Shown one piece after another: positions 1 through 57,637 of a stretch of 57,637 nucleotides of DNA. The notes beneath the pieces were generated by a model, which was given only the letters and a program-made list of their open reading frames with translations, had not been told where the DNA came from and did not search any database. The stretch is from Proteromonas lacertae (Eukaryota). The translations under genes were made by a program, and so were the position numbers. Each line of letters starts with the position of its first letter. Positions within the stretch are counted from its first letter, which is position 1. Location of the stretch: positions 62,001 through 119,637 of the forward strand of contig NGBS01000006.1 of assembly GCA_002245135.1 (NCBI GenBank). The letters run 5' to 3'.

Positions 1-1083
1 AATAAATCCACAATTTGATGTTTTTTACTGTCTCTATTATCAGGTAGATATATCTTTATCATCTCAGTACAAGAATCTAGAATAATTTCAGCACACTGGT
101 ACAAAGCTATAGCAACTTCCTATTGTAAATAAAAAAAAAGAAAAATACAGTGAAAAAAGCAGTTGGATCAACTTCAATCTTAAACATCTTTTCATGAGAA
201 AGTTTCAAAAACGGTTGAGAATTACCCCATGAGGCTTGACCAAACACTTGTTGAGTAGCCAATTGAATAGAGGAAGTACAATTATAAACTAATCTCCAAG
301 CTATTGAATTGAGTGATAAATATAATGAAACTGGATTGGATGGTTCAGCTAAGGCTGTTAATGAGAAATCAGCTGCTTCACTCTCTTTTGTGGAAGTTTC
401 ACTTCGTTTTTGCATTGCGATTGATGTTAAGATTTGTAAGGCTCGATCTCTTCTAGTTAATTGGTTTTTACATCTATTTATTATTATTATTTTTATTATT
501 ATATTATTATATATACTCGTTTATTAAGATATAGGATGTTTCTATTGATTTCAATAAATCGTTAGACATGTCAAGCATATCATTAAATGTTTGATTTATT
601 GTATCAGAAGCTATATAAATAAAATAATAATAATAAATATATATACAGGAAAGATGATTTTTCAAACTAATCAATTTATTCTTCATTGATTTCATTTTAT
701 CATTCACTTTTGTACAACTAGTATTGACCAATTCAATAGCTTTCATTTTGCCATTCTCTTCATCACATGCAATATTTAATTCAACTGTCAAATCAGCCCA
801 TTGTCTGGATCGACACATATCCACATATTCCTCAGTCAACATATCTATAATAATCAATCAATATAAAAGTAACTATACTTAATCTTGAATCACCATACAT
901 AATATCTCTTAATTGTTCAATATCATCTGTTTTGACTAATATAATCTCAAAGTAACCTTGAACATCATTCAATAAGGACATTAACTGCAATGTTTTCGAA
1001 TGATAAATAATGAGGGATATTACTAATCGAATAAAGACAAGATATCCTTCAGAAAATAATAAATCCCAAACATAATATAATGT

Positions 1084-1120
<37 letters not shown>

Positions 1121-2733
1121 CATCCATTGGTAAACCTACAAAAGCACCAGCAAACCATTTCATTAAGATTGGTTTAATATCAAATTTAATATTTAATAAT
1201 GAACTATAAATATCTGGTATTGATTCAGCAATTATTGTTTCTATTGTGTAACATTCTAAGTGAAATAATATTTCATATTGATCGAGATATCTTTTCATCC
1301 ATAATGGTAATACAGTATGAATAAGACTATCAAATAACTAATATGATTAAATAATTACTACTACAATAATAATATATACCCAATAAGATTCATCATCGGA
1401 TAATGTATGGACGAAGTATAATAATATTGATATCATTTCAGCATTTGGCTTGACTAATGGGTAAATGTCAATTAAGGAATAAAATATTATTATAAATTAT
1501 ATATAGTTAAATGATATATGATTTTCACAGTATGACTGAAATATCAAGGCAGTTCTCTCTTGATGTTCAGAAGTAACTGGTATTGAGTAATCTTCAACAC
1601 ATTGTTTGATTAAATTACATAATTTGGGTTGAATTATTTCTTTATCACAATATGATGGTTTATCAAGAGGATGATTGTGTAATTTGTAAGTGTTTGAATA
1701 ACCGAGCCAAACCTATTTTTACATAAAAATGAAAAAAATACTTCATTTCTGAGGTTATAGGGAATACCCATTCTTATTGATTGTCTTGTAAAATTGTTTC
1801 TACAATAGCTCTGATCTTCCAATGTCTTTATTAATGGAGTTAACCAAGATATTGATGTACATGAGAGTAGAATGTTATTTGACTTAATATTTCCTGACGA
1901 AATAAATTGTAATAAAGATTCCCATATTTGTGGTAAGTTTGCATCTTCACTAGTTGATACACTGAATAATAGGGTTTTCTCAGGAATTGTTATTGAAATT
2001 TGTGAGGCATGAGGATCAGATTTGTCCATAGTAACTATATTCAATGATATTGTAATATCTTGAGGTTTGACTCGAGTAAAATTATATACTTCACATAATT
2101 CATTCAAGCTATATATATTATATATGAGATATGGAATATATATGTAATACTCTGTATTTTGAAATCTCATTAAATGTCCTGAGGAAGTTAAAACTAAGAA
2201 TTGACTTGCCCATTTAAACAAATTAGCTTTCTTGTATATTACTGATGAAAATATTACTATATATGATATATATATACACTATTTATATTTGATACTATAA
2301 GTAGTTGGTGCTAACTGTTTTAAGTTTTGTTTAACTATTTCAATATCTGTTGGTGAAAAAACAAATAAACAACTTTTTGTTTGTGAAAGTACTGCTACTC
2401 TTACACCTGAATCAAGTTCAGGATTGTTGCATGGATTTCTTTGTATCGTTATTTCTTCAAATGTAACAAAAGCATCAATTAGACTCTTTTCAATTGTACC
2501 TTTACACATTTGTTGATTTTCATCATCAAAGTCAAGTATTCCCATACTTGAAATACGAAAATATCTCTAGATGAGTTAATAAAGGATAAATACTTTCTTT
2601 AAACTTGCCACACTCTCTACTGCTTTGTATCCCCATCTATTATGATTGTTATTGTGTAATATTATACCCACACCATAAAAACTCACCATTATCAATATCT
2701 AATGAATATTATTATGATTATACCTTTTGACAT
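1..2733 (-). CDS. PH-domain + TBC (Rab-GAP) protein, multi-exon, 3' end runs off the window
   Basis: ORFs 2279-2545 and 1634-2221 look PH-like (RYFRISSMG, FKWASQFLVLTSSGHLMRF). TBC motifs: RQSIRMGIPYNLRNE, KWFAGAFVGLP and, after an intron, VWDLFISEG. Probable ATG at 2733 followed by a short GTAT..TAG intron. Confidence 0.75.
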
Positions 2734-3507
2734 TGTTAATATTATCTAATTATTGACTTTATATCTCCACAAAGTTGATACAGAATGAGAAATATAGAAG
2801 ATTTAAAATATAAAATTGGTGTAGTGAAAATTTTTACACCCCGCTTTCAAAAGTTGATGAAGCGAATGTTTTTGTTAAACAAATAAAAATTATGTGTGGT
2901 GATTATAATGCAGAATCACAGTTTAGAAGTTAATTTTTTAAATAATTGGTAATAATTGTGTATAATATTCGTTAAACTAACATTAATCATAAAATGTTGT
3001 TAACTAAATTACATATATAGCAGATTAATAAAAAGTATATTTTTATGTAGGTTTTTAATCGTTACAAAATAGTTGGTTTGAAAAAGTTTGAACATATTTT
3101 TTGTCATTTCAAAAATAATTTAAACTAATTAATATGTAACATAATAGATGTGATTTAATCTTATGGCTTCGGCTAAAAGTTATTACCCTAGTTGCTGATT
3201 TGAACAACATACAAAATTAGTGAAGTTAAAGTGTGTGTATTAAATTAACATGATAGTTTGTTAGTCCATTATATAGAAATAGCTAAGATTTTCATCATTA
3301 ATTTATAAGGCGCTCAAAATTTTGTATAATTTCCAAATAAAACCAGTGTTTATGATTTGCCTTGTTATGCATAGATAGATAAATTATTTATATAGACATT
3401 CGAAATTTACATACAAAAATATGAAACGAATAAAAATTTATTTTAACCAATAAAAACGCTCTTTTTATATGTAAATCTGGCATTTCTGACATTATATATG
3501 CTAGCTG

Positions 3508-5529
3508 ATGGATAAAACACAGAAAAATGAAATAGATGGAAAAGGACAGCTTGATAGCTTACATATGTACAATGAAGACACTGTGGCTGCAGGTGGCAAT
3601 AAATCCATATCAGCACCGGAAAACAGATATATTACACTCAGAAGAAGCATTCAGTCGTCTCAACAACCTCAACAACTATCTCATGATTTCTCTAAAGCTA
3701 CCGAGATTACCCATCTAAACGCTTATTCATCTTGTAATCCACAATATAATGCTTATATGTCTTCTGATGCATCCATTCAAACATCTAATTTACCTACTTC
3801 TGCAGTTACATCCAATACAAGCTCTCCGCAGTCTTACTCTTATGACTATCATCAGAATGTGTATAATCCATCAGATATATATCATCAAAACTGTCAGTGC
3901 AATCGACTTCTATTACAACAGAATGACCAACCATGTAATACAAATCCTTTATCGTCACAACAACAACCTTCACAATATAACTATCCTCAGCAAGTATCTT
4001 CTTTAATAAGCTCACATCCACAACAATCTCCTCCAGTTATTCAAACTCCACTTTATACATCTTTTCCACCATTTGGAAAAGATAAAGTGTACAAAGAGTT
4101 TTATCTTAATCATGCTTCTCTCTCTTCTTCGCCTTCTCCTACTCCAGCTATTCCATGTAAAGAAGAAAAATCTCACAAAATACACCATCATCATCATAGA
4201 GATGAAGATACATCAACAAATAACACTAAATCTGATGATGAGAGTGAAGATTGCGAAACAAGCACAGATAAAGAAGTTGATAATGATGTTGAAAATCAAC
4301 CTCACAATGAATTGCTTAATTCAAATAACAAATCAAATAATGAATATGATTTATTGACTCAAATCAGTGAAAAGAGCAATCATTCTTCATATGTTATACA
4401 AATTGATGGAATAAACGAAGAAGTTAATGAAAATTTAATAAGTGATATATTTAGTATTGTTGGTAATCTTAAATCTACAAAAATAGTGGAAGATTTAAAC
4501 AAGTATGCAATAGTTGAATATTATACAGAAGAGTCTGCAATAAGAGCTATAAAGAAATTTAATGGTACAAAACTAAAAGGATCAAAAATGACAGTATCTT
4601 GGAGTAATATAGTTTTTAAAGTTAATAAAATTGTATTATATAATTTGCCATACAATATAGAAAAAGAAAAGATTTTAAACATATGTAGTGTAATAGGTGA
4701 ATTAGAGTCAATCGAAATAGAACGTGAAGAAGGCAGAAGTAGATGTGCATTAGTTTTTGAAGAAGAAGAATCAATTAAAACCGCTTTAGATTTATTCCAA
4801 GATAGTATTATTGATGGTTTACAAGTTGAGGTGATTGAAGATAGGTATAATATAATCATATTGCACACAGATTATAAAGTAAATAGTAATGGAAATGGAC
4901 CAATATCATCTTCATCTTATCTTAGACAAGTTGTGGTTGAAGAGCTACCACCAAGTCCAGCATCTAATTTGGATAAAACAAAAGAAACAATCAATATAAT
5001 TAAATCAGCACCTACTCCTCTTCAACAATATAATATTAATAGCAATCCGATATATGAAATTGAAAGACCTTTAATTATTAATAATTTTACTTGCGATGAA
5101 GTGAAGAACATATTCGATGGTTATGAAATAAAGTCGATGATTGCAATAAATGAAACATCATATGAAGTTAACTTATCTAATGAAGAAATGACAAACACAG
5201 CAATGAAAGAATTGGCTGGAAAAGAATATAATCATAAAATAATTGCATTAGAATGGGGTAATGAAAAGAGAGTAAAGAAACAATTAAACACTGTGTTTGT
5301 AGGCTGTCTATCTGAAGCTGTTAGTGAAGATGATATCAGGGATGAGTTTTCCAAAATTGGCGAAATACATTCAGTGAAAGTCTTTCGCCAAAAAGTTAAA
5401 GGAAACTCCCCTGATTATGCATATGTTAATTTCGTAAATCCTGAAGATATTAAGACTGCTGTAGAAACATTAAATGGTATCAATATAAAAGGAAGGTTTA
5501 TTACTGTTCAATATCCCAAAAAGAAATAA
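3508..5529 (+). CDS. Multi-RRM RNA-binding protein (about 4 RRMs) with Q/S/P-rich low-complexity N-terminus, intronless
   Basis: RNP motifs IQIDGI..YAIVEY, IVLYNLP and VFVGCL..YAYVNF; single 673-aa ORF. Confidence 0.85.
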   Translation: MDKTQKNEIDGKGQLDSLHMYNEDTVAAGGNKSISAPENRYITLRRSIQSSQQPQQLSHDFSKATEITHLNAYSSCNPQYNAYMSSDASIQTSNLPTSAVTSNTSSPQSYSYDYHQNVYNPSDIYHQNCQCNRLLLQQNDQPCNTNPLSSQQQPSQYNYPQQVSSLISSHPQQSPPVIQTPLYTSFPPFGKDKVYKEFYLNHASLSSSPSPTPAIPCKEEKSHKIHHHHHRDEDTSTNNTKSDDESEDCETSTDKEVDNDVENQPHNELLNSNNKSNNEYDLLTQISEKSNHSSYVIQIDGINEEVNENLISDIFSIVGNLKSTKIVEDLNKYAIVEYYTEESAIRAIKKFNGTKLKGSKMTVSWSNIVFKVNKIVLYNLPYNIEKEKILNICSVIGELESIEIEREEGRSRCALVFEEEESIKTALDLFQDSIIDGLQVEVIEDRYNIIILHTDYKVNSNGNGPISSSSYLRQVVVEELPPSPASNLDKTKETINIIKSAPTPLQQYNINSNPIYEIERPLIINNFTCDEVKNIFDGYEIKSMIAINETSYEVNLSNEEMTNTAMKELAGKEYNHKIIALEWGNEKRVKKQLNTVFVGCLSEAVSEDDIRDEFSKIGEIHSVKVFRQKVKGNSPDYAYVNFVNPEDIKTAVETLNGINIKGRFITVQYPKKK

Positions 5530-5640
5530 AACAAAGAATATTATGTAAATAAATAGGATAAGCAATAATGTAAATTCTACTAGAAAGATATATAATCTAC
5601 AAACATACATTGATCAATATAAATATTTGTAGAATATTAA

Positions 5641-7041
5641 TTATTCTTTTGGATCTATAATTATAACAACTTTATTGGAATGATTCAATAGATCATTTAC
5701 ATATTCTTTTTCTTTATAATTCAATCCTTGATTTGATAAATCTAATCTATATTCATCTGGCTTAATACTATACATCAATAAATCTAAATACTTCAATGTG
5801 TTTGGAAATCTAAAACTCAAAAAATAATCAATTTTCAATCTCTTTAAATTAGTTAATAAGGGTAATTTCCCACACAAAATTGTCATTAATTCTTCATTTC
5901 TAAATATATCATTTTTTTCCAAATCTAAGTATGTAATACATTTAAATAGATGAATATGAGTAATAAAATCAACTATATAACCTTTGTTTAAAAGTCTAAT
6001 ACACATTCCAAACTGTTTATAAACACTCATTGATAATTCTTTATAGTAATTATTATTCAATTCATCATAACAATAACACTTTAAACTATCCCATTCTTTT
6101 GAGTGTAAAATTGAATTAATTAACACATAGATGTATAGCAACTCTTTATTATTTTCATTACATTCTTTTATTAACTTATAAATAAAAAATTCATTACTAC
6201 TGATTAAATTATACTCATTTGCACAAATTTCATAATTTACTGTATTTGTAATATACAACTTACATTTATTCCAATCCACAAACAAAGAGTTGTAATCATA
6301 CACATTTTCCACCTCATTTATATTCTTTAATTCTTCATACACTTCTTTTATAGATATTCTATTCTGCGGCTTTATTCTCAACATTAATTTCAATAAATAT
6401 TCATATTTACTTAACAATGAATCTTCATCATCTGATTCAAGTTTTATATGTAATAATTTGGACTTTAGTTCTTCAATTTTTGTTCCTTCTAATAATTGTT
6501 TCTTAGTAATAATGTAGTATATAATACAACCAAAACTCCATATATCACTCTCATAGGATACTTCTCTATCCAACAATTGTTCTGGTGAAAAGTATTGAAC
6601 TGAAGAGAATGGGATATCTTTTGAATATCTTATTGAATTAATATTATAATCAGATATAAATATTTCATTGAAAGATGATATTAGTATATTGGATGGTTTT
6701 AAATTAAGATGAGGTATGTTTATTGAATGAAGATGATTTAACACTTCATTTATAGTTATTAAAAGAGTATTTACTTCTTCTATAGTGCTATATTTCAACA
6801 TTGTCAAGTTAGTTTCCAACTGATCTGTCTGTATTCGTATGAAATTGGCTTTAATATTGAAATTATTCATAATTAAAATGTTCTGGAGTTTTAGCTTTGA
6901 TATAATTAAATTACCGTTTAAATAGGATTTTAACAAGTTATGTGATATATTTGATACATTTATAGTCTTAACATGAACAGATGAATATTTAAACGAAGGA
7001 GGCGGCTTTGGAATAAAATGATTTTCTTCTTGATTTTTCAT
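5641..7041 (-). CDS. Protein-kinase-fold protein (probable pseudokinase) with LRR-like C-terminus, intronless
   Basis: HLNLKPSNILI (HRD replaced by HLN), ISDYN (DFG replaced), YFSPEQ, SDIWSFGCI; LRR-like ITYLDLEKN and LTNLKRLKI. Confidence 0.8.
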   Translation of the reverse strand: MKNQEENHFIPKPPPSFKYSSVHVKTINVSNISHNLLKSYLNGNLIISKLKLQNILIMNNFNIKANFIRIQTDQLETNLTMLKYSTIEEVNTLLITINEVLNHLHSINIPHLNLKPSNILISSFNEIFISDYNINSIRYSKDIPFSSVQYFSPEQLLDREVSYESDIWSFGCIIYYIITKKQLLEGTKIEELKSKLLHIKLESDDEDSLLSKYEYLLKLMLRIKPQNRISIKEVYEELKNINEVENVYDYNSLFVDWNKCKLYITNTVNYEICANEYNLISSNEFFIYKLIKECNENNKELLYIYVLINSILHSKEWDSLKCYCYDELNNNYYKELSMSVYKQFGMCIRLLNKGYIVDFITHIHLFKCITYLDLEKNDIFRNEELMTILCGKLPLLTNLKRLKIDYFLSFRFPNTLKYLDLLMYSIKPDEYRLDLSNQGLNYKEKEYVNDLLNHSNKVVIIIDPKE

Positions 7042-7920
7042 AAATTACAGCAAAACATACATTAATCTTCTATATAGCCTAATATTTAAAAAAGAATAAA
7101 AATAACTGATACAAAAATACACAATTAATACAGTGTATTAATCAAATTGTATTTTATTTCACAAGGTAGTTTTTTTCAAAGCATAATAATATGTTAAGTA
7201 TACAGTATTTATATTATACTTATGAAATATACTAAGTTCATATTTATAATCATAGATATTATTGTGATTACTTATTAGAGTAGTATATAACACTCTTCAA
7301 ATCTAATAAAAAAGTCGAGTATAGTCAATGGAGATATTTCATGGCTAAAGTACGAAAGAAAATGAAATTCACCAAAGCGAAGGTAAAAATTATCAGTCAT
7401 ATTAAATTTATATTATAAAGATATTATGTGTGAATTTTGCATAAAAAGAGAATGATTGGCTATTCACTTTGAATCAGCAATACTTACACTTTATTTACAT
7501 TATTAAATAAATATACTACTGTAGTAACAGTTTATTAACTGTTTTAATACCCAAAAATCTTATAACGAAATTTTGTGTCTTTTGATGAAATAACCATAAA
7601 TATATCACAATAAATATGAGTAACAGCAAATATAACACTAGACAACATTCAGTAATGATTTTGTTACTCAAACAAAGATAACTGTCTTAATCAGCTTTAG
7701 GACATTTTTCATCAGCTTATACAAGTGTGCACCATGTGTTACTTGATCACTACTACATATACAGAATTAAAACCAAAAGATAAAGCCGTTGGTAATAAAT
7801 AATTAATAAGGTCATTGATAATCAAGTCATTCTTCGTATTACTGAACAGAAGGCGCGATTATTCATCTCAAGTTATTTTCTGAAGTTTTTATTTATTTTT
7901 CTATTGAATAATTGCATAGT

Positions 7921-10900
7921 ATGAGCTATCCTTCCCGTGTTAATTTGGGAGAAAATCAATACAATTATACTGGTACAGAACAAAATGCATTTTTGAACAT
8001 CCCTCAAAGTCAACCACACACAAACACGCCTTCAACTATCCGTATATGACAATTTTATATTTTTTTAGAATCTTCTACTCCTTTAGTTAGCAATAATTCT
8101 ACAATACCTAGTCAAACATCTAATATTATGTTACAGAATAATTACTATGGAGAGGTAAAAAAAGACAGATTTAATATGAATGCATATAATCCTAGTCAAG
8201 TGAATAATGTTGTAAATAGTGTAACAAATTCATCAGTACAATATAATTCAATGGTAAAAGACGAAAATATGTACAAAAATACAGCAAATATCATGTCTTC
8301 TACTAATAGAATTCAAAATCCAACATTTAATACCACTTCTCAACCATACATGCCACAACAACAAATACCACCACCACAACAGCAACCATCACTACCTTCT
8401 CAATCACATATGCTTACTACCCAACCACAACAACAACTACAGATTAATAATTATCATCAACAATCACAACATCAACCACAGATACAACAACAACAACAAC
8501 AGTTACAGCAGCAACAACAGACACTTCGATTAATTGATGATAAAGTTCCATCTTATTATTACGAAATAGATATAGAAAAAGGTACTTACGGTTTAGGAAT
8601 GAATGTTGAAGAAAGTCAATTAGGTGTGACAGTGAAAGGATTTTTGAATAACCCAGACGGCTCGATGGGTCAAGCTCAACGTACTGGTAAAATATTAGCT
8701 GGTGATATTTTAATGGAAATAAACCATCGTAGTTTATACAAAGTAATATTTAGTGAAGTAATCAATTTACTTAAGAATAGTGGTAATATTTTACATTTGA
8801 AATTTAGGCGTATTAATTATGACCAATTAAAACCAACACATCGTGACGTCAGAGGTAATTTCAGTTATACACAAACTGAGCAATTAAGAAATCAGATTAT
8901 AGCACATCGATTCTTCAGTGATGGACATGTTCCTAATTCATTAGTATTATCATTAGCTTATGGTGAAATATCTAGAAATGGAAGAACTACACTTCCTGAA
9001 CCAATACCAAACGTATTAAATTATATATATTTATTTATTTATATTTATGAAATAGACAAATCGAAAAAAAAGTGGTCGAAAAAAGAAACCTCAAAATGAT
9101 GATGAAGATTACGTTGATTATATACCAAAAACCAATACTGAACCAATACGTCATAGTTTAAGAGAAGTAAGCCGAAAGAGTTATAAAGAAGATGATATTG
9201 ATGATGAAAATGATAAAGATAATAGTGACAAAGAATCAACCAGTACATCCAAGAGTAAAGATGAAAAGAATGAGAACATATGGGATATTGATAAGATATT
9301 AGGAATTAGATATTATTTAGGTAAAGATACTACAGATGAAGTGTTGGAATTATTGATTAAATGGAAAGGAAAAAGTTATACACATGTACAGTGGGTTAGT
9401 AAAGAAATATTAGATGAAATGGGATTAGGAAAATCTAAAAAATTAATCCGTTACTTAAATCAACATTTAGCAACTGCAGAACATATAAAGTTTGGTGAAG
9501 ATAAAGTATATGATGATTATTTCCCAGCTACTTATACAGAAATTGAGAGAATATTAGCAGTAAGAGAAGTGCCAGTAGAAGTAGCGAATAGTAGAAGAGA
9601 TATAAAGAGTGGATTATTAAAGAACAGAATGAATGAAGAATATATTCAAAGTTTAGTTAGAAATTCACAAACCAATCTAAATAATACACCAAATACACCA
9701 AATACATCAAATACACCTAATACACCAAATACATCAAATACAAAAAAAAAAAAAAAAAAAAACATAATACACAAAACAAATACATCAAAATACAACAACA
9801 ACTCCACAACCAATGTTTCAATTAAGTGGAAAAATGATAAGACAATTCCTTGTAAAATGGAATGGTTTATCTTTTAAAGAAATCACTTGGGAAAATGAAA
9901 ATGAGATTGAAGATCCACAAATGATTACTCAATATTATCAATTCAACTATCCTCCACCAATAAAGAGTTTACATTTAATCAATTTCAAAGATGAAAGACC
10001 ACCTCCTCAATCTTGGAAACAATATGGTAAAACTCCAGAATATTTAAAGAAAGGAAATGAATTAAGAGGTTATCAGCTAGAAGGATTGAATTGGCTTGTA
10101 TTCAGTTGGTATAACCGCCGTAATTGTATTTTAGCAGATGAGATGGGTTTAGGTAAAACTGTTCAAACCATCTCTTTATTAGCTCATTTACACTATTGTG
10201 AACATTTACGAGGTCCATTTTTAATCTTAGCTCCTTTGAGTACATTACAACACTGGAAGCGAGAAGTAGAAAACTGGAGTGATATGAATGTAGTAGTATA
10301 TCATGATGCTGAAGGTGGAAATCAAATTCGAAGTGATATTCGAAAATATTTATTCTATTATGAATCAGCGATGTTACAACAATATAATATCTATAAATTC
10401 AATGTGTTGGTAACATCTTATCATATCTTAATTCAAGATTTCGAAGTATTAAATCAAATTCGTTGGCGTTATGTAGTGATTGATGAAGCTCAACGAATCA
10501 AAAATCGAGATACCAAATTTATCCAATATTTGCGAGATTTGCGAAGTGATAGTCGATTATTATTAACAGGAACTCCAATTCAAAACGATGTGAATGAATT
10601 ATGGAGTTTATTGAATTTTATTGAACCAAAAGTATTTGAAAATGAAGAAGATTTTATGAGTAAATTTGGAAATTTACATGACAGTGATCAAGTATCTAAA
10701 CTACAAAGTGTATTAAATCAATATATGTTGAGACGAGTAAAAGAGAATGTAGAAAAATCAATTCCTCCAAAAGAAGAGATAATAATCGATATAGAATTAA
10801 CAAGTCCTCAAAAGAAATATTATCGAGCGATATTTGATCGAAATCGTGAATTTCTGAGTAGTCCAAATGGAGCCACAATGGGTCAATTAATCAATATGGA

Positions 10901-12488
10901 AGTGGAATTACGTAAAGTATGTAATCATCCATTTTTGGTTCGAGGAGTTGAAGAAACTGAGACAGGAAATATCGAAAGTGTTTATTATGATAAACTAATC
11001 AGTTATAGTGGTAAGATGTTATTATTACATAAACTATTACCAAAATTACATAGTGAGAAACATAAATTATTGATTTTTACTCAATTCACTCATATGTTAG
11101 ATTTATTAGGAGTATTAATAAGTTATTTAGGTTATAAATATGAGAGATTAGATGGTTCAATTCGAGGTAATACTCGTCAACAAGCAATTGATCACTTTAA
11201 CAGTAGTGAAGATTGTTTTATTTTTATATTATCAACTCGAGCAGGTGGTGTAGGAATCAATTTAACAGCTGCTGATACAGTGATAATCTATGATAGTGAT
11301 TGGAATCCTCAAAATGATATTCAAGCTCAAGCTCGATGTCATCGAATTGGTCAAACGAAGAGTGTTCGAGTTTATCGTTTAATAACTCAGAAGACATATG
11401 AAGCTGAAATGTTTAGTCGAGCTTCAAAGAAATTGGGATTACATCAAGCTGTATTTGATAGTGGTGGAATTCAAGAATCCTTTGGTCGAAATGTAAATGA
11501 ATTGAATGAAGGTGAAAAGATGAATACTTTAATGGAAATGGATCGAAGTAAAATCGATATGTTATTGAGATATGGTGCTTATGCGATAATGGATGATGAT
11601 AAAGAAACTCCCGTAACTTATAGTGAAGAAGATATAGATCGAATCTTATCGAGTAGTCGAGTATTGAGATATGATGAAGAAAATGGAAATAATAGTAATG
11701 TAAATGGTGATAGAAATAATGGAAATATATTATCATTGAGTAAAGCTACTTTTAAAATCAAAAGTGAAGATGGAGATGAAGATATCGATTTTAAAGATCC
11801 TCAATTTTGGGAGAAAGTATTAGGTCCTCGAGTAGTAACGAAACTACAACATAAAATGAAAGATAATTATCTGAATAAAGCGAGTGATGAAGAAATAGAT
11901 GAATTTATGAATGAATTAGGTGATTTAGTAAATCAAGTGATAGAAAGTCGATTAGATGGTAAAATTCATGATGATACTCATGAAGTAGTGAATTTATTAA
12001 TAGCTGTTCGAGAATGTGGTCGAAAAAACTTGCGAAGTCAAGCTGATGATTGGATAGAAGAATTAGAGAAACGTCGTCATCGTCGAAAAGTTGATCATCA
12101 ATATACTGAATATGATAATGAATCAAATGATGAAGATGTTGATGATGATCCCAAACCTCGAAAACGTCATAAGAATGAAAATATGAAAGATAATAATAAT
12201 CACAATCATTCTAATAATAATAATAATAAGAGACGAAATGAGAAAAGTGCAAAGAATGTGAATGTATGGAATAATAAACATGTGAGTGGAATAAAAATTC
12301 GAATGAAAGATATAAGTGAGAATGAAATAGTTTTATATAAAATAGTAGAAATTTCGCCAAAGAATGTATTAAATAATGTGTACGATAAAAGTGATCATAG
12401 TTTGCGAAGTCGTCGAAATCGTCGAAAATATGGTTTAGATGATTTAGAGTTAGAATATGATGATAAAGATGATGAAGACTATAAATGA
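7921..12488 (+). CDS. CHD-family (CHD6-9-like) SNF2 chromatin remodeller with N-terminal PDZ and QLQ domains and two chromodomains; apparent frameshift near 9750
   Basis: ATG 7921, introns at ~8042-8068 and ~9012-9055. PDZ (GLGMNV..GDILMEINH), QLQ (FSYTQTEQLRNQIIAHRFF), chromo (LLIKWKGKSYTHVQW; FLVKWNGLSFKEITWE), helicase motifs ILADEMGLGKT, DEAQ, LTGTPIQN, QAQARCHRIGQ. Confidence 0.9.
9683..9762 (+). repeat. 9-nt coding tandem repeat AATACA(C/T)CA (NTP/NTS) ending in an A21 run
   Basis: Directly visible; the CHD reading frame changes within or just after it. Confidence 0.85.
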
Positions 12489-12639
12489 TTAAGATAATAA
12501 TACTTTGTTGTTTATTCATATTGTATTATTGATGATGAGTAAATATAAACAAAATAAAATAAAAATGTAAAAATGAATGTAATTGACTTGTGACATGTCA
12601 AGTCATCTCAACATAATTAAAAAATAAAAACAAATCAAA

Positions 12640-15600
12640 ATGAGAGTTTTAGTGATGTTGATGAGAATATTGATGATATGTGAGATATGTGTGAGCATAA
12701 TATGGAGTGTATGTCCTAACAGTTGTAGTGGACATGGAAGTTGTTCAAATTCTGTTTGTGTTTGTTTCAGTGACAGTGAGAGTGGTGAAAGTTACAGTGG
12801 CGTTGACTGTAGTTTACGTGGTTGTGCTCGTGGCAACCCTTTCAGTGCTGTTCGTTCAGTTTATCCTAGTTTAGGAGTTGGAAGTAGTTATTACTCTGTA
12901 AATCGTGAATTGTCTGAAGTAAGAGAAATGGAAGTAGAAGAAAGTGGTGGTTACCCATTGAAGTTAGTAGAAGGAAGTGTTGCTTTAGATAAAGATGGTA
13001 AACTATGGAAAGTGAGTGGAATCGAAAAATTGGTTGAAATATTCCCCAAAAGTGGTGGAATAATTGAATGTGAGTTTACTAATACAGCGGATAATACTGT
13101 TATTAAATCTTTAAATGTGATTAGTCATACTTCCACTTCAACTTATGTATTATTTGATGATACAGTTAAATCAATTGGCGATGGTGCTGATGATACTTAT
13201 AAAAGTGTTGTTTGTACTGATATTCTATCAATGAGAAATGATTTAACTCAAATTAAACCAACACCTGTGAAAGAAGGTCCAACCACTGCTCCTGGTTCAA
13301 GATTATTATCAAATAATACAAGACAATTAGGTGATCCAGTTACCTCCTCATTTACATGGAATGGATATTATTCAATTCTGAAAGATATGGGATTATTAAC
13401 ACCAAATAAAGAAACTCCAACTAAATATGAAAGTAATGAATTTGTATTTGCTTGTTATACTCTACCAGCTGTTGATTCAAGTGATTCAATAACTACTGTT
13501 GAGATAAAGAAATATACTGGTTTTATTGCTGAAAGAGAAGGAGAAACAGAGAATGTTTTATTTACAATATCAGGTGAAACAGCTGATAAAGTTCCTACTA
13601 AAGGTGATATGTGCTTATGTTTAATGGATGGTGAAGGAAGTGAAGTGAAATTAGAAGAAAGTGAAATATCTGAAAATATAAGATATGATGAAAGTGATAA
13701 GAAATATTATATAGGTAAATATAAAGATGCTGCTACTGCTAATGCTGATCATGTTGCTTATGGTACAGTTACTGATGGTGTTTTAACAATCACATCAACT
13801 CTCAAAGGTGATGATTTATTATATTTTGGTATTAACAGAGTTGTATATGGAACAATATTAGATGGAGGAATATTCAAAGAAATATTAGTTACAATGTCTT
13901 CTACTGATCCTTTAAAAACCTGTAACAATTACTGGTAACGTTGTTTTACCATATTTAAGATCATCAGCAATTAATCCATTAACACCATCACCAAAACAAA
14001 CAATTACTGCAAAATCAGGAACATTATATAAAGCATATTACTTTGCTGATAATTTATTAAATTCAATGAAGAAAGAAGGTGGAATATTGGAATGTGAATA
14101 TACTCCTACTGCTGCTCCTCGTGAAAGAATTTTAGCTGATGTGAAAGGAATAGTTAGAAATTGCAGATGGTGTAAATAAAGATACATTAAAATGCTCAGG
14201 TATAAAATCAATTAGAAATGATATGACAACTTATAATGGATTATCAGAGTTAGTAATGCAAAAAACTAGTGGTGGTGGTAGTGGTAGATTATTAACTGAA
14301 AATATCATTACATGGACAGGATATAGTCCAATACTAAAGAATATGGGATATGCAGAGAATAATGAAGTGAATTTTACATGTTTTAGAACAGATGATCCAA
14401 GTAAACTAATTAAGACTATTGAAACTACATTAAGTTATGATAAAACTACTCCCACAAATGCGTTATTTACATATACTCCTACATCAGAAACTGTTGCAAG
14501 AACTTATATTTGTTTTATGAAGACAAAATTTGATAAAACTGATGTAATTCTTGAAAATAGTGATATAAAAGATAAAATTGTATATGATAATTCATCTCCA
14601 AATAAGAATTATTATTTTGGTGAATATATTGTATCAACAGAAACAAAATATGAAAAAGAAACTGATGGAACTGAAGTAATTATATTAAATAGTGGAAGTA
14701 AATTTGAATTGAAAAATGATAATTCAGCATCAACAATAACAATTCCAGATTTTGAGAAAATACCAGAAGATATACAAACCAAATTAGTAACAGGTAATAC
14801 ATTTAAATTGAAAGTGATGAAAAAAGAATCATTTATTGAAACTACAGTAAAATGTACAATAAGCAGTATAACTACTCCAACTCCTGCTGCTGATCCTGCC
14901 GGTTCTAGAAGATCACTTGAATCAGTTAAGAAGATAATATCTTTTTCTCCAACTGATAGTAATATTAAATTTGATACTGATGATATTCCATTTTATGTAA
15001 TGTATTTGAATATTCCAACACCTTCACCAACTTCTGAACCAACTGAGAAACCTACAGAAACACCAATAACAGAAATAAACAATATTGATGTAAATTCCTA
15101 TTTTTATGAAATAAATAATTTCTTAGAAGATTTAACATCTGAATTACCATTAATAGGAGGAAAATTACAATGTAAAATAGATGAAGTTGGACATGTAGGA
15201 ATAATTGATGTAAAAGGAGTAAAAGGAAGTGTAAGTTATATGAAATTCAATACTGCAGTAAGTAATAGAAGAAGAATGATGAATGATATAATATCATTGG
15301 AGAATATAAAAGACTGTAAAATCACAAATGTGAGAAAAGATATGTCATTTTATAATGTATTAAAATTAGATAATTCGAATTATGTAAATGGAATAATGAG
15401 TTGGATTGGTTATGGTGAAATATTCCCTTCTTTGAATGGAAATATGATTTGTTATAATCCATCTAAAGAATCAAATAAAGAAATGACAATATATGAAAAT
15501 TTGAAGATTTATAAAATAAAGAATTTAAACAATAACAATAAATATGATATAAACATTCAATTTGGTGATAAAAAGCCAAGTGTTGATGATGTTTGCTATA

Positions 15601-16637
15601 TGTTAAGTAATGGAAATACTGCAATATCAATCGAATCAAGTGAATTGAATGATTTTATAAGAAAAGATTCTAATGGAAAATATTATTTTGGTAAAAGTGA
15701 AATAAAAGAGGATGGAAAAAGTGAAGAAATAAAGAAAAGTGATGGAAGTGTAGAAATATCAGTAAATAGTAATAAATTTGTTGATAGTTTTAGTAGTGAT
15801 GATGAAGCTGATAGATTTACAAATAATGATAATAAAAACAAATTGGATTTATTTGATATAAAAGAACCATCCTCTCCATCACTCTATATTCCTCCTGATA
15901 TGATCGGAATCGAAAGCCAAAAGATGGTAGTAGTAGGAAATACAGTCGAATTAATATTTATATCAAAAGGATCAAAAAGTGAAGGAAATGCTCAAATATT
16001 GAAGATAAATAAAGATAAATTAGAAAGATTTCAATTATTATTATCAAGTGCAATTTATCTTCCAACAAAACCAGATAGAAGATTAAGATCATTAGCTCCA
16101 GCTGATAGTATTGATGTTGATATGTTAGTAATAAATTTTAAGAGTGAAGGATCAACTCATGTTGCAATAGAATGTAGTGGTCAAGGAAGTTGTGACAGAA
16201 GTAGTGGTTTATGTAAATGCTATAATGGATTTAGTGGAAGTGCTTGTGAAAGATTAGATTGTCCAAATAACTGTAATGGCAATGGTCGATGTGTTGCTTT
16301 GAGCGAATTATTATCGAATGAAGAGTTAGAAGAATATATTGGATTTGGAAATAAACATGTAGGTAAATATGATGATGGAAGTAGTACTGTTAAAGATGTT
16401 CAGTTTTCAAATCAAGTATTTGGCTGTTTATGTGATAAGCGACATCGTGGATATGATTGTAGTTTAATCGAATGTCCATCTGGTGAAGATCCAGAAGAAG
16501 CAACAAACATGAATGGAAAAGAAGATGAGTTTAGAGATTGTAGTGGAAGAGGTATTTGTAATTACAATACAGGTGTTTGTGAATGTTTTGATGGATTTAG
16601 TGGTGAAGGATGTCAAAACCAAGTTGAAATGATGTAA
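12640..16637 (+). CDS. Secreted EGF/tenascin-like protein of the stramenopile mastigoneme/SIG type with a long internally repeated insert; two apparent +1 frameshifts (possible pseudogene or assembly error)
   Basis: Signal peptide, then CPNSCSGHGSC..DCSLRGC; C-terminal H..IECSGQGSCDRSSGLCKC..CPNNCNGNGRC..CLCD..DCSLIECPSGEDP..DCSGRGICNYNTGVCECFDG. An open frame bridges 13925-14155. Confidence 0.75.
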
Positions 16638-16785
16638 TATTATTTTTATTACCTTCATTCAATTCTTATTATTGAAATTATATTTTTGATTAACTATTAT
16701 ACTATGTTAATCGATATGAAATTGTTTTTGTTGTTGAAATACTATTACAATAAGATTAAAATGAAAAGAAAACTAAAATTTAATT

Positions 16786-19700
16786 CTATATATCAGTTGA
16801 AGTTTTTTTCCTTAAATCTTCATCAATCCAATAATCTCGAGTTATTTCATAGTTGATTAGTTCACTTGCTTTTCTATCAATCTAATCAAATAATATAATA
16901 TATAATATAAAATCATACATTACTTCCTACAGCTAATCCATAACTATTTATATCATTACTGTATTTATCTTTCATCACTTTTGTTCGAATTATTTCAATT
17001 GTGTAGATTCTACCAACATAATGACTTTTACCACTTAAAATACTACTTTTCTTTAATAACATCTCACTTCTAGCACTGGAAGGTCTTCTTGAAGAATATT
17101 TTGAATTTATTTTTGTTACTGAATTCATTGATATACTGTTTTGTCGAGATACTGTTGATTCACTTACTCTACTTCCATTACTATATATACAATTAACTAC
17201 TCTACCAATTATCTATTATTATTATTATTATATAAAATCATATATATATAAATATATACTAATCTTTCAATTCTTTCACTTTCATTTGGTATTTCATCTG
17301 CAAATAGTATTACATCACCTATTTCTATATCTATATCACTGTAACTTGTTTCAGTACATTCCACTGGAAATCCTCTATTCCAAATATCACTGTAAATTGG
17401 TTCACTTTCTGTTGTTTTTATCTATTAACATAATAATAATATATAATATACTGAAATTGAATCACTGTAATATCCATTGTAACATTTTGCTCGAATTAAA
17501 TAGTCTTTACATGGTTTTAAATTAGAAATTCGACAATAATTCAATTTACCTTCATAACATACATTCCAATTTCTATTTCGATAAATATAAATAAATATAC
17601 GTTACTCTATTTTCAACTGCCTTTATTTCAACTATATATTTATCATTATAATCATTTACTAATAAATAAAACATTATTATATACCTTGCTTCCATTTGAT
17701 TGAACAACTTCGAGATAAAACTTCTATTCTGGCTAAACATTCAACTCTTTCACTCAATGTATGAATTCTTATACTTTTAGAATATAATGAATTGGTAAAT
17801 GAATTAAATACTTGAATTGAAACACTATTTATATAATAAATAATACTAATAAATATATATACTCATAATCTGTATTTGGTATAAGATCACTAACAACTGT
17901 AAAATAGTTTTCATCAACTACAATATCCTCTGGACTTATATCATTATTACGATTGATTGTTCTTATTCGATATTTTACTGCATTAGTTTTAAACCAATTA
18001 TCAAATTCTTCAGCAGTTATTACACCGTTATTATCTTCATCAAATTTATTAAACAATTCTTCCATTTCTTTATCGTCTATTTTTAAACCAAATTCATTCA
18101 TTAATATTTTAAATTCATTTCGATCTAATACTCCATCATTGTTTTTATCATTATTCAACATTATATCATTGCTTGTCATATATTTATCATGAATTTTACT
18201 AAGTGCTTGATCAATATGGACTCCATGATGTTCAGGATGAAGTGCTTCTTCTTCATTACTCCATTTAGCTATTTCTTCATCTGGCTTCTTTAGTTTCGTT
18301 GTTTTTATTTCTATTTTTGGTTTATTGAATTTGTTATATCTTTTCCATTCTACACGAAAAGATCGACTATCAACACCACCACCAACAATTGATAAAGTTG
18401 GAGGATCAGGTGTAGCTAACAATGTACAAACAGTCTAAAGCACAGTGTATTAATAAATGAATATAAAATATACAGTGTAATCTGTTGGATCTGATATTGA
18501 CACTCCATCAGCTGATTTTATTAATAATCGAAATTGATAGATTGTTGATGGTAATAAATGATCTACAATTATCTCTGCAGATTTTCCAATATATTCATCT
18601 CTCCATACGTTATTAACATCATCAATACATCTTTGTAGAACATACATACATCCATTACGAATTGCTGCACTTGGAATACTAAAACAAAAATATAAAAAAA
18701 TATAAAATTATATACTTTTCAACATTCATATTAATAGCAAAGAAAGATACGAATTCTTCCCAACTTATACTATCACTATCATCATTGTTAATAACATCAT
18801 ATAAACTATTTAAAAATATAATTAAAGAATAATAATAATAATAATAATGCTATTATTAAAAAAAGGATATATTTTGGTTCTGGAATAGCTTCAGATTTCT
18901 TTGAAGTTGTTGAACCACCTGCATCTAATTTTGATTCACTCATTTTTGATTCACTCATTGTTTTAGAAGCATTATTATATTCCGTTTTGTCTAATGATAT
19001 TTTACTCTTTCCATATTTCGATATTTTCAAACTGTTTATAAATTCAGCCAATTTTTTGTCTTTTTCTAAACCTTCCATCAATTCTTCTCTGTCTAATGTT
19101 CCACTATGATCTTCATCTAATGCATCAAATATATACTATTAATAAATAATAATAATAATATAAAATATACTCTAAGTCTGTTAATCATATCTACTTTGTC
19201 TTTATTCACATCCCAATTCAATTTCACTGTATAAGCTGTTTTTCTTACTACCATAGGTTTTAATGGATGTCTTTCTGGTCTTGGATATACATTAATGTAA
19301 CTATAATCACTTTTACCATTCGCATTATAGGCAGTTACTCTATATGTATATTTTGTATAACAATTCAATCCTTTATCAACAAAGAAATTCTTCATATCTT
19401 CATCAGCTAATGAAATAATAATAATAATAGAAATATACGAGTAATTGGATCTTTATAAACATTTAAAAACTCATGAGCATCAATCAGTTTATCAATTGAA
19501 TAAAACATTACTACATCATTCTTATCACCAGGCTTATAGTTCAATGTAATACAGGAACAAGTATTATCTTCAAATTCATCACCAACTCGATAAGTAACTT
19601 TTGGTGGCATTGGTTTTGGAGTCTATATATATATATATAAATGATTATTATTATACAGTCAATAATGTCTTTGCCAATTTCTCTTTTAGTAATTGTGGAG

Positions 19701-19939
19701 CAGAAAGATATCTCAATATTTTCATATTATTAGACGTTGTTTCTATATTAAAATAAATAATAGATAAATACTTCTATTACATTGAGATTTCTCACATTTC
19801 TTTGGTGTTTCAAAGTCTTTATTATTGTGCAAATCACAAATGAATTTATTTTTTTTCCTATCAACATGACTAGGCATTTCAATTCCTTTAATATCTTTAC
19901 TAATAGATAGACCACAAAATGGACAAGCACTAAAAATAT

Positions 19940-19973
<34 letters not shown>

Positions 19974-20945
19974 GAATCCCAAATACACTTTTTCTTCATA
20001 GCTTCACTAACACTTCCACTTGGACCAGTAAAATCAATAAATTCATCATAACTTATTGTTTTACTATTATCAGCATCAAATGCTCTGAAAACTCTATCAA
20101 TTTCATTCTGATTTAAACGAATTGACATTAATGAACAGAAGTAGTTAAAATCTTTATGATTTAATACGAAATACTCTTTTGGAATATCTGATTGATTCTC
20201 AATACCATCTTTTAAAATTGAATAAATCATTGTTGGATTGACTTTCTTTTCAATTTTCATTTTTACGAACTTATCGAAGAAAGTATTAGCTAGTTGTCTT
20301 TCAAAATCACTTTCTGGAGAAAGTATCTTTAAGAATAATAATCTAGTACTTGTAGATATTTGATGAAACTATAATAAAAATAAAATTATATATAAATACA
20401 TCACATGAAACTGGTGGAACTAAATCCCAAATTGCTTCTAACAAATGTTGAGAGTATCTTACATTACCCCAATTAAAGAAATCATCTTTCAAAGTTTCAT
20501 CTATTGATTTTAAACATTCTGCAACAATCATTACTTTCTTATTCTCTTTATCTTGATCATCAGTGAAATTGTAATTCTTTAATCTGAATACTGGATCTTT
20601 TTTTTCTAATAATATTCTTTCTAAGTAGAATCGAGCTTTTTCCATGAATTCTTTCATTCCTTTCCATTCATTGAAATATTTAATACTCTATAAAATAAAT
20701 AAATAATAATTATAATATACTAATTCTTTCATTCTTTTTTCTTTCTCCCTTCTTTCTTGTTTCTTTTTACATGCCAATCTGTATAATGTTTCATCAACTT
20801 CACCAACATCATCTTTATAATATTCTTTTCTATTTGCACCTGTTTCAGCTAAAGCTCTTTTGTATTTATCAATTTCATCTTCATTCTTTGATTCAAAATG
20901 CATTCTTTTTAGCCCTAAATCATTCCATCTATTCAATTGAATATC

Positions 20946-20990
<45 letters not shown>

Positions 20991-22378
20991 TATACTTTCC
21001 ACTACTCTTGGCTTAGTTGAATGTGTTATTCCACTATCAACATTATGACGAGTAATCATTGGAATTGGTTTATCACCTTGCTATAATAGAATAATAAATA
21101 ATAGAATTATATTACAATACATATTTCTCTGGTAATAATGGTATTGGCAATTCAATTGTTGTTTTCACATATGAATTAAACTCCTTTTTACTTGCTTCTA
21201 CTTTCTCTCTATTCTTTTGATTTACTTCATCCATATTCTTCCTTTTATATGTGTCTAAATATATTTCTAATTGGCCTAAACCGTATTTATATAAAAACTT
21301 TCTATCACTTAATCCTTCAGTATCATCATTCTCCAATTTTTCCCTCAATTTTTCAACTTCTGTTAAATATATTGATTTTAACTTCTTCACTACTAATTTG
21401 TTTAATAAACTTGCATCTTTTTGAGCACTCTTTTTATCTAATTTAAATATAAATCATAAATATATATATATACTTGCTACAGCAGCTGGTGGTGGTTCTA
21501 AGCCAGTATTTCTTTGTTTTTTAGATTCATCTTTCTTGGATGGATCAGTATATCGTATATGTGTTAAAATATGTTTATCACCTGTGTTTTCTTGGAAATA
21601 AGTCTCTTGAGAAGCATTACTGAATTGTTTAAATATTGATTCACTTACTTCCACATTTTCAAAACTTGCATTACTTAATTTGTAGAAGTAAAGATATAAT
21701 TCTGCTAATGATTTTGGTTTACATGAACAGGTTGGATTATTTTTCTATATATATATTATTATATTTATACGTTACACACTCTAATGCATTTTCCACACAT
21801 TATACACTTTTCACTACTACAACTACATCTCTTTTCTCTCTTTACTATATCATCTGCTGGATCTCTACAATATACTTTATGATCACATTTCTTCCAATTA
21901 CCGTAGTATAAATCTATTGCTGCTAATGTTTTAGCTAAATCTTCGTATTTAATGCCTTCTGGGATTCTATATTCACCTTTTTTACTTAATGGGTTTATAA
22001 ATAATAAATTTAATTTTTCTTTCATGTCTGAACTAAGTGTTTTGGTTTTTAACCATTTATCGTATTGCTGTTGTGGTGTTAATTTTTCTTCAGTAGATTT
22101 AGGCATTTCTTCATTTTCTCTCATTTTTGAAGTTGTAGAAGTGGATCTATGTTGAAGGACAGTAGAATTAGAGTTTTGTCTTCGCAATACAGCTTCCATA
22201 GATGGTGGTGGTTCTTCATGCTTAGTCTCTTCTTTTGTTTCTTCTTTTGTTTCTGTTTTAGCTTCTTCTGATACAACCTATTTTAAAAAATATAGAAAAA
22301 ACATACAGATAAATTTGTATCAACTTTTGTTTCTGTTCTTACATCTTCTTTTGTCTCACTTACTTTACTTTCACTCAT
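16786..22378 (-). CDS. Large multi-exon fibronectin-III + EF-hand protein
   Basis: EF-hands DADNSKTISYDEF, DKNNDGVLDRNEF, DEDNNGVITAEEF; FN3 signatures GLNCYTKYTYRVTAYNANGKS, HLLPSTIYQFRL, DLIPNTDYE. Probable ATG 22378 and stop 16786; many micro-introns. Confidence 0.75.
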
Positions 22379-22503
22379 AAAAAAAGAATTTGTTTTTAAA
22401 TAAGTTTGATAAAACAAACCTCTAAAACGTTTTAAACTGGCTATATTTGTTTCAACTGTTTAAAAATATTGATTCGTTTCTATTCATTATTATTTTCTTT
22501 TAT

Positions 22504-23179
22504 ATGAAGAACAGCTTAAACAATGACGTAAGTCCTAATACACCTCTAAAACATCCAAATACAATAAGAGAACCGACAGTTTTAGGTTTGCGAAGTTCAA
22601 CGCAGAATAGAAGACTAATGACAGTCAAACAAAAAGCAAAACTTATAACACACAGAGTATTATATATTATTATACCAAAATATAGATTCATGAATCTGTA
22701 ATTTATAACATTTATATGATCGCTGTTGTTCTATTATGTATTATACTATTGTTTTGGAGTTATTTCGGTAAAAAGTATATTTTCAATATTTCATTTTTTA
22801 ATATAGTTTACTTTATAATAAATTTTACATCTTCTGCCAATTTATTGTAGTCTTATGTATATTTGTAGAATTTGTCTTTTTCTGTATTGCAAATGATTAT
22901 GTATAATATCAATTTTATATTATATTGTAGAGAATCTGTTCATTGTTATTTATTTTTGATATACTTGTAGCATTTGCAGCAATTTTAGCACTTATATTAT
23001 TATCTTCCAAAGCTATCAAATATTCACAACCAATCTACTATATAATACCACTTATGTACATAATTAGATATGCAAGTCCTTGTGCAAGATTTTCATCAGT
23101 ATTTCGTAATATTCAAAGACATTATCGTCCAGTAACAGAAGAAGACGATATAATTATAGATGATAGATCATCTGTTTAA
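22504..23179 (+). CDS. Stand-alone voltage-sensor-like (S1-S4) membrane protein, 3 introns
   Basis: Removing three short GTAT..TAG introns gives four hydrophobic segments, with acidic S2 (CIFVEF), S3 (FIFDILV) and an Arg-bearing S4 (IIRYASPCARF). Confidence 0.5.
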
Positions 23180-23293
23180 TTCTTTATAATTTATAAAACT
23201 ATATGTGTATATGAGAGGTTAAGAAAAACATATTTAAATAGTAAAAAACAAAATTATCATTTTTAAATTATATAACACTCATTCTCTAACTAA

Positions 23294-24945
23294 TTAATAG
23301 TCCAATTTGTCATATAACACTTGACATGCTTGTATTGATTGTCTAAACAATAATAATCATAATAATATACAAATCTGTATGTACGGCTAATAAATCATGT
23401 AAAATACTCTTCATACTACTCAATATTGTGTAATTTGATCTAATCTGATCGATTATATCATTTAAACATAAACTACATGCCTTAATCACTACGTTATGGT
23501 TGGTAGATTTAAATCCTAACATACATAACCTAACAAAAGCTTGAAGTTCATAAAGCGTAAAAATATCAATTTCTGTTGTGTTTACAATTGAAGCGAGTAA
23601 ATCAAAATAAATTTGAGCCATAAAAGTATTGGTTTTAGGGTAATATCGATACATTGCTGTAATAATCTAATTTAAAAATAAACAAAATGTAATAATAATA
23701 CTGGTAATCTTAGATTTGTTTCTCTACTAATAAATGAATACACTAATTCAGCAAATCTCATGAAATAAATATTAAAAGAATCTAATTTAATTAATGGTAT
23801 AATTGATGATTTATATAAACAACGAATTTCACTAGAAAATTTTATACAATTATTTACAATTCTAAAACAATAATTATATATATATATATAAGAATATTTA
23901 TACTGATTTATTAATGATAAAAGATAATTAATTCCTTCATATTCTTCAATATTATTTTCATATACCAATATGCTCAATTTATCAGATATGAATTTAATAA
24001 TATCTGCTTGTAATGGATCCATTTTAGTATAGAATTGGATGATCATTTCAATGTAAAAATTATTCTGATAATGATCTGATTCACATATTTTAGAAATTAA
24101 CTAAAATAGAATTAATATATATATTATATATATACAGAAGATACAAAATACTTTGGAAGTATTGGAATTATTACTGAAGGATGAAAAGTAATTGAATAAC
24201 AAACACTATTTAAAAGATTATTAGTTTCCTATTACAATATAAAGAAACATATATTTATTTTACATTTCTTAATTTGAAATAATCTTCATTCATTTCATCA
24301 TCTCTGTAAAAATTATAACATGTTTGAATCTATATATAATTATAATTATAAATACAAATTCAAATAAATATCTGCCAAATATTGGATTTCCTAAAACTGT
24401 ATTACAATTCCTTATTTTTTGAGATAATAATCGCATTTTCTATTAATTAGACGTGAAATTATACTTCTATTAGTTCATCTAAGTATATATCTTTAGTCTC
24501 TACATCACTATTATAGAGTATATTAACGTCAATTGAACATTTTTTTAGTATCTTAGTATATTCGTCATCTTTTACTACTCTTTGAATTTTAATGTCATTT
24601 AATTCATCGCTATAAGCATGTCTTCTTACTGGTCGCTGAACAACAGGCTTTTTCTTTTGAGGTGGTTCAGGAAGATGTTCAGTTTTACTTCTTTGAAGTG
24701 CCAGAGAATTTATGGCACAATCTAAAGATGAAATAGTGATAGTATTTTTTCTTTGATAAAATTCTGATTCATTTCTGTTATCTGAATTCGCTCTTGTCCA
24801 TGAAGTAGCTGAAAAAGACTTTGGTCTAAAAATCGGAGGGAAACTTGGTGATTTGTCCTTTTTGAGGGTTGTTTTCGTTTTTGATAAAACACAAAAAGCT
24901 TGTGAGCTTGAATAAACAGATCTTTTTGTTTTTTTTTGTCTTTTC
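23294..24945 (-). CDS. Divergent PP2A regulatory subunit B56 (B')-like protein, multi-exon; start codon not located
   Basis: Co-linear resemblance to B56 blocks: GINYLLSLIN, IIPLIKLDSFNIY, AELVYSFISRETNL, RYYPKTN, FKSTNHNVVIKA. Confidence 0.55.
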
Positions 24946-24985
24946 TAACCTCTGTAAATATATATTTTTGAATATTTTATGTATT

Positions 24986-26842
24986 ATGAGTGACAGTATA
25001 TTTATATTGTATGTTAATACCTTTTTAGATAAACCACCACGTCGAAGCAAAAAGAATCAGTTTAAAACCCAAATATCATCAATTAAATCACCACCCACAT
25101 CAGATTATGATAGTGATCAACCTGGATACATATCTGGAGCGAGTTGTGATTGTGACAGTTCAGAAATCCCTGATGCACCTTGTGTTAGTTCTCCTACTGG
25201 TGAATTAAATTCAAGTCTGTATGGTTCAAAGAAAAAAGCTAAAAATCCATTTGACTATGCTAGAAAGCTAGTTTCTCGACACAAAAAGAGATATGAAGCA
25301 GATGGATATAATTTGGATTTAGCATATGTAACAGATAATATAATAGCAATGGGATTCCCATCTCTTAACTTTGAAAAGATCTACAGAAATCCTTACCCTC
25401 AAGTCTTCAAATTCCTCGAAGAGAAACATAAAGATCATTACAAAGTTTATAACCTATGTATAGAGAAAACTCGACAATATGATTACTCATTATTCCATAA
25501 TCGAGTATCCTGCTATCCTTTTTCCGATCACAATGCACCAACATTACAATTAATATACGATTTCTGTAAAGATATCGATGAATGGTTAAAACAAGACAAA
25601 GAAAACATCGCTGCTGTTCATTGCAAAGCTGGAAAAGGCAGAACAGGCGTTATGATCTGTTGCTATTTAATATACATTCATCAATTCATAGATCCTATTA
25701 AATGTATGACATTCTACGCTAGGAGACGTACAGAGGATGAACAAGGAGTAACAATACCATCACAAAGAAGGTTTGTAGTGTATTGGAGTGAGATATTGAG
25801 ACAATGGTTTCAAAATAAAGGTATAAAGATTGAAGGAAATAATATATTAGATGGTACGAGTGATTATGCAGATGAAGATAATGATGATGATGATGAAGAA
25901 GAAGATGATGATGAAGAAGATAATGAATTAAAAGAGAAAAAATCAGTAAAGAAGAAGAAAATGAAGAATAGAAATAGTAGTGTAGATTTAATATTTGATA
26001 ATAATAATAATATAGCATCTTCAGTTCATAGTGATAATGGTGGTAGTGGTGTAAAAGGGACTGAATATGCAGATGATGAAAATACAGATGATGATGATGA
26101 TGATGAAGAAGATGTAAATGAATTAATTGGTTCAATGCCTGCTTCTATTATTCCACCTTCTAGAAAGAATAGAAATATGAATAAATTCAAAACATATAAT
26201 GGAACGAGTAATATCAATAGTTTGAATAATAATAATAATAAACGAAGTATTCCACCATTATCACCACTTAAAGGATTGAATGATATAATAATAACAAATA
26301 AAAATACAATTATTGAACCTTCACCTATTATTTTTAACAGATATAATTGGAAGGTAAATTACGGTCAATTACCGTCAAATATACCATTACCTTTGACTAT
26401 GATAAGAGTAACAACAGGAAGTGATGAAGTGTTAGGATTTAAATGCACTAGTTTTACAGTAGAAAGTGAAAATAAGAAATATAGTAGTGAAGTATATATA
26501 TTATTTATAATTTAATAGTCATTTTGTTCATGTAAAGTTATCAATCGTCATTTTAGTACAACTGATACAGTAATTATGGATATTGTTGTAAATGGCGAAG
26601 CAAAAGTTGTTTTTTTCTACAAAACTGATTTTGTGTGTGGATTTTGGTTTCATTCTTCATTTATTACAGTATATATATATATATATATATACTTCAATAT
26701 CTAATTAATCTAATTTATATAGGATAACAAGCTTGTTTTGAAGAAAGATGAGATTGATGGACTTTGTAAGGATGATAAAAACAAGAAATGTCCAAAATCT
26801 ACACGTATTGAACTGTATTTTAATCACAAAAAGCCAAATTAA
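24986..26842 (+). CDS. PTEN: PTEN-family phosphoinositide phosphatase with C2 domain
   Basis: RKLVSRHKKRY..LDLAYVTDNIIAMGFP, PFSDHNAP, catalytic HCKAGKGRTG, GVTIPSQRRFV; C2 exons after 26518 (FWFHSSFI, LKKDEIDG). Confidence 0.92.
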
Positions 26843-26968
26843 ACCAATTTTATAATGTGGTTGAAATACATTTTTATCAATTTATATTTATTTAACAATT
26901 TTTCCTTACAGTATTAATTGTGTTTTATTCTTTAGTTTTAAATTTTTTAAAATTATATCCGTTTCAAA

Positions 26969-28712
26969 ATGAAGAAAAAAACATTATTTTATATTTCCTA
27001 TTGCCTACTCCTACTTATCATATTTATTGATATGGTAGGCACATCAATGATTGTTCCTATTTTACCTCGATACTCCAAACATTTTGGTTCATCAACATTT
27101 GAACATGGTGTTACGTTTTCATCCTATTCAATAGCTCAATTTCTTAGTTTATCGTTAATGGGTTATTTGAGCGATAAATTTGGAAGAAGACCTCTTCTGT
27201 TAGCTTCTTTATTTGGATCTACATTTGGACCAATATTCCAAGGTTTCTGTTGGAATACTTGGTCATTTATCGCCGGTAGATTCATCACAGGTGCTTTAGG
27301 AGGTAGTTCAACAATTGGATATGCGTATTTATTAATCTCAATTTTATTTTTTATATAGATGGGTAGCTGACTGTATTCCTCCCAAACAAAGACCAAAATA
27401 TCAGACTATAATGAGTGGAATGATATCTCTAGCATGGTGTATTGGTCCAGTATTTGGATCTTTACTAATCGAAGTAAGTTTATCATTTCCACTGTTTATG
27501 GCTGGAGCATTAGGAGGCATTGTATTTATATTAAGTATATTCTTCTTAAAAGAAGGATCAGAATTTGCAGAATTACTAAAAAATGAAGAAATTGAATTAG
27601 AAACACTTTCTCTTAACCAAATTAAAATTCAACAAAATGATAAAAAAAAATTATCCGTTGAATTAGATCCATTAGATCATCCAGTAAGTAGTGAAGATAG
27701 TGAAGAATTTGATGTAAATAAATTGATAGGTAAAACAGCTAGTATTCAATCACCACAATCACCATCATCTACTTCCCAGTTATTACAACAACAACAACAA
27801 CCATTAGATATTAAAACAATGGTAGATTTACCAACACCACCACCACCTGAACCAAACACAGTAATAATTAATGAAGAGGAAGTAAATGAAAGAGAAAGTC
27901 ATATATCAGTGATATCAGCAACAATAGTTGGTGCAACAGCAGTTGCTTATTCAGAAGCAGTAAGAGAAACAACAACAACTAATGATAATATAACAGTAGA
28001 TGAAACTACAAAATCATCAATTGAGAATAATAATAATAATAATAATAATAAGAACTCAAAGTTTTTGGTTGACAATTTCTACACAATATTCATATTATTG
28101 TTAATCATTTGTTTCTTATCAACTTTTCATATTAATTCTTTTGATGTTATATATCCATTAGATGCATCTGACAATTTCAATTTATCATCATTGGAATTAG
28201 GTTTTCTTTATATGGGAGTAGCTGCAATATTTGCATTATTTCAATTATATTTATTTGATAAATCCAGATATTATATGAGTATTATTAGTTTATATTATAT
28301 TTCAATTCCATCAATGAGTATATATTTATTTTTTTTTTCTTTTTTTATTTTTATAGCTATTGCCTGGATTATGTGTGCATTTGCAAAGGTTACTTGGTTG
28401 AGTATAATTGGTACTTTAATTCATGCATTTGGTGGTTCAATCTGCGCTTCTCTTCATACAGTAGTTACTTCATTACTGTGTAGACCAGAATATGGAGGAA
28501 AGTTCTTAGGTTATATGATGTCAGCTGAAGGTTTAGCGAGAATTGCAGCACCCCTTATGCTTCCTAGTATATATGATGTATGGAATCCTTTGGCATATTT
28601 AGTGACGATTGGTGTTGGGGTGATTGAGATGGTTATTATTTTTGTATTTGCATATGTCACTAGAGATGTGAAATTGTTGAGAAGAATTCGAAAGCAAGCA
28701 AAAAAGAATTAA
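26969..28712 (+). CDS. MFS transporter (TetA/DHA1-like), tandem paralogue 1
   Basis: Motif A GYLSDKFGRR, DMVGTSMIVPILP, 6+6 TM layout with long central loop; introns near 27326-27358 and 28318-28356. Confidence 0.88.
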
Positions 28713-28854
28713 ATGATTTATAATGTATGTTATATTTAGCTTATTTTATTTTAATATCTGGTTATTACATTCGTATTATGACTGACATCTATGTTTGTTA
28801 GGCATTTTACCTTACAACACAAAAATTGAACTTGAATCGACAATTTTCATTTTG

Positions 28855-30568
28855 ATGAATTGGAGGTTCATCGCATCTCTAGCAATAGTCTACGCCTCAG
28901 TTTTTATTGACGCGTTTGGTGTATCTATGATTGTACCAATATTACCAACGTTGCAAGAGTATTATCAAATGACAACTATGCAATATTCAATTACTTATGC
29001 TGCATATTGTACTGCTCAATTTTTCAGTATGATTATAATGGGTAAGCTCAGTGACATACTTGGCAGAAGAAAGTTGTTGATTACTTCACTCGTTGGTACC
29101 TCTTTAGGTATATTTCAAATATATAACATAAATACTATTTATAGGTACAATATTGCAAGGCTGTTGTTGGAGTACATGGACATTCGTTGGTGCTCGTTTT
29201 TTCACAGGCTTCATGGGTGGAAGTGCTACAGTAGGATTTGCTTATATATCTGATTGCATCCCACCAGAAAGGCGTCCAAAATATCAATCAGCAATGAGTG
29301 GAATGACTTGTATAGCATATTGCATGGGTCCAGTGTTTGGTACAATGTTAGTAGGCGTATCAGTGAAGTTGCCTTTCTTCTTAGGAGGAGCATTAGCTTC
29401 AATCATCTCTATATTTAGTTTTTGTTATGTTTTAGATGCTAAAGATTTAAAGAAGTTAGAAAAGCAAAATCAACAGGAAATAGAACTACAAACAACAAAC
29501 ACAAAAACTACAACAATTGTAAATAATAATAATAATAATAATCAACGAAATAATAATAATAATAATAGTGATGATGAAGATGATGATAATGATGATGATT
29601 TAGAAAAAATAGAAGATGAAGAAGATGACTTAGAAAAGAAAGGATTAATAACAAGAGTAGAATTACCTGCCAACAACAGAAGCAACAACAATAATAATGA
29701 TTTAACTCCCAGAATGACAGAAGAAGAATTAGATCAAAGAGAAAGTAGATTATCTCAATTAATAACTCAACATTTAGGTAATACATTTGCAGTAATTGAA
29801 TCTCATACAGTTGAAGAAGAAAAAAAGAAAAAAAGAATAAAACATGGAAAGAAAAAAGGATATTCTGTAATAAGTGAAACGGATAATTTATTGGAACTCC
29901 AAGAACAAGAAGCTGCAGTTACTCCAAGAGAAGAGAAGAAAATGAGTAAATTTATAGTTCCGAATTTTTACAAAATATTTATTCCACTTTTCTTTATCTC
30001 TGTATTGAATGGATATCATATTAATTCCTTTGATGTTTTATATCCATTGATATTAAGAGATGTTTATCATGTTAAAACATCTTATACTGGATTCTTATAT
30101 ACTTTATGTGCTGGTATATTTGCAGTAGTTCAAATATATTTATTTGATCATATTAGACATTGTTTTAGTATTATTCAGTTGTATTATATTGGAGTTTCAT
30201 TTATGATATTATCATGGGTACTTCAAGCTTTTACTAATAATGTTTGGGTTACTGTTTTTGCTGGTGCTTGGCATTCTTTTGGTGGTGCACCACCTCAAGC
30301 ACTTCAAACCATCATCACTTCATTGTTATGCAAACCTGAGTTTGGTGGTGTTTATATTGGATATATTATGGCTGCAGATGGTTTGGCTAGGATTATTTGT
30401 CCAATGTCTATACCCACCATTTATGATTTAGGAACATCTGTTCCATTTCATACAACCAATATATTAGGAGCTATTGAGATTATTTTACTTATGTACATGC
30501 ATTATCAGACTAGAAATATTCAAATGTTTAGAAGAGTTAGAAAAGAAAAGACTAATGAAAATGCATAA
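28855..30568 (+). CDS. MFS transporter (TetA/DHA1-like), tandem paralogue 2
   Basis: GKLSDILGRR, AYISDCIPPERRPKY, HINSFDVLYP shared with paralogue 1; one intron near 29108-29144. Confidence 0.88.
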
Positions 30569-30671
30569 TTAAATTAGAATATATAAATTACATTTCTGTT
30601 TATTAATATAAATGAATATTTTCTTTTTAACAAATAAATAATAATAATAATATAATGAAAATAATAACAAG

Positions 30672-31257
30672 TTACTTATAATCACTTGGTAAAGTAGAAT
30701 TACCTCCAACAATCTCATAATGATTTATTAATCCAGCATGAGGCATTATATCATATAACAAAGTTAATCTGACATTAGCTCCTCTTAAATCTCTAAATCT
30801 ATCTTGTAAATTGTATTTCATCTCTTGTTTCGTTTTGTGTAGAAGTGCATCTTCCTTTTTCTTTATAATTGAATCCCAGATTGTTATGCTGGAATGGACT
30901 TTGGATGTCTCAAAATCAGCAACTACACAACAAAATAGTTGTTTAACATTCCAATTCCATAATGATCTTAAATCTATATTATCATATATAAATATGTTTA
31001 ATATTACCAGCATCTAAATCAAAGCTGAACACTGCTCTATCACCATATGGACCAGAACGGCTAGAATAAAGAAGAAATTAATACAGAGCATAAACAGTAT
31101 TTATATCTAATTGCTTTAACTCAGGTACACCATGATGAAACCATGTTCTATTCAATAATATATAAAAATACGATATTTCTGCAAAAATGCAAAGCACTAG
31201 AAGATTTATAACTCCCCAATATGTAACAGAGTTAAACCTAACCCAAAGACTATACAT
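30672..31257 (-). CDS. SPCS3: Signal peptidase complex subunit 3 (SPC22/23)
   Basis: MYSLWVRFNSV start at 31257; DLRSLWNWNVKQLF, IWDSII, KYNLQD..LRG. Confidence 0.88.
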
Positions 31258-31508
31258 ATATCACAAAAAAAAGAAAATCAAAATGTCTGGCTTGGTTGAG
31301 TTTGATTGTGATTTTCTTAAGATATATACTACAAAATAAGATGCAAATGGTGTTACTTTGCATTTAATGCAGTCTTTTAAACATATATTCAATGAAATTT
31401 ATTCCCTCAATATTCCTTCAAATTTACACACATGATTATAAACATAAAATAATTATAACTAATAGATAAAAGTAACTAAACTCTTAACATAAGAATTATC
31501 ATATTTCT

Positions 31509-31730
31509 TCATTCTGATTTTTCTTTATCTACATTATTTTCTTTGTCATTATGCATTCTTGTATAATCAACAGTTTGTTTTGGATTCCATATAAATTTAT
31601 ACCAAAGTTTTTTCACAACCCATAATATAACAACAAATAGTATAATCTCTATTTCTACAGGCATAACCACTTTCAATTCCCTATAATTATCAGTACATAA
31701 ATTATACTCTTCACCAACTTCATAATTCAT
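31509..31730 (-). CDS. Small single-pass membrane protein, hypothetical
   Basis: 73-aa ORF with one hydrophobic segment filling an intergenic gap; no family recognised. Confidence 0.4.
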   Translation of the reverse strand: MNYEVGEEYNLCTDNYRELKVVMPVEIEIILFVVILWVVKKLWYKFIWNPKQTVDYTRMHNDKENNVDKEKSE

Positions 31731-31805
31731 GAGAAAAACGATAATACACCTTATACAGTTAATACATTATCAGTATTGTATTTAGATTTTTTATTCATTT
31801 ATACA

Positions 31806-32365
31806 ATGCCCCTTCCTGTAAGAATAAAAAAAGTATGAAAATTAATTTTACATATAATAGGAGACAGAAAAATTACAAAAAGATCCAAGTATACTTTATC
31901 TACACTATTATTTTAGTTCCAGGAGTTATTGCTACTCCAGATCCATCTAATCCTCGTTATTTTAAAGCAATTATTGATGGTCCGAAAGATAGTCCATTTG
32001 AAGGTATATTACTGTATTTTATAAATTAGGTGGAAAATTCCGCTTAGAACTATTTTTACCAGCAGATTATCCAATGGTGCCTCCAAAAGTTAGATTTACA
32101 ACAAAAGTGTTTCATCCAAATATTGATGGAATTGGACGAATTTGCTTAGATTTACTGAAAGATAATTGGACACCAGCATTACAAATAGGTAAAATACTTC
32201 AGACTATTCAAGTATAATACTATATTATAAATTTGTATATAGTTGTTATTGGCAAATCCTAACGTTGAAGATTTCTTAGGGTCAACAGCTGGAGATGCAT
32301 ATCAGAAAGACCGTAGAGCTGCAGAAGCAAAATCTAGAGAATGGACTAAGTTATATGCTCATTAA
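31806..32365 (+). CDS. UBC13: Ubiquitin-conjugating enzyme E2, Ubc13/UBE2N-like, 4 introns
   Basis: Spliced: [83 protein letters not shown]. Confidence 0.85.
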
Positions 32366-32463
32366 AACATTTATTGATTGTATTCTATTTAATTCGATAT
32401 TTTGGGTGTTAATTTAGAGTATACCATTAATATTTCTATTTCTTATAACTGCATTTGTTTATC

Positions 32464-35400
32464 TAGGCTTGGATTCTGTTTGCCAGAAACGATCCTTTTT
32501 TCTTTATTCTAGTTTTATACTTATGGAACAACTGTTTTATCAATTAAGATCTATCAGTGACTTAATCAAGTTACAAACCATCGATATGGAGAAAATCAAA
32601 AGTACTTTATTTGTTGTTTAAATCTTCTTCAGTATTATCAAACGAAATAAGAGCAATCGAGAAGAATGAGACTCTGTCTCTATCAAATGCTGAGATTTTA
32701 CATACAATATCAATAGAGCTTTACAATTTAGTTCGAAGTGAAATGCAAAAGTGTAATACACTGAATCGAATGAACTTTCTGATTGAATGTCGAATACTAT
32801 CCTGTGAAATGTTGAATACAAGCACAAAATTCAATTCAATGAAGAGTTTAAGAAATGAAGTGATTAAAGCTTACTGTCGAAGTGGTATATCAATATTGAG
32901 AATAAACAATGTCAATATACGAGGAATATCATGCTATGAGCGAGTATTGGAGATATTAGAAGAAAATGGTGGAATTGAGAGTATAATAACTGAAAAGAAT
33001 GAAGATATGGAAATATGTTTAGAATCAATATATGAGATGTTAGTCAGTTATATCGACTATATATCACGAGAAGAAAAGAATAATAAAGACAAACTGATAA
33101 ACAATATAAAACTGATAAATACAATAATTTCCTATTTAAATGATAATAAGAATGAAGAAATATACAATTTAATGTATTTATTAATATTGTTTATTATATA
33201 TAGATTTGGAATCTTAAAAGAATATCACAAAATGAATCGATATAATGATGTGATAGAAATAGGTGAGATATTTTATTCAATGATAAGTAATAATTGTGAT
33301 GATAATAAGAATATGAAAGTATTATTGCTATTAAGTGATTGTTATATAATGAACAAAGATAAGAAAGCATTAAACTGTTTATATTTGTGTGAATATGAAA
33401 AATATGGAATTGGTATATATTTGATGATAAAATATATATGTTTTACTAAAACTATATCATTTTTATATATTTTTATTTATATTTTCTTTAATTTATATTA
33501 TTTTTACAAAACCGATGAAATAGTGAAATTAATGGAAATGTTATTGAATCATAATAGTAAAGAATATTCATTATGTTTAGATGCTTGTCATATGATATTA
33601 AATAATAATATAATATCTAAAGACAATAATGAATTATATTGGTATAATGAATTAAAAGAACATTTTATTGATCATTGTGTTGATATTAATTTAGAAATAT
33701 TGGAAATACTTTTATCTAAAAATCCAATTCCATTAGATGTAATGGAAATATTGAATGAATTTAAATCAAGTATTTTTATATCTATATATTGTTTATTGAT
33801 TATTATTAAATAGATATTAATTCATTATCAGAATGTCAATTATCTTCAATATATAATCTATTATACAACACTTGTATATTGTATTATGAAAATAAACAAT
33901 ATAATGAATCAATAAATGTATATATATATATAAATAAATATATAAATATATAATAGTGGTGTAATGAGTTATTGCATTTATTGAATAATAATAATAACAG
34001 TTATATTCCCTCCATATTAAGAATGTTATCTGATTGTTACAATGAAACACATAATGTGAATGAAGCCATTAATAAAGCCAAAGAATGTATAAAGATAGAC
34101 AATACAATCAAAGTATAATGATTATTATATAATATAAATAGTCTCATTTCTTATTATATCATATATATATAAACAATAATATTGATAGAATAAATATAAA
34201 TGAAATGAAAGAATGTTTGAACAATTTAATGAATGCAAAAGATTATGATGTAAAATATTTATATTTATGTTGTGAAGAAGCCATTAAAAATAATAATATA
34301 TCAATCTCCATAGAATCCTTAGAAAGACTGTTATATTTACATAATAATATAAAGATTGGTCCAATACTTCGATGTTTAATAGAATTATATAATAATAACC
34401 ATATAAATGATGATAATAAGATATTACAATACTTTTCAAATGGATTAATGAAATTAGATAATATAAAAATAAAGAAAGAAGAAGAAGAAGAATATAATGA
34501 AAAGATAGAGAATGAGATAAAATCAATATTTGGAAATATGGAAGAGATTAATTGGATAGTTGGAATATTATGGAATAAAGGGTTATTATTGAAAGAAAAA
34601 GAGAATTATAAAATGAGTCATAAATACTTGAAATTATGTTATGAATATAGTTGTTATTTACCTCCTTCAAATATACTATTATCCTTAAAGAAATCTTCCT
34701 TATTATTATCCTCAAGCCTATTATTTGAGACAATAAATAAGAACGAAGAAAAGAAAGAAGAAGAAGAAGAAGAATATAAAGAAGTATTAAGAGAAATTGA
34801 AATATGTAAAAGATTATGTTTGAAATTAAAGAAACACTTTGAGAATAATAAAAATGATAATTTGATAGTATTTGGTAGAAAAGAGAATATTTGCACAATA
34901 AATGAGAATATGTTAATATTAAATACAATCGAAATGGAATGTAATTTATATTTACATAATAATGATAATATTGAAGAGTTATTCAATGAATATATTGAAT
35001 CAAGTACAATAATAATAAACCCAGAAATATTAGAATATATCTCTGAAATAGCTAAAAATACCAATTCCAAACCAATAATATATAAAGTATATAAATATAT
35101 ATTATTATACATATTATTATTATTATTATTATTATTATATAGAAATGCTTATCGTTATGTTTACAATATTTATATCAACAGAATCCAATAGATATAAAGT
35201 GTTTAAGTAGAATCTTAAGAAAATTATTATTACAAAGTGAAAACAAAGAAGAATTATACAAATGGCTTGAAGAAATCAATCAAATATGTGAAAATATAAA
35301 AGATGATGATTTTGATAATAGTGATTATGATTTTTATACGAGTATTAGTTGGAACAATGGAATAAAATATTTGAGATTAAAAGAGATAGAAAAGAGTGAG

Positions 35401-36014
35401 AAATTATTGAGTTTATCATTGAAATTCTTAGTAAAATCTAAAGGACTACAAGTATATATTGTAATGTATATATATCGTATAGGCTTACAGTAATGAAATG
35501 AATGAGATCTACAGTAGAGTTCTAAGTGAAAGAGAAGATTGTTGTTTACAACAACTGACTGAGATATGAATGATAATTAAAATCCTTATTATTGATATAT
35601 TGATATAGATATTGTTTTGTTTTTTGTTGTTATTTATTTCCATAAGAGAAAGAAGAGAGATTGTTGTTGATTAAAGAAAGAAGATGGATAAAATATTTCA
35701 GAATATCATATTTCAGTTGCAGATAAGAGTGAAATGTTCATTTTTGAGTTTTAGTTGTTTTTAATGAAATTCTTTCTTTGAATGAAACGACTATAATAAC
35801 GAAAAACTCAGTTTTGTTTTTTAGGATTTTTAGAATGAAATTCTCAATTCTGTGTATGATTTGTATGATATGATGAATAGTCCTTGTGCTGATCTGTAGT
35901 ATTGTTGGTGTTAGTGAAGCAGGCAGACACTTCTTCACGAATGGAAGCATTTCTGAAAGAAAGAATAGTTCAAGAAGATTAAGTGATGTCGAATTAACAA
36001 AAATATCATTTGGA
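32464..36014 (+). repeat. Left arm of a near-identical ~3.55 kb inverted duplication
   Basis: Reverse complement of 45385-48933. Paired ORF coordinates sum to 81397 or 81399, and the translations are identical except for isolated residues. Confidence 0.95.
32523..35569 (+). CDS. TEX11: TPR protein, ZIP4/SPO22/TEX11-like (meiotic crossover factor), copy 1, multi-exon
   Basis: ATG 32523, 31-nt intron 32602-32632; helical repeats; EINWIVGILWNKG and C-terminal SISWNNGIKYLRLKEIEKSEKLLSLSLKF resemble the TEX11/ZIP4 W..AWNxG repeats. Confidence 0.6.
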
Positions 36015-39000
36015 ACTAGTACTGATGGATATTATAATATAAAAGCCAGTTATTTATGTTCTTATGATAATATAGGTATAATCGACAGAACTAACTGTAA
36101 ATTTTGTAAATTTGTATATACATATAAAGGAACATATGATAGAACTAATCAAGAATATAAATTCAGTGATATTGTTCTTGATGAAGAAAAATCGTTATTC
36201 TATTTAGATTCTTCTATCGTAGCTGATTTACCGGAAAAAGAATACAAATACAGTGAACTGAAAACATCTACTGCAGCTGTACAATATGTGGAGAGTAAAA
36301 AATTACCTTTACCAGATTATGTTCATATACCCAGTGGAGAATTGATGTTGGAAGGAGACATTCGTGCACCATATTTTCAGACTTGTATATTATATCTAAA
36401 TTATGAATATAACAATTATAGTGAATAATGAAGATGTGATGTATAGAATAGAAAATAGTCATTACAAAACATATAATGCAAAAATGGATAAAATGTATGG
36501 TTATAGAAAAGATACAAGACAATATTATGAGAGATATGGTTTAGACAATAACATAACAATAATTGAAGTTCATGCAATGAACATGGAAAGAACAATATTA
36601 TATGTTGCAAATAAGAATGAGTATGTCGATATGATTGAGGAATTTAAAATAGTTCAAAATGGTGATGAAGTAGAATCTGAAAGTGGATCACCTTTATATT
36701 GTTATACAGAAGAATGTGATTATGTTAGTTCACTAGTTGATGGTTGGGTTCAGTTCTATATTCGTACAACTTTGTCATTTAAAACAATGCCAAAAGAAGA
36801 TGTAAGAAAAAACATTGATGCAGATATGAAAGCTATAAGAAAAGAGATTAGAAATTATTATAGAAGTAAAATTAGTAATACAAGAGAATTGAATAATTAT
36901 GAAAGAGATTTAGCTGATGATATTGGTTATTATTATGAAGAAAAAGGTGAAAGTAATGATATTTATAACGCATATATAATATATACAAATCAACTTACAA
37001 TATCAACGTATGAAATAGATGGTAGAGATAATGCAAATAATTCAATAAAAGGTATAATAAAAACCAAATATACAATTCCTGATAATAAGATTATAAATCC
37101 TCAGAATGATTATGATTCCACTTCTACTGCTGAATTAGCAGATTATGAGAGTTGTAAAACACCAACTCTTTTATCGTATATATGTATATTATATTAAATT
37201 TTAGTAATGTTGAATCAGTATGTGGAGTAGATGCACAAAGTACTACTAATAGTTATATATATTCACTTCCTATTACTATTCAAATATTGGAAAATAGTAT
37301 GATATTTACTGATGGTAGTAATACAAAAGAAGTAGAATTAAAAGAGAAGAGTATAAATATATGTTTATATAAATAGATGCAGATGATCTTAGAATGATAT
37401 TTGAGAAATTTTCAGTGAATACAATTCCAATACCATCTGAAAAATGTTATAATGGTAATATTATTGATATAAAACATAGTTTGGATATTAATATTACTTC
37501 AATAGATAATGAGTTATACTCATTTGTTAAAGCATTTGAAGATGGAAGTTATGGTTTTGGTATATCAACATCATCTATTTCTAGCAAAGATAAATATTCA
37601 GTATCTGAATCTAGGTATTTTAAATTCGATTATTATTCATTAACTACAGAGGATTTAAGCATTATTAATAAGGGCTATTCATATTTTACTTTCTACCATT
37701 CTCTTGTAGATGGTTTAGTTGATCTAATAGATTGTAAAAGTAATAATGATATTCAAATTCAAAAAGCATTAAATAATTACAATGAAAATGCATATTATAT
37801 TGATAGAATATTTAATAAGCAATTACCAGGAGGAAGTGATAATCCAAATGATGATGATGATAATAATGGTAATGATGATAATAATGATGATAAAACAACC
37901 ACAATAACAACCACAAAATTATTTATTCCTCCTCCAGTGTTACTATCATGTAAATTGAGTGATGAAGGATATATATTGATAATAGAATTTGATAAGAAAT
38001 GTTTAATGAATGGAATAGAAGTAAATAGTATATTTACTTGGAGTGATCCTCCATTTATAACATTTGATTCTTCAACAAGAATTGATATATTATTCTACAA
38101 ATGGATAAATGATGAAACACTATATGCTTATTATAATTCTACAACTGAAAGTATATCAGATTCTCCAAAAATGACACTTACAGAAGGATATATATATTCT
38201 GATTTAGATAGTATTTATTCAGCTAATGGTAGTTTAGCAATTACAACCAGACCTAAAGTTCCTAAAATATTGAATGGTGAATTTATTGATGAAAATATAA
38301 TTGAAATTAATTTTGACATAGAAATCAAAGAAGGAATTAGTATAAGTGGAAGAAAATGTAATGAAATTTTTAGTGATGAAACATTTGGTCCTTCATCAAT
38401 GTGTTATTTATCATCATCGTTGAAAACAATAACAATGAAAATGTCCAATCCAATTACAATATTTCCAAATAATAATTTGACATTAATTCCAAATATACTA
38501 AAAAGCAGTAAAAAGCATATGGAAGGAAGTAAAGGAACTATAAATCTGTCATTATCAGAATCATTTGAAACAGAATTAGAAGCAATAATCTCAATTCCTT
38601 CAATTGTTTCATATTGTTATGATTTTATAATGGATGGAAGTAGAAGTAGAGGTTCAAGTAGACCATTGATCTATCACTGGAGTTCTTCAAATGAAACATT
38701 AAATAATACAATATCCTCTTTAAATGAAGCAATGATAATAATTCCAAAATATTTATTAGAAGGTGGACATTATTATGATGTAAAATTAGAAATCGAAAGT
38801 TCATTTGATCATAGCAATGAATCAAGTAATATAACATTTTTTGTTGATTCAAATTTTGTATTAAATGTGAATATAGAAGGAGATAATAATCATTCAATAT
38901 ATACAAGTCAAAGTGAATATATTCGTGGAAGAGTCTCAGTATATCAATGTAACAAAAGTATTGAAATTCCATCAATTGAATATGATTGGTCATTAAAACA

Positions 39001-42000
39001 TGAGAGTAATAAATCAGAAATTGATATATCAAAATATAAAACCGATGATAAAACCAGATTATATTTTGATTCTCGTTCAATTCCATATGGTGATTATATT
39101 CTTACTTTGAATTCATCAGTTGATGAATTAGAATCCAATTATTCAATAGAACTGAATGTGGAATTACCTTCATTAGAAATTTTAACATCATATCCTGCTT
39201 ATTTAAGTCAAAATCAAAATGAAAGTATATATATTGATTTATCCAATATGAATGATCCAGATAATGTAGATATTGAGTTTACTTATACATGGAATTGTAT
39301 ATTTAATAAGAGTGAAGATGATTATGATGAATTAGTTTCAAATTCAAATCCAAATTCAGAATCAGATTTAGATACTAAAATATTTAAAATACCAAGTAAT
39401 AAATTAAAAATAGGGATTTATGAAATAACAGTTGAAATAAATGGAACAGAAACAGAAAGATCAGTTTCCAAAACATTTATAAGAGATATAAAAGAAATAC
39501 CATTTTCATTATATATTCAAAATCCAAAATCCAATTTAAGTATCTATAATCCTAAAGATATGTTTCAACTAATAAGTATAAGTTCAATCACTGAAAATGA
39601 TAAAATAGAATATAATTGGAGTTATTCAAATGATGAAAATATAAATCCATTTATAGGTAAAAGAGATTATAATAAAGTGAATATAAGATGTGAGAATTTA
39701 AATCCATTAATTACTCATAAAATCAAATTAGAAGTAACATATAAAGGTAATACAGTGGAAAGTTATTATGAATTTAGAATAAATGAAGGTCCATTATTTG
39801 GTTATTTATCTGTTTCAACATTGAACTATCAATTTGGTAATTATATTTCAATAACAACAAGTGGTTGGAAAGGAGAAGAACCATTTAGTTATAGATTTGG
39901 TGTGATAGTAAATAACTCAACTTATTATTTACAAGCAGTATATGGAAGAGGTAACAACTATTATGGAATATTACCATTAGGATCTAATCAATATAATTAT
40001 AGTTTAAATCCAATAGTGTTTATAAAAGATCGATATGGTGTAATATGTAATACAAGTTTTGATAAAGAAGGAAATATAATCGAAATTTATTCTCCACCAA
40101 TGCAATTAGATGATTTATCAAAAATAACTAGCGAATTAAAGAATGTAAGTGATGATTTGAAGAATGAACAATATTTCGATTATATATATTCAATGATAGA
40201 AGGAATTTCATCTCAGATGAAAGAAAGAAATTGTTCAGAAGATATAGGATGTCAAAATGGAGCTGAATGTTTAAATGGTCATTGTCAATGTTTGAATGGA
40301 TTTTATGGTGAATTATGTGAAAATCGAATGCCAATAGATGGTGGATTAAGTGTTAATTATAGTTATGGTGAATGTGATCATAAATGTGGATATGGTTTAA
40401 AACCGAAATGGAAAGAATGTAATAATCCTAAACCTGAATATGGTGGAAAAGAATGTAAAATTGAGATAGAATATGAAATATGTATTGGTGAAGATAAATT
40501 AGAATGTGAAAATGAAAATGGAGGTTGGAGTAAATGGAGTGAATTAAGTGAATGTAATGCTTATTGTGACAATTATAATGGTAAAACAGTATATGGAATT
40601 CAAAGTAGAAATCGAAACTGCTCAGATCCCAAACCATCCGGAAATGGAGCAAATTGTATTGGTGATGAGAATGAAATAATACAATGTTCCAAAGTATGTG
40701 AATCAGTGAATAAACTATGTCCAGGTGAATATATCTCAATGAATGGAACAAAAATTGGTAATGCTTGTAGTAATCATGGAAGTTGTATTATAAGTCGAGA
40801 AGGATGTAAAGAATATGAACCAAATTGTCATAGTAAATGTAAATGTCTTGAAGGTTATGCTGGTGAAAAATGTGAATATAGTAAAAATGAATATGAAATT
40901 CGATTAGATTTAAACAAAGATTTATTAGAAGAGATAGTTGAATCTTCATCTAAAAATGTATTGACAAATGATGCAAGTGAACAACATTCTTCAGCCTTAT
41001 TATCAGTGATAAATCCTCCAACTCAATTATTATCAGAAAATAAATCATTTTCAATGTCAATAATCAAATCTTCAATCAATTCATTAAAAGAGAATTCTTC
41101 ATTTGAAATATCTTATGAATCAATGACAAATTATATAAAAGCGAGTTGTTTATTATTGAATGATGAATGGAAAGATCGAGATGAAAGTAATTCTAGATTG
41201 CTTGAATCATCATCTTCATCTTCATTAATTTCAACAAAGATAGGAGAAGAATTACCTGAATTATTTAAGAATATAAGTAAGATGCATTTGAACCAAGAAA
41301 AATCAATAATTCCATTAGAAGTAATAACTGATGTAGTTAGTTTAAAGTCAATAAAATATGATGGAAGTATCAATTTAAATGATATGGGAGATTCTGTTAA
41401 TTTTCCTAATTCGATATTAAATGTTGATAGTGGAGAAGAAGCAAAAGAAATTTCAATAATTGATTGGTTAGATAATCCAAATAGTGATGATTTTGAATCA
41501 AGTAATAGAAGTGCAGGAGTAATCTCAATCTCAATAATGGGTAAAGAAGAAGAAACAGAAAAGAAATTTAATGATGTGGAAAATGTAATATATTTCATTC
41601 AAAGAATAAATGATGATAGTGATTTAAGACATATTCAATGTAGTTATTATAATAATAATGGTGAACTATCTTCGAAAGGATTAATAGTGATGGGAATAAG
41701 AAATGATGTAAATGGAAGTAAATTTGTGATATGTGGTACAACTCATTTAAGTGATTTTTCAACTCGAAAGAAATCTATATTACCCAAAATGAATTTAGTA
41801 AATCCAATCAGTGATGCGAAATTATTAGGTAATTATAATAAAGATAATATGATAGTTCCAATAATACTAGGAAGTGTAATATTAATCTGTATAATGTGTT
41901 GGCTTCTAACAAAATTCAAAGATTTAAATGAAATAACTAAATTAGAAGAATATAAGAGTGATTATTTTAAACTAACAGGAAGATTAGATGAAGAAGAAAC

Positions 42001-43396
42001 TGAATTTATAAAAAGTGAAAAGAACCACAAATCAATAATGGACAAATATTGGCATGTATTGAAAGATGAGCATAGCTGGTTATCTCCTCAATTAGGTCCA
42101 ACAGAGAATCTAATAGTAGTAAATCGAAATCAAAGAGTGTTATGTTTAACAGCTCAAATATTAACATCAACAGCAGTAAGTGCTTTATTCTTTGGAAATG
42201 ATGCTGAAAATATATCTCAATTAGCAATGACTTCGATAATATCTTCTTTATGTATGTTACCTGCTTCTTTATTAATTCCATATGTATATAAATATGCGAA
42301 TGGTTATATATCTAAGAAAGCATCAAGAAAGACAATTCCAACATGGAAATTGATATATTTGAAGTTGAAAAGATCAATAAAAGAAATGAAGAAAAAGAAA
42401 AATCTACCCAATAATGGTAATGAAAAATATCAATTGATATTGATAGTAGTTTCAATAATATTTGATATAGTGAGTGCTTTGTTCTTCATAATATTTGTAG
42501 CAATATTACCAGCTGGTTATATAACATTAGTTTTATTTTGTATTTATATAATATTTATAATTGAGACAATATCAATAATAATCGTATTAAATGAGAAGAA
42601 GAATAGATTATATATAATAATGATAACAGTGAATATAATATTATTATTATGCTTTTTGATATTATTTATATTGTATATCCTCTATATGAGTGATTCTTCA
42701 GCAGCATATTCGATATGGAAAAGTAGTTATAATGGATCATTAAAAGATTTAAATGAATATATCGAAAATAGTTTAGAATGTTGTGGTTATAATGAAATAG
42801 ATGATTATAATACAACTGATTGTACATCTCCCAAGATAATGGCATTAGGTGAACATACAGGATGTAAATCTTTATTAGTTGATAAATTCAACGAATATGC
42901 AGCACTTTGGTTAATATATTTTATGATAAGTATATCGATGATAGTTATTAAAATATATTTAATATCTAAATTCGTAAAAATAAAACGAAACAAAATCAAT
43001 CCAGATTCATTAACATTTGATAATATAACAACTGCAACTTGTAAGTCTGAGGAAATAATTTCAAGAGATTGTATTGTTGCAACTGAGAAATTAATATGTT
43101 TTTTGAGATATCGAATCTTTAAAGTTCAATACAAAAGAAAAGTTGAATATTTACACTGGAAAAGACAAAGAAGAATAAGAGCTGGATTGATATTATTAGC
43201 TAACTCATTTGTATTTTTATATATTCTAATAATGGTTTATATAAATTTATTATATGGAGTAAAATTTAGTAGTGATCAAGCTACAGAATGGATAATAAGT
43301 TCAACAATCTCAATGATAATCGATGTAATAATTCAAGAACCTTCAATGATACTATTATCAACAGTAGTAACAACTACATTAGGATCAATATTCTAG
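35835..43396 (+). CDS. Polycystin-1-like / adhesion-type receptor: signal peptide, variable N-domain, REJ, EGF, 2x TSP1, EGF, GPS, multi-TM region with nested tetraspanin-like module
   Basis: Splicing the 27-nt intron 35854-35880 gives signal peptide MKFSILFLVLICSIVGVSEA. REJ motifs MDGSRS..LIYHW and DPD..FTYTWNC; TSP1 GGWSKWSELSEC..RNRNCSDPKP; GPS CGTTHLSDF; PKD-like EHSWLS, RNQRVLCL and LYGVKF..EW. Confidence 0.85.
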
Positions 43397-43589
43397 ATTA
43401 CATATAATGATTAAAATTTTTATTTTTATTTTTATATTTGTTGTTGATATTTCGTTATTAATTTATTTTATTACATCTATTTTTATTATCAGTAAAAATA
43501 TTTGGTTATGAAATATCATTTACATGGTTATTCTTTTGTCTTCCCATTCCATTAGCTATAATTTTGTTATTTGATTTCTATCAAAAGTA

Positions 43590-45564
43590 TTAATTGATAG
43601 TTGATAATCTATATATCATTAAATTGTTTTCTATTAACGTTTCTATAAATGTATGATAATTTATTAATAACGAATATTCAACAACAAATATAAAGTTATT
43701 AACTAGTTTACCTTCTGCAATTGCTTTATTGTCATTTTTAAGCTCTTCTGTTGTTGCAAATACATAAACAGCATCTCCTACAGCCTTATATTGTTTTACT
43801 TCAGATATTGTTTCATACTCAACTAATGATATCTCTGAATTGGAATAAACATATATCATTCCACCACCAAATATCAATTTACTAGATACATAACTTCTAT
43901 CTCTTATTATGGTTATATTAGTTTCTTCCACTCCATCTCCAGAAAAACTAAAATCATAATTCAAACATTTGTCAGAAGGGATTGGAATTGTATTGAAGGT
44001 AGATTTTTCAATTATCATTCTTAGATCATTTATATCTATTAAAATAAACATAAATTTATACTCTTCTCTTTTAATTCTACTTCTTTTGAATAATCTGAAA
44101 TAGTAATTCTTAAACTCTTTTCCAATACTTCAATCCTGGTTGGAATACTATCCAACATTCTATTTATCTGCTGTACTGCATTTGATCCACATTTTAATTC
44201 AACATCTCTATTTATAAATATAATATTCAAATATACGATAAAAGTGTTGGTGTTTTACAATTCTCATAGTAATTAAATTCAATAGTTGAAGAAGGTTCAT
44301 AATCATTCTGAGGATTTATAATCTTATTCTCTGGTATTGTATATTTACATTTTAATAAATATTTTTCACTTCTACTCATAGAATTATATGTTAAAATTGA
44401 TAATATATTTGAATCTAATATGTAACTATGAAAATAATCACTATCATCGCCATCTTCATAATAATATCCAACATCATTAGTTAAATCTCTTTCATAATTA
44501 TTCAATTCTCTTGTATTACTAATTTTACTTCTATAATAATTTCTAATCTCTTTTCTAATAGCTTTCATATCTGAATCAATGTTTTTTCTTACATCTTCTT
44601 TTGCCATAGGTCTAAATGATCCTAATATGCTTGTATAGAAATCAGCCCAACCTTCTTCTTCATTATACATACCAACATAGTCACATTCTTCAGTATAACA
44701 ATATATTACACTACCTCTTGTATCTTTTATTTCATCACCATTTTGAATTTTTTCTATGACAGAGATACCATCGATGAATATATTTTCATCAGCTATATAA
44801 GTGATCGCTCTAAAATAATCCATTGCATTTACAACTATTACAGTAATATTATTATATATCCCTAATCCATCGAAATATTTCATAGATTCTTTACTATAAC
44901 CATACATTTTATCCATTTTTGCATTATATGTTTTGTAATGACTGTTTTCTATTCTATACATCACATCTTCATTGCTTACTATAATTATATATATATATAT
45001 ATATATACGACTGTAAGAGTCTCTATATTTATTATCACTATCATCAAAAAAATATGACATATATGAATCTATTTCAACTTTTGTTATATATGGTGATTTT
45101 TTACTCTCCACATATTGTACAGCTTCTGCACATCCTTTCAATTCACTGTATTTGTATTCTTTCTCTGGTAAATCGCAGTAGATAGATCCATCTAAATAGA
45201 ATATAGATTTTTCTTCATCTACAACATAATCACTAAAACTGTAGGTTTTAGTTGTTTTATCATATGTTCCTTTATATGTATATACAAATTTACAGAATTT
45301 ACAGTTATCTCTATCAATAATGGCCAAATTTTCATAAGAACATAAATAACCAACTTTTGCATTATTTCCAAACATAGATATAGCTCCAAACGATATTTTT
45401 GTTAATTCGACATCACTTAATCTTCTTGAAATATTCTTTCTTTCAGAAATGCTTCCATTCGTGAAGAAGTGTCTGCCTGCTTCACTAACACCAACAATAC
45501 TACAGATCAGCACAAGGACTATTCATCATATCATACAAATCATACACAGAATTGAGAATTTCAT
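43590..45564 (-). CDS. Truncated, probably secreted paralogue of the receptor N-terminal domain (no REJ/GPS/TM body)
   Basis: Same first exon and signal peptide, same intron positions and patchy identity to 35835-37450; stops at 43590 with no membrane anchor. Confidence 0.75.
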
Positions 45565-48500
45565 TCTAAAAATCCTAAAAAACAAAACTGAGTTTTTCGT
45601 TATTATAGTCGTTTCATTCAAAGAAAGAATTTCATTAAAAACAACTAAAACTCAAAAATGAACATTTCACTCTTATCTGCAACTGAAATATGATATTCTG
45701 AAATATTTTATCCATCTTCTTTCTTTAATCAACAACAATCTCTCTTCTTTCTCTTATGGAAATAAATAACAACAAAAAACAAAACAATATCTATATCAAT
45801 ATATCAATAATAAGGATTTTAATTATCATTCATATCTCAGTCAGTTGTTGTAAACAACAATCTTCTCTTTCACTTAGAACTCTACTGTAGATCTCATTCA
45901 TTTCATTACTGTAAGCCTATACGATATATATACATTACAATATATACTTGTAGTCCTTTAGATTTTACTAAGAATTTCAATGATAAACTCAATAATTTCT
46001 CACTCTTTTCTATCTCTTTTAATCTCAAATATTTTATTCCATTGTTCCAACTAATACTCGTATAAAAATCATAATCACTATTATCAAAATCATCATCTTT
46101 TATATTTTCACATATTTGATTGATTTCTTCAAGCCATTTGTATAATTCTTCTTTGTTTTCACTTTGTAATAATAATTTTCTTAAGATTCTACTTAAACAC
46201 TTTATATCTATTGGATTCTGTTGATATAAATATTGTAAACATAACGATAAGCATTTCTATATAATAATAATAATAATAATAATAATATGTATAATAATAT
46301 ATATTTATATACTTTATATATTATTGGTTTGGAATTGGTATTTTTAGCTATTTCAGAGATATATTCTAATATTTCTGGGTTTATTATTATTGTACTTGAT
46401 TCAATATATTCATTGAATAACTCTTCAATATTATCATTATTATGTAAATATAAATTACATTCCATTTCGATTGTATTTAATATTAACATATTCTCATTTA
46501 TTGTGCAAATATTCTCTTTTCTACCAAATACTATCAAATTATCATTTTTATTATTCTCAAAGTGTTTCTTTAATTTCAAACATAATCTTTTACATATTTC
46601 AATTTCTCTTAATACTTCTTTATATTCTTCTTCTTCTTCTTCTTTCTTTTCTTCGTTCTTATTTATTGTCTCAAATAATAGGCTTGAGGATAATAATAAG
46701 GAAGATTTCTTTAAGGATAATAGTATATTTGAAGGAGGTAAATAACAACTATATTCATAACATAATTTCAAGTATTTATGACTCATTTTATAATTCTCTT
46801 TTTCTTTCAATAATAACCCTTTATTCCATAATATTCCAACTATCCAATTAATCTCTTCCATATTTCCAAATATTGATTTTATCTCATTCTCTATTTTTTC
46901 ATTATATTCTTCTTCTTCTTCTTTCTTTATTTTTATATTATCTAATTTCATTAATCCATTTGAAAAGTATTGTAATATCTTATTATCATCATTTATATGG
47001 TTATTATTATATAATTCTATTAAACATCGAAGTATTGGACCAATCTTTATATTATTATGTAAATATAACAGTCTTTCTAAGGATTCTATGGAGATTGATA
47101 TATTATTATTTTTAATGGCTTCTTCACAACATAAATATAAATATTTTACATCATAATCTTTTGCATTCATTAAATTGTTCAAACATTCTTTCATTTCATT
47201 TATATTTATTCTATCAATATTATTGTTTATATATATATGATATAATAAGAAATGAGACTATTTATATTATATAATAATCATTATACTTTGATTGTATTGT
47301 CTATCTTTATACATTCTTTGGCTTTATTAATGGCTTCATTCACATTATGTGTTTCATTGTAACAATCAGATAACATTCTTAATATGGAGGGAATATAACT
47401 GTTATTATTATTATTCAATAAATGCAATAACTCATTACACCACTATTATATATTTATATATTTATTTATATATATATACATTTATTGATTCATTATATTG
47501 TTTATTTTCATAATACAATATACAAGTGTTGTATAATAGATTATATATTGAAGATAATTGACATTCTGATAATGAATTAATATCTATTTAATAATAATCA
47601 ATAAACAATATATAGATATAAAAATACTTGATTTAAATTCATTCAATATTTCCATTACATCTAATGGAATTGGATTTTTAGATAAAAGTATTTCCAATAT
47701 TTCTAAATTAATATCAACACAATGATCAATAAAATGTTCTTTTAATTCATTATACCAATATAATTCATTATTGTCTTTAGATATTATATTATTATTTAAT
47801 ATCATATGACAAGCATCTAAACATAATGAATATTCTTTACTATTATGATTCAATAACATTTCCATTAATTTCACTATTTCATCGGTTTTGTAAAAATAAT
47901 ATAAATTAAAGAAAATATAAATAAAAATATATAAAAATGATATAGTTTTAGTAAAACATATATATTTTATCATCAAATATATACCAATTCCATATTTTTC
48001 ATATTCACACAAATATAAACAGTTTAATGCTTTCTTATCTTTGTTCATTATATAACAATCACTTAATAGCAATAATACTTTCATATTCTTATTATCATCA
48101 CAATTATTACTTATCATTGAATAAAATATCTCACCTATTTCTATCACATCATTATATAGATTCATTTTGTGATATTCTTTTAAGATTCCAAATCTATATA
48201 TAATAAACAATATTAATAAATACATTAAATTGTATATTTCTTCATTCTTATTATCATTTAAATAGGAAATTATTGTATTTATCAGTTTTATATTGTTTAT
48301 CAGTTTGTCTTTATTATTCTTTTCTTCTCGTGATATATAGTCGATATAACTGACTAACATCTCATATATTGATTCTAAACATATTTCCATATCTTCATTC
48401 TTTTCAGTTATTATACTCTCAATTCCACCATTTTCTTCTAATATCTCCAATACTCGCTCATAGCATGATATTCCTCGTATATTGACATTGTTTATTCTCA

Positions 48501-48933
48501 ATATTGATATACCACTTCGACAGTAAGCTTTAATCACTTCATTTCTTAAACTCTTCATTGAATTGAATTTTGTGCTTGTATTCAACATTTCACAGGATAG
48601 TATTCGACATTCAATCAGAAAGTTCATTCGATTCAGTGTATTACACTTTTGCATTTCACTTCGAACTAAATTGTAAAGCTCTATTGATATTGTATGTAAA
48701 ATCTCAGCATTTGATAGAGACAGAGTCTCATTCTTCTCGATTGCTCTTATTTCGTTTGATAATACTGAAGAAGATTTAAACAACAAATAAAGTACTTTTG
48801 ATTTTCTCCATATCGATGGTTTGTAACTTGATTAAGTCACTGATAGATCTTAATTGATAAAACAGTTGTTCCATAAGTATAAAACTAGAATAAAGAAAAA
48901 AGGATCGTTTCTGGCAAACAGAATCCAAGCCTA
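45385..48933 (-). repeat. Right arm of the inverted duplication
   Basis: Reverse complement of 32464-36014. Confidence 0.95.
45830..48874 (-). CDS. TEX11: ZIP4/SPO22/TEX11-like TPR protein, copy 2
   Basis: Mirror of 32523-35569; one visible amino-acid change (KMNRYN to KMNLYN). Confidence 0.6.
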
Positions 48934-49008
48934 AATACCTTAAAAACGTGAATATATTCATCATCAATACATAACATAATAATATATATTAAGGGCTACA
49001 GACCCAAA

Positions 49009-49055
49009 ATGGCTTGACGCTAGACCACGAGGCTTGACGCTGGACCCGAGGCTAA
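49009..49055 (+). repeat. Subterminal GC-rich tandem repeat GGCTTGACGCTRGACC(A)CGA, ~2.3 copies
   Basis: ggcttgacgctagaccacga ggcttgacgctggacccga ggcta. Confidence 0.85.
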
Positions 49056-49144
49056 AATTCGTATATTCGTTTCATTTTTCTTATTTTTCATTTTATTCAA
49101 TAACCGTTCATTTGTACAACGGTTTTAACGGTCGTTATGAATCC

Positions 49145-49176
49145 GTTACATGTCAGTTACATAACTGACGTGTAAC
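49145..49176. repeat. Inverted repeat/hairpin, 15-bp arms with 1 mismatch
   Basis: GTTACATGTCAGTTA-CA-TAACTGACGTGTAAC. Confidence 0.85.
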
Positions 49177-49272
49177 TGACGGTGTAACTGCCGTCCGTTG
49201 TAAACATTTGTTCAATTATGTTATAGAGACTGATATAAACCTTAGGAAGGCCATATACACCACCTAAGACTC

Positions 49273-49304
49273 GTTTTCACTTTCCCTTGTTTTCACTTTC
49301 CCTT
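49273..49304 (+). repeat. 16-nt direct repeat x2 (GTTTTCACTTTCCCTT)
   Basis: Directly visible. Confidence 0.9.
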
Positions 49305-49339
49305 TTCTTTTACTCATTTAGTTTTTGAAATGCGGATTT

Positions 49340-49458
49340 CATAATCGATTTTCCTTTCCCTTTCTTTTTTTCACTTATTTACCTAGAGAAAAGTGATCGA
49401 CTTCACTTTCCCTAAGTAAGGAAGTGAAAAAAAGAAAGGGTAAGAAGAATCGGTTATG
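49340..49458. repeat. ~120-nt imperfect palindrome with a perfect 19-bp stem
   Basis: 49358-49376 CCCTTTCTTTTTTTCACTT pairs with 49422-49440; outer CATAATCGATT/AATCGGTTATG; imperfect inner stem. Confidence 0.9.
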
Positions 49459-49579
49459 GATTTTTTATGTTATTTTAAATAAACCCTTAAAAACACACAG
49501 TCTTCTTTTTATTTTAATTAATCTCTGTATTAGTATTTAAAATATATAATTATTTAATCATAATTAGATAAATTCATAT

Positions 49580-49992
49580 TTACTTACTTCTTTTTTTGAT
49601 ATCTGCATCCATTTTCACTCTAGCTGCTAAAGCATCACATAATAAAGATAGTAATCCATTAACTGCGTAATCTAATTTGTTATCAATAAATAATTGATTA
49701 TTCTCAATTAATTCTTTCTTAAATCTATTACCATCTTTTCTAATATTATCTAAATATGTGATAATTTCCAATCTTTTTTTCGTTGCATACTGATTACTAT
49801 AATAATGCTTAACTTTGTCTAGTATAGCTTTTAACTTTGCTAGATTAGCTATACTCTCTTCTAAATAATATAAGAAATGAATTTCTGTATATCCATTTAA
49901 TGCTAATTCTCTAATGCTATTAAAAACTTTGATCCAAAATGGTATTTCTTCTTGAACCATTGTTATATCTCTCTGATAAACAAAATGACGCA
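49580..49992 (-). CDS. Hypothetical helical protein of the Polinton-like element
   Basis: Clean ORF of ~137 aa from the ATG at 49992, divergent from PolB; no family recognised. Confidence 0.6.
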
Positions 49993-50045
49993 TATTAATA
50001 TAGTAAATAATCAAAAAAACAATAAATTAAAAGTAAAGTTAATTA

Positions 50046-50107
50046 TTTCTTTGATAATCAAAGAAAAAATTTTAACTATATTATTACAACTCCTTGATTA
50101 TCAAGGA
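50046..50107. promoter_or_regulatory. Two related palindromes (core CTT(T)GAT-W-ATC(A)AAG) in a divergent promoter
   Basis: TTTCTTTGAT-A-ATCAAAGAAA (50046-50066) and TCCTTGAT-T-ATCAAGGA (50091-50107). The regulatory role is inferred. Confidence 0.55.
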
Positions 50108-50189
50108 ATTTCAATTAGCAAATCATATTAATACATTTGGAGTTATTTTATTGGGTATATTTATATCTTTCTCGTTTTTATAGGTTCTA

Positions 50190-53100
50190 ATGTATCCCAG
50201 CTATCCTCCTTGGTTTAATCCGTGGTATTACCAGTCTCCAAGTACTTCTATGCCTATTCAAGGCAATAGTCAAGCAAATCAGATTCCAATGTTGCCACAA
50301 AGTTATTTTAATCCCTGGATGAACCCTTATTTTACTCCAGCTATCCCACCACCACCACCATCCTATTACTATCCTCCACCATATTATGTAGGATCATTAA
50401 ATCAACATCCACAACAACCTCAGCAGCAGCAGCAACAACAACAACAACAATCAAACACTACTAGAAGTACTAATGGAACTAGTTTCATAACACCAAGAAG
50501 AAGAACAACATCTTCAATTGTAATTGATCAACCACCTCCTCCACCTCCAAAAATACAGCGATTAGCAGAAATCCCAGATGATTTATTGCCAGATACACCT
50601 CCTCCTGAAGATCCACCAACACTTTCACCAATTAATGATGGACCAATTCCTGAAATACATCCTCAATCAACTACAGATGTTGAAAGAAGAAGGCAGCTAC
50701 AGGAAGAAATGATTGCTCTGGATGTTGTTGATAATCATCCAGAGCAGTTGAAAACAATGTCACATCCTGAAAGAGTAAGTTTGTTACAACTTGTAGAGAG
50801 AAGCAGTAGAGACTACGAACGTACCTACGAGAAGATTATAAATGAAGAAGATGGAAAGAAACCTGAGGATTTGTTTACCCAAATCTGCAATGCATCAAGT
50901 GATTTTATGGTTACCATACGTAACTACATAAATGAGAAGAAATTTTCTTATATAAAAGTGTATTTCAGATTCAGAGTAGGTTATATAGGATCCGATGAAC
51001 CAGCCAATGCACAAGTAAGTTGTTACAAAACATTCGAAACAGCGCCAGAAATTATAACTTCTCAAGAGTTAGGTACAATTGGTTCAAAGTTAAACAATGC
51101 CATGATTCGAGATTTAGGTTCAATTTTCAACACTGAAAGATCTGAACTAAAGTTCAGATATATTAAGAAGGTAGAGATGATACTGATGAAAAGTTCAATG
51201 GCTGCTGGATCCTCTACAGAAGATGACAACATAAAGTTACCAGCAAGTCTCAACAATAGAAAGTGCGTTATTAATTTAGTAAGATATAGTGAAGAATGTA
51301 AGAATATGTGCTTTTTATTTAGTGTGGCAGCTGGTTTACACTATATAGAGTTCAAAGACCACCGTAACAGAGCAATGAAATATAAACAGTATGTAGACTT
51401 AATGGATGTAAGTAGTTTAAGGTTTCCAGTAGATGCAATTAATGATAGTGACAGAATTGATGAGTTTGAACAGCTGAATCATATTACTATCAATATATTT
51501 ACAATAGACCAGAATGAACCAATACCTTTATACGTTACCAACATAGATAAAAGAAAACACTGGCCTCATGTGAACCTATTGATATATAAAGATCATTATA
51601 TGGTAATAACAAAGTTAGAAGCCTTCCTATCACCTTCTGGTAAAAGGTGTCATAATTATTATACCAGATGCCAGTATTGTTTCTGTACTTTATCAACAGC
51701 TGATATGATAATTCAACATCAGAAAGAGAACTGTCAATTACAAAAAGGAATCATTCGTCAATTTCCACCTCCAGATACCTTCATCAAGTTTCATAATTTC
51801 AAATACCAACAAATGATTCCTGTAGTATTATACTGGGATACAGAAGTTATACAAGTACCAATAGATCCTTCTGAAGTAATACCTGGAGCCAAAGGAGCGT
51901 TTAAAAAACATATTCTCAGCAGTTGGTGCATTCACTTAAGTTCCAGGTACCCTGAAATCATCAGCGAAGAAACATTCTTCGGAAAACTGGAATTGCAGCA
52001 AGATCCACAAGATTTGGAGATGCAACTAGTAAAGAAGTTTGTTGAGATTCAAGATTATGTATTGAAGAAGTATGAAGATTATAAAAGTGGTGAATTGAAA
52101 CCATTAGATGAAAGCACTTATATTCCAGCTCATAAAAATATCGATAAATGTATGTGGTGCAATACACCCTTCAATGAAAACGACAGAAATAGAAGGCGAA
52201 CAAGACACCATGACCATTTTACTGGTAAGTATATTGCAACCTTATGTTCAAACTGTAATTGGCATTGTAGTTTACAACATATGCCTATACCATGTTTGGC
52301 ACACAACAGTAAAAACTATGACAATAACTTTATAATACGCGGATTATCAAAGTTGGATAAAGAAATGGAAGCAAAATGGTACAATGATAATAATATTCCT
52401 ATTCCAAATGATGATGATGATGATGATGAAGATAATGAAATTATACAATTACCAATACCTGAACCTGAACCTGAACCAATTGCTGATAGATTAGCTGAAT
52501 ACAATAGAGGTATTGAAGAAGAAAAGAAACAAGAACAAGAAGCAAAAACAGTTGATAATGATGAAGAAGATGCAGAAACAGAAGAAGATACTGATTCTGA
52601 TTTGCCATTACCAGAAATACCACCAAATGCAATTGAAATAGTTGATGAGAATGATCCAGCAAATGAAGAAGCATTTAATGAGTTGTATTACATGTTACAT
52701 AGTAGAGATCATTACATATCACCAAGAACAGCAGAAGATATTGGATTAGAAGAAGAGATGGGAAATATTATTGTTTCACAACCTAATTCAACAACAACTG
52801 AACAACAACAACAACAACAACCAACACCAAGAAAGAAGAAATATCATTCAAAACTATCTGTATTGTTAAAAACTGATAATAAGTTTTTACTTATCAAGTT
52901 CATGAAGTTACACTTTATAGATAGTTGTCAATTTATGCCAGCATCATTAGATTCATTAGTAAAGTCATTGAAAGTCGAAGCTGATGCACATGCTAATCAT
53001 AAAGTACTCTTTAAACCAGTTTATCAATATGTAACACAAACAAAAGAGATAAATGATTGTTTAAAAGAGAGAAACTGGACAGTGGATGATTTTATAGCTA

Positions 53101-55077
53101 AGTGGGGTTTACAGAAAGGTCATTTCCCCTACGAATACGTAGATAGTATTCAAAAGTTATACCTTACTGATAAATTACCTAGAAAAGAAGATTTTAAGTC
53201 TCAATTAAAACAGAATGAAGGTATATCTGATTATGATTATGAATCATCTCAAGCTCTCTGGACTCTATTGAAATGTAAAAACTTGATGGATTACAATATG
53301 TTCTATTTAGCAATTGATGTTCTTACATTATCTAGTGTATTTGATCACTTTAGGAATGTTGTATTTAGAACGTTTACATTAGATCCATGCTGGCATGTAT
53401 CATGTCCTGGATTAGCCTGGAGTATATTCCTTAAAAAATCCAAAGTGGATATAGAACTAATATCAGATCAAGACAAGTATGACTTTATGAGAAAAGGTCT
53501 TATTGGTGGAATTTCAATGATTGGATCTACGAGAAAAGCAGAAGCTAAAAATCATTACATGGATCCTCCATACTTTTCAGATCATACTTCTCATCCACCA
53601 AAACAAGAAACATATATTATGTATGTAGATTATAATTCTCTATATCCTTCTACAATGGCATCAATGAAATTACCCTATAAAGACTTTCAATGGGAACCAA
53701 ATCCTCAATTAATTTATGATAATGTTATAACAAAATTAAAACCTTATGAGGATTTAAAAAGATCATTTATGGTAGAAGATCAGAAGCTGTGGAAGGATCC
53801 AGAGAGCAGAGGTTATATATTAGAAGTTGATATAGAACCTCCAGATAATACAAATGGCAAGTTCTCAGAGTATCCTTTGTTTCCTGAACGAAAGATAATA
53901 TTATATGAAGATTTGTCACCAACACAGAAGCAATGGGCCAGAGAATTAGGATTAGTAGCTGTCAACAAAAAGTCTGGCAAAGAAGTATTGAAGAATAATA
54001 CAGCAAGAATAATATGTGATTTATCCAACAAGTATCATTATGTTGTTCATTATCAATATCTAAACTATGCTGTGAAGTTAGGATATAAAGTAACCAAAGT
54101 ATGGAGAGTAATTAGTTTTTGTGAAACAGATTATGCGTATGAATTTGTTATGCAATGCCATCTATTAAGAAAAGATGCAAAGAAGTTCCATCGAGATGCA
54201 GAAGCTGATACGTTTAAACTAATCCTGAATAGTGCATATGGTAAGACATGTGAGAATACTGAGAATAGATGTAGAAGTAGACTAGTTAATAATGAGGACC
54301 AATTCCTCAAATGTGTTAGCAATCCATACTTTACTGGTTTTGTTTCAATTGATGGTTGTGACTTGAGAGTGTGTAAGTTTAAAAAATACAAGTGTGCAAT
54401 AGATAAGCCAAGCTATATTGGAATGTCCATTCTTTGCCAATCAAAGTATCTTATGGCAAAGTTTTGGTATGGACAATTATATCAAAAGTATAAACAAGGA
54501 TTGCGTTTATTAATGACAGATACAGACTCTTTTATCTTTATGGTATGGACAGATGATATATACAAAGATATTGCTAATGATTTAAGTCTACAAGGTTGCA
54601 TGGATACTGGTAATATTAATTGTGATTATCTTAAAGAGAGAGGTATTCGTTATCAGAACTATCAAAGAACAGGTGAACTGAATTTACTTAAAATGGAAGA
54701 GAACAAAAGTGATCAATTATATACAATAACAAAATTCTGTGGATTGAAAGCAAAGATGTATGCTTATGAGAAGCAAAGAGTGGATGGATTTACGCATTTA
54801 AAGGTGTCTGATAGCAGAGCAAAAGGCGTAACTAAAGGTTTCAGAATAAAGACTTGTGACTATGATTACTACAAGAATATCTTAGAAAGTAAAGAACTAA
54901 GTAAAGTTTATGTTAATCAATATAGTTTCAGAAGTGCAAAACAAGTAGTATACACAGTTAAACAACCAAAGTTAGCTTTTACAATCTTTGATATAAAGAG
55001 ATTTTACTTGAATGTTTTAACTTCAATTCCTTATACTATAAGTCGCCCACCACCACCAATGTTTACAGATATTGTCG

Positions 55078-55113
<36 letters not shown>

Positions 55114-55145
55114 TTATTAATATTGATGAAAATAGCATTAATTAG
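50190..55145 (+). CDS. Protein-primed family B DNA polymerase (pPolB) with putative terminal protein, vOTU-like and HNH/Endonuclease VII domains
   Basis: ExoI WDTE, ExoII HNSKNYD, ExoIII YLAIDV; Pol A YVDYNSLYP, B KLILNSAYGK, C TDTDS, KAKMY, AKGV; HNH CMWC..HHDHFTGKYIATLCSNCN. Confidence 0.95.
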
Positions 55146-55204
55146 AATAAAATGGATATATTCAATATATTTGTGTATGCTTTTACTTTTGTGTTTTTCT
55201 TCTT

Positions 55205-56496
55205 ATGCTTACTAATTCTTATTATAATCAGCCTTACACTAAGTCAAATACAAATGCAACTCAAGAACTACCACCAGGATATAAGTTTGTTGATCAAACA
55301 AACCAATCAAACCTTACGAGCAATTTTAACAATGCACCACCGCCATTACAGAATTTTACAAGAGCGGATCCGTATGATGATGATGAAATGTCAAGACAAA
55401 TCGAGCAGTATAGAGAATATTTAGATAGACTTTATGAACAGTATTATTATTTAAGTGAAAAACAGTTTATTAAATTAACTCAAGAAGCTATTGGAAAGAA
55501 TGAAGTTCCACCTCCTTATGATGTTGTTAGAGAGTATCTTAGACGTAAACCAGGTCGTCAAGTAGTTGATTTCAAGTACAATAAAGATTTACCTTTTGCA
55601 ACTGTTAAGAAACCAGGCTATTTTCAATTAGATATTGTCTTTTTCTTACCTCAATTATATCATTTATATATAATAGAAATAAACTCTAGAAAAGTATGGG
55701 TGATACCAATGTCAAGCAATAATGCTGTAGATATAATGAGAGCTTTTAATGCATGGTATTTTAAAACAAATGAAGATGGTTCTGAAATAGTATCAAAAAG
55801 ACGTGTTGTAAGTATTTTAGCTGATTTAGAAAGTGGTTTTAGTGTAGTTAAAGAGTTCTGTGATAAGGAAGGAATAACATTCTATCAAAAGCACCTAATG
55901 AACATAGAATAGAAGCTATATTAGATAAATCGGTAAGTGTAATAAAGAAACTATTATATAAACACTTGATAGACTTAGGAATAGAAGCACCAGAGTTTCA
56001 AGCTAATATTGATCGACGGGACAGAAGAGAAATCATCGATCAAAAGTGGTTAGCACGTTTCAATGATATTGTACAACAAGCTGTGAATGACTATAACAAC
56101 AAACCATTATCAAGTTTGAGAGATTTTACACCTAATGAAGTATACAATAGTCCTAAACTACAAAACAGAATGTTAATGGAATCAATCAAATACAATTTTA
56201 ATAATGAACAAAGATTAAAAGTTCATTTTCAAGTAGGAGATTTAGTTCGATTTAAAGAGAGAAGAAGACCTATGGATAAAAACACTTATTGGTCAGATAA
56301 GATATATCGTATTATAAAGAAGAACAGATACTCTTATATGTTAGGAGATACAAATGGAAATTGGGATGAAGATGTGTCTCGATATAGGTTTAAGCACTAT
56401 GAACTTCAATTAGTAGCTAGAAGGGATCCTGAAACAAATTTCAGACATATTTTGGAAAGACCTCGAATCAGAAAAGGTGATAATACAATTGTGTAA
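55205..56496 (+). CDS. Retroviral-like (rve) integrase with C-terminal SH3-like domain, split by a -1 frameshift at ~55890
   Basis: FQLDIVF..YIIEINSRKVWV, ILADLESGF; in the -1 frame APNEHRIEAILDKSVSVIKK continues into ORF 55966 (YNNKPLSSLRDFTPNE; FQVGDLVRF..WSDKIYRI). Confidence 0.88.
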
Positions 56497-56589
56497 TTAA
56501 TTAATTAATTTTAAGCTGTTCTAACAACCAAGCAACATCATAGCTATTAACTTGTTTTCTGGGTGGAGCAACAATTGTCTTTGCATTAA

Positions 56590-56936
56590 TTACTTTTTGA
56601 TTCTTCTCTGTTTTTGTTTGACCTCTTGCAAGATACAACACATTGTGTAATAAAACTCCTTATCAATTGTAGATACAATAATTGGTTTGTATCTTGATGG
56701 AATGAAGATCTCGTAAAATCCATGGTTGGGAATAGGTGAAATTGTAGGACAACCAACGCTATATCTATCTTCTACAGCCTGGCCATAATTTATTACCAAA
56801 GGTGCTTTGATATTTGATGATGAGAACCATATTATATCTTTAGCTTCTTTTGGAATATATATCTTCCATCTACACTCGTCATATACTTCTCGAATCCAAA
56901 AATAGTTTGGTCACCATGGCTAAAACAATACTTCAT
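56590..56936 (-). CDS. Hypothetical element protein (~115 aa), needs one added T near 56900
   Basis: The frame of ORF 56590-56799 stays open upstream to ~56910 (WIREVYDECRWKIYIPKE). The ATG at 56936 joins it if the T5 run is T6. Confidence 0.4.
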
Positions 56937-56960
56937 GAATTCTTAAAAAATGTAACGAAA

Positions 56961-57294
56961 ATGCCAAAGATCGCGAAACGAATAAATTCGTATTTCTTTT
57001 ATTTTTCGTTTATATAGGTATCAAATAACAATGGAAATGATGTTAAAAGAAAATGCAGAAGCAGCATTTGACATGTGGTTCGAATTATGCAGCACATATA
57101 TCAATCACAAAGATGATGGTAGTTTGGAGTACCAAAACGCATTAAAGAAAGCAGGGAATATAATAGTAACTTGTAAGAAGCTCAATGAAGCATACAATTT
57201 AGGTTTGGATGAACAAGTGCTTGAATTGATGAATCGTTTAGAGAGTAAGAGATTAGCTACACAGTGTCTTAAAGAAGAGTTAGAAAAGCAATAG
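56961..57294 (+). CDS. Hypothetical element protein with a 28-nt intron
   Basis: ATG 56961 MPKIAKRINS joins ORF 57031 in frame after removing GTATTT..TATAG (56990-57017). Confidence 0.6.
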
Positions 57295-57371
57295 AAGAAG
57301 TAATGCCTATACTAAATATTTTTAAAACCTCATAAAGATTAGATAATAATAATAATTAATTAATTTTTTTT

Positions 57372-57637
57372 TTATACTATTCCAAACTCTTTTTTCATCA
57401 TTGCTACTCTTTTCTCACCTACCACTGTATTAAATCTGTAGCCTGCTTGAATGTTCTTTTTCTATTTAATATATCGTTCAAAAAATTGATTGCGAAAAAA
57501 CCACAATTACTTGTATTACTATTCTGGTTTTGAACTGCATTGATTTTTAACTGATATGGTTTTTCATGAAATTTCTTGAACTTTTTCAAACATTCTTTGA
57601 AATATTCTAGTTTCTGAGGATCCTCACCGAAAGAATC
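57372..57637 (-). CDS. Adenain/Ulp1-type cysteine protease (Polinton maturation protease), C-terminal part; not in the ORF track
   Basis: Manual translation from the window end: DSFGEDPQK..QNQNSNTSNCGFFAINFL (catalytic D, oxyanion Q and C). Stop at 57419, or at 57372 if a 1-nt deletion is corrected. Confidence 0.85.

Follow-up and report, generated by a model that had tools for sequence, protein, structure and literature searches.

Results

Organisation of the locus

The window, i.e. the whole stretch of DNA that was analysed (57,637 nt), is AT-rich DNA of a single-celled eukaryote with 47 open reading frames of at least 100 aa, and no tRNA genes were found in it. The organism is probably a stramenopile, divergent and similar to Blastocystis; the best CHD matches are to oomycetes at about 50%, a fish also being among them, and the matches listed included no Blastocystis record. 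It contains an inverted duplication of about 5 kb as a whole, in which a receptor gene (gene 1) and its shortened inverted copy (gene 2) face each other. The introns of both genes (26-37 nt) follow from inferred GT-AG splicing.

32460 to 36018, + strand: left arm of the inverted repeat, with the ZIP4-like gene, the intergenic/promoter region and the first ~51 codons of gene 1
32523 to 35569, + strand: left copy of the ZIP4/SPO22-like gene, 938 aa with 6 inferred introns; its start codon lies 63 nt into the arm
35835 to 43396, + strand: gene 1, predicted 2480-aa receptor, open frame, four introns (exons 35835-35853, 35881-36384, 36422-37175, 37205-37350 and 37377-43396)
36049 to 37431, + strand: 18 exact tracts of 14-75 nt shared with gene 2, all in phase (longest outside the islands: 36105-36141, 37 nt; 37324-37358, 35 nt; 37084-37115, 32 nt; 36275-36303, 29 nt)
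36427 to 36506, + strand: island 1, partner 44894-44973 on the - strand, 79/80 nt identical, 1 silent difference in 23 codons
36791 to 36912, + strand: island 2, partner 44482-44603 on the - strand, 120/122 nt identical, 1 silent difference in 38 codons
43431 to 43480, + strand: 3' UTR element of gene 1, 50 nt, starting 35 nt past the stop
43590 to 45564, - strand: gene 2, 620 aa, tip V2 only, open frame, four introns at places homologous to those of gene 1 (exons 45564-45546, 45518-45009, 44978-44237, 44207-44062 and 44035-43590)
43645 to 43694, - strand: inverted relic of the gene 1 3' UTR element, within the last 35 codons of gene 2
45381 to 48937, - strand: right arm, outer edge ~55 nt from a Polinton-like element
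45830 to 48874, - strand: ZIP4/SPO22-like gene, right copy, intact, one residue different (R229L)

Alignment of arm against arm (32460-36018 and 45381-48937) revealed 99.8% identity over 3,559 nt, with 6 substitutions and one TA indel. The promoter and first ~51 codons that gene 1 and gene 2 have in common form the inner end of this repeat (35835-36014 and 45385-45564 match at 178/180 nt). The edges of the arms are sharp, and beyond the outer edge no diverged remnant follows. A UBC13-like gene occupies the left flank and is absent from the right flank, where the Polinton-like element begins ~55 nt past the arm and continues to the end of the window. Gene 1 and gene 2 themselves lie in the 9.4-kb interior between the arms.

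Each arm holds a whole ZIP4/SPO22-like gene, represented by the 938-aa model. Proteins of the ZIP4/SPO22/TEX11 type are TPR proteins of about 900 aa that carry a SPO22 domain. The Atlas features of the ZIP4-like protein reached 0.91-0.93 to SPO22/ZIP4 clusters at a recognition of 1427, which is low and makes the assignment weak, and the ten best Atlas matches with a family all share SPO22 or its clan, whereas a Pfam search of the single exons gave no SPO22 match. The arm gene is likely ZIP4/SPO22-like and, as such, a meiosis gene. The relevant passage of PMC5608401 lists meiosis genes and does not mention ZIP4, and no paper linking Blastocystis, ZIP4 and meiosis was found in the open-access literature.

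The anchored and the truncated paralogue

Gene 1 encodes, in this order, a signal peptide, the tip V1 (aa 1 to ~625), a D/N/T-rich linker and a REJ-like body from aa ~661 with EGF/TSP1 segments, of which TSP1 gave Pfam matches. A GPS-like motif, CGTTHLSDF, stands at aa 1927 ahead of the first membrane segment at 1967, and 8 hydrophobic segments were counted with a 19-residue window; the membrane part contains a weak tetraspanin-like module. For REJ and GPS the protein itself gave no Pfam match, and both assignments rest on homologues and on the motif: the body is 36% identical over 1859 columns to P0008, whose corresponding region scores REJ at E 5e-20 and which combines the same body with an unrelated tip, and the GPS region aligns to the Pfam GPS of P0009 from Aphanomyces (pairwise E 5e-5). 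Animal polycystin-1 has a PLAT domain and a PKD channel domain; neither was listed by Pfam for gene 1 at E up to 1, and divergence may hide them. The features point to a predicted polycystin-1-like REJ-GPS surface receptor. It shares with the receptors of this type, Esi0130_0068 of Ectocarpus (PMC4700764) and P0009, the signal peptide, the REJ-like ectodomain, the GPS-like motif before the first membrane segment and the presence of several such segments; unlike them it has a tip of no known family, an EGF/TSP1 insert and the weak tetraspanin-like module. Esi0130_0068 is described as a candidate gamete-recognition gene of Ectocarpus, another stramenopile (PMC4700764).

Gene 2 starts with the same signal peptide and afterwards has no hydrophobic segment; its product is predicted to be a secreted tip. 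Its frame survives all indels and its four introns are kept; dN/dS amounts to 0.18-0.6 depending on the method and, since dS differs threefold between methods, we make no claim of positive selection. The end of the gene preserves a 50-nt relic of the gene 1 3' UTR element (29/32 matches over the first 32 nt), whose score of 58 is the best non-self match in the window and was reached in 0 of 2000 shuffles (maximum 44). Ending in this relic, gene 2 likely began as a duplicate of the whole gene and lost the body; the relic likely marks the deletion joint and a 164-nt spacer. A stop made by polyadenylation at a TGTTGTT motif was considered for gene 2 and not adopted; TGTTGTT follows some stops only, and TGTTTGTT occurs 6 times in 49 kb, compared with 1 per 3 kb in the human subtypes (PMC5608401).

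The earlier note on this DNA had described two convergent genes with a near-identical promoter, signal peptide and first ~50 codons, only one of them joined to a REJ-GPS-membrane body and the other ending at 43590. The layout is real and gene 2 does stop at 43590 after 620 aa, but the shared part was understated, as the repeat runs over 3,559 nt and includes the ZIP4-like gene; the single attachment to a body agrees with the gene 1 body, motif and 8 segments, with the reservation that REJ and GPS have no direct Pfam match. A recount reproduced both islands exactly (79/80 and 120/122), to which many smaller tracts of 29-37 nt, previously overlooked, have to be added. The 3' UTR relic of gene 2 and the Polinton-like element abutting the right arm had also been missed.

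Comparison of the two tips

Between aa 52 and 500, 265 of 443 aligned codons encode the same residue in V1 and V2 (~60% aa identity). The homology is clear to about aa 500, in accordance with the earlier description of a divergent ~500-aa domain patched with near-identical islands, and weak to about aa 575. All exact tracts of at least 14 nt (18/18) start at the same codon position in gene 1 and gene 2. A crossover within any of them would therefore preserve the frame; the in-frame chimeric tip that had been proposed to arise from an island crossover is thus geometrically possible.

Silent differences are scarce in the islands, 2/61 against 46/196 elsewhere (longest-run permutation p 0.013); by itself, the sum-of-squares test on silent sites is borderline (p 0.054-0.063), the run without mismatch is not significant (p 0.14-0.16), and island 1 taken alone is weak, with 1 silent difference seen and 4.3 expected. 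Counted by runs of identical amino acids, the long runs carry 12/143 and the short runs 36/114 silent differences (amino-acid-stratified p 0.00015), and the deficit in long runs remains with both islands removed (p 0.008). At two-fold degenerate codons the drop is not significant (4/88 against 7/58, p 0.11), and a tandem MFS pair used as control gave no silent drop (6/14 against 79/179), at small n. GC3 is 12-16% and equal inside and outside the islands. The synonymous comparison called for by the earlier note therefore did not return the normal divergence that was to speak against exchange, an outcome in favour of that note.

Sites that vary in a set of three outside homologues were compared as well: V1 and V2 are the same at 37/39 of them in the islands and at 48/121 elsewhere (p 2e-10, for islands chosen after the fact). 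A clustering test that needs no chosen islands gave p 0.0006 for the V1/V2 run, compared with runs of 3-9 in 17 control pairs, although 3 of the 17 had a sum-of-squares p below 0.05 and one of these reached 0.001. Conservation across the family is likewise highest in the islands, other pairs showing 51-69% identity in them and 33-47% outside, and their positions match motifs that all outside homologues conserve. Judged from these comparisons, the similarity of the islands exceeds what purifying selection explains, and their excess identity at silent and at variable sites makes it likely that gene conversion or exchange between the two tips has happened.

Homologues and searches with the tip

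V1 and V2 are each other's nearest rows among the homologues, a placement with no starred support. Two further sister pairs were found outside, P0152/P0154 (61%, 95/93) and P0153/P0156 (63%, 98/100). The former has a clustered identical run at a place different from the V1/V2 islands (p 0.0014), clustering in the latter is not significant (p 0.16), and the 5' coding ends are not identical in these pairs; the pairs hint that a pairing like that of the inverted genes may recur in relatives. Block swaps were seen neither among 6, 12, 3 and 2 near-identical variants of the outside clusters nor among 7 variants of P0001, although clustering at 90% would hide large swaps. P0001 is V2-like before aa ~70 of exon 3 and V1-like after it (MaxChi p 0.008-0.017). 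A past V1/V2 crossover read from this mosaic was rejected, as it was not reproduced with 8 of 9 homologues and fails correction.

The tip gave no Pfam family at the cut-off, no solved-structure match and no usable Atlas match. Two fold predictions reached pLDDT 35 and 55.5; in the second, about residues 40-130 form a beta-rich region that is predicted with confidence. Foldseek returned nothing at E 0.001 for the tip model, and a wide structure search gave Z up to 5.8 to small beta-barrels; as these are a common arrangement, no fold or function is claimed. Metagenome scans with the tip and with the body found no relative, and none was found in a viral scan with the polymerase as query.

Discussion

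Probable concerted evolution of an inverted paralogue pair

We consider it reasonably probable that the locus is an inverted pair of paralogues in concerted evolution through occasional, unprogrammed gene conversion, with one tip copy likely left without a body. The contrast between arms of 99.8% identity and adjoining tips of ~60% aa identity is counted in favour of this. A unit of ZIP4-like and receptor gene would have been copied tail to tail around the 164-nt spacer, after which the right receptor copy would have lost ~5.75 kb, joining its tip to the old 3' UTR, and the tips would have drifted to ~60% aa identity with both frames staying open. Homologous repair between the nearby inverted copies may then have copied short tracts where conserved motifs still pair. 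Long tracts, one or several, would have followed more recently; they span the ZIP4 arm and break off abruptly near codon 51. As the arms exceed the islands 30-45 times in length, most crossovers would fall in them, flipping the 9.4-kb interior and altering neither protein; those that hit an island, expected to be rare, would produce a chimeric tip in frame. The exposed domain would consequently be reshuffled slowly over evolutionary time, with no switch.

Alternative explanations

Purifying selection alone might keep the islands alike, the arm then reflecting one recent copying event, by a template switch from the 5' end of gene 2 with ZIP4 as a passenger, and no repeated exchange of tips. This would agree with the match of the islands to motifs conserved in all outside homologues, the sharp arm edges with no remnant behind them, the partly borderline silent tests and a low GC3, which lowers silent differences. 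We regard it as unlikely, since, of the 39 island positions at which other homologues can vary, 37 agree between V1 and V2, the long-run silent deficit survives both amino-acid stratification and removal of the islands, and GC3 is the same on both sides of the island boundaries. Concerted evolution does not conflict with an arm that arose in a single event; what the data contradict is the denial of tip conversion. An artefact of assembly, by which repeat collapse or polishing produced the arm identity or two haplotypes were joined in inverted orientation, appears highly improbable: the arm does end at a mobile element in which the window also ends, but the 6 differing sites and the indel argue against one consensus placed twice, the 40% divergence of the interior copies does not resemble a fold-back chimera, the UBC13-like gene of the left flank is not found again on the right, and each island, placed in unique sequence, fits within one read.

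The remaining explanations invoke a switch. Shufflons (Rci/sfx) use a dedicated recombinase, short specific sites and multiple inversion, so that a clone holds mixed orientations, and the cassette systems VSG, vlsE and pilE draw on silent, promoterless or partial donors, many in number, and switch fast enough for variation to appear during one infection or culture. Like these, the locus has one constant body, a second version of the variable end close by and a geometry that permits in-frame exchange. Inversion or conversion that acts at the islands frequently or under a program, as the earlier note had envisaged for antigenic variation, would graft pieces of V2 onto the receptor within a population of cells, and the inverted geometry with one anchored and one unanchored copy, the in-phase tracts up to aa ~490, the likely past exchange (segmental traces in the silent-site, variable-site and clustering tests) and the P0001 mosaic speak for it, as does, if the organism belongs to that group, the report that Blastocystis has no end-joining genes, which would favour homologous repair (PMC5608401). 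While past tip exchange is likely, the switch itself we judge very unlikely. No site-specific recombinase was detected by Pfam among 29 chosen ORFs and exons of the window, and the Polinton-like element gave only a weak match to an rve integrase (E 0.11); the ends of 8 tracts, compared by eye, have no common motif, and the shared tracts are coding motifs of 14-75 nt rather than short specific sites. The window contains two tip copies only, and the single donor is not promoterless, having upstream DNA, start, signal peptide and introns as in gene 1 and an open frame. No homology lies behind the tip for swapping it whole, the mosaic signal appears in 1 of 9 outside homologues and is lost on correction, the outside and P0001 variants show no block swaps, and frequent exchange should have erased the 40% divergence. 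An arm crossover could, alternatively, swap which gene adjoins the Polinton-like element, where silencing would turn off the receptor or the secreted tip; with the receptor acting in mate recognition this would follow the mating-type switching of Ogataea, whose anatomy of an identical kilobase inverted repeat, an alternative gene per copy and a silencer outside one copy is similar (PMC5720833), the Polinton-like element being a candidate for the silencer. The likely meiosis gene in the arm and the candidate role of a REJ-GPS protein in gamete recognition of another stramenopile (PMC4700764) would fit. A mobile element would, however, be an unstable silencer, the assignment to ZIP4 is weak (no Pfam match and a recognition of 1427), the outside pairs have no identical 5' coding ends, and the yeast FF repeat of the same anatomy, with sporulation genes, is stable in the laboratory (PMC9731477); such an expression switch is hardly probable. 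The same low probability is given to a switch of cell recognition with two interconvertible cell types, formed when recombination between the ZIP4 arms brings the anchored receptor or the secreted tip beside a silenced Polinton, with rarer island crossovers making new tip specificities, in a stramenopile with no observed sex.

Relation to known systems

A close likeness exists to the FF locus of Saccharomyces (PMC9731477), a ~4-kb near-identical inverted repeat with whole genes, as is the repeat found here with an intact ZIP4-like gene in both arms. Concerted evolution homogenises the FF repeat, whose interior can invert and which was stable over 53,800 mitoses; its genes are tied to the sexual cycle, which in our case is only likely, and in some strains mobile elements lie at the repeat edge, as beside the right arm (PMC9731477). 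Unlike FF, the repeat runs into diverged surface paralogues, one anchored and one truncated, so that exchange can alter a protein, and its interior, 9.4 kb long and with no centromere known, is read in one orientation. Plasmodium DBLMSP1 and DBLMSP2 are likewise neighbouring surface-antigen paralogues that share patches of one domain by non-allelic conversion, acting on population time scales with none reported in culture, and RH2a/RH2b are named as a further parallel (PMC10919680). The present pair differs in its unrelated domain, in being inverted and convergent with one copy lacking the membrane body, and in being known from one sequence. The flip/flop loci of Ogataea and Komagataella also contain an identical inverted repeat of kilobase size, each copy of which adjoins an alternative gene, but they rely on non-homologous MAT regulators, a centromere silencer and induced switching, so that the resemblance is one of layout only (PMC5720833).

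If the flip of the interior altered expression, or chimeras arose within a clone, the locus would represent a DNA-level surface or mating switch, of which no report for this group was found in the open-access literature. A likely ZIP4 stands here beside a REJ-GPS receptor in a lineage in which sex is inferred from gene lists only. As best explained, two known patterns, a homogenised gene-bearing inverted repeat and conversion between surface-protein paralogues, would be joined at one locus, which would then illustrate clearly how concerted evolution remodels the exposed tip of a protist receptor not described before.

Inverted repeat and probable duplication history

The features of the locus are as follows.
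32460..36018 (+): left arm of the inverted repeat, with one copy of the ZIP4/SPO22-like gene
35835..43396 (+): gene 1, receptor with tip V1
43590..45564 (-): gene 2, tip V2 only
45381..48937 (-): right arm, with the other copy of the ZIP4/SPO22-like gene
36427-36506 and 44894-44973: island 1 in V1 and V2
36791-36912 and 44482-44603: island 2 in V1 and V2

A single BLAST alignment spans 32460-37448 versus 48937-43964. Within its outer 3,559 nt the arms differ by six bases and one TA indel, three of the six differences falling within the last 51 nt before identity stops at codon 51-52. The near-identical promoter and first codons described in the earlier note were confirmed (178/180 nt identical from the start codon onwards), but are only part of this larger repeat. 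Each arm carries an intact 938-aa gene with six introns, whose ATG lies 63 nt inside the arm start; the copies differ in one residue. The Atlas features of its largest exon group with SPO22/ZIP4 clusters (0.91-0.93, low recognition), and Pfam gave no SPO22 match. Because recognition was low and Pfam silent, its identity as ZIP4 is rated as likely, not as proven.

The left arm is preceded by a UBC13-like gene and the right arm adjoins a Polinton-like element, which suggests that of the two sides the right one is derived. An element in the 3' UTR of gene 1 (43431-43480) has an inverted match within the last codons of gene 2 (43694-43645), whose score of 58 is the top non-self match in the window (next 44) and was reached by 0 of 2000 shuffles; the similarity of gene 2 to V1 dies out just before it. 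In the simplest history ZIP4 and the whole receptor would have been duplicated tail to tail, and the second receptor body (~5.75 kb) would have been lost thereafter.

The adjoining Polinton/Maverick-like element (48990-57637) runs off the window end, has a GC content of 31% (vs 26%) and contains short repeats towards the left end. A family B polymerase of 1653 aa, into which an endonuclease VII-like domain is inserted, is encoded at 50184-55145 (E 3e-17 and 0.007, respectively), and a weak rve integrase is split over two ORFs (55205-56496, E 0.11). A 52-nt inverted repeat (49340-49458, 85% complementary, 15-nt loop) lies in its left end close to 17-nt direct repeats (49271-49413), and no relative was found in the viral contig collection.

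Outside the mobile element the window has 26% GC; introns are GT-AG and short (26-56 nt, inferred from the reading frame in three modelled genes), and stop codons are standard. The low GC and short introns agree with published descriptions of tortoise-clade Blastocystis (21-23% GC, canonical stops; PMC10690189, PMC12129017); REJ and polycystin are absent from the main text of the latter. The best matches of the CHD helicase in the window are oomycetes (~50% identity), with one fish within the top five and no Blastocystis record among the matches listed. The DNA probably comes from a divergent stramenopile resembling Blastocystis. Another likely surface protein is encoded at 12640-16637, where a large gene with EGF/teneurin-EGF repeats spans two ORFs.

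The receptor and its tip-only paralogue

Gene 1 (2480 aa) and gene 2 (620 aa) share four introns at homologous places and have one stop each after splicing; as described earlier, one copy carries the body and the other only a tip. Gene 1 comprises a signal peptide, the tip (~625 aa), a D/N/T linker, the body and eight hydrophobic segments, and contains TSP1 and EGF-like modules. Its body had been described as REJ-GPS-membrane. Pfam found neither REJ nor GPS in the window protein itself; the REJ-like and GPS-like assignments come from homologues and a motif. Across 1859 columns the body shares 36% identity with P0008, an unnamed Logan protein in which the aligned part scored for REJ at E 5e-20, and CGTTHLSDF at aa 1927 aligns to the GPS of P0009 from Aphanomyces, the receptor's one named homologue.

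P0008 bears the related body (aa 739-2520, 36% identical) under an unrelated tip of ~740 aa (aa 1-738), so that over evolutionary time the tip is a module open to exchange. Among the six variants of P0008, 25/738 positions vary in the tip, 30/1262 in the ectodomain and 4/520 in the membrane part. A weak tetraspanin match with a CCG motif (42437-42961, aa 1689-1863 of ORF 37373-43396; E 5e-6, below cut-off) sits in the membrane part of the receptor and is kept in P0008; it may represent a fusion of a tetraspanin-like module with a polycystin-1-like protein.

Since no hydrophobic segment of gene 2 beyond the signal qualifies as a membrane anchor, its product is predicted to be secreted. Gene 2 comes with a separate copy of the promoter region and therefore, judged by sequence, is a second gene rather than a silent cassette. 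Pfam, Atlas and solved-structure searches assigned the tip to no known family, and structure searches with its predicted fold gave no convincing match. V1 lacks two cysteines (V2 C121, C136; 36222-36300 vs 45177-45096) that are retained in V2 and in most exon-2 homologues; the derived state here is thus that of the anchored copy, not of the truncated one.

Selection or exchange in the islands

Both islands were reproduced base for base (79/80 and 120/122). Purifying selection only, combined with one recent copy, is an unlikely explanation. The islands are conserved motifs, with 51-69% identity inside vs 33-47% outside in other homologue pairs; V1 and V2, however, are 96% identical inside vs 49% outside. 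The check on silent divergence proposed in the earlier note came out in favor of exchange, with 1/23 (island 1) and 1/38 (island 2) silent differences vs 46/196 elsewhere. Upon permutation the longest run with one difference was significant (p 0.013), the sum of squares borderline (p 0.054-0.063) and the perfect run not significant (p 0.14-0.16). Silent differences amount to 12/143 in long identical-amino-acid runs vs 36/114 in short ones (amino-acid-stratified p 0.00015; islands removed, p 0.008), a drop significant in codons with at least three synonyms but not in two-fold codons. The control, an old pair of tandem MFS transporter paralogues (26951-30568) with silent sites near saturation, has few long runs and showed no drop (6/14 vs 79/179).

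Of the sites that vary among three homologues from outside the window, V1 and V2 agree at 37/39 within the islands and at 48/121 elsewhere, the islands being chosen post hoc. A clustering test without chosen islands unveiled an identical run of 21 in exon 3 (p 0.0006); 17 control pairs gave runs of 3-9, one with p 0.04, and a sum-of-squares p <0.05 in three. Given the silent-difference, variable-site and clustering tests, gene conversion has likely occurred between V1 and V2. The arms have diverged by ~0.2%, the islands by 1.2-1.6% and the remainder nearly to saturation, and 18 exact tracts of 14-75 nt are all in phase; conversion was likely in many short tracts and at different ages.

Could the locus switch?

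As proposed earlier, an island crossover would keep the frame (18/18 exact tracts in phase): by geometry it would flip the interior, leaving the body with V2 sequence on the upstream side of the break. Exact tracts end near aa 470-490, where the last two measure 35 and 14 nt, and the V1 and V2 genes have nothing in common behind the tip, so that a whole-tip swap is impossible. The arms are 30-45 times as long as the islands. A crossover between them would flip 9.4 kb with the proteins unaltered; all that would differ is the gene situated 3.4 kb from the Polinton.

Of the suggested conversion or inversion switch, past conversion is the part that stands as likely. Against a switch, Pfam found no recombinase in the 29 ORFs scanned, the tract ends, compared by eye, share no motif, the window holds no third tip copy, and gene 2 does not look like a silent cassette. 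Fast switching at the islands is accordingly improbable, a little more so than selection only; no block swaps occurred among within-cluster variants (7, 6, 3, 12, 2; 97-99% identical), although large swaps would escape notice in 90% clusters. A flip/flop expression switch and an assembly artefact appear still less credible, both to the same degree. On balance the locus is probably an inverted duplication whose copies undergo occasional gene conversion, and the tip-only paralogue is predicted to be secreted.

The shufflon, VSG, vlsE and pilE systems, with their generally known features, served for comparison. In layout the locus comes nearest to the yeast FF region, whose 4-kb inverted repeat carries sporulation genes; it is homogenised within strains and inverted repeatedly over evolution, with no change in ~53,800 mitoses and 950 meioses (PMC9731477). 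The closest process is DBLMSP1/DBLMSP2 conversion, a process not observed in culture or in crosses (PMC10919680). Ogataea switching has its anatomy in common with the locus, and requires a silencer (PMC5720833). In Ectocarpus a REJ-GPS protein has been put forward as a candidate for gamete recognition (PMC4700764), and in Blastocystis 9/11 meiosis-specific genes are present whereas end-joining components are missing (PMC5608401). The open-access literature searched gave no description of ZIP4 in Blastocystis meiosis, of inverted paralogues undergoing conversion in parasitic protists, or of antigenic variation, conversion or REJ in Blastocystis; supplements may list such genes.

Relatives of the tip

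HMMER over 1.84 billion representatives returned nine matches, all unnamed Logan proteins (three for exon 3, six for exon 2). V1 and V2 are each other's nearest, without starred support. A V1/V2 mosaic indicated by one homologue, P0001 (p 0.008-0.017), was rejected, as the other 8/9 homologues did not repeat the signal. The outside homologues include two sister pairs, P0152/P0154 (61%, support 95/93) and P0153/P0156 (63%, 98/100). The former has a clustered identical run in mid exon 2 (p 0.0014), at a place different from islands 1 and 2; in the latter clustering was not significant (p 0.16). By eye, P0152/P0154 variants carry the partner's residue at three polymorphic sites (N/K, Q/E, V/I), a weak hint of exchange. 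If the outside pairs share genomes, paired tips under concerted evolution would recur, and the tracts would not be fixed sites.

Follow-up and report, generated by a model that had tools for sequence, protein, structure and literature searches.

In polycystins, a PLAT domain sits between membrane helices TM1 and TM2, and, to our knowledge, the role of the first five helices of polycystin-1 (PC1) is poorly understood. Tetraspanins are stand-alone small proteins with short tails that have been treated as free membrane organisers; they are palmitoylated, contain a cholesterol pocket and form microdomains, and a CCG motif is characteristic of their large outer loop (EC2). Their small outer loop (EC1) is described as 13-31 aa long, and their large outer loop as 69-132 aa with constant helices and a Cys scaffold (PMC2650405). 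PKD1-like polycystins are described as possessing a TOP domain and a six-helix channel unit, with 11 helices in total (PMC9672506). GPR56, a receptor with a GAIN domain, binds CD81 and CD9 (PMC13197933); GAIN domains have also been reported in ciliates and Dictyostelium.

We analysed a stretch of 57,637 nucleotides from Proteromonas lacertae (contig NGBS01000006.1, positions 62,001 to 119,637; referred to as the window), which is AT-rich eukaryotic DNA with a GC content of 19-34% and zero N. The original prediction placed a receptor and a tetraspanin-like module in one 2000-aa ORF, and the ORF is indeed uninterrupted from its ATG start at 37394 to 43396 (plus strand, as are all receptor features below; its product is referred to as P0001). 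In our GT-AG dynamic-programming gene model, however, the ORF is the last exon only (37394..43396) of a longer predicted gene (35835..43396), with four introns of 26-37 nt (35854-35880, 36385-36421, 37176-37204, and 37351-37376). The predicted protein has ~2480 aa, similar to the 2520 aa of its relative P0003, and a hydrophobic, signal-peptide-like N-terminus.

A 5-kb inverted duplication lies on either side of the receptor gene (32460-37448 and 43964-48937), with ~100% identity over 32500-36000 (3.5 kb) and only 61-81% over the receptor N-terminal exons; it is either a recent conversion or an assembly effect. On the minus strand of the right-hand copy (~45560-43590) is an apparent short paralogue of the N-terminal part of the receptor, lacking REJ and membrane helices, which is possibly a secreted form. 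The duplication also carries a helical-repeat gene in two copies (32566-35191 and 46208-48831) that has a weak Pfam match to Arm_4, has no match in PDB, and is, we presume, reminiscent of TEX11/ZIP4. Elsewhere in the window, ORFs with EGF/teneurin-like repeats (12628-16637) probably represent one more adhesion-type surface protein, and two tandem MFS transporter ORFs (27336-30568) have a 97-nt stretch in common at 75%. A 1653-aa ORF (50184-56496) encodes a protein-primed-type DNA polymerase B (PF03175, E 3.4e-17), after which comes a low-scoring integrase-core match (E 0.12), and we take it to resemble a Polinton-type element.

The last 600 aa of P0001 were modelled with AlphaFold2 (33-row alignment, mean pLDDT 80, pTM 0.61), and a second model covered 328 aa (pTM 0.54). 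By hydropathy and AlphaFold2 there are nine membrane helices: three precede the module, 3+1 belong to it, and two follow. In VIA superposition, human PKD1 (3063-3620) aligns with model residues 68-598 over 209 residues (Z 19.3, rmsd 3.2), so that the flanking helices, which had been called PKD-type from their sequence, match PKD1 TM1-5. TM1 (41852-41914), TM2 (42137-42196), and TM3 (42224-42289) were assigned from hydropathy, the model, and superposition, and TM4 (43181-43252) and TM5 (43289-43363) from superposition and topology. Tetraspanins superpose on model residues 273-471, a gap within the PKD1-aligned range (VIA). Since PKD1 aligns around this gap and the tetraspanins inside it, the insert interrupts the five-helix core in the loop that joins TM3 to TM4. 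No Pfam match to PLAT was found between TM1 and TM2 of P0001, where there is instead a helical inner loop of 74 aa (within 41852..42289). The TOP domain and the six-helix channel are absent from P0001, with the stop codon ~10 aa past TM5, and the C-terminal tails measure 8-130 aa in all 22 tetraspanin-bearing members of the family. The host core corresponds to no more than the first, five-helix half of a polycystin and lacks both PLAT and the channel.

The tetraspanin-like module (42431..42964) was recognised by Pfam, hydropathy, the model, and profile and structure matches. Hydropathy and the model recover the originally described order of three membrane segments, a CCG loop with four Cys, and a fourth segment: T1 (42431-42505, ~aa 1680-1704), T2 (42521-42592, ~aa 1710-1733), T3 (42611-42688, ~aa 1740-1765), an EC2-like large outer loop of 70 aa (42689-42898), and T4 (42899-42964, ~aa 1836-1857). 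The loop contains W1775, the CCG motif (1796-1798; 42779-42787), exactly four Cys (1796, 1797, 1810, and 1824), and two sequons (1780 and 1806), and EC1 is ~4-5 aa long. The Pfam Tetraspanin profile (PF00335), which had been suggested as a check, matches aa 1682-1856 over model positions 4-222 of 225 with an E-value of 4.7e-6, though its score of 26.9 bits is under the gathering cut-off of 32.1; no other Pfam family matches the module segment at E<=1. In the 33-row alignment, whose mean column identity is 10%, the W, the CCG, and the last Cys are near-invariant columns, and the match is therefore above chance; the CCG scaffold is invariant across a 22-row alignment.

As a single sequence, the module gave 0 matches against PDB. 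A family profile made from 22 receptor sequences, and free of known tetraspanins, was searched against 177,635 PDB sequences, and its top matches were CD53 (1.3e-13), Tspan15 (3.9e-10), Tspan7 (2e-9), CD9 (5.6e-8), and CD81 (4.2e-7). The profile also matched EC2-only constructs of Sm-TSP-2 (1.2e-4) and CD9 (4.6e-3); since these have no membrane helices, the signal exceeds hydrophobicity alone. In the Atlas search, the module alone retrieved tetraspanin clusters at 0.85-0.86, which is a lead only, and the 600-aa part gave no usable match. Identity of P0001 to six near relatives is 31-46% in EC2, 15-38% in T1-T3, and 16-34% in REJ. Of 32 members examined, 30 could be parsed, and in 25 of these the EC2 contains four Cys. 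Judged by conservation at least equal to that of T1-T3 and REJ, EC2 is under selection.

In the model, the module has 3+1 helices with a short inner loop, and EC2 has helices before and after the CCG. Foldseek ranked CD53, Tspan15, and CD9 top with both models (probability near 1, E 0.0025-0.3), with no match at E <0.001 for either. A wide VIA search with the 328-aa model placed tetraspanins at Z 9.4-12.2, no higher than unrelated helical bundles, and at rmsd 5.6-7.6, and among the best 50 rows they alone align 173-196 residues. CD20/MS4A, connexin, synaptophysin, and TTYH were rejected as candidates, with only partial bundle matches of 116-144 residues and no Pfam match. By the Pfam and profile matches and the VIA superposition of PKD1 around the insert, the proposal of a whole tetraspanin-like module nested in the membrane region of the receptor stands. 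We class the module as a domain derived from tetraspanins and embedded in a larger protein, rather than as a free member of the family; its packing against the core is of low confidence in both models (pTM 0.61 and 0.54).

The number of helices that the insert adds to an inner loop is even, which leaves the core topology unchanged. Near the membrane, K+R counts are 5, 10, 3, and 12 in the inside loops and 3, 0, 0, 3, and 1 in the outside loops. By alternation from the signal peptide and the positive-inside rule, EC2 is predicted to face outward beside the GAIN domain, with both ends of the module inside; the CCG loop is thus predicted to lie outside, as the original prediction supposed, and not in the cytoplasm.

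The ectodomain of P0001 begins with a REJ/PKD-repeat region (38561..40093, ~aa 390-900) that was recognised through P0003: no Pfam REJ match was found in P0001 itself, which in this region is 33% identical to P0003 over 476 columns, and P0003 matches Pfam REJ with an E-value of 4.9e-20. It is followed by an EGF-like module and two thrombospondin type-1 repeats (40223..40693, aa 944-1100), where the Pfam matches EB, TSP1_spondin, and TSP_1 are all below their cut-offs and a search of PDB found thrombospondin-1 (E 7.5e-10). Further downstream is a likely GAIN domain (40901..41803, ~aa 1170-1470) with a GPS motif read from the sequence, including an H-L-S triad at 41744-41752. Pfam GPS has no match in P0001 and does match in relatives, and the triad is intact in 16 of the 20 tetraspanin-bearing members with a GPS match. 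The P0001 chain is predicted to cleave itself at the GPS site. The length of the ectodomain and its N-terminal content vary widely across the family.

On the cytoplasmic side, the linker between T4 and TM4 is 54-84 aa long in 27 of 32 rows and is modelled as a single long helix continuing into TM4, and the linker between TM3 and T1 ranges from 37 to 656 aa (full-length rows). Within the former, the family alignment places an IQ-type helix (43076..43138), with the IQ core [ILVFM]Qxx[FYWHV]R in 18 of 31 aligned members; the core is absent from P0001 and its near clade, and the helix is degenerate in P0001. These features bear on a possible role of the module as a signal transducer, in which EC2 would replace the missing TOP domain as the dock for the stalk freed by GPS cleavage, and T4 and the IQ helix would relay the change to the core and calmodulin. 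In PC1, the TOP domain has been proposed as the target of the stalk (PMC9672506); this domain is absent from the present receptor family, and the mostly intact GPS triad, the fixed T4-TM4 spacing, and the IQ motif of the family would suit such a relay. However, insert-free relatives keep the GPS triad, and two of them (P0044 and P0079) have a Pfam IQ match, so that they work without EC2; with the degenerate IQ of P0001 also against it, we consider a transducer role unlikely.

A word search found one relative cluster, P0003, with 45% identity over 600 aa and an identical insert arrangement. The full HMMER search gave 225 proteins at E<=0.001 (150 among the matches listed), and 152 non-redundant proteins were examined after 16 duplicates and isoforms had been excluded. 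Among the matches listed, both flanks are present in order in 61 of the 152; of these, 22 have at least three helices and a CCG in the gap, 23 have no insert, 15 have 3-6 helices but no CCG loop, and one is ambiguous. The search for further such architectures, as originally suggested, thus found the same nesting in 21 other proteins, and the polycystin-tetraspanin fusion represents an entire family rather than a single case. In a Pfam scan of 54 chosen homologues, PF00335 matched 18, of which nine reached or exceeded the cut-off, whereas the insert-free (0/7) and loop-less (0/14) homologues gave no match; it also had no match at E<=0.01 in the four nearest full-length relatives (P0003, P0009, P0013, and P0014). 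A homologue search with A2, covering 4411-5000 aa only, gave no match, and one with A3 matched P0017 only, both being weak evidence either way. In viral contigs, none of 164 pattern matches was confirmed.

This distribution also decides whether the fusion is an assembly artefact or two genes read as one. The 5' end of the gene does lie within the 5-kb inverted duplication, ~100% identical over 3.5 kb, but the module is encoded within a single exon, is flanked by the two halves of a single fold, and lies 5 kb from the duplication, and the GC and GC3 of the insert match those of its flanks. Because independent homologues share the identical nesting (the 21 other proteins, some of them from transcriptomes), this explanation is refuted, and we find it barely credible.

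The carriers that could be named, among 20 proteins looked up, are Cantina marsupialis (with two paralogues), Bicosoecida sp. CB-2014, and Platysulcus tardus; the full-length members of Cantina and Bicosoecida derive from transcripts. The loop-less form occurs in the brown alga Scytosiphon promiscuus, and the cryptophyte Rhodomonas salina is represented in an insert-free cluster. Platysulcus is reported to branch outside Bigyra and Gyrista (PMC11412368), and because a carrier branches outside both, the fusion is probably as old as the stramenopiles, a dating drawn from four named carriers only. A quick unrooted tree, built from 262 columns of the core without the insert and unable to tell gain from loss, has a branch with an SH-aLRT of 99 between 24 rows without the CCG module and 37 rows holding all 22 carriers. 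The carrier label changes five times on this tree vs 18.2 times in shuffles. A single clade of the 22 carriers is neither rejected by the AU test (LG+G4 quick, p 0.20) nor demonstrated.

Other inserts in the core loops were observed as well. Four helices without a large loop are found at the tetraspanin position in P0021, P0025, P0026, P0029, P0036, P0100, P0104, and P0110, with the brown-algal member included among such proteins. P0077 has a RhoGAP domain in a core loop, P0142 has a PDZ domain after the tetraspanin, and P0044 has PLAT between TM3 and TM4, not after TM1. It may be that the TM3-TM4 loop accepts insertions in general.

We hypothesize that the built-in tetraspanin is an in-cis partner of a self-cleaving adhesion or sensing receptor, serving its folding, delivery, and clustering; of the functions considered, this explains the analysis best, and we regard the case for and against it as evenly balanced. 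The variable ectodomain would bind a surface or another cell, and the module would help the large receptor to fold and reach the cell surface, where EC2 and the helix bundle may cluster it in tetraspanin-type membrane patches, in line with the microdomain targeting suggested in the original prediction. Such a cis role would parallel that of free CD81 or Tspan15 toward their partners, and human PC1 is reported to co-localise with TSPAN4 (PMC10487028). The fixed-length T4-TM4 helix, which in most members has a calmodulin-type IQ site, could allow calcium to tune the coupling; in P0001, calcium control through this helix would probably be lost. A counterpoint to the cis-partner role is the existence of 23 homologues without the insert and 15 without EC2, and the family can therefore do without the module.

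The latter homologues would also suit a bundle-only role, in which the four helices alone matter as a membrane scaffold or lipid-binding unit and EC2 is a tolerated relic shed by several lineages: 15 of the 61 homologues have retained 3-6 helices but no loop, and an eroded CCG-like remnant is seen in three. Yet hhalign links the loop-less inserts to tetraspanin with a probability of about 1% or less in 4/4 groups, and EC2 is conserved as much as or more than T1-T3 in the P0001 clade; we regard this role as quite improbable. Alternatively, the module might chiefly serve to sort the receptor into vesicles, either extracellular, as the original prediction proposed, or flagellar, or into migrasome-like bodies, given that PC1 co-localises with TSPAN4 on migrasomes (PMC10487028) and that polycystins are ciliary vesicle cargo (PMC11968823). 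We find this highly doubtful, as the worm tetraspanin TSP-6 is described as not being cargo of the polycystin vesicles (PMC11968823), and the vesicles of the stramenopile Blastocystis ST7 are described as being without tetraspanins (PMC9648668).

Taken more broadly than the in-cis partner role, the family may represent an ancient class of stramenopile receptors that predates the Platysulcus split, namely a polycystin-tetraspanin chimera of nine helices that cleaves itself. Here the tetraspanin would take the place of the channel half, organising the receptor or signalling for it, and a helix that binds calmodulin would connect it to the core. We offer this tentatively, a little short of an even chance. 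If it is true, the pairing of a GAIN receptor with a tetraspanin, which in animals involves separate chains, would have been hard-wired independently in protists. A natural tetraspanin fixed on a PC1-type core, together with sisters lacking the module or the loop, is a ready comparison for function, both for the contribution of a tetraspanin to a GAIN receptor and for how the five-helix core works without a channel. Further, annotation misses embedded tetraspanin domains: the bicosoecid carrier is named only 'PKD/REJ-like domain-containing protein'. A full-text literature search, with most subscription papers outside its scope, found no polycystin-tetraspanin fusion, and the architecture is real, conserved, and apparently undescribed in the literature searched.

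Among known systems, PKD1, PKD1-like, and PKDREJ (PDB 8zku and 9l0m) share with P0001 a REJ-type ectodomain, the H-L-S GPS triad, the stalk, and the TM1-5 fold. Unlike them, P0001 lacks PLAT, TOP, and the six-helix channel, has almost no C-tail, and contains EGF and TSP1 repeats before the GAIN domain and a tetraspanin-like domain in the TM3-TM4 loop. The four-cysteine tetraspanins CD53, CD9, and CD81 have the same 3+1 helices, 70-aa EC2, and CC-C-C pattern, whereas the module of P0001 is embedded, has a very short EC1, and its bundle is 5-8 A rmsd from solved ones. Two stramenopile proteins were compared by description. Ectocarpus Esi0130_0068 is a male-gamete-specific REJ and GPS membrane protein with 6-7 predicted helices, and its paper mentions no tetraspanin (PMC4700764). 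A non-canonical tetraspanin-like protein (bioRxiv 10.1101/2024.02.19.579948) has eight helices vs nine in P0001, and its main text mentions neither REJ nor polycystin, although the supplement may bear on novelty. A large-ectodomain protein together with a tetraspanin, as in P0001, is known from GPR56/ADGRG1 with CD81 or CD9 (PMC13197933), ADAM10 with Tspan15 (8esv), and CD19 with CD81 (7jic). GPR56 is also a GAIN receptor, but in all these pairs the partners are separate, exchangeable chains, whereas in P0001 the tetraspanin is covalently joined to a core of polycystin type, not a seven-TM one.

Follow-up and report, generated by a model that had tools for sequence, protein, structure and literature searches.

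The window, meaning the whole 57,637-nt stretch of DNA that was analyzed, has a GC content of ~26% and carries eukaryotic genes. One of them encodes a chromatin-remodelling helicase whose nearest matches by identity are unnamed and oomycete proteins (58-63%). Another, which by our reading of the sequence is presumably ubiquitin-conjugating-enzyme-like (~31850-32365), contains two likely introns of 26 nt (32004-32029) and 31 nt (32212-32242), both read from the DNA. Short introns and low-GC lineages of this kind are described for Blastocystis in PMC12129017. At the level of lineage, these features suggest that the host is a stramenopile protist, possibly one akin to Blastocystis. A tandem pair of MFS transporter genes was also observed (27364-28712 and 29153-30568). 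Further along, a 5-kb inverted duplication surrounds a 2000-aa TSP1/tetraspanin-like ORF. Its two arms are as follows.

32460-37448, plus strand: left arm of the host inverted duplication, beginning ~97 nt past the ubiquitin-conjugating-enzyme-like gene
43964-48937, minus strand: right arm of the host inverted duplication; the alignment ends at 48937 and perfect identity ends at 48933

The outer 3.5 kb of the arms differ at a handful of sites, and the inner 1.4 kb differ at ~20-40% of columns. This pattern suggests recent homogenization that ended 21-25 nt from the edge of the Polinton described below. Given a 3.5-kb homogenization tract at this distance, the end of the element may have been rearranged or trimmed, and insertion of the Polinton may have been what triggered the arm repair. 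It is very improbable, in our judgment, that the junction is an assembly artefact in which this near-identical repeat was joined to a multi-copy element. Such an error would fit the fact that both neighbors are repeats, as well as the frame change in the integrase gene, which could be a base-calling error. However, in the inner arm the paralogous copies are far more diverged, the outer arms have several differences of their own, and the spacer of 21-25 nt that separates the right arm from the candidate tip is unique.

Genes and non-coding end of the element

Beyond the right arm we found a non-coding stretch with repeats and hairpins, followed by genes for a protein-primed DNA polymerase and an integrase.

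49011-49046, plus strand: two 16-nt direct repeats, 94% alike, with a spacing of 20
49142-49179: hairpin-forming inverted repeat with 18-nt arms, 89% complementary
49271-49458: pyrimidine-rich 17-nt repeats in four copies, plus a long inverted repeat with arms of 52 nt (85%)
49580-50014, minus strand: 144-aa ORF for which no relatives were found
50190-55145, plus strand: protein-primed DNA polymerase of 1651 aa (PF03175, E 3.3e-17)
55205-56496, plus strand: rve-type integrase gene with a frame change near 55890 (ORFs 55205-55912 and 55966-56496)
57419-57637, minus strand: likely cysteine protease of the adenain/Ulp1 type, truncated where the window stops; its C-terminal 72 aa are present

The predicted folding of 48934-49480 was better than that of 100 out of 100 shuffled sequences (z -5.05), and the repeat region at 49271-49458 is likely an inner terminal inverted repeat. 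Two strong hairpins within the likely terminal repeat (49142-49179 and 49340-49458) are candidate replication or packaging signals.

The polymerase has 816 relatives at E<=0.001. Its core is ~31-37% identical to the bulk of the matches listed, some of which are named from animal genomes, and the closest polymerases among the matches listed are four unnamed proteins with 39-56% identity. When the window polymerase was aligned with 69 chosen relatives, Cys374 of the vOTU domain was present in 69 of the 70 rows and His469 in all 70. The N-terminal part gave a confident structural model (pLDDT 84). A BFVD search with this model returned an adintovirus protein as the best match (E 6.9e-18), with adintovirus and MELD-virus proteins being the closest and adenovirus absent among the 50 matches listed. 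The best matches in a PDB search were Y-family polymerases at E 0.003-0.04, which is below significance; a Y-family likeness of the little-finger type is reported for PRD1-like terminal proteins (PMC11161782). These results predict that the polymerase is fused to a terminal-protein-like domain and that the Cys/His pair of its vOTU domain is intact. We also observed that the head of the protein (50190-50650) is long and Pro/Tyr/Gln-rich, and that an acidic stretch of ~170 aa (~52330-52850) precedes the PF03175 part. The closest relative (P0001) carries both of these features.

Both halves of the integrase match the intact rve integrase of one related locus, L003 (E 5e-10 and 4e-5). The L003 integrase itself matches PF00665 at E 4.7e-13, and the direct Pfam match of the window integrase is weak (E 0.11). 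A single frame change interrupts the integrase gene, in contrast to the intact 5-kb reading frame of the polymerase; the change is either a real lesion or a base-calling error. For the 72-aa protease-like fragment, phmmer matches were weak (best E 0.016 among 2080 ORFs), and PF00770 or PF22102 was found in two of the four matching ORFs that were scanned. The examined sequence stops within the element; its right end lies beyond, and capsid or packaging ATPase genes are absent from the window.

The sequence-only reading had proposed an integrase-bearing, protein-primed element at this position, and the polymerase, the rve integrase and the N-terminal model bear this out. As judged from these sequences, the left-end region of an integrase-bearing, protein-primed Polinton (Maverick)-type element is real. 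It is a new Polinton of a divergent lineage, possibly with a CAT-type end, for which full-text searches of openly accessible articles gave no report; in one article that came up, the string CATCAT is part of a PCR primer.

Position and sequence of the candidate tip

The 11-mer CATCATCAATA is present on the plus strand at 48959-48969 with TATATT (48953-48958) immediately 5' of it. The duplication breakpoint lies before these sequences and the repeat-rich region lies beyond them, just as the sequence-only reading had described.

48934-48958: unique spacer of 21-25 nt from the breakpoint to CATCAT, containing CCTTAAAAAC (48938-48947)
48952-48958: candidate target-site duplication; for a start at 48959 it would be TATATT (48953-48958)
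48959-48969, plus strand: candidate left TIR tip CATCATCAATA, inside (TCA)3 at 48958-48966; putative terminus
48970-48993, plus strand: AT-rich; contains (ATA)2 at 48976-48979 and (AT)3 at 48982-48984 as alternative tandem starts

Because perfect identity of the duplication ends at 48933 and the composition turns GC/CpG-rich at ~48990-49002, ~30 AT-rich nt past CATCAT, the left end of the element is confined to ~48934-49000. We rejected the compositional change point itself (~49000) as a locator of the tip, since an AT-rich tip would resemble host DNA. The left duplication arm was likewise rejected as an 'empty site', since homology between the arms ends 21-25 nt before CATCAT. When the spacer was compared with the flank of the left copy, no homology was detected (the anchored score was 0, and 98.6% of 1000 shuffles did at least as well in local score).

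Since the repeat is (TCA)3 beginning at 48958, the register is ambiguous, and the first base of the element, if this is the tip, would be 48958, 48959 or 48960. A start at 48958 would change the candidate duplication to ATATAT (48952-48957), which is self-complementary. A 12-bp palindrome, TGAATATATTCA (48949-48960), encloses the candidate target duplication. Target duplications of Polintons are 5-8 bp according to the available text of bioRxiv 10.1101/2023.08.22.554363.

Tandem starts within 48930-49020 consist of (AT)3 at 48952, the CAT cluster at 48958-48961, (ATA)2 at 48976-48979 and (AT)3 at 48982-48984. No AG or AGT repeat occurs in this interval, and thus the classic (AG)3 or (AGT)2 Polinton motif is absent from it, in agreement with the claim of the sequence-only reading that the end is unlike that of classic Polintons. 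Vertebrate Mavericks are reported to end in (AGT)2, (AG)3 or (AC)3A, motifs that are read as jump-back signals, and short terminal repeats permitting jump-back are described as the norm in Mavericks, with the motif being variable (PMC8097293). That the CAT repeat could serve as a jump-back tip had also been suggested from the sequence. This is plausible by the mechanism set out for adenovirus, where TP-CAT forms as an intermediate and then jumps by 3 nt (PMC5175343).

Two sequences in the spacer bear on where host DNA gives way to element DNA. The 10-mer CCTTAAAAAC has its sole other copy in the window at 49485-49494, toward the inner end of the non-coding part of the element. A recurrence of this kind was equalled by 1.2%-6.9% of 3000 random host 25-mers. 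Its position upstream of CATCAT hints that element DNA could begin up to 21 nt earlier, and it could be templated filler or part of the element. Conversely, GTGAATATATT, directly 5' of CATCAT, looks host-like because it is found twice in host DNA.

Searches for other copies produced relatives that were distant. Alignment-based searches gave 116 related loci (~20-42% identity), and searches with the polymerase alone gave no close locus. Comparison of the element end with the 116 loci yielded only low-complexity AT-rich matches. An exact search with the candidate end or the subterminal repeat had no match in viral contigs or prokaryote genomes. With a 17-mer version of the candidate end there were seven matches, none of which reads inward from a contig end. 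Among the starts of the 116 loci, whose ends are not all contig ends, we found GTAGTAG or TAGTAG at four, GTGTGT at three (L032, L033 and L035) and CATCAT at one (L005). The L005 start was rejected as a terminus and attributed to chance, as it falls inside the polymerase reading frame. As a separate observation, a 13.8-kb stretch of L047 (2805-16600) with a related polymerase is flanked by 75-bp inverted repeats and a 7-bp direct repeat (TAGCCCT); its tip is without a tandem repeat. A Polinton-like virus, the MELD virus, is known from Blastocystis data (PMC8502044).

Chance, likeness to adenovirus ends and the preferred reading of the tip

Copies of the 11-mer occur at four sites in the window (9196 and 12527 on the minus strand, 18617 and 48959 on the plus strand). 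Only 0.29 copies were expected from dinucleotide shuffles and none of 100 shuffles reached four, whereas Markov models of order 5 and order 6 predicted 1.1 and 1.8 copies, respectively. Four copies are not clearly in excess of chance. Stop-free reading frames hold two of the three host copies, and the copy at 18617 has 14 nt in common with the candidate tip. Among 5000 random 60-nt host windows, CATCAT occurred in 4.3%, the 11-mer in 0.16% and some (XYZ)2 or (XY)3 repeat in 80%, percentages that are post hoc and do not account for the number of motifs that a reader might recognize. Of the tandem repeats in the left-end region, CATCAT/(TCA)3 is the one least expected. A bacterial promoter scan was uninformative, with three promoters found versus 2.8 expected.

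That the 11-mer is wholly chance is a serious contender, to which we give a little less belief than to the preferred reading given below. The element would then start elsewhere in 48934-49000, or its tip would have been lost or replaced during copying of the adjacent 3.5-kb arm from the inverted paralogue, leaving filler at the junction. The three further host copies and the order-5 and order-6 Markov expectations argue for this explanation, as do the CCTTAAAAAC repeat upstream of CATCAT, the alternative tandem starts (48952, 48976-48979 and 48982-48984) and the duplication breakpoint at a distance of no more than 25 nt, which suggests a repair junction. The low frequencies of CATCAT and of the 11-mer in comparable host windows argue against it, as does the host-like GTGAATATATT before CATCAT.

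The adenovirus terminal motif CATCATCAAT is present in the window, with its terminal position being a candidate one. The conserved mastadenovirus end shares an identity of 11 nt with CATCATCAATA in the available texts of PMC3569329 and PMC13459929. The likeness stops there: the window end departs from adenovirus ends at positions 12-15, the match breaking off after base 11. Of the ATAATATACC core, which is bound by pTP-polymerase (PMC2397415), 5 of 10 positions are kept at the window tip in an ungapped comparison (positions 9-18), a count that would be higher if two compensating gaps were allowed. By matching a 17-nt adenovirus end motif we collected 102 loci (L117-L218). In 59 of them the motif matched at base 1 or 2, 27 being distinct over 45 nt; we call these adenovirus-type because of their motif, size and ORF layout, and the agreement of their first 17 bases is a given, as the search pattern itself imposed it. 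Over positions 12-45, the best of the 27 ends matched the window at 15 of 34 positions, with a mean of 10.4. The remaining 43 of the 102 matches lay away from locus starts, most of them within other viral contigs, which is an indication that such AT-rich strings are often chance.

Host DNA provided a comparable or better match to the adenovirus end. The published mastadenovirus end primer (PMC13459929) agrees with the candidate over the first 11 nt and at 14 of the first 18 positions. Host DNA (1-48900, both strands) contains one 14-nt prefix match to this primer (12537, minus strand) and two of 11 nt, and at five host sites 14-15 of the first 18 primer positions agree. The 13-mer CATCATCAATAAT, which the sequence-only reading had quoted, is absent at 48959, and its single occurrence is in host DNA (12525-12537, minus strand). 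Because the surrounding host DNA has the better match, the adenovirus likeness of the end is likely chance. An adenovirus-type end that extends past the first 11 nt was therefore not upheld, given the half-kept ATAATATACC core, the 14-nt host match and a polymerase that is Polinton-like.

Comparisons of the polymerase gave similar results. No tblastn match at E<=1 was obtained between its core and the adenovirus-type loci. In phmmer comparisons with nine adenovirus-type polymerases the best E was 0.089, versus 1e-88 or better for the top Polinton-type matches. In adenovirids, which are proposed to derive from polintons, the terminal protein is separate and the vOTU is inactive (PMC11161782). 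The window element has a fused domain in place of a separate terminal protein gene, an intact Cys/His pair in place of an inactive vOTU, and an integrase, which adenovirids lack. A quick tree was built from 42 rows, consisting of the window polymerase, 14 of the 120 listed proteins, 21 of the 116 loci and six adenovirus-type polymerases. In this tree the window polymerase and its four relatives formed a group of their own (support 99), and this group and the six adenovirus-type polymerases fell on the same side of a branch with a support of 95. However, the adenovirus branch has a length of 4.59 and its joins were flagged as long-branch, and L036 and L101, which start with GTAGTAG, also lie on that side.

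We consider it improbable that CATCATCAATA is a true adenovirus-type origin, retained through common descent or strong convergence in an integrating Polinton lineage near the branch leading to adenoviruses. The 11-nt identity, which lies where an end is expected and is present in 0.16% of host windows, and the proposed polinton origin of adenovirids would be consistent with such an origin, and the tree position is the one result that favors it. Set against these are the break at base 12, the poor agreement over the core and over positions 12-45, the sequence comparisons of the polymerase, the intact vOTU pair and fused domain (both of which adenovirids lack; PMC11161782), and a tree position on long branches that is flagged as unreliable.

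Our preferred reading, held tentatively and at somewhat less than an even chance, is that the CAT/TCA repeat (48958-48966) is the real tip of the Polinton and that the extra bases in common with adenovirus ends are chance. When this reading and that of an adenovirus-type origin are counted jointly, our judgment, which is not a computed value, is that a tip at 48958-48960 has a slightly better than even chance. The CAT repeat is favored since no AG/AGT repeat is nearby and CATCAT is infrequent in host 60-mers. In addition, the layout, in which a short repeat is followed by ~30 AT-rich nt, GC-rich direct repeats and hairpins, fits a terminal repeat. Evidence against CATCAT as the tip is that some tandem start is present in most host 60-mers and that the repeat starts of distant relatives are GTAGTAG/TAGTAG or GTGTGT.

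If the CAT repeat is the tip, the gene set and the known relatives suggest how the element would replicate and move. The terminal-protein-like domain of the polymerase would itself bind the first nucleotide. Copying would begin slightly inward of the linear end, by a few bases, and the tip would be regained through a jump back by one 3-nt repeat unit. Freeing the terminal protein would presumably be the task of the fused vOTU protease. The linear DNA would have been inserted by the rve integrase at an AT-rich host site with a duplication of 5-6 bp. The right end would be expected to read ...TATTGATGATG followed by TATATT for a start at 48959, or ...TATTGATGATGA followed by ATATAT for a start at 48958.

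A real tip at this position would add a CAT-type end to the Maverick motifs (AGT)2, (AG)3 and (AC)3A given in PMC8097293, and would allow jump-back priming to be tested directly in a Polinton. An adenovirus-type origin, if true, would bear on the emergence of adenoviruses from Polintons, a reading that the present evidence does not favor. A shared CATCATCAATA origin would mean that a common replication signal links a protist Polinton lineage to the proposed adenovirus ancestor, and that an rve integrase is able to insert CAT-ended DNA. If the tip lies elsewhere, the motif would be an AT-rich coincidence next to an ordinary, if divergent, Polinton.

Comparison with known systems

Bam35-like tectiviruses and bidnavirus-type viruses are not known to carry an rve integrase. 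Their ends resemble the candidate in having a short terminal reiteration for jump-back initiation (PMC5175343), as do the GTGTGT starts of L032, L033 and L035, but the motif is another one than that of the window tip. The mastadenovirus ITR is similar in its first 11 nt, CATCATCAATA, and in both cases an AT-rich tip is followed by a GC-rich part. In contrast, there is no similarity further inward, and the window element has an integrase, a predicted fused terminal-protein-like domain and a predicted intact vOTU.

The Polintons/Mavericks (Polintoviricetes, including adintoviruses and the Blastocystis MELD virus) share with the window element a pPolB with terminal-protein-like and vOTU domains, an adjacent rve integrase and a long non-coding end with repeats and hairpins; the protease-like gene is a candidate further shared feature. 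The Blastocystis MELD virus is included here from its description in PMC8502044. The window element differs from known Polintons in that its polymerase groups with four unnamed proteins and in that its edge is without an AG/AGT repeat.

Follow-up and report, generated by a model that had tools for sequence, protein, structure and literature searches.

Polinton-type elements are described across protists, Opalinata included. Polintons are typically bounded by terminal inverted repeats (100-1500 bp) and flanked by a 5-8-bp duplication of the target. For endogenous polinton-like viruses of Proteromonas lacertae, 285 capsid matches forming one cluster are listed (Bellas et al. 2023, PMC10120064); these counts stand in rows of the supplement, and the main text does not use the name Proteromonas. 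A separate Proteromonas capsid cluster is also given in the accessible part of a later report (10.64898/2026.07.28.741278).

We analyzed a 57,637-nt stretch of DNA, called the window in the following. Its last 8.7 kb (48934-57637), which reach the end of the contig, form a block set off from the flanking host genes, and the foreignness of this block to the neighboring genes was confirmed. We assign a probability of about 0.85 to the reading that a Polinton-type virus has integrated here and that the block is its left part, with capsid genes that would sit past the contig end. The following features were delimited:

31806-32365, + strand: host gene that we take to encode a Ubc13-like E2 (four introns of 26-31 nt)
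32464-36018, + strand: host DNA that forms the left arm in an inverted duplication (arm comparison)
45381-48933, - strand: host DNA, right arm of that duplication, ending at the element edge (3 differences from the left arm)
48934-49579, no strand: left end without coding sequence, likely the region of the left terminal inverted repeat (end of host-arm identity, repeats, fold, CpG)
49580-49993, - strand: 137-aa ORF of no known family (codon use like PolB)
50190-55145, + strand: protein-primed family B DNA polymerase (PolB), 1651 aa (ORF, Pfam, motifs, model)
55205-56496, + strand: rve-type integrase with a D-D-D triad, in two frames (relatives, triad)
56501-56936, - strand: putative gene of ~145 codons (codon use alone; frame changes near 56900 and 56650)
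57031-57294, + strand: 87-aa ORF of no known family (coding-like codon use)
57375-57637, - strand: 3' end of a clan-CE (adenain/Ulp1-like) cysteine protease (relatives; cut by the contig end)

Host flank and left end of the block

The GC content is 31.2% in the block and 26.4% in the host part of the window. Intron-like motifs occur at 0.11 per kb in the block and at 1.51 per kb in the host part, compared to about 0.5 in shuffled sequences. The Ubc13-like gene splices to a protein of 148 aa when introns of 28, 28, 26 and 31 nt are removed, which bears out the preliminary description of the host as a protist with micro-introns. We take this protist to be probably a stramenopile of the Opalinata type. 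The 3' side of this gene lies leftward of the left duplication arm, without viral sequence. Both arms are 99.9% identical, with 3 differences in 3.55 kb, none of which is a one-base loss, and the inner portion of the inverted repeat has ~80% identity along 1.4 kb and a spacer of 6.5 kb.

Identity with the duplicated host arm stops at 48933, giving a sharp junction on this one contig, where 25 nt have no counterpart in either arm or elsewhere in the window. The exact terminus is located between 48934 and about 48959. The start had earlier been placed at 48959, at an 11-mer that presumably resembles adenovirus genome ends; this 11-mer has three further occurrences in the host part and, being present four times in the window, does not fix the terminus. 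The non-coding end, ~650 nt long with a terminus that is not fixed, contains direct repeats of 16 and 17 nt and two hairpins, one of 18 bp (49142-49179) and an imperfect one of 52 bp (49340-49458). Its DNA fold has a z-score of -5.67, with 0 of 100 shuffles as good, and its CpG observed/expected ratio is 1.37 versus 0.47 in the host. A second copy of the left end was not found within the window, nor was a target duplication seen before the contig stops. A scan of viral contigs with a 16-nt motif from this end returned two matches, both due to chance.

The location of the block at the contig end, right behind an inverted arm of such high identity, and the junction nucleotides without a match would also suit a misassembly, in which a free or multi-copy virus was joined to a host contig and the inverted duplication maybe resulted from the same error. 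However, the diverged inner repeat and its long spacer are unlike a fold-back read chimera, and rve-bearing elements are normally integrated. We regard a misassembly as very unlikely.

Polymerase, integrase and protease

The full 1651-aa PolB ORF of the preliminary description was recovered without a break, and Pfam DNA_pol_B_2 matches it with 63 bits (cut-off 25.8). The N-terminus is Pro/Gln-rich and a terminal-protein domain is predicted at aa 207-337. A vOTU domain with Cys374/His469 is predicted from aligned motifs; no vOTU fold match was seen among the 50 structural matches listed. All catalytic motifs are present: Exo I (549), Exo II (705) and Exo III (1039) of the exonuclease, and Pol A (1145), B (1343), C (1442) and KxY (1522) of the polymerase. 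The exonuclease contains an HNH/EndoVII insert (aa 654-690) with Cys/His motifs that align with those of relatives; Pfam Endonuclease_7 matches aa 650-691 (E 0.0074), and EndoVII structures are the best matches in a PDB profile search (E 0.007). An acidic insert of ~150 aa, at about aa 726-885 of the exonuclease, is common only to the window and the relative P0001.

In the structural model of PolB (pLDDT 67.8), residues 5-135 are matched by the little-finger fold of Y-family polymerases (about 100 residues aligned, rmsd 2.6-3.0, Z 9.4-9.5) and residues 341-1200 by phi29 polymerase (Z 12.0), an architecture given for these polymerases (10.1101/2024.03.18.585575). The best Foldseek matches are PolBs labelled adintovirus, MELD-virus and densovirus, with a 'MELD virus sp.' PolB at rank 7 (24% identity); against the PDB, Foldseek returned nothing at E 0.001. 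HNH-bearing pPolBs align with PolB over the whole catalytic length (9 matches at E <=1e-10 among 4175 candidates), and identity to the aligned relatives is 26-31%. A quick tree of 15 unlabelled rows, which left out the near-copies P0004, P0007 and L002 and the fragments L009-L011, placed the window and P0001 on a long branch, separated by 1.9 changes per site from the remaining 13. Matches to rve integrase, A32 ATPase or double-jelly-roll proteins are carried by six loci found via PolB (L001, L003, L004, L005, L007 and L008).

The rve integrase claimed earlier stands as to its identity, via relatives and the acidic triad, but not as an intact gene. The coding region is divided between two frames, 55205-55912 and 55867-56496, each of which corresponds to one half of a single protein (P0010: 59% identity over 231 columns for the first, 55% over 230 for the second; P0011 and P0016 agree), with one base missing in a short homopolymer run near 55888-55891. 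The rve match of the N-terminal half in the window is weak (Pfam, E 0.11); the name is based on the triad and on the relatives, for which rve matches at E <=0.015 were obtained in 7 of the 11 scanned, one of them above the curated cut-off. Among 58 full-length relatives, D is found at the first site in 56 and at the second in all 58, and the third acidic site is D in 41, E in 11 and N in 6; in the window it is D. No chromodomain match was found in the integrase. A 90-aa ORF (55152-55424) overlapping it in another frame was rejected as a shadow, since the relatives begin at the same Met as 55205. A weak match of P0010 to host positions 9584-9832, obtained with filters off, was taken as compositional.

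For the maturation protease, membership in the adenain clan could be upheld via relatives, but only the last ~92 codons lie in the window and the gene is one base short. The missing base falls in a homopolymer run near 57431-57434, where the tail goes on in another frame; the catalytic Gln and Cys motifs are present in the portion within the window. Searched alone, the 72-aa protease piece gave no Pfam protease match and 0 matches in a PDB sequence search. It is 68-74% identical to P0014 and P0015, which match Peptidase_C48 and adenovirus endoprotease C5. In P0014 the protease forms the C-terminus of a 1354-aa protein, which also has four hydrophobic stretches and candidate cut sites rich in Gly. 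Since in the closest relatives a longer protein terminates in the protease, the protease of the window is probably made as a precursor as well; the fusion itself is observed in relatives only, whose link to PolB we infer. PPR matches of P0015 were repeat artefacts, and an Atlas search with residues 230-1170 of P0014 gave no usable match. No description of a protease fusion in this virus group was found in the texts returned by a targeted literature search.

The 137-aa ORF is probably a real gene, because its codon use resembles that of PolB; its best Atlas match (0.81) is a lead only. As stated in the preliminary description, the small ORFs have no recognizable homologue: neither the 137-aa and 87-aa ORFs nor 56501-56936 matched Pfam, PHROGs or the fetched loci at E <=0.01. 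An Rfam scan returned 0 matches.

Capsid, penton or ATPase genes were not seen in 48934-57637, where the contig stops. The missing capsid gene would fit a capsid-less self-synthesising transposon, a pPolB and rve module with a retained protease, and pPolB-DDE modules without capsid are described in the accessible part of one report (10.64898/2026.10.13.758929). Against this, a maturation-type protease is a gene of the morphogenesis module, 8.7 kb amount to roughly half, or less, of the size stated for Polintons (13-25 kb), and PolB relatives on longer loci mostly come with ATPase or capsid matches, so that we hold a transposon of this kind to be very unlikely. An integrated linear plasmid of the mitochondrial or cytoplasmic type could likewise be proposed, as DNA_pol_B_2 covers plasmid polymerases too and vOTU domains also occur in cytoplasmic plasmids; the PolB tree and the Foldseek library were both composed without plasmid polymerases. 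The gene content argues against such a plasmid, since rve integrases and clan-CE proteases are, to our knowledge, not linear-plasmid genes, and PolB is closest to HNH-type pPolBs, the loci of which have matches to integrase, ATPase or capsid. We give this origin practically no weight.

Frame breaks and the state of the copy

The insertion had been described as looking young. PolB is indeed intact, but the integrase and the protease are frameshifted and the putative gene at 56501-56936 has two frame changes; a young age is thus a possibility only. All four breaks are one-base losses at homopolymer runs and lie in the last 1.8 kb; they fall into the right 1571 coding nt, whereas the left 6050 have no break (post hoc P 0.0018). 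Two of the four, those in integrase and protease, are proven by homologues, and with these two P is about 0.04. We consider consensus or assembly errors near the contig end the probable cause, and likelier than decay, because the four breaks cluster near the contig end and none is located in PolB. Artefactual frameshifts have been reported in such elements (Bellas et al. 2023).

Decay is a substantial possibility nonetheless, with the Polinton-type virus truly broken here, either as a relic that is not autonomous or as a mosaic whose left part is intact and whose right part has decayed. Four breaks within so short a distance would fit this, and the contig appears accurate in its host part, the few differences between the arms including no one-base loss. 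In addition, split integrase copies (165 + 257 aa, with another break site) are found among the relatives in short-read contigs, and real decay thus likely occurs in the family. On the other hand, the left 6050 coding nt are free of premature stops and breaks, the losses are confined to homopolymer runs and the catalytic motifs are retained. Host-style micro-introns or programmed frameshifts might be suspected, as the introns of the host are very short and the element may use host processing. However, the window has one base fewer than P0011 and P0015, not extra bases, close relatives are in frame throughout, split copies break elsewhere and the integrase break lacks a canonical slippery heptamer; introns, programmed frameshifts and other recoding are all very improbable.

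Relatives and comparison with described elements

Close relatives were found on short contigs only: scans of viral contigs with PolB, integrase, protease and the 16-nt motif yielded no longer contig of a close relative, and a scan of prokaryote genomes yielded no close relative. One metagenome scan remained without match and another returned nine distant PolBs (28-35%). The polymerase, integrase and protease, until now seen only on short contigs, are here linked with each other in a single element and with the chromosome of a host. With this element, the class of endogenous Polinton-type elements, recorded in hundreds of protist genomes, gains one further member.

According to what is known of the family (Krupovic 2024; Jeong 2023), from which these steps are taken, PolB would copy the linear genome from its ends, with its own terminal-protein domain as primer and the vOTU domain cutting that domain free; the integrase would be responsible for joining the terminal repeats to chromosomal DNA, leaving a short duplication of the target, and the protease would mature the virion. 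A more far-reaching reading combines a distinct polintovirus lineage of gut protists, in which the protease would be the C-terminal domain of a self-processing core/membrane-protein precursor of ~1350 aa (as in P0014), accompanied by an enlarged polymerase and a D-D-D integrase, with an intact, recent copy whose insertion created the adjacent inverted host-gene duplication. We find this combination doubtful as a whole. Should the precursor be real, small DNA viruses of this group would have a polyprotein-style mode of processing. The junction may record a virus-linked duplication of a host gene.

Like the elements of Bellas et al. (2023), the element is integrated and has frameshifts, which those authors often traced to assembly. 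The GC content of the host part is close to the 27.0% published for Proteromonas lacertae; their Proteromonas group, for which we encountered no description of PolB, integrase or protease, is defined by its capsid, whereas the window has no capsid gene. With the Blastocystis MELD virus and its rumen relatives, as far as described in the available part of Starrett et al. (2021, PMC8502044), it shares a gut-protist PolB with integrase and a long PolB branch, but human Blastocystis has 39-55% GC and 30-nt introns. Mavirus-type virophages and their endogenous forms also combine pPolB, rve integrase and protease and integrate in a bigyran stramenopile; unlike the PolB found here, in which Exo I-III are present, the Mavirus pPolB retains only an exonuclease remnant, and that virus encodes a helicase.

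Compared by features, the tree rows being unlabelled, PolB resembles the HNH-bearing pPolB2 of oomycete and nematode Polintons in the accessible part of 10.1101/2023.08.22.554363, which likewise combines TP-like and vOTU domains with an HNH insert located in its exonuclease. It differs from those Polintons in the long PolB branch, the acidic insert, the D-D-D integrase without chromodomain match and, in its relatives, a protease that ends a long protein. Taken together, the assignment to the Polinton/Maverick class made in the preliminary description agrees with a pPolB, an rve integrase and an adenain-clan protease beside intron-rich nuclear genes. The element likely belongs to a divergent lineage of Polinton-type viruses, a kind already well known in protists, and shares with Polintons/Mavericks (Polintoviricetes) the rve integrase, the adenain-clan protease, the nuclear insertion and a long non-coding end.

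Separation of the element from host DNA

The element at 48934-57637 is a real feature and is most likely a Polinton-type virus. It comprises the following features:

48934-57637: foreign element, cut by the contig end
50190-55145 (+): DNA polymerase (PolB)
55205-56496 (+): integrase
56501-56936 (-): putative gene
57375-57637 (-): 3' end of the protease gene

Its GC content is 31.2% compared to 26.4% in the remaining window, and GTA...TAG intron-like motifs occur at 0.11 per kb, compared to 1.51 per kb in the host DNA at 1-32463 (13-19 motifs per shuffle of 1-32463, approximately 0.5 per kb).

The host part encodes ordinary eukaryotic proteins (RRM, kinase, chromodomain SNF2 helicase, phosphatase, MFS transporters and EGF proteins). 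The gene at 31806-32365, which from its sequence we take to be Ubc13-like, yields a clean 148-aa frame after splicing of introns of 28, 28, 26 and 31 nt. An EGF/teneurin-repeat gene (12628-16637, Pfam EGF matches) has motifs reminiscent of stramenopile mastigoneme (Sig1-like) proteins and may be of use in placing the host. A tandem pair of MFS transporter paralogues (26951-30568) shows 72-75% identity in matched stretches, and an ORF of 2007 aa without introns (37373-43396) encodes a membrane protein with TSP1, EGF-like and weak tetraspanin matches. The host uses standard stops, has 26% GC and carries introns 26-31 nt long; judged by this composition, an Opalinata-like stramenopile would fit. 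Published genome GC is 27.0% in Proteromonas lacertae; tortoise Blastocystis has 21-23% and human Blastocystis 39-55%, and in the latter nearly all introns have 30 nt (PMC12129017).

A host segment of 3.55 kb is present twice in inverted orientation (32464-36018 and 45381-48933), the arms having just 3 differing sites. The right arm stops where the foreign DNA starts, and the left arm continues into ordinary host DNA. The duplication is nested (32464-37448, 43964-48933): inner arms of approximately 1.4 kb at about 80% identity flank the 2007-aa ORF, and the outer arms copy an entire host gene (32566-35191) whose only Pfam match is a weak Armadillo-like one. The 650 nt right of the junction are non-coding and contain many short repeats and hairpins, with a CpG observed/expected ratio of 1.37 compared to 0.47 in the host and a folding z of -5.67 against shuffles. 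In these properties the region resembles a terminal repeat region. The terminus lies between 48934 and about 48959. A 12-bp palindrome (48948-48961) immediately ahead of the start set in the preliminary description may be a target site or the element end. In C. elegans, Polintons have been described as drivers of host gene rearrangement (10.1101/2024.01.15.575659). The duplication next to the element, which may have a similar origin, is one of two features worth pursuing.

DNA polymerase and integrase

The PolB ORF is unbroken over 1651 aa and matches Pfam DNA_pol_B_2 with 63 bits (Endonuclease_7 was under the cut-off). With residues 340-1630 as query, nine of 4175 candidate proteins reached E 1e-10 or better; the best, P0001, is 48% identical over 99% of the query, the other eight 28-34%. 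The alignment contains the vOTU Cys and His, Exo I-III, the HNH insert, Pol A-C and KxY. Only P0001 shares the Pro/Gln-rich N-terminus and an acidic insert, about 150 aa long, located between Exo II and Exo III. This insert (aa ~726-885, window ~52365-52845) lies in the exonuclease domain, is predicted to be disordered and has a short conserved core, also found in P0001.

A structure model was generated for aa 203-1402 (mean pLDDT 67.8, below 50 in the acidic insert). Model residues 5-135 match the Y-family little-finger fold (Z 9.4-9.5), identified as the fused terminal protein by Krupovic et al. (10.1101/2024.03.18.585575), and residues 341-1200 match phi29 polymerase (Z 12.0). A viral structure library, which holds no plasmids, gave 38 matches at E 0.001, foremost densovirus-labelled, adintovirus and MELD-virus polymerases. 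The phylogeny suggested in the preliminary description was run as a quick tree of 15 rows without labelled references, which speaks to divergence and not to group membership: the window sequence and P0001 share a long branch of 1.9 (SH-aLRT 100), and the unlabelled rows give no group placement.

The integrase consists of two ORFs in different frames, matching the halves of its relatives P0010, P0011 and P0016. With P0011 as query, 74 matches were found among 1.84 billion representatives. In the 58 of 76 rows with at least 290 aa, the first acidic site is D in 56 and the second in 58; the third is D in 41, E in 11 and N in 6. Pfam rve was detected in seven of the 11 relatives scanned, in one of them above the cut-off. 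In each of the ten nearest integrase and protease clusters, every member listed comes from a Logan contig below 10 kb. The P0016 cluster holds 19 integrase variants at 90% identity on short contigs, several split at one site into 165 and 257 aa; by these sequences, it is apparently a multi-copy family, some of whose members have decayed.

Protease and frame breaks

The window contains just the last ~92 protease codons. A 72-aa tail used as query returned two proteins from nine candidates, P0015 (301 aa) and P0014 (1354 aa; a second cluster member of this length exists). Peptidase_C48 scored above the cut-off in both, C5 in P0015 only. Their alignment, 303 columns long with 68% identity, also takes in about 100 residues preceding the protease domain, so this extension is conserved in two clusters. 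An F-G-x-G motif directly ahead of the domain is likewise conserved between them. The first 1170 aa of P0014 match no recognised family; four stretches in this part are hydrophobic, and Gly-Gly or Gly-x-Gly sites occur several times. The P0014-type protein may be a self-processed precursor, the second feature worth pursuing.

Compared to their relatives, integrase and protease each lack one base, and codon use indicates two further changes in the same direction in the putative gene. Each of the four breaks lies at a short homopolymer run. The left 6050 coding nt are free of breaks, and all four fall within the right 1571 (P 0.0018, post hoc; about 0.04 counting only the two proven breaks). This location points to assembly error, and Bellas et al. 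(PMC10120064) note that such breaks in endogenous viruses are often artefacts; however, the host duplication arms differ at only three sites, and split integrase copies occur among relatives. On balance we lean somewhat towards error. The unbroken PolB, from which the insertion had been judged young, stands; with the integrase and protease frames broken and error only somewhat favoured, youth is plausible, no more.

Comparison with Polintons and related viruses

The features that define Polintons are a pPolB, an rve integrase, a protease, an ATPase, two capsid proteins, TIRs and a duplication of 5-8 bp (Jeong et al., 10.1101/2023.08.22.554363). The three enzymes named in the preliminary description are evident from sequence and model; for enzyme activity, virions and a capsid module we infer their presence. 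PolB would replicate the element genome, primed by the terminal protein, which the vOTU would free; the rve enzyme would carry out integration and the protease would mature the virion. The element is Polinton-like in its working, and full membership awaits capsid, ATPase and the second end. A search of openly available papers on Blastocystis and Proteromonas viruses and on polinton protease fusions yielded no account of the element's replication genes. In a supplement of Bellas 2023 (PMC10120064), the entry for P. lacertae shows 285 capsid hits and the ten Blastocystis rows have no count, and a Blastocystis MELD virus was described by Starrett 2021 (PMC8502044). An unrelated polinton-like virus contig reached through the PolB search (L001:4651-17078) has PolB followed by integrase, as in the element, together with an ATPase and a capsid-sized ORF. 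pPolBs with HNH have been described in oomycetes and nematodes (Jeong et al., 10.1101/2023.08.22.554363).
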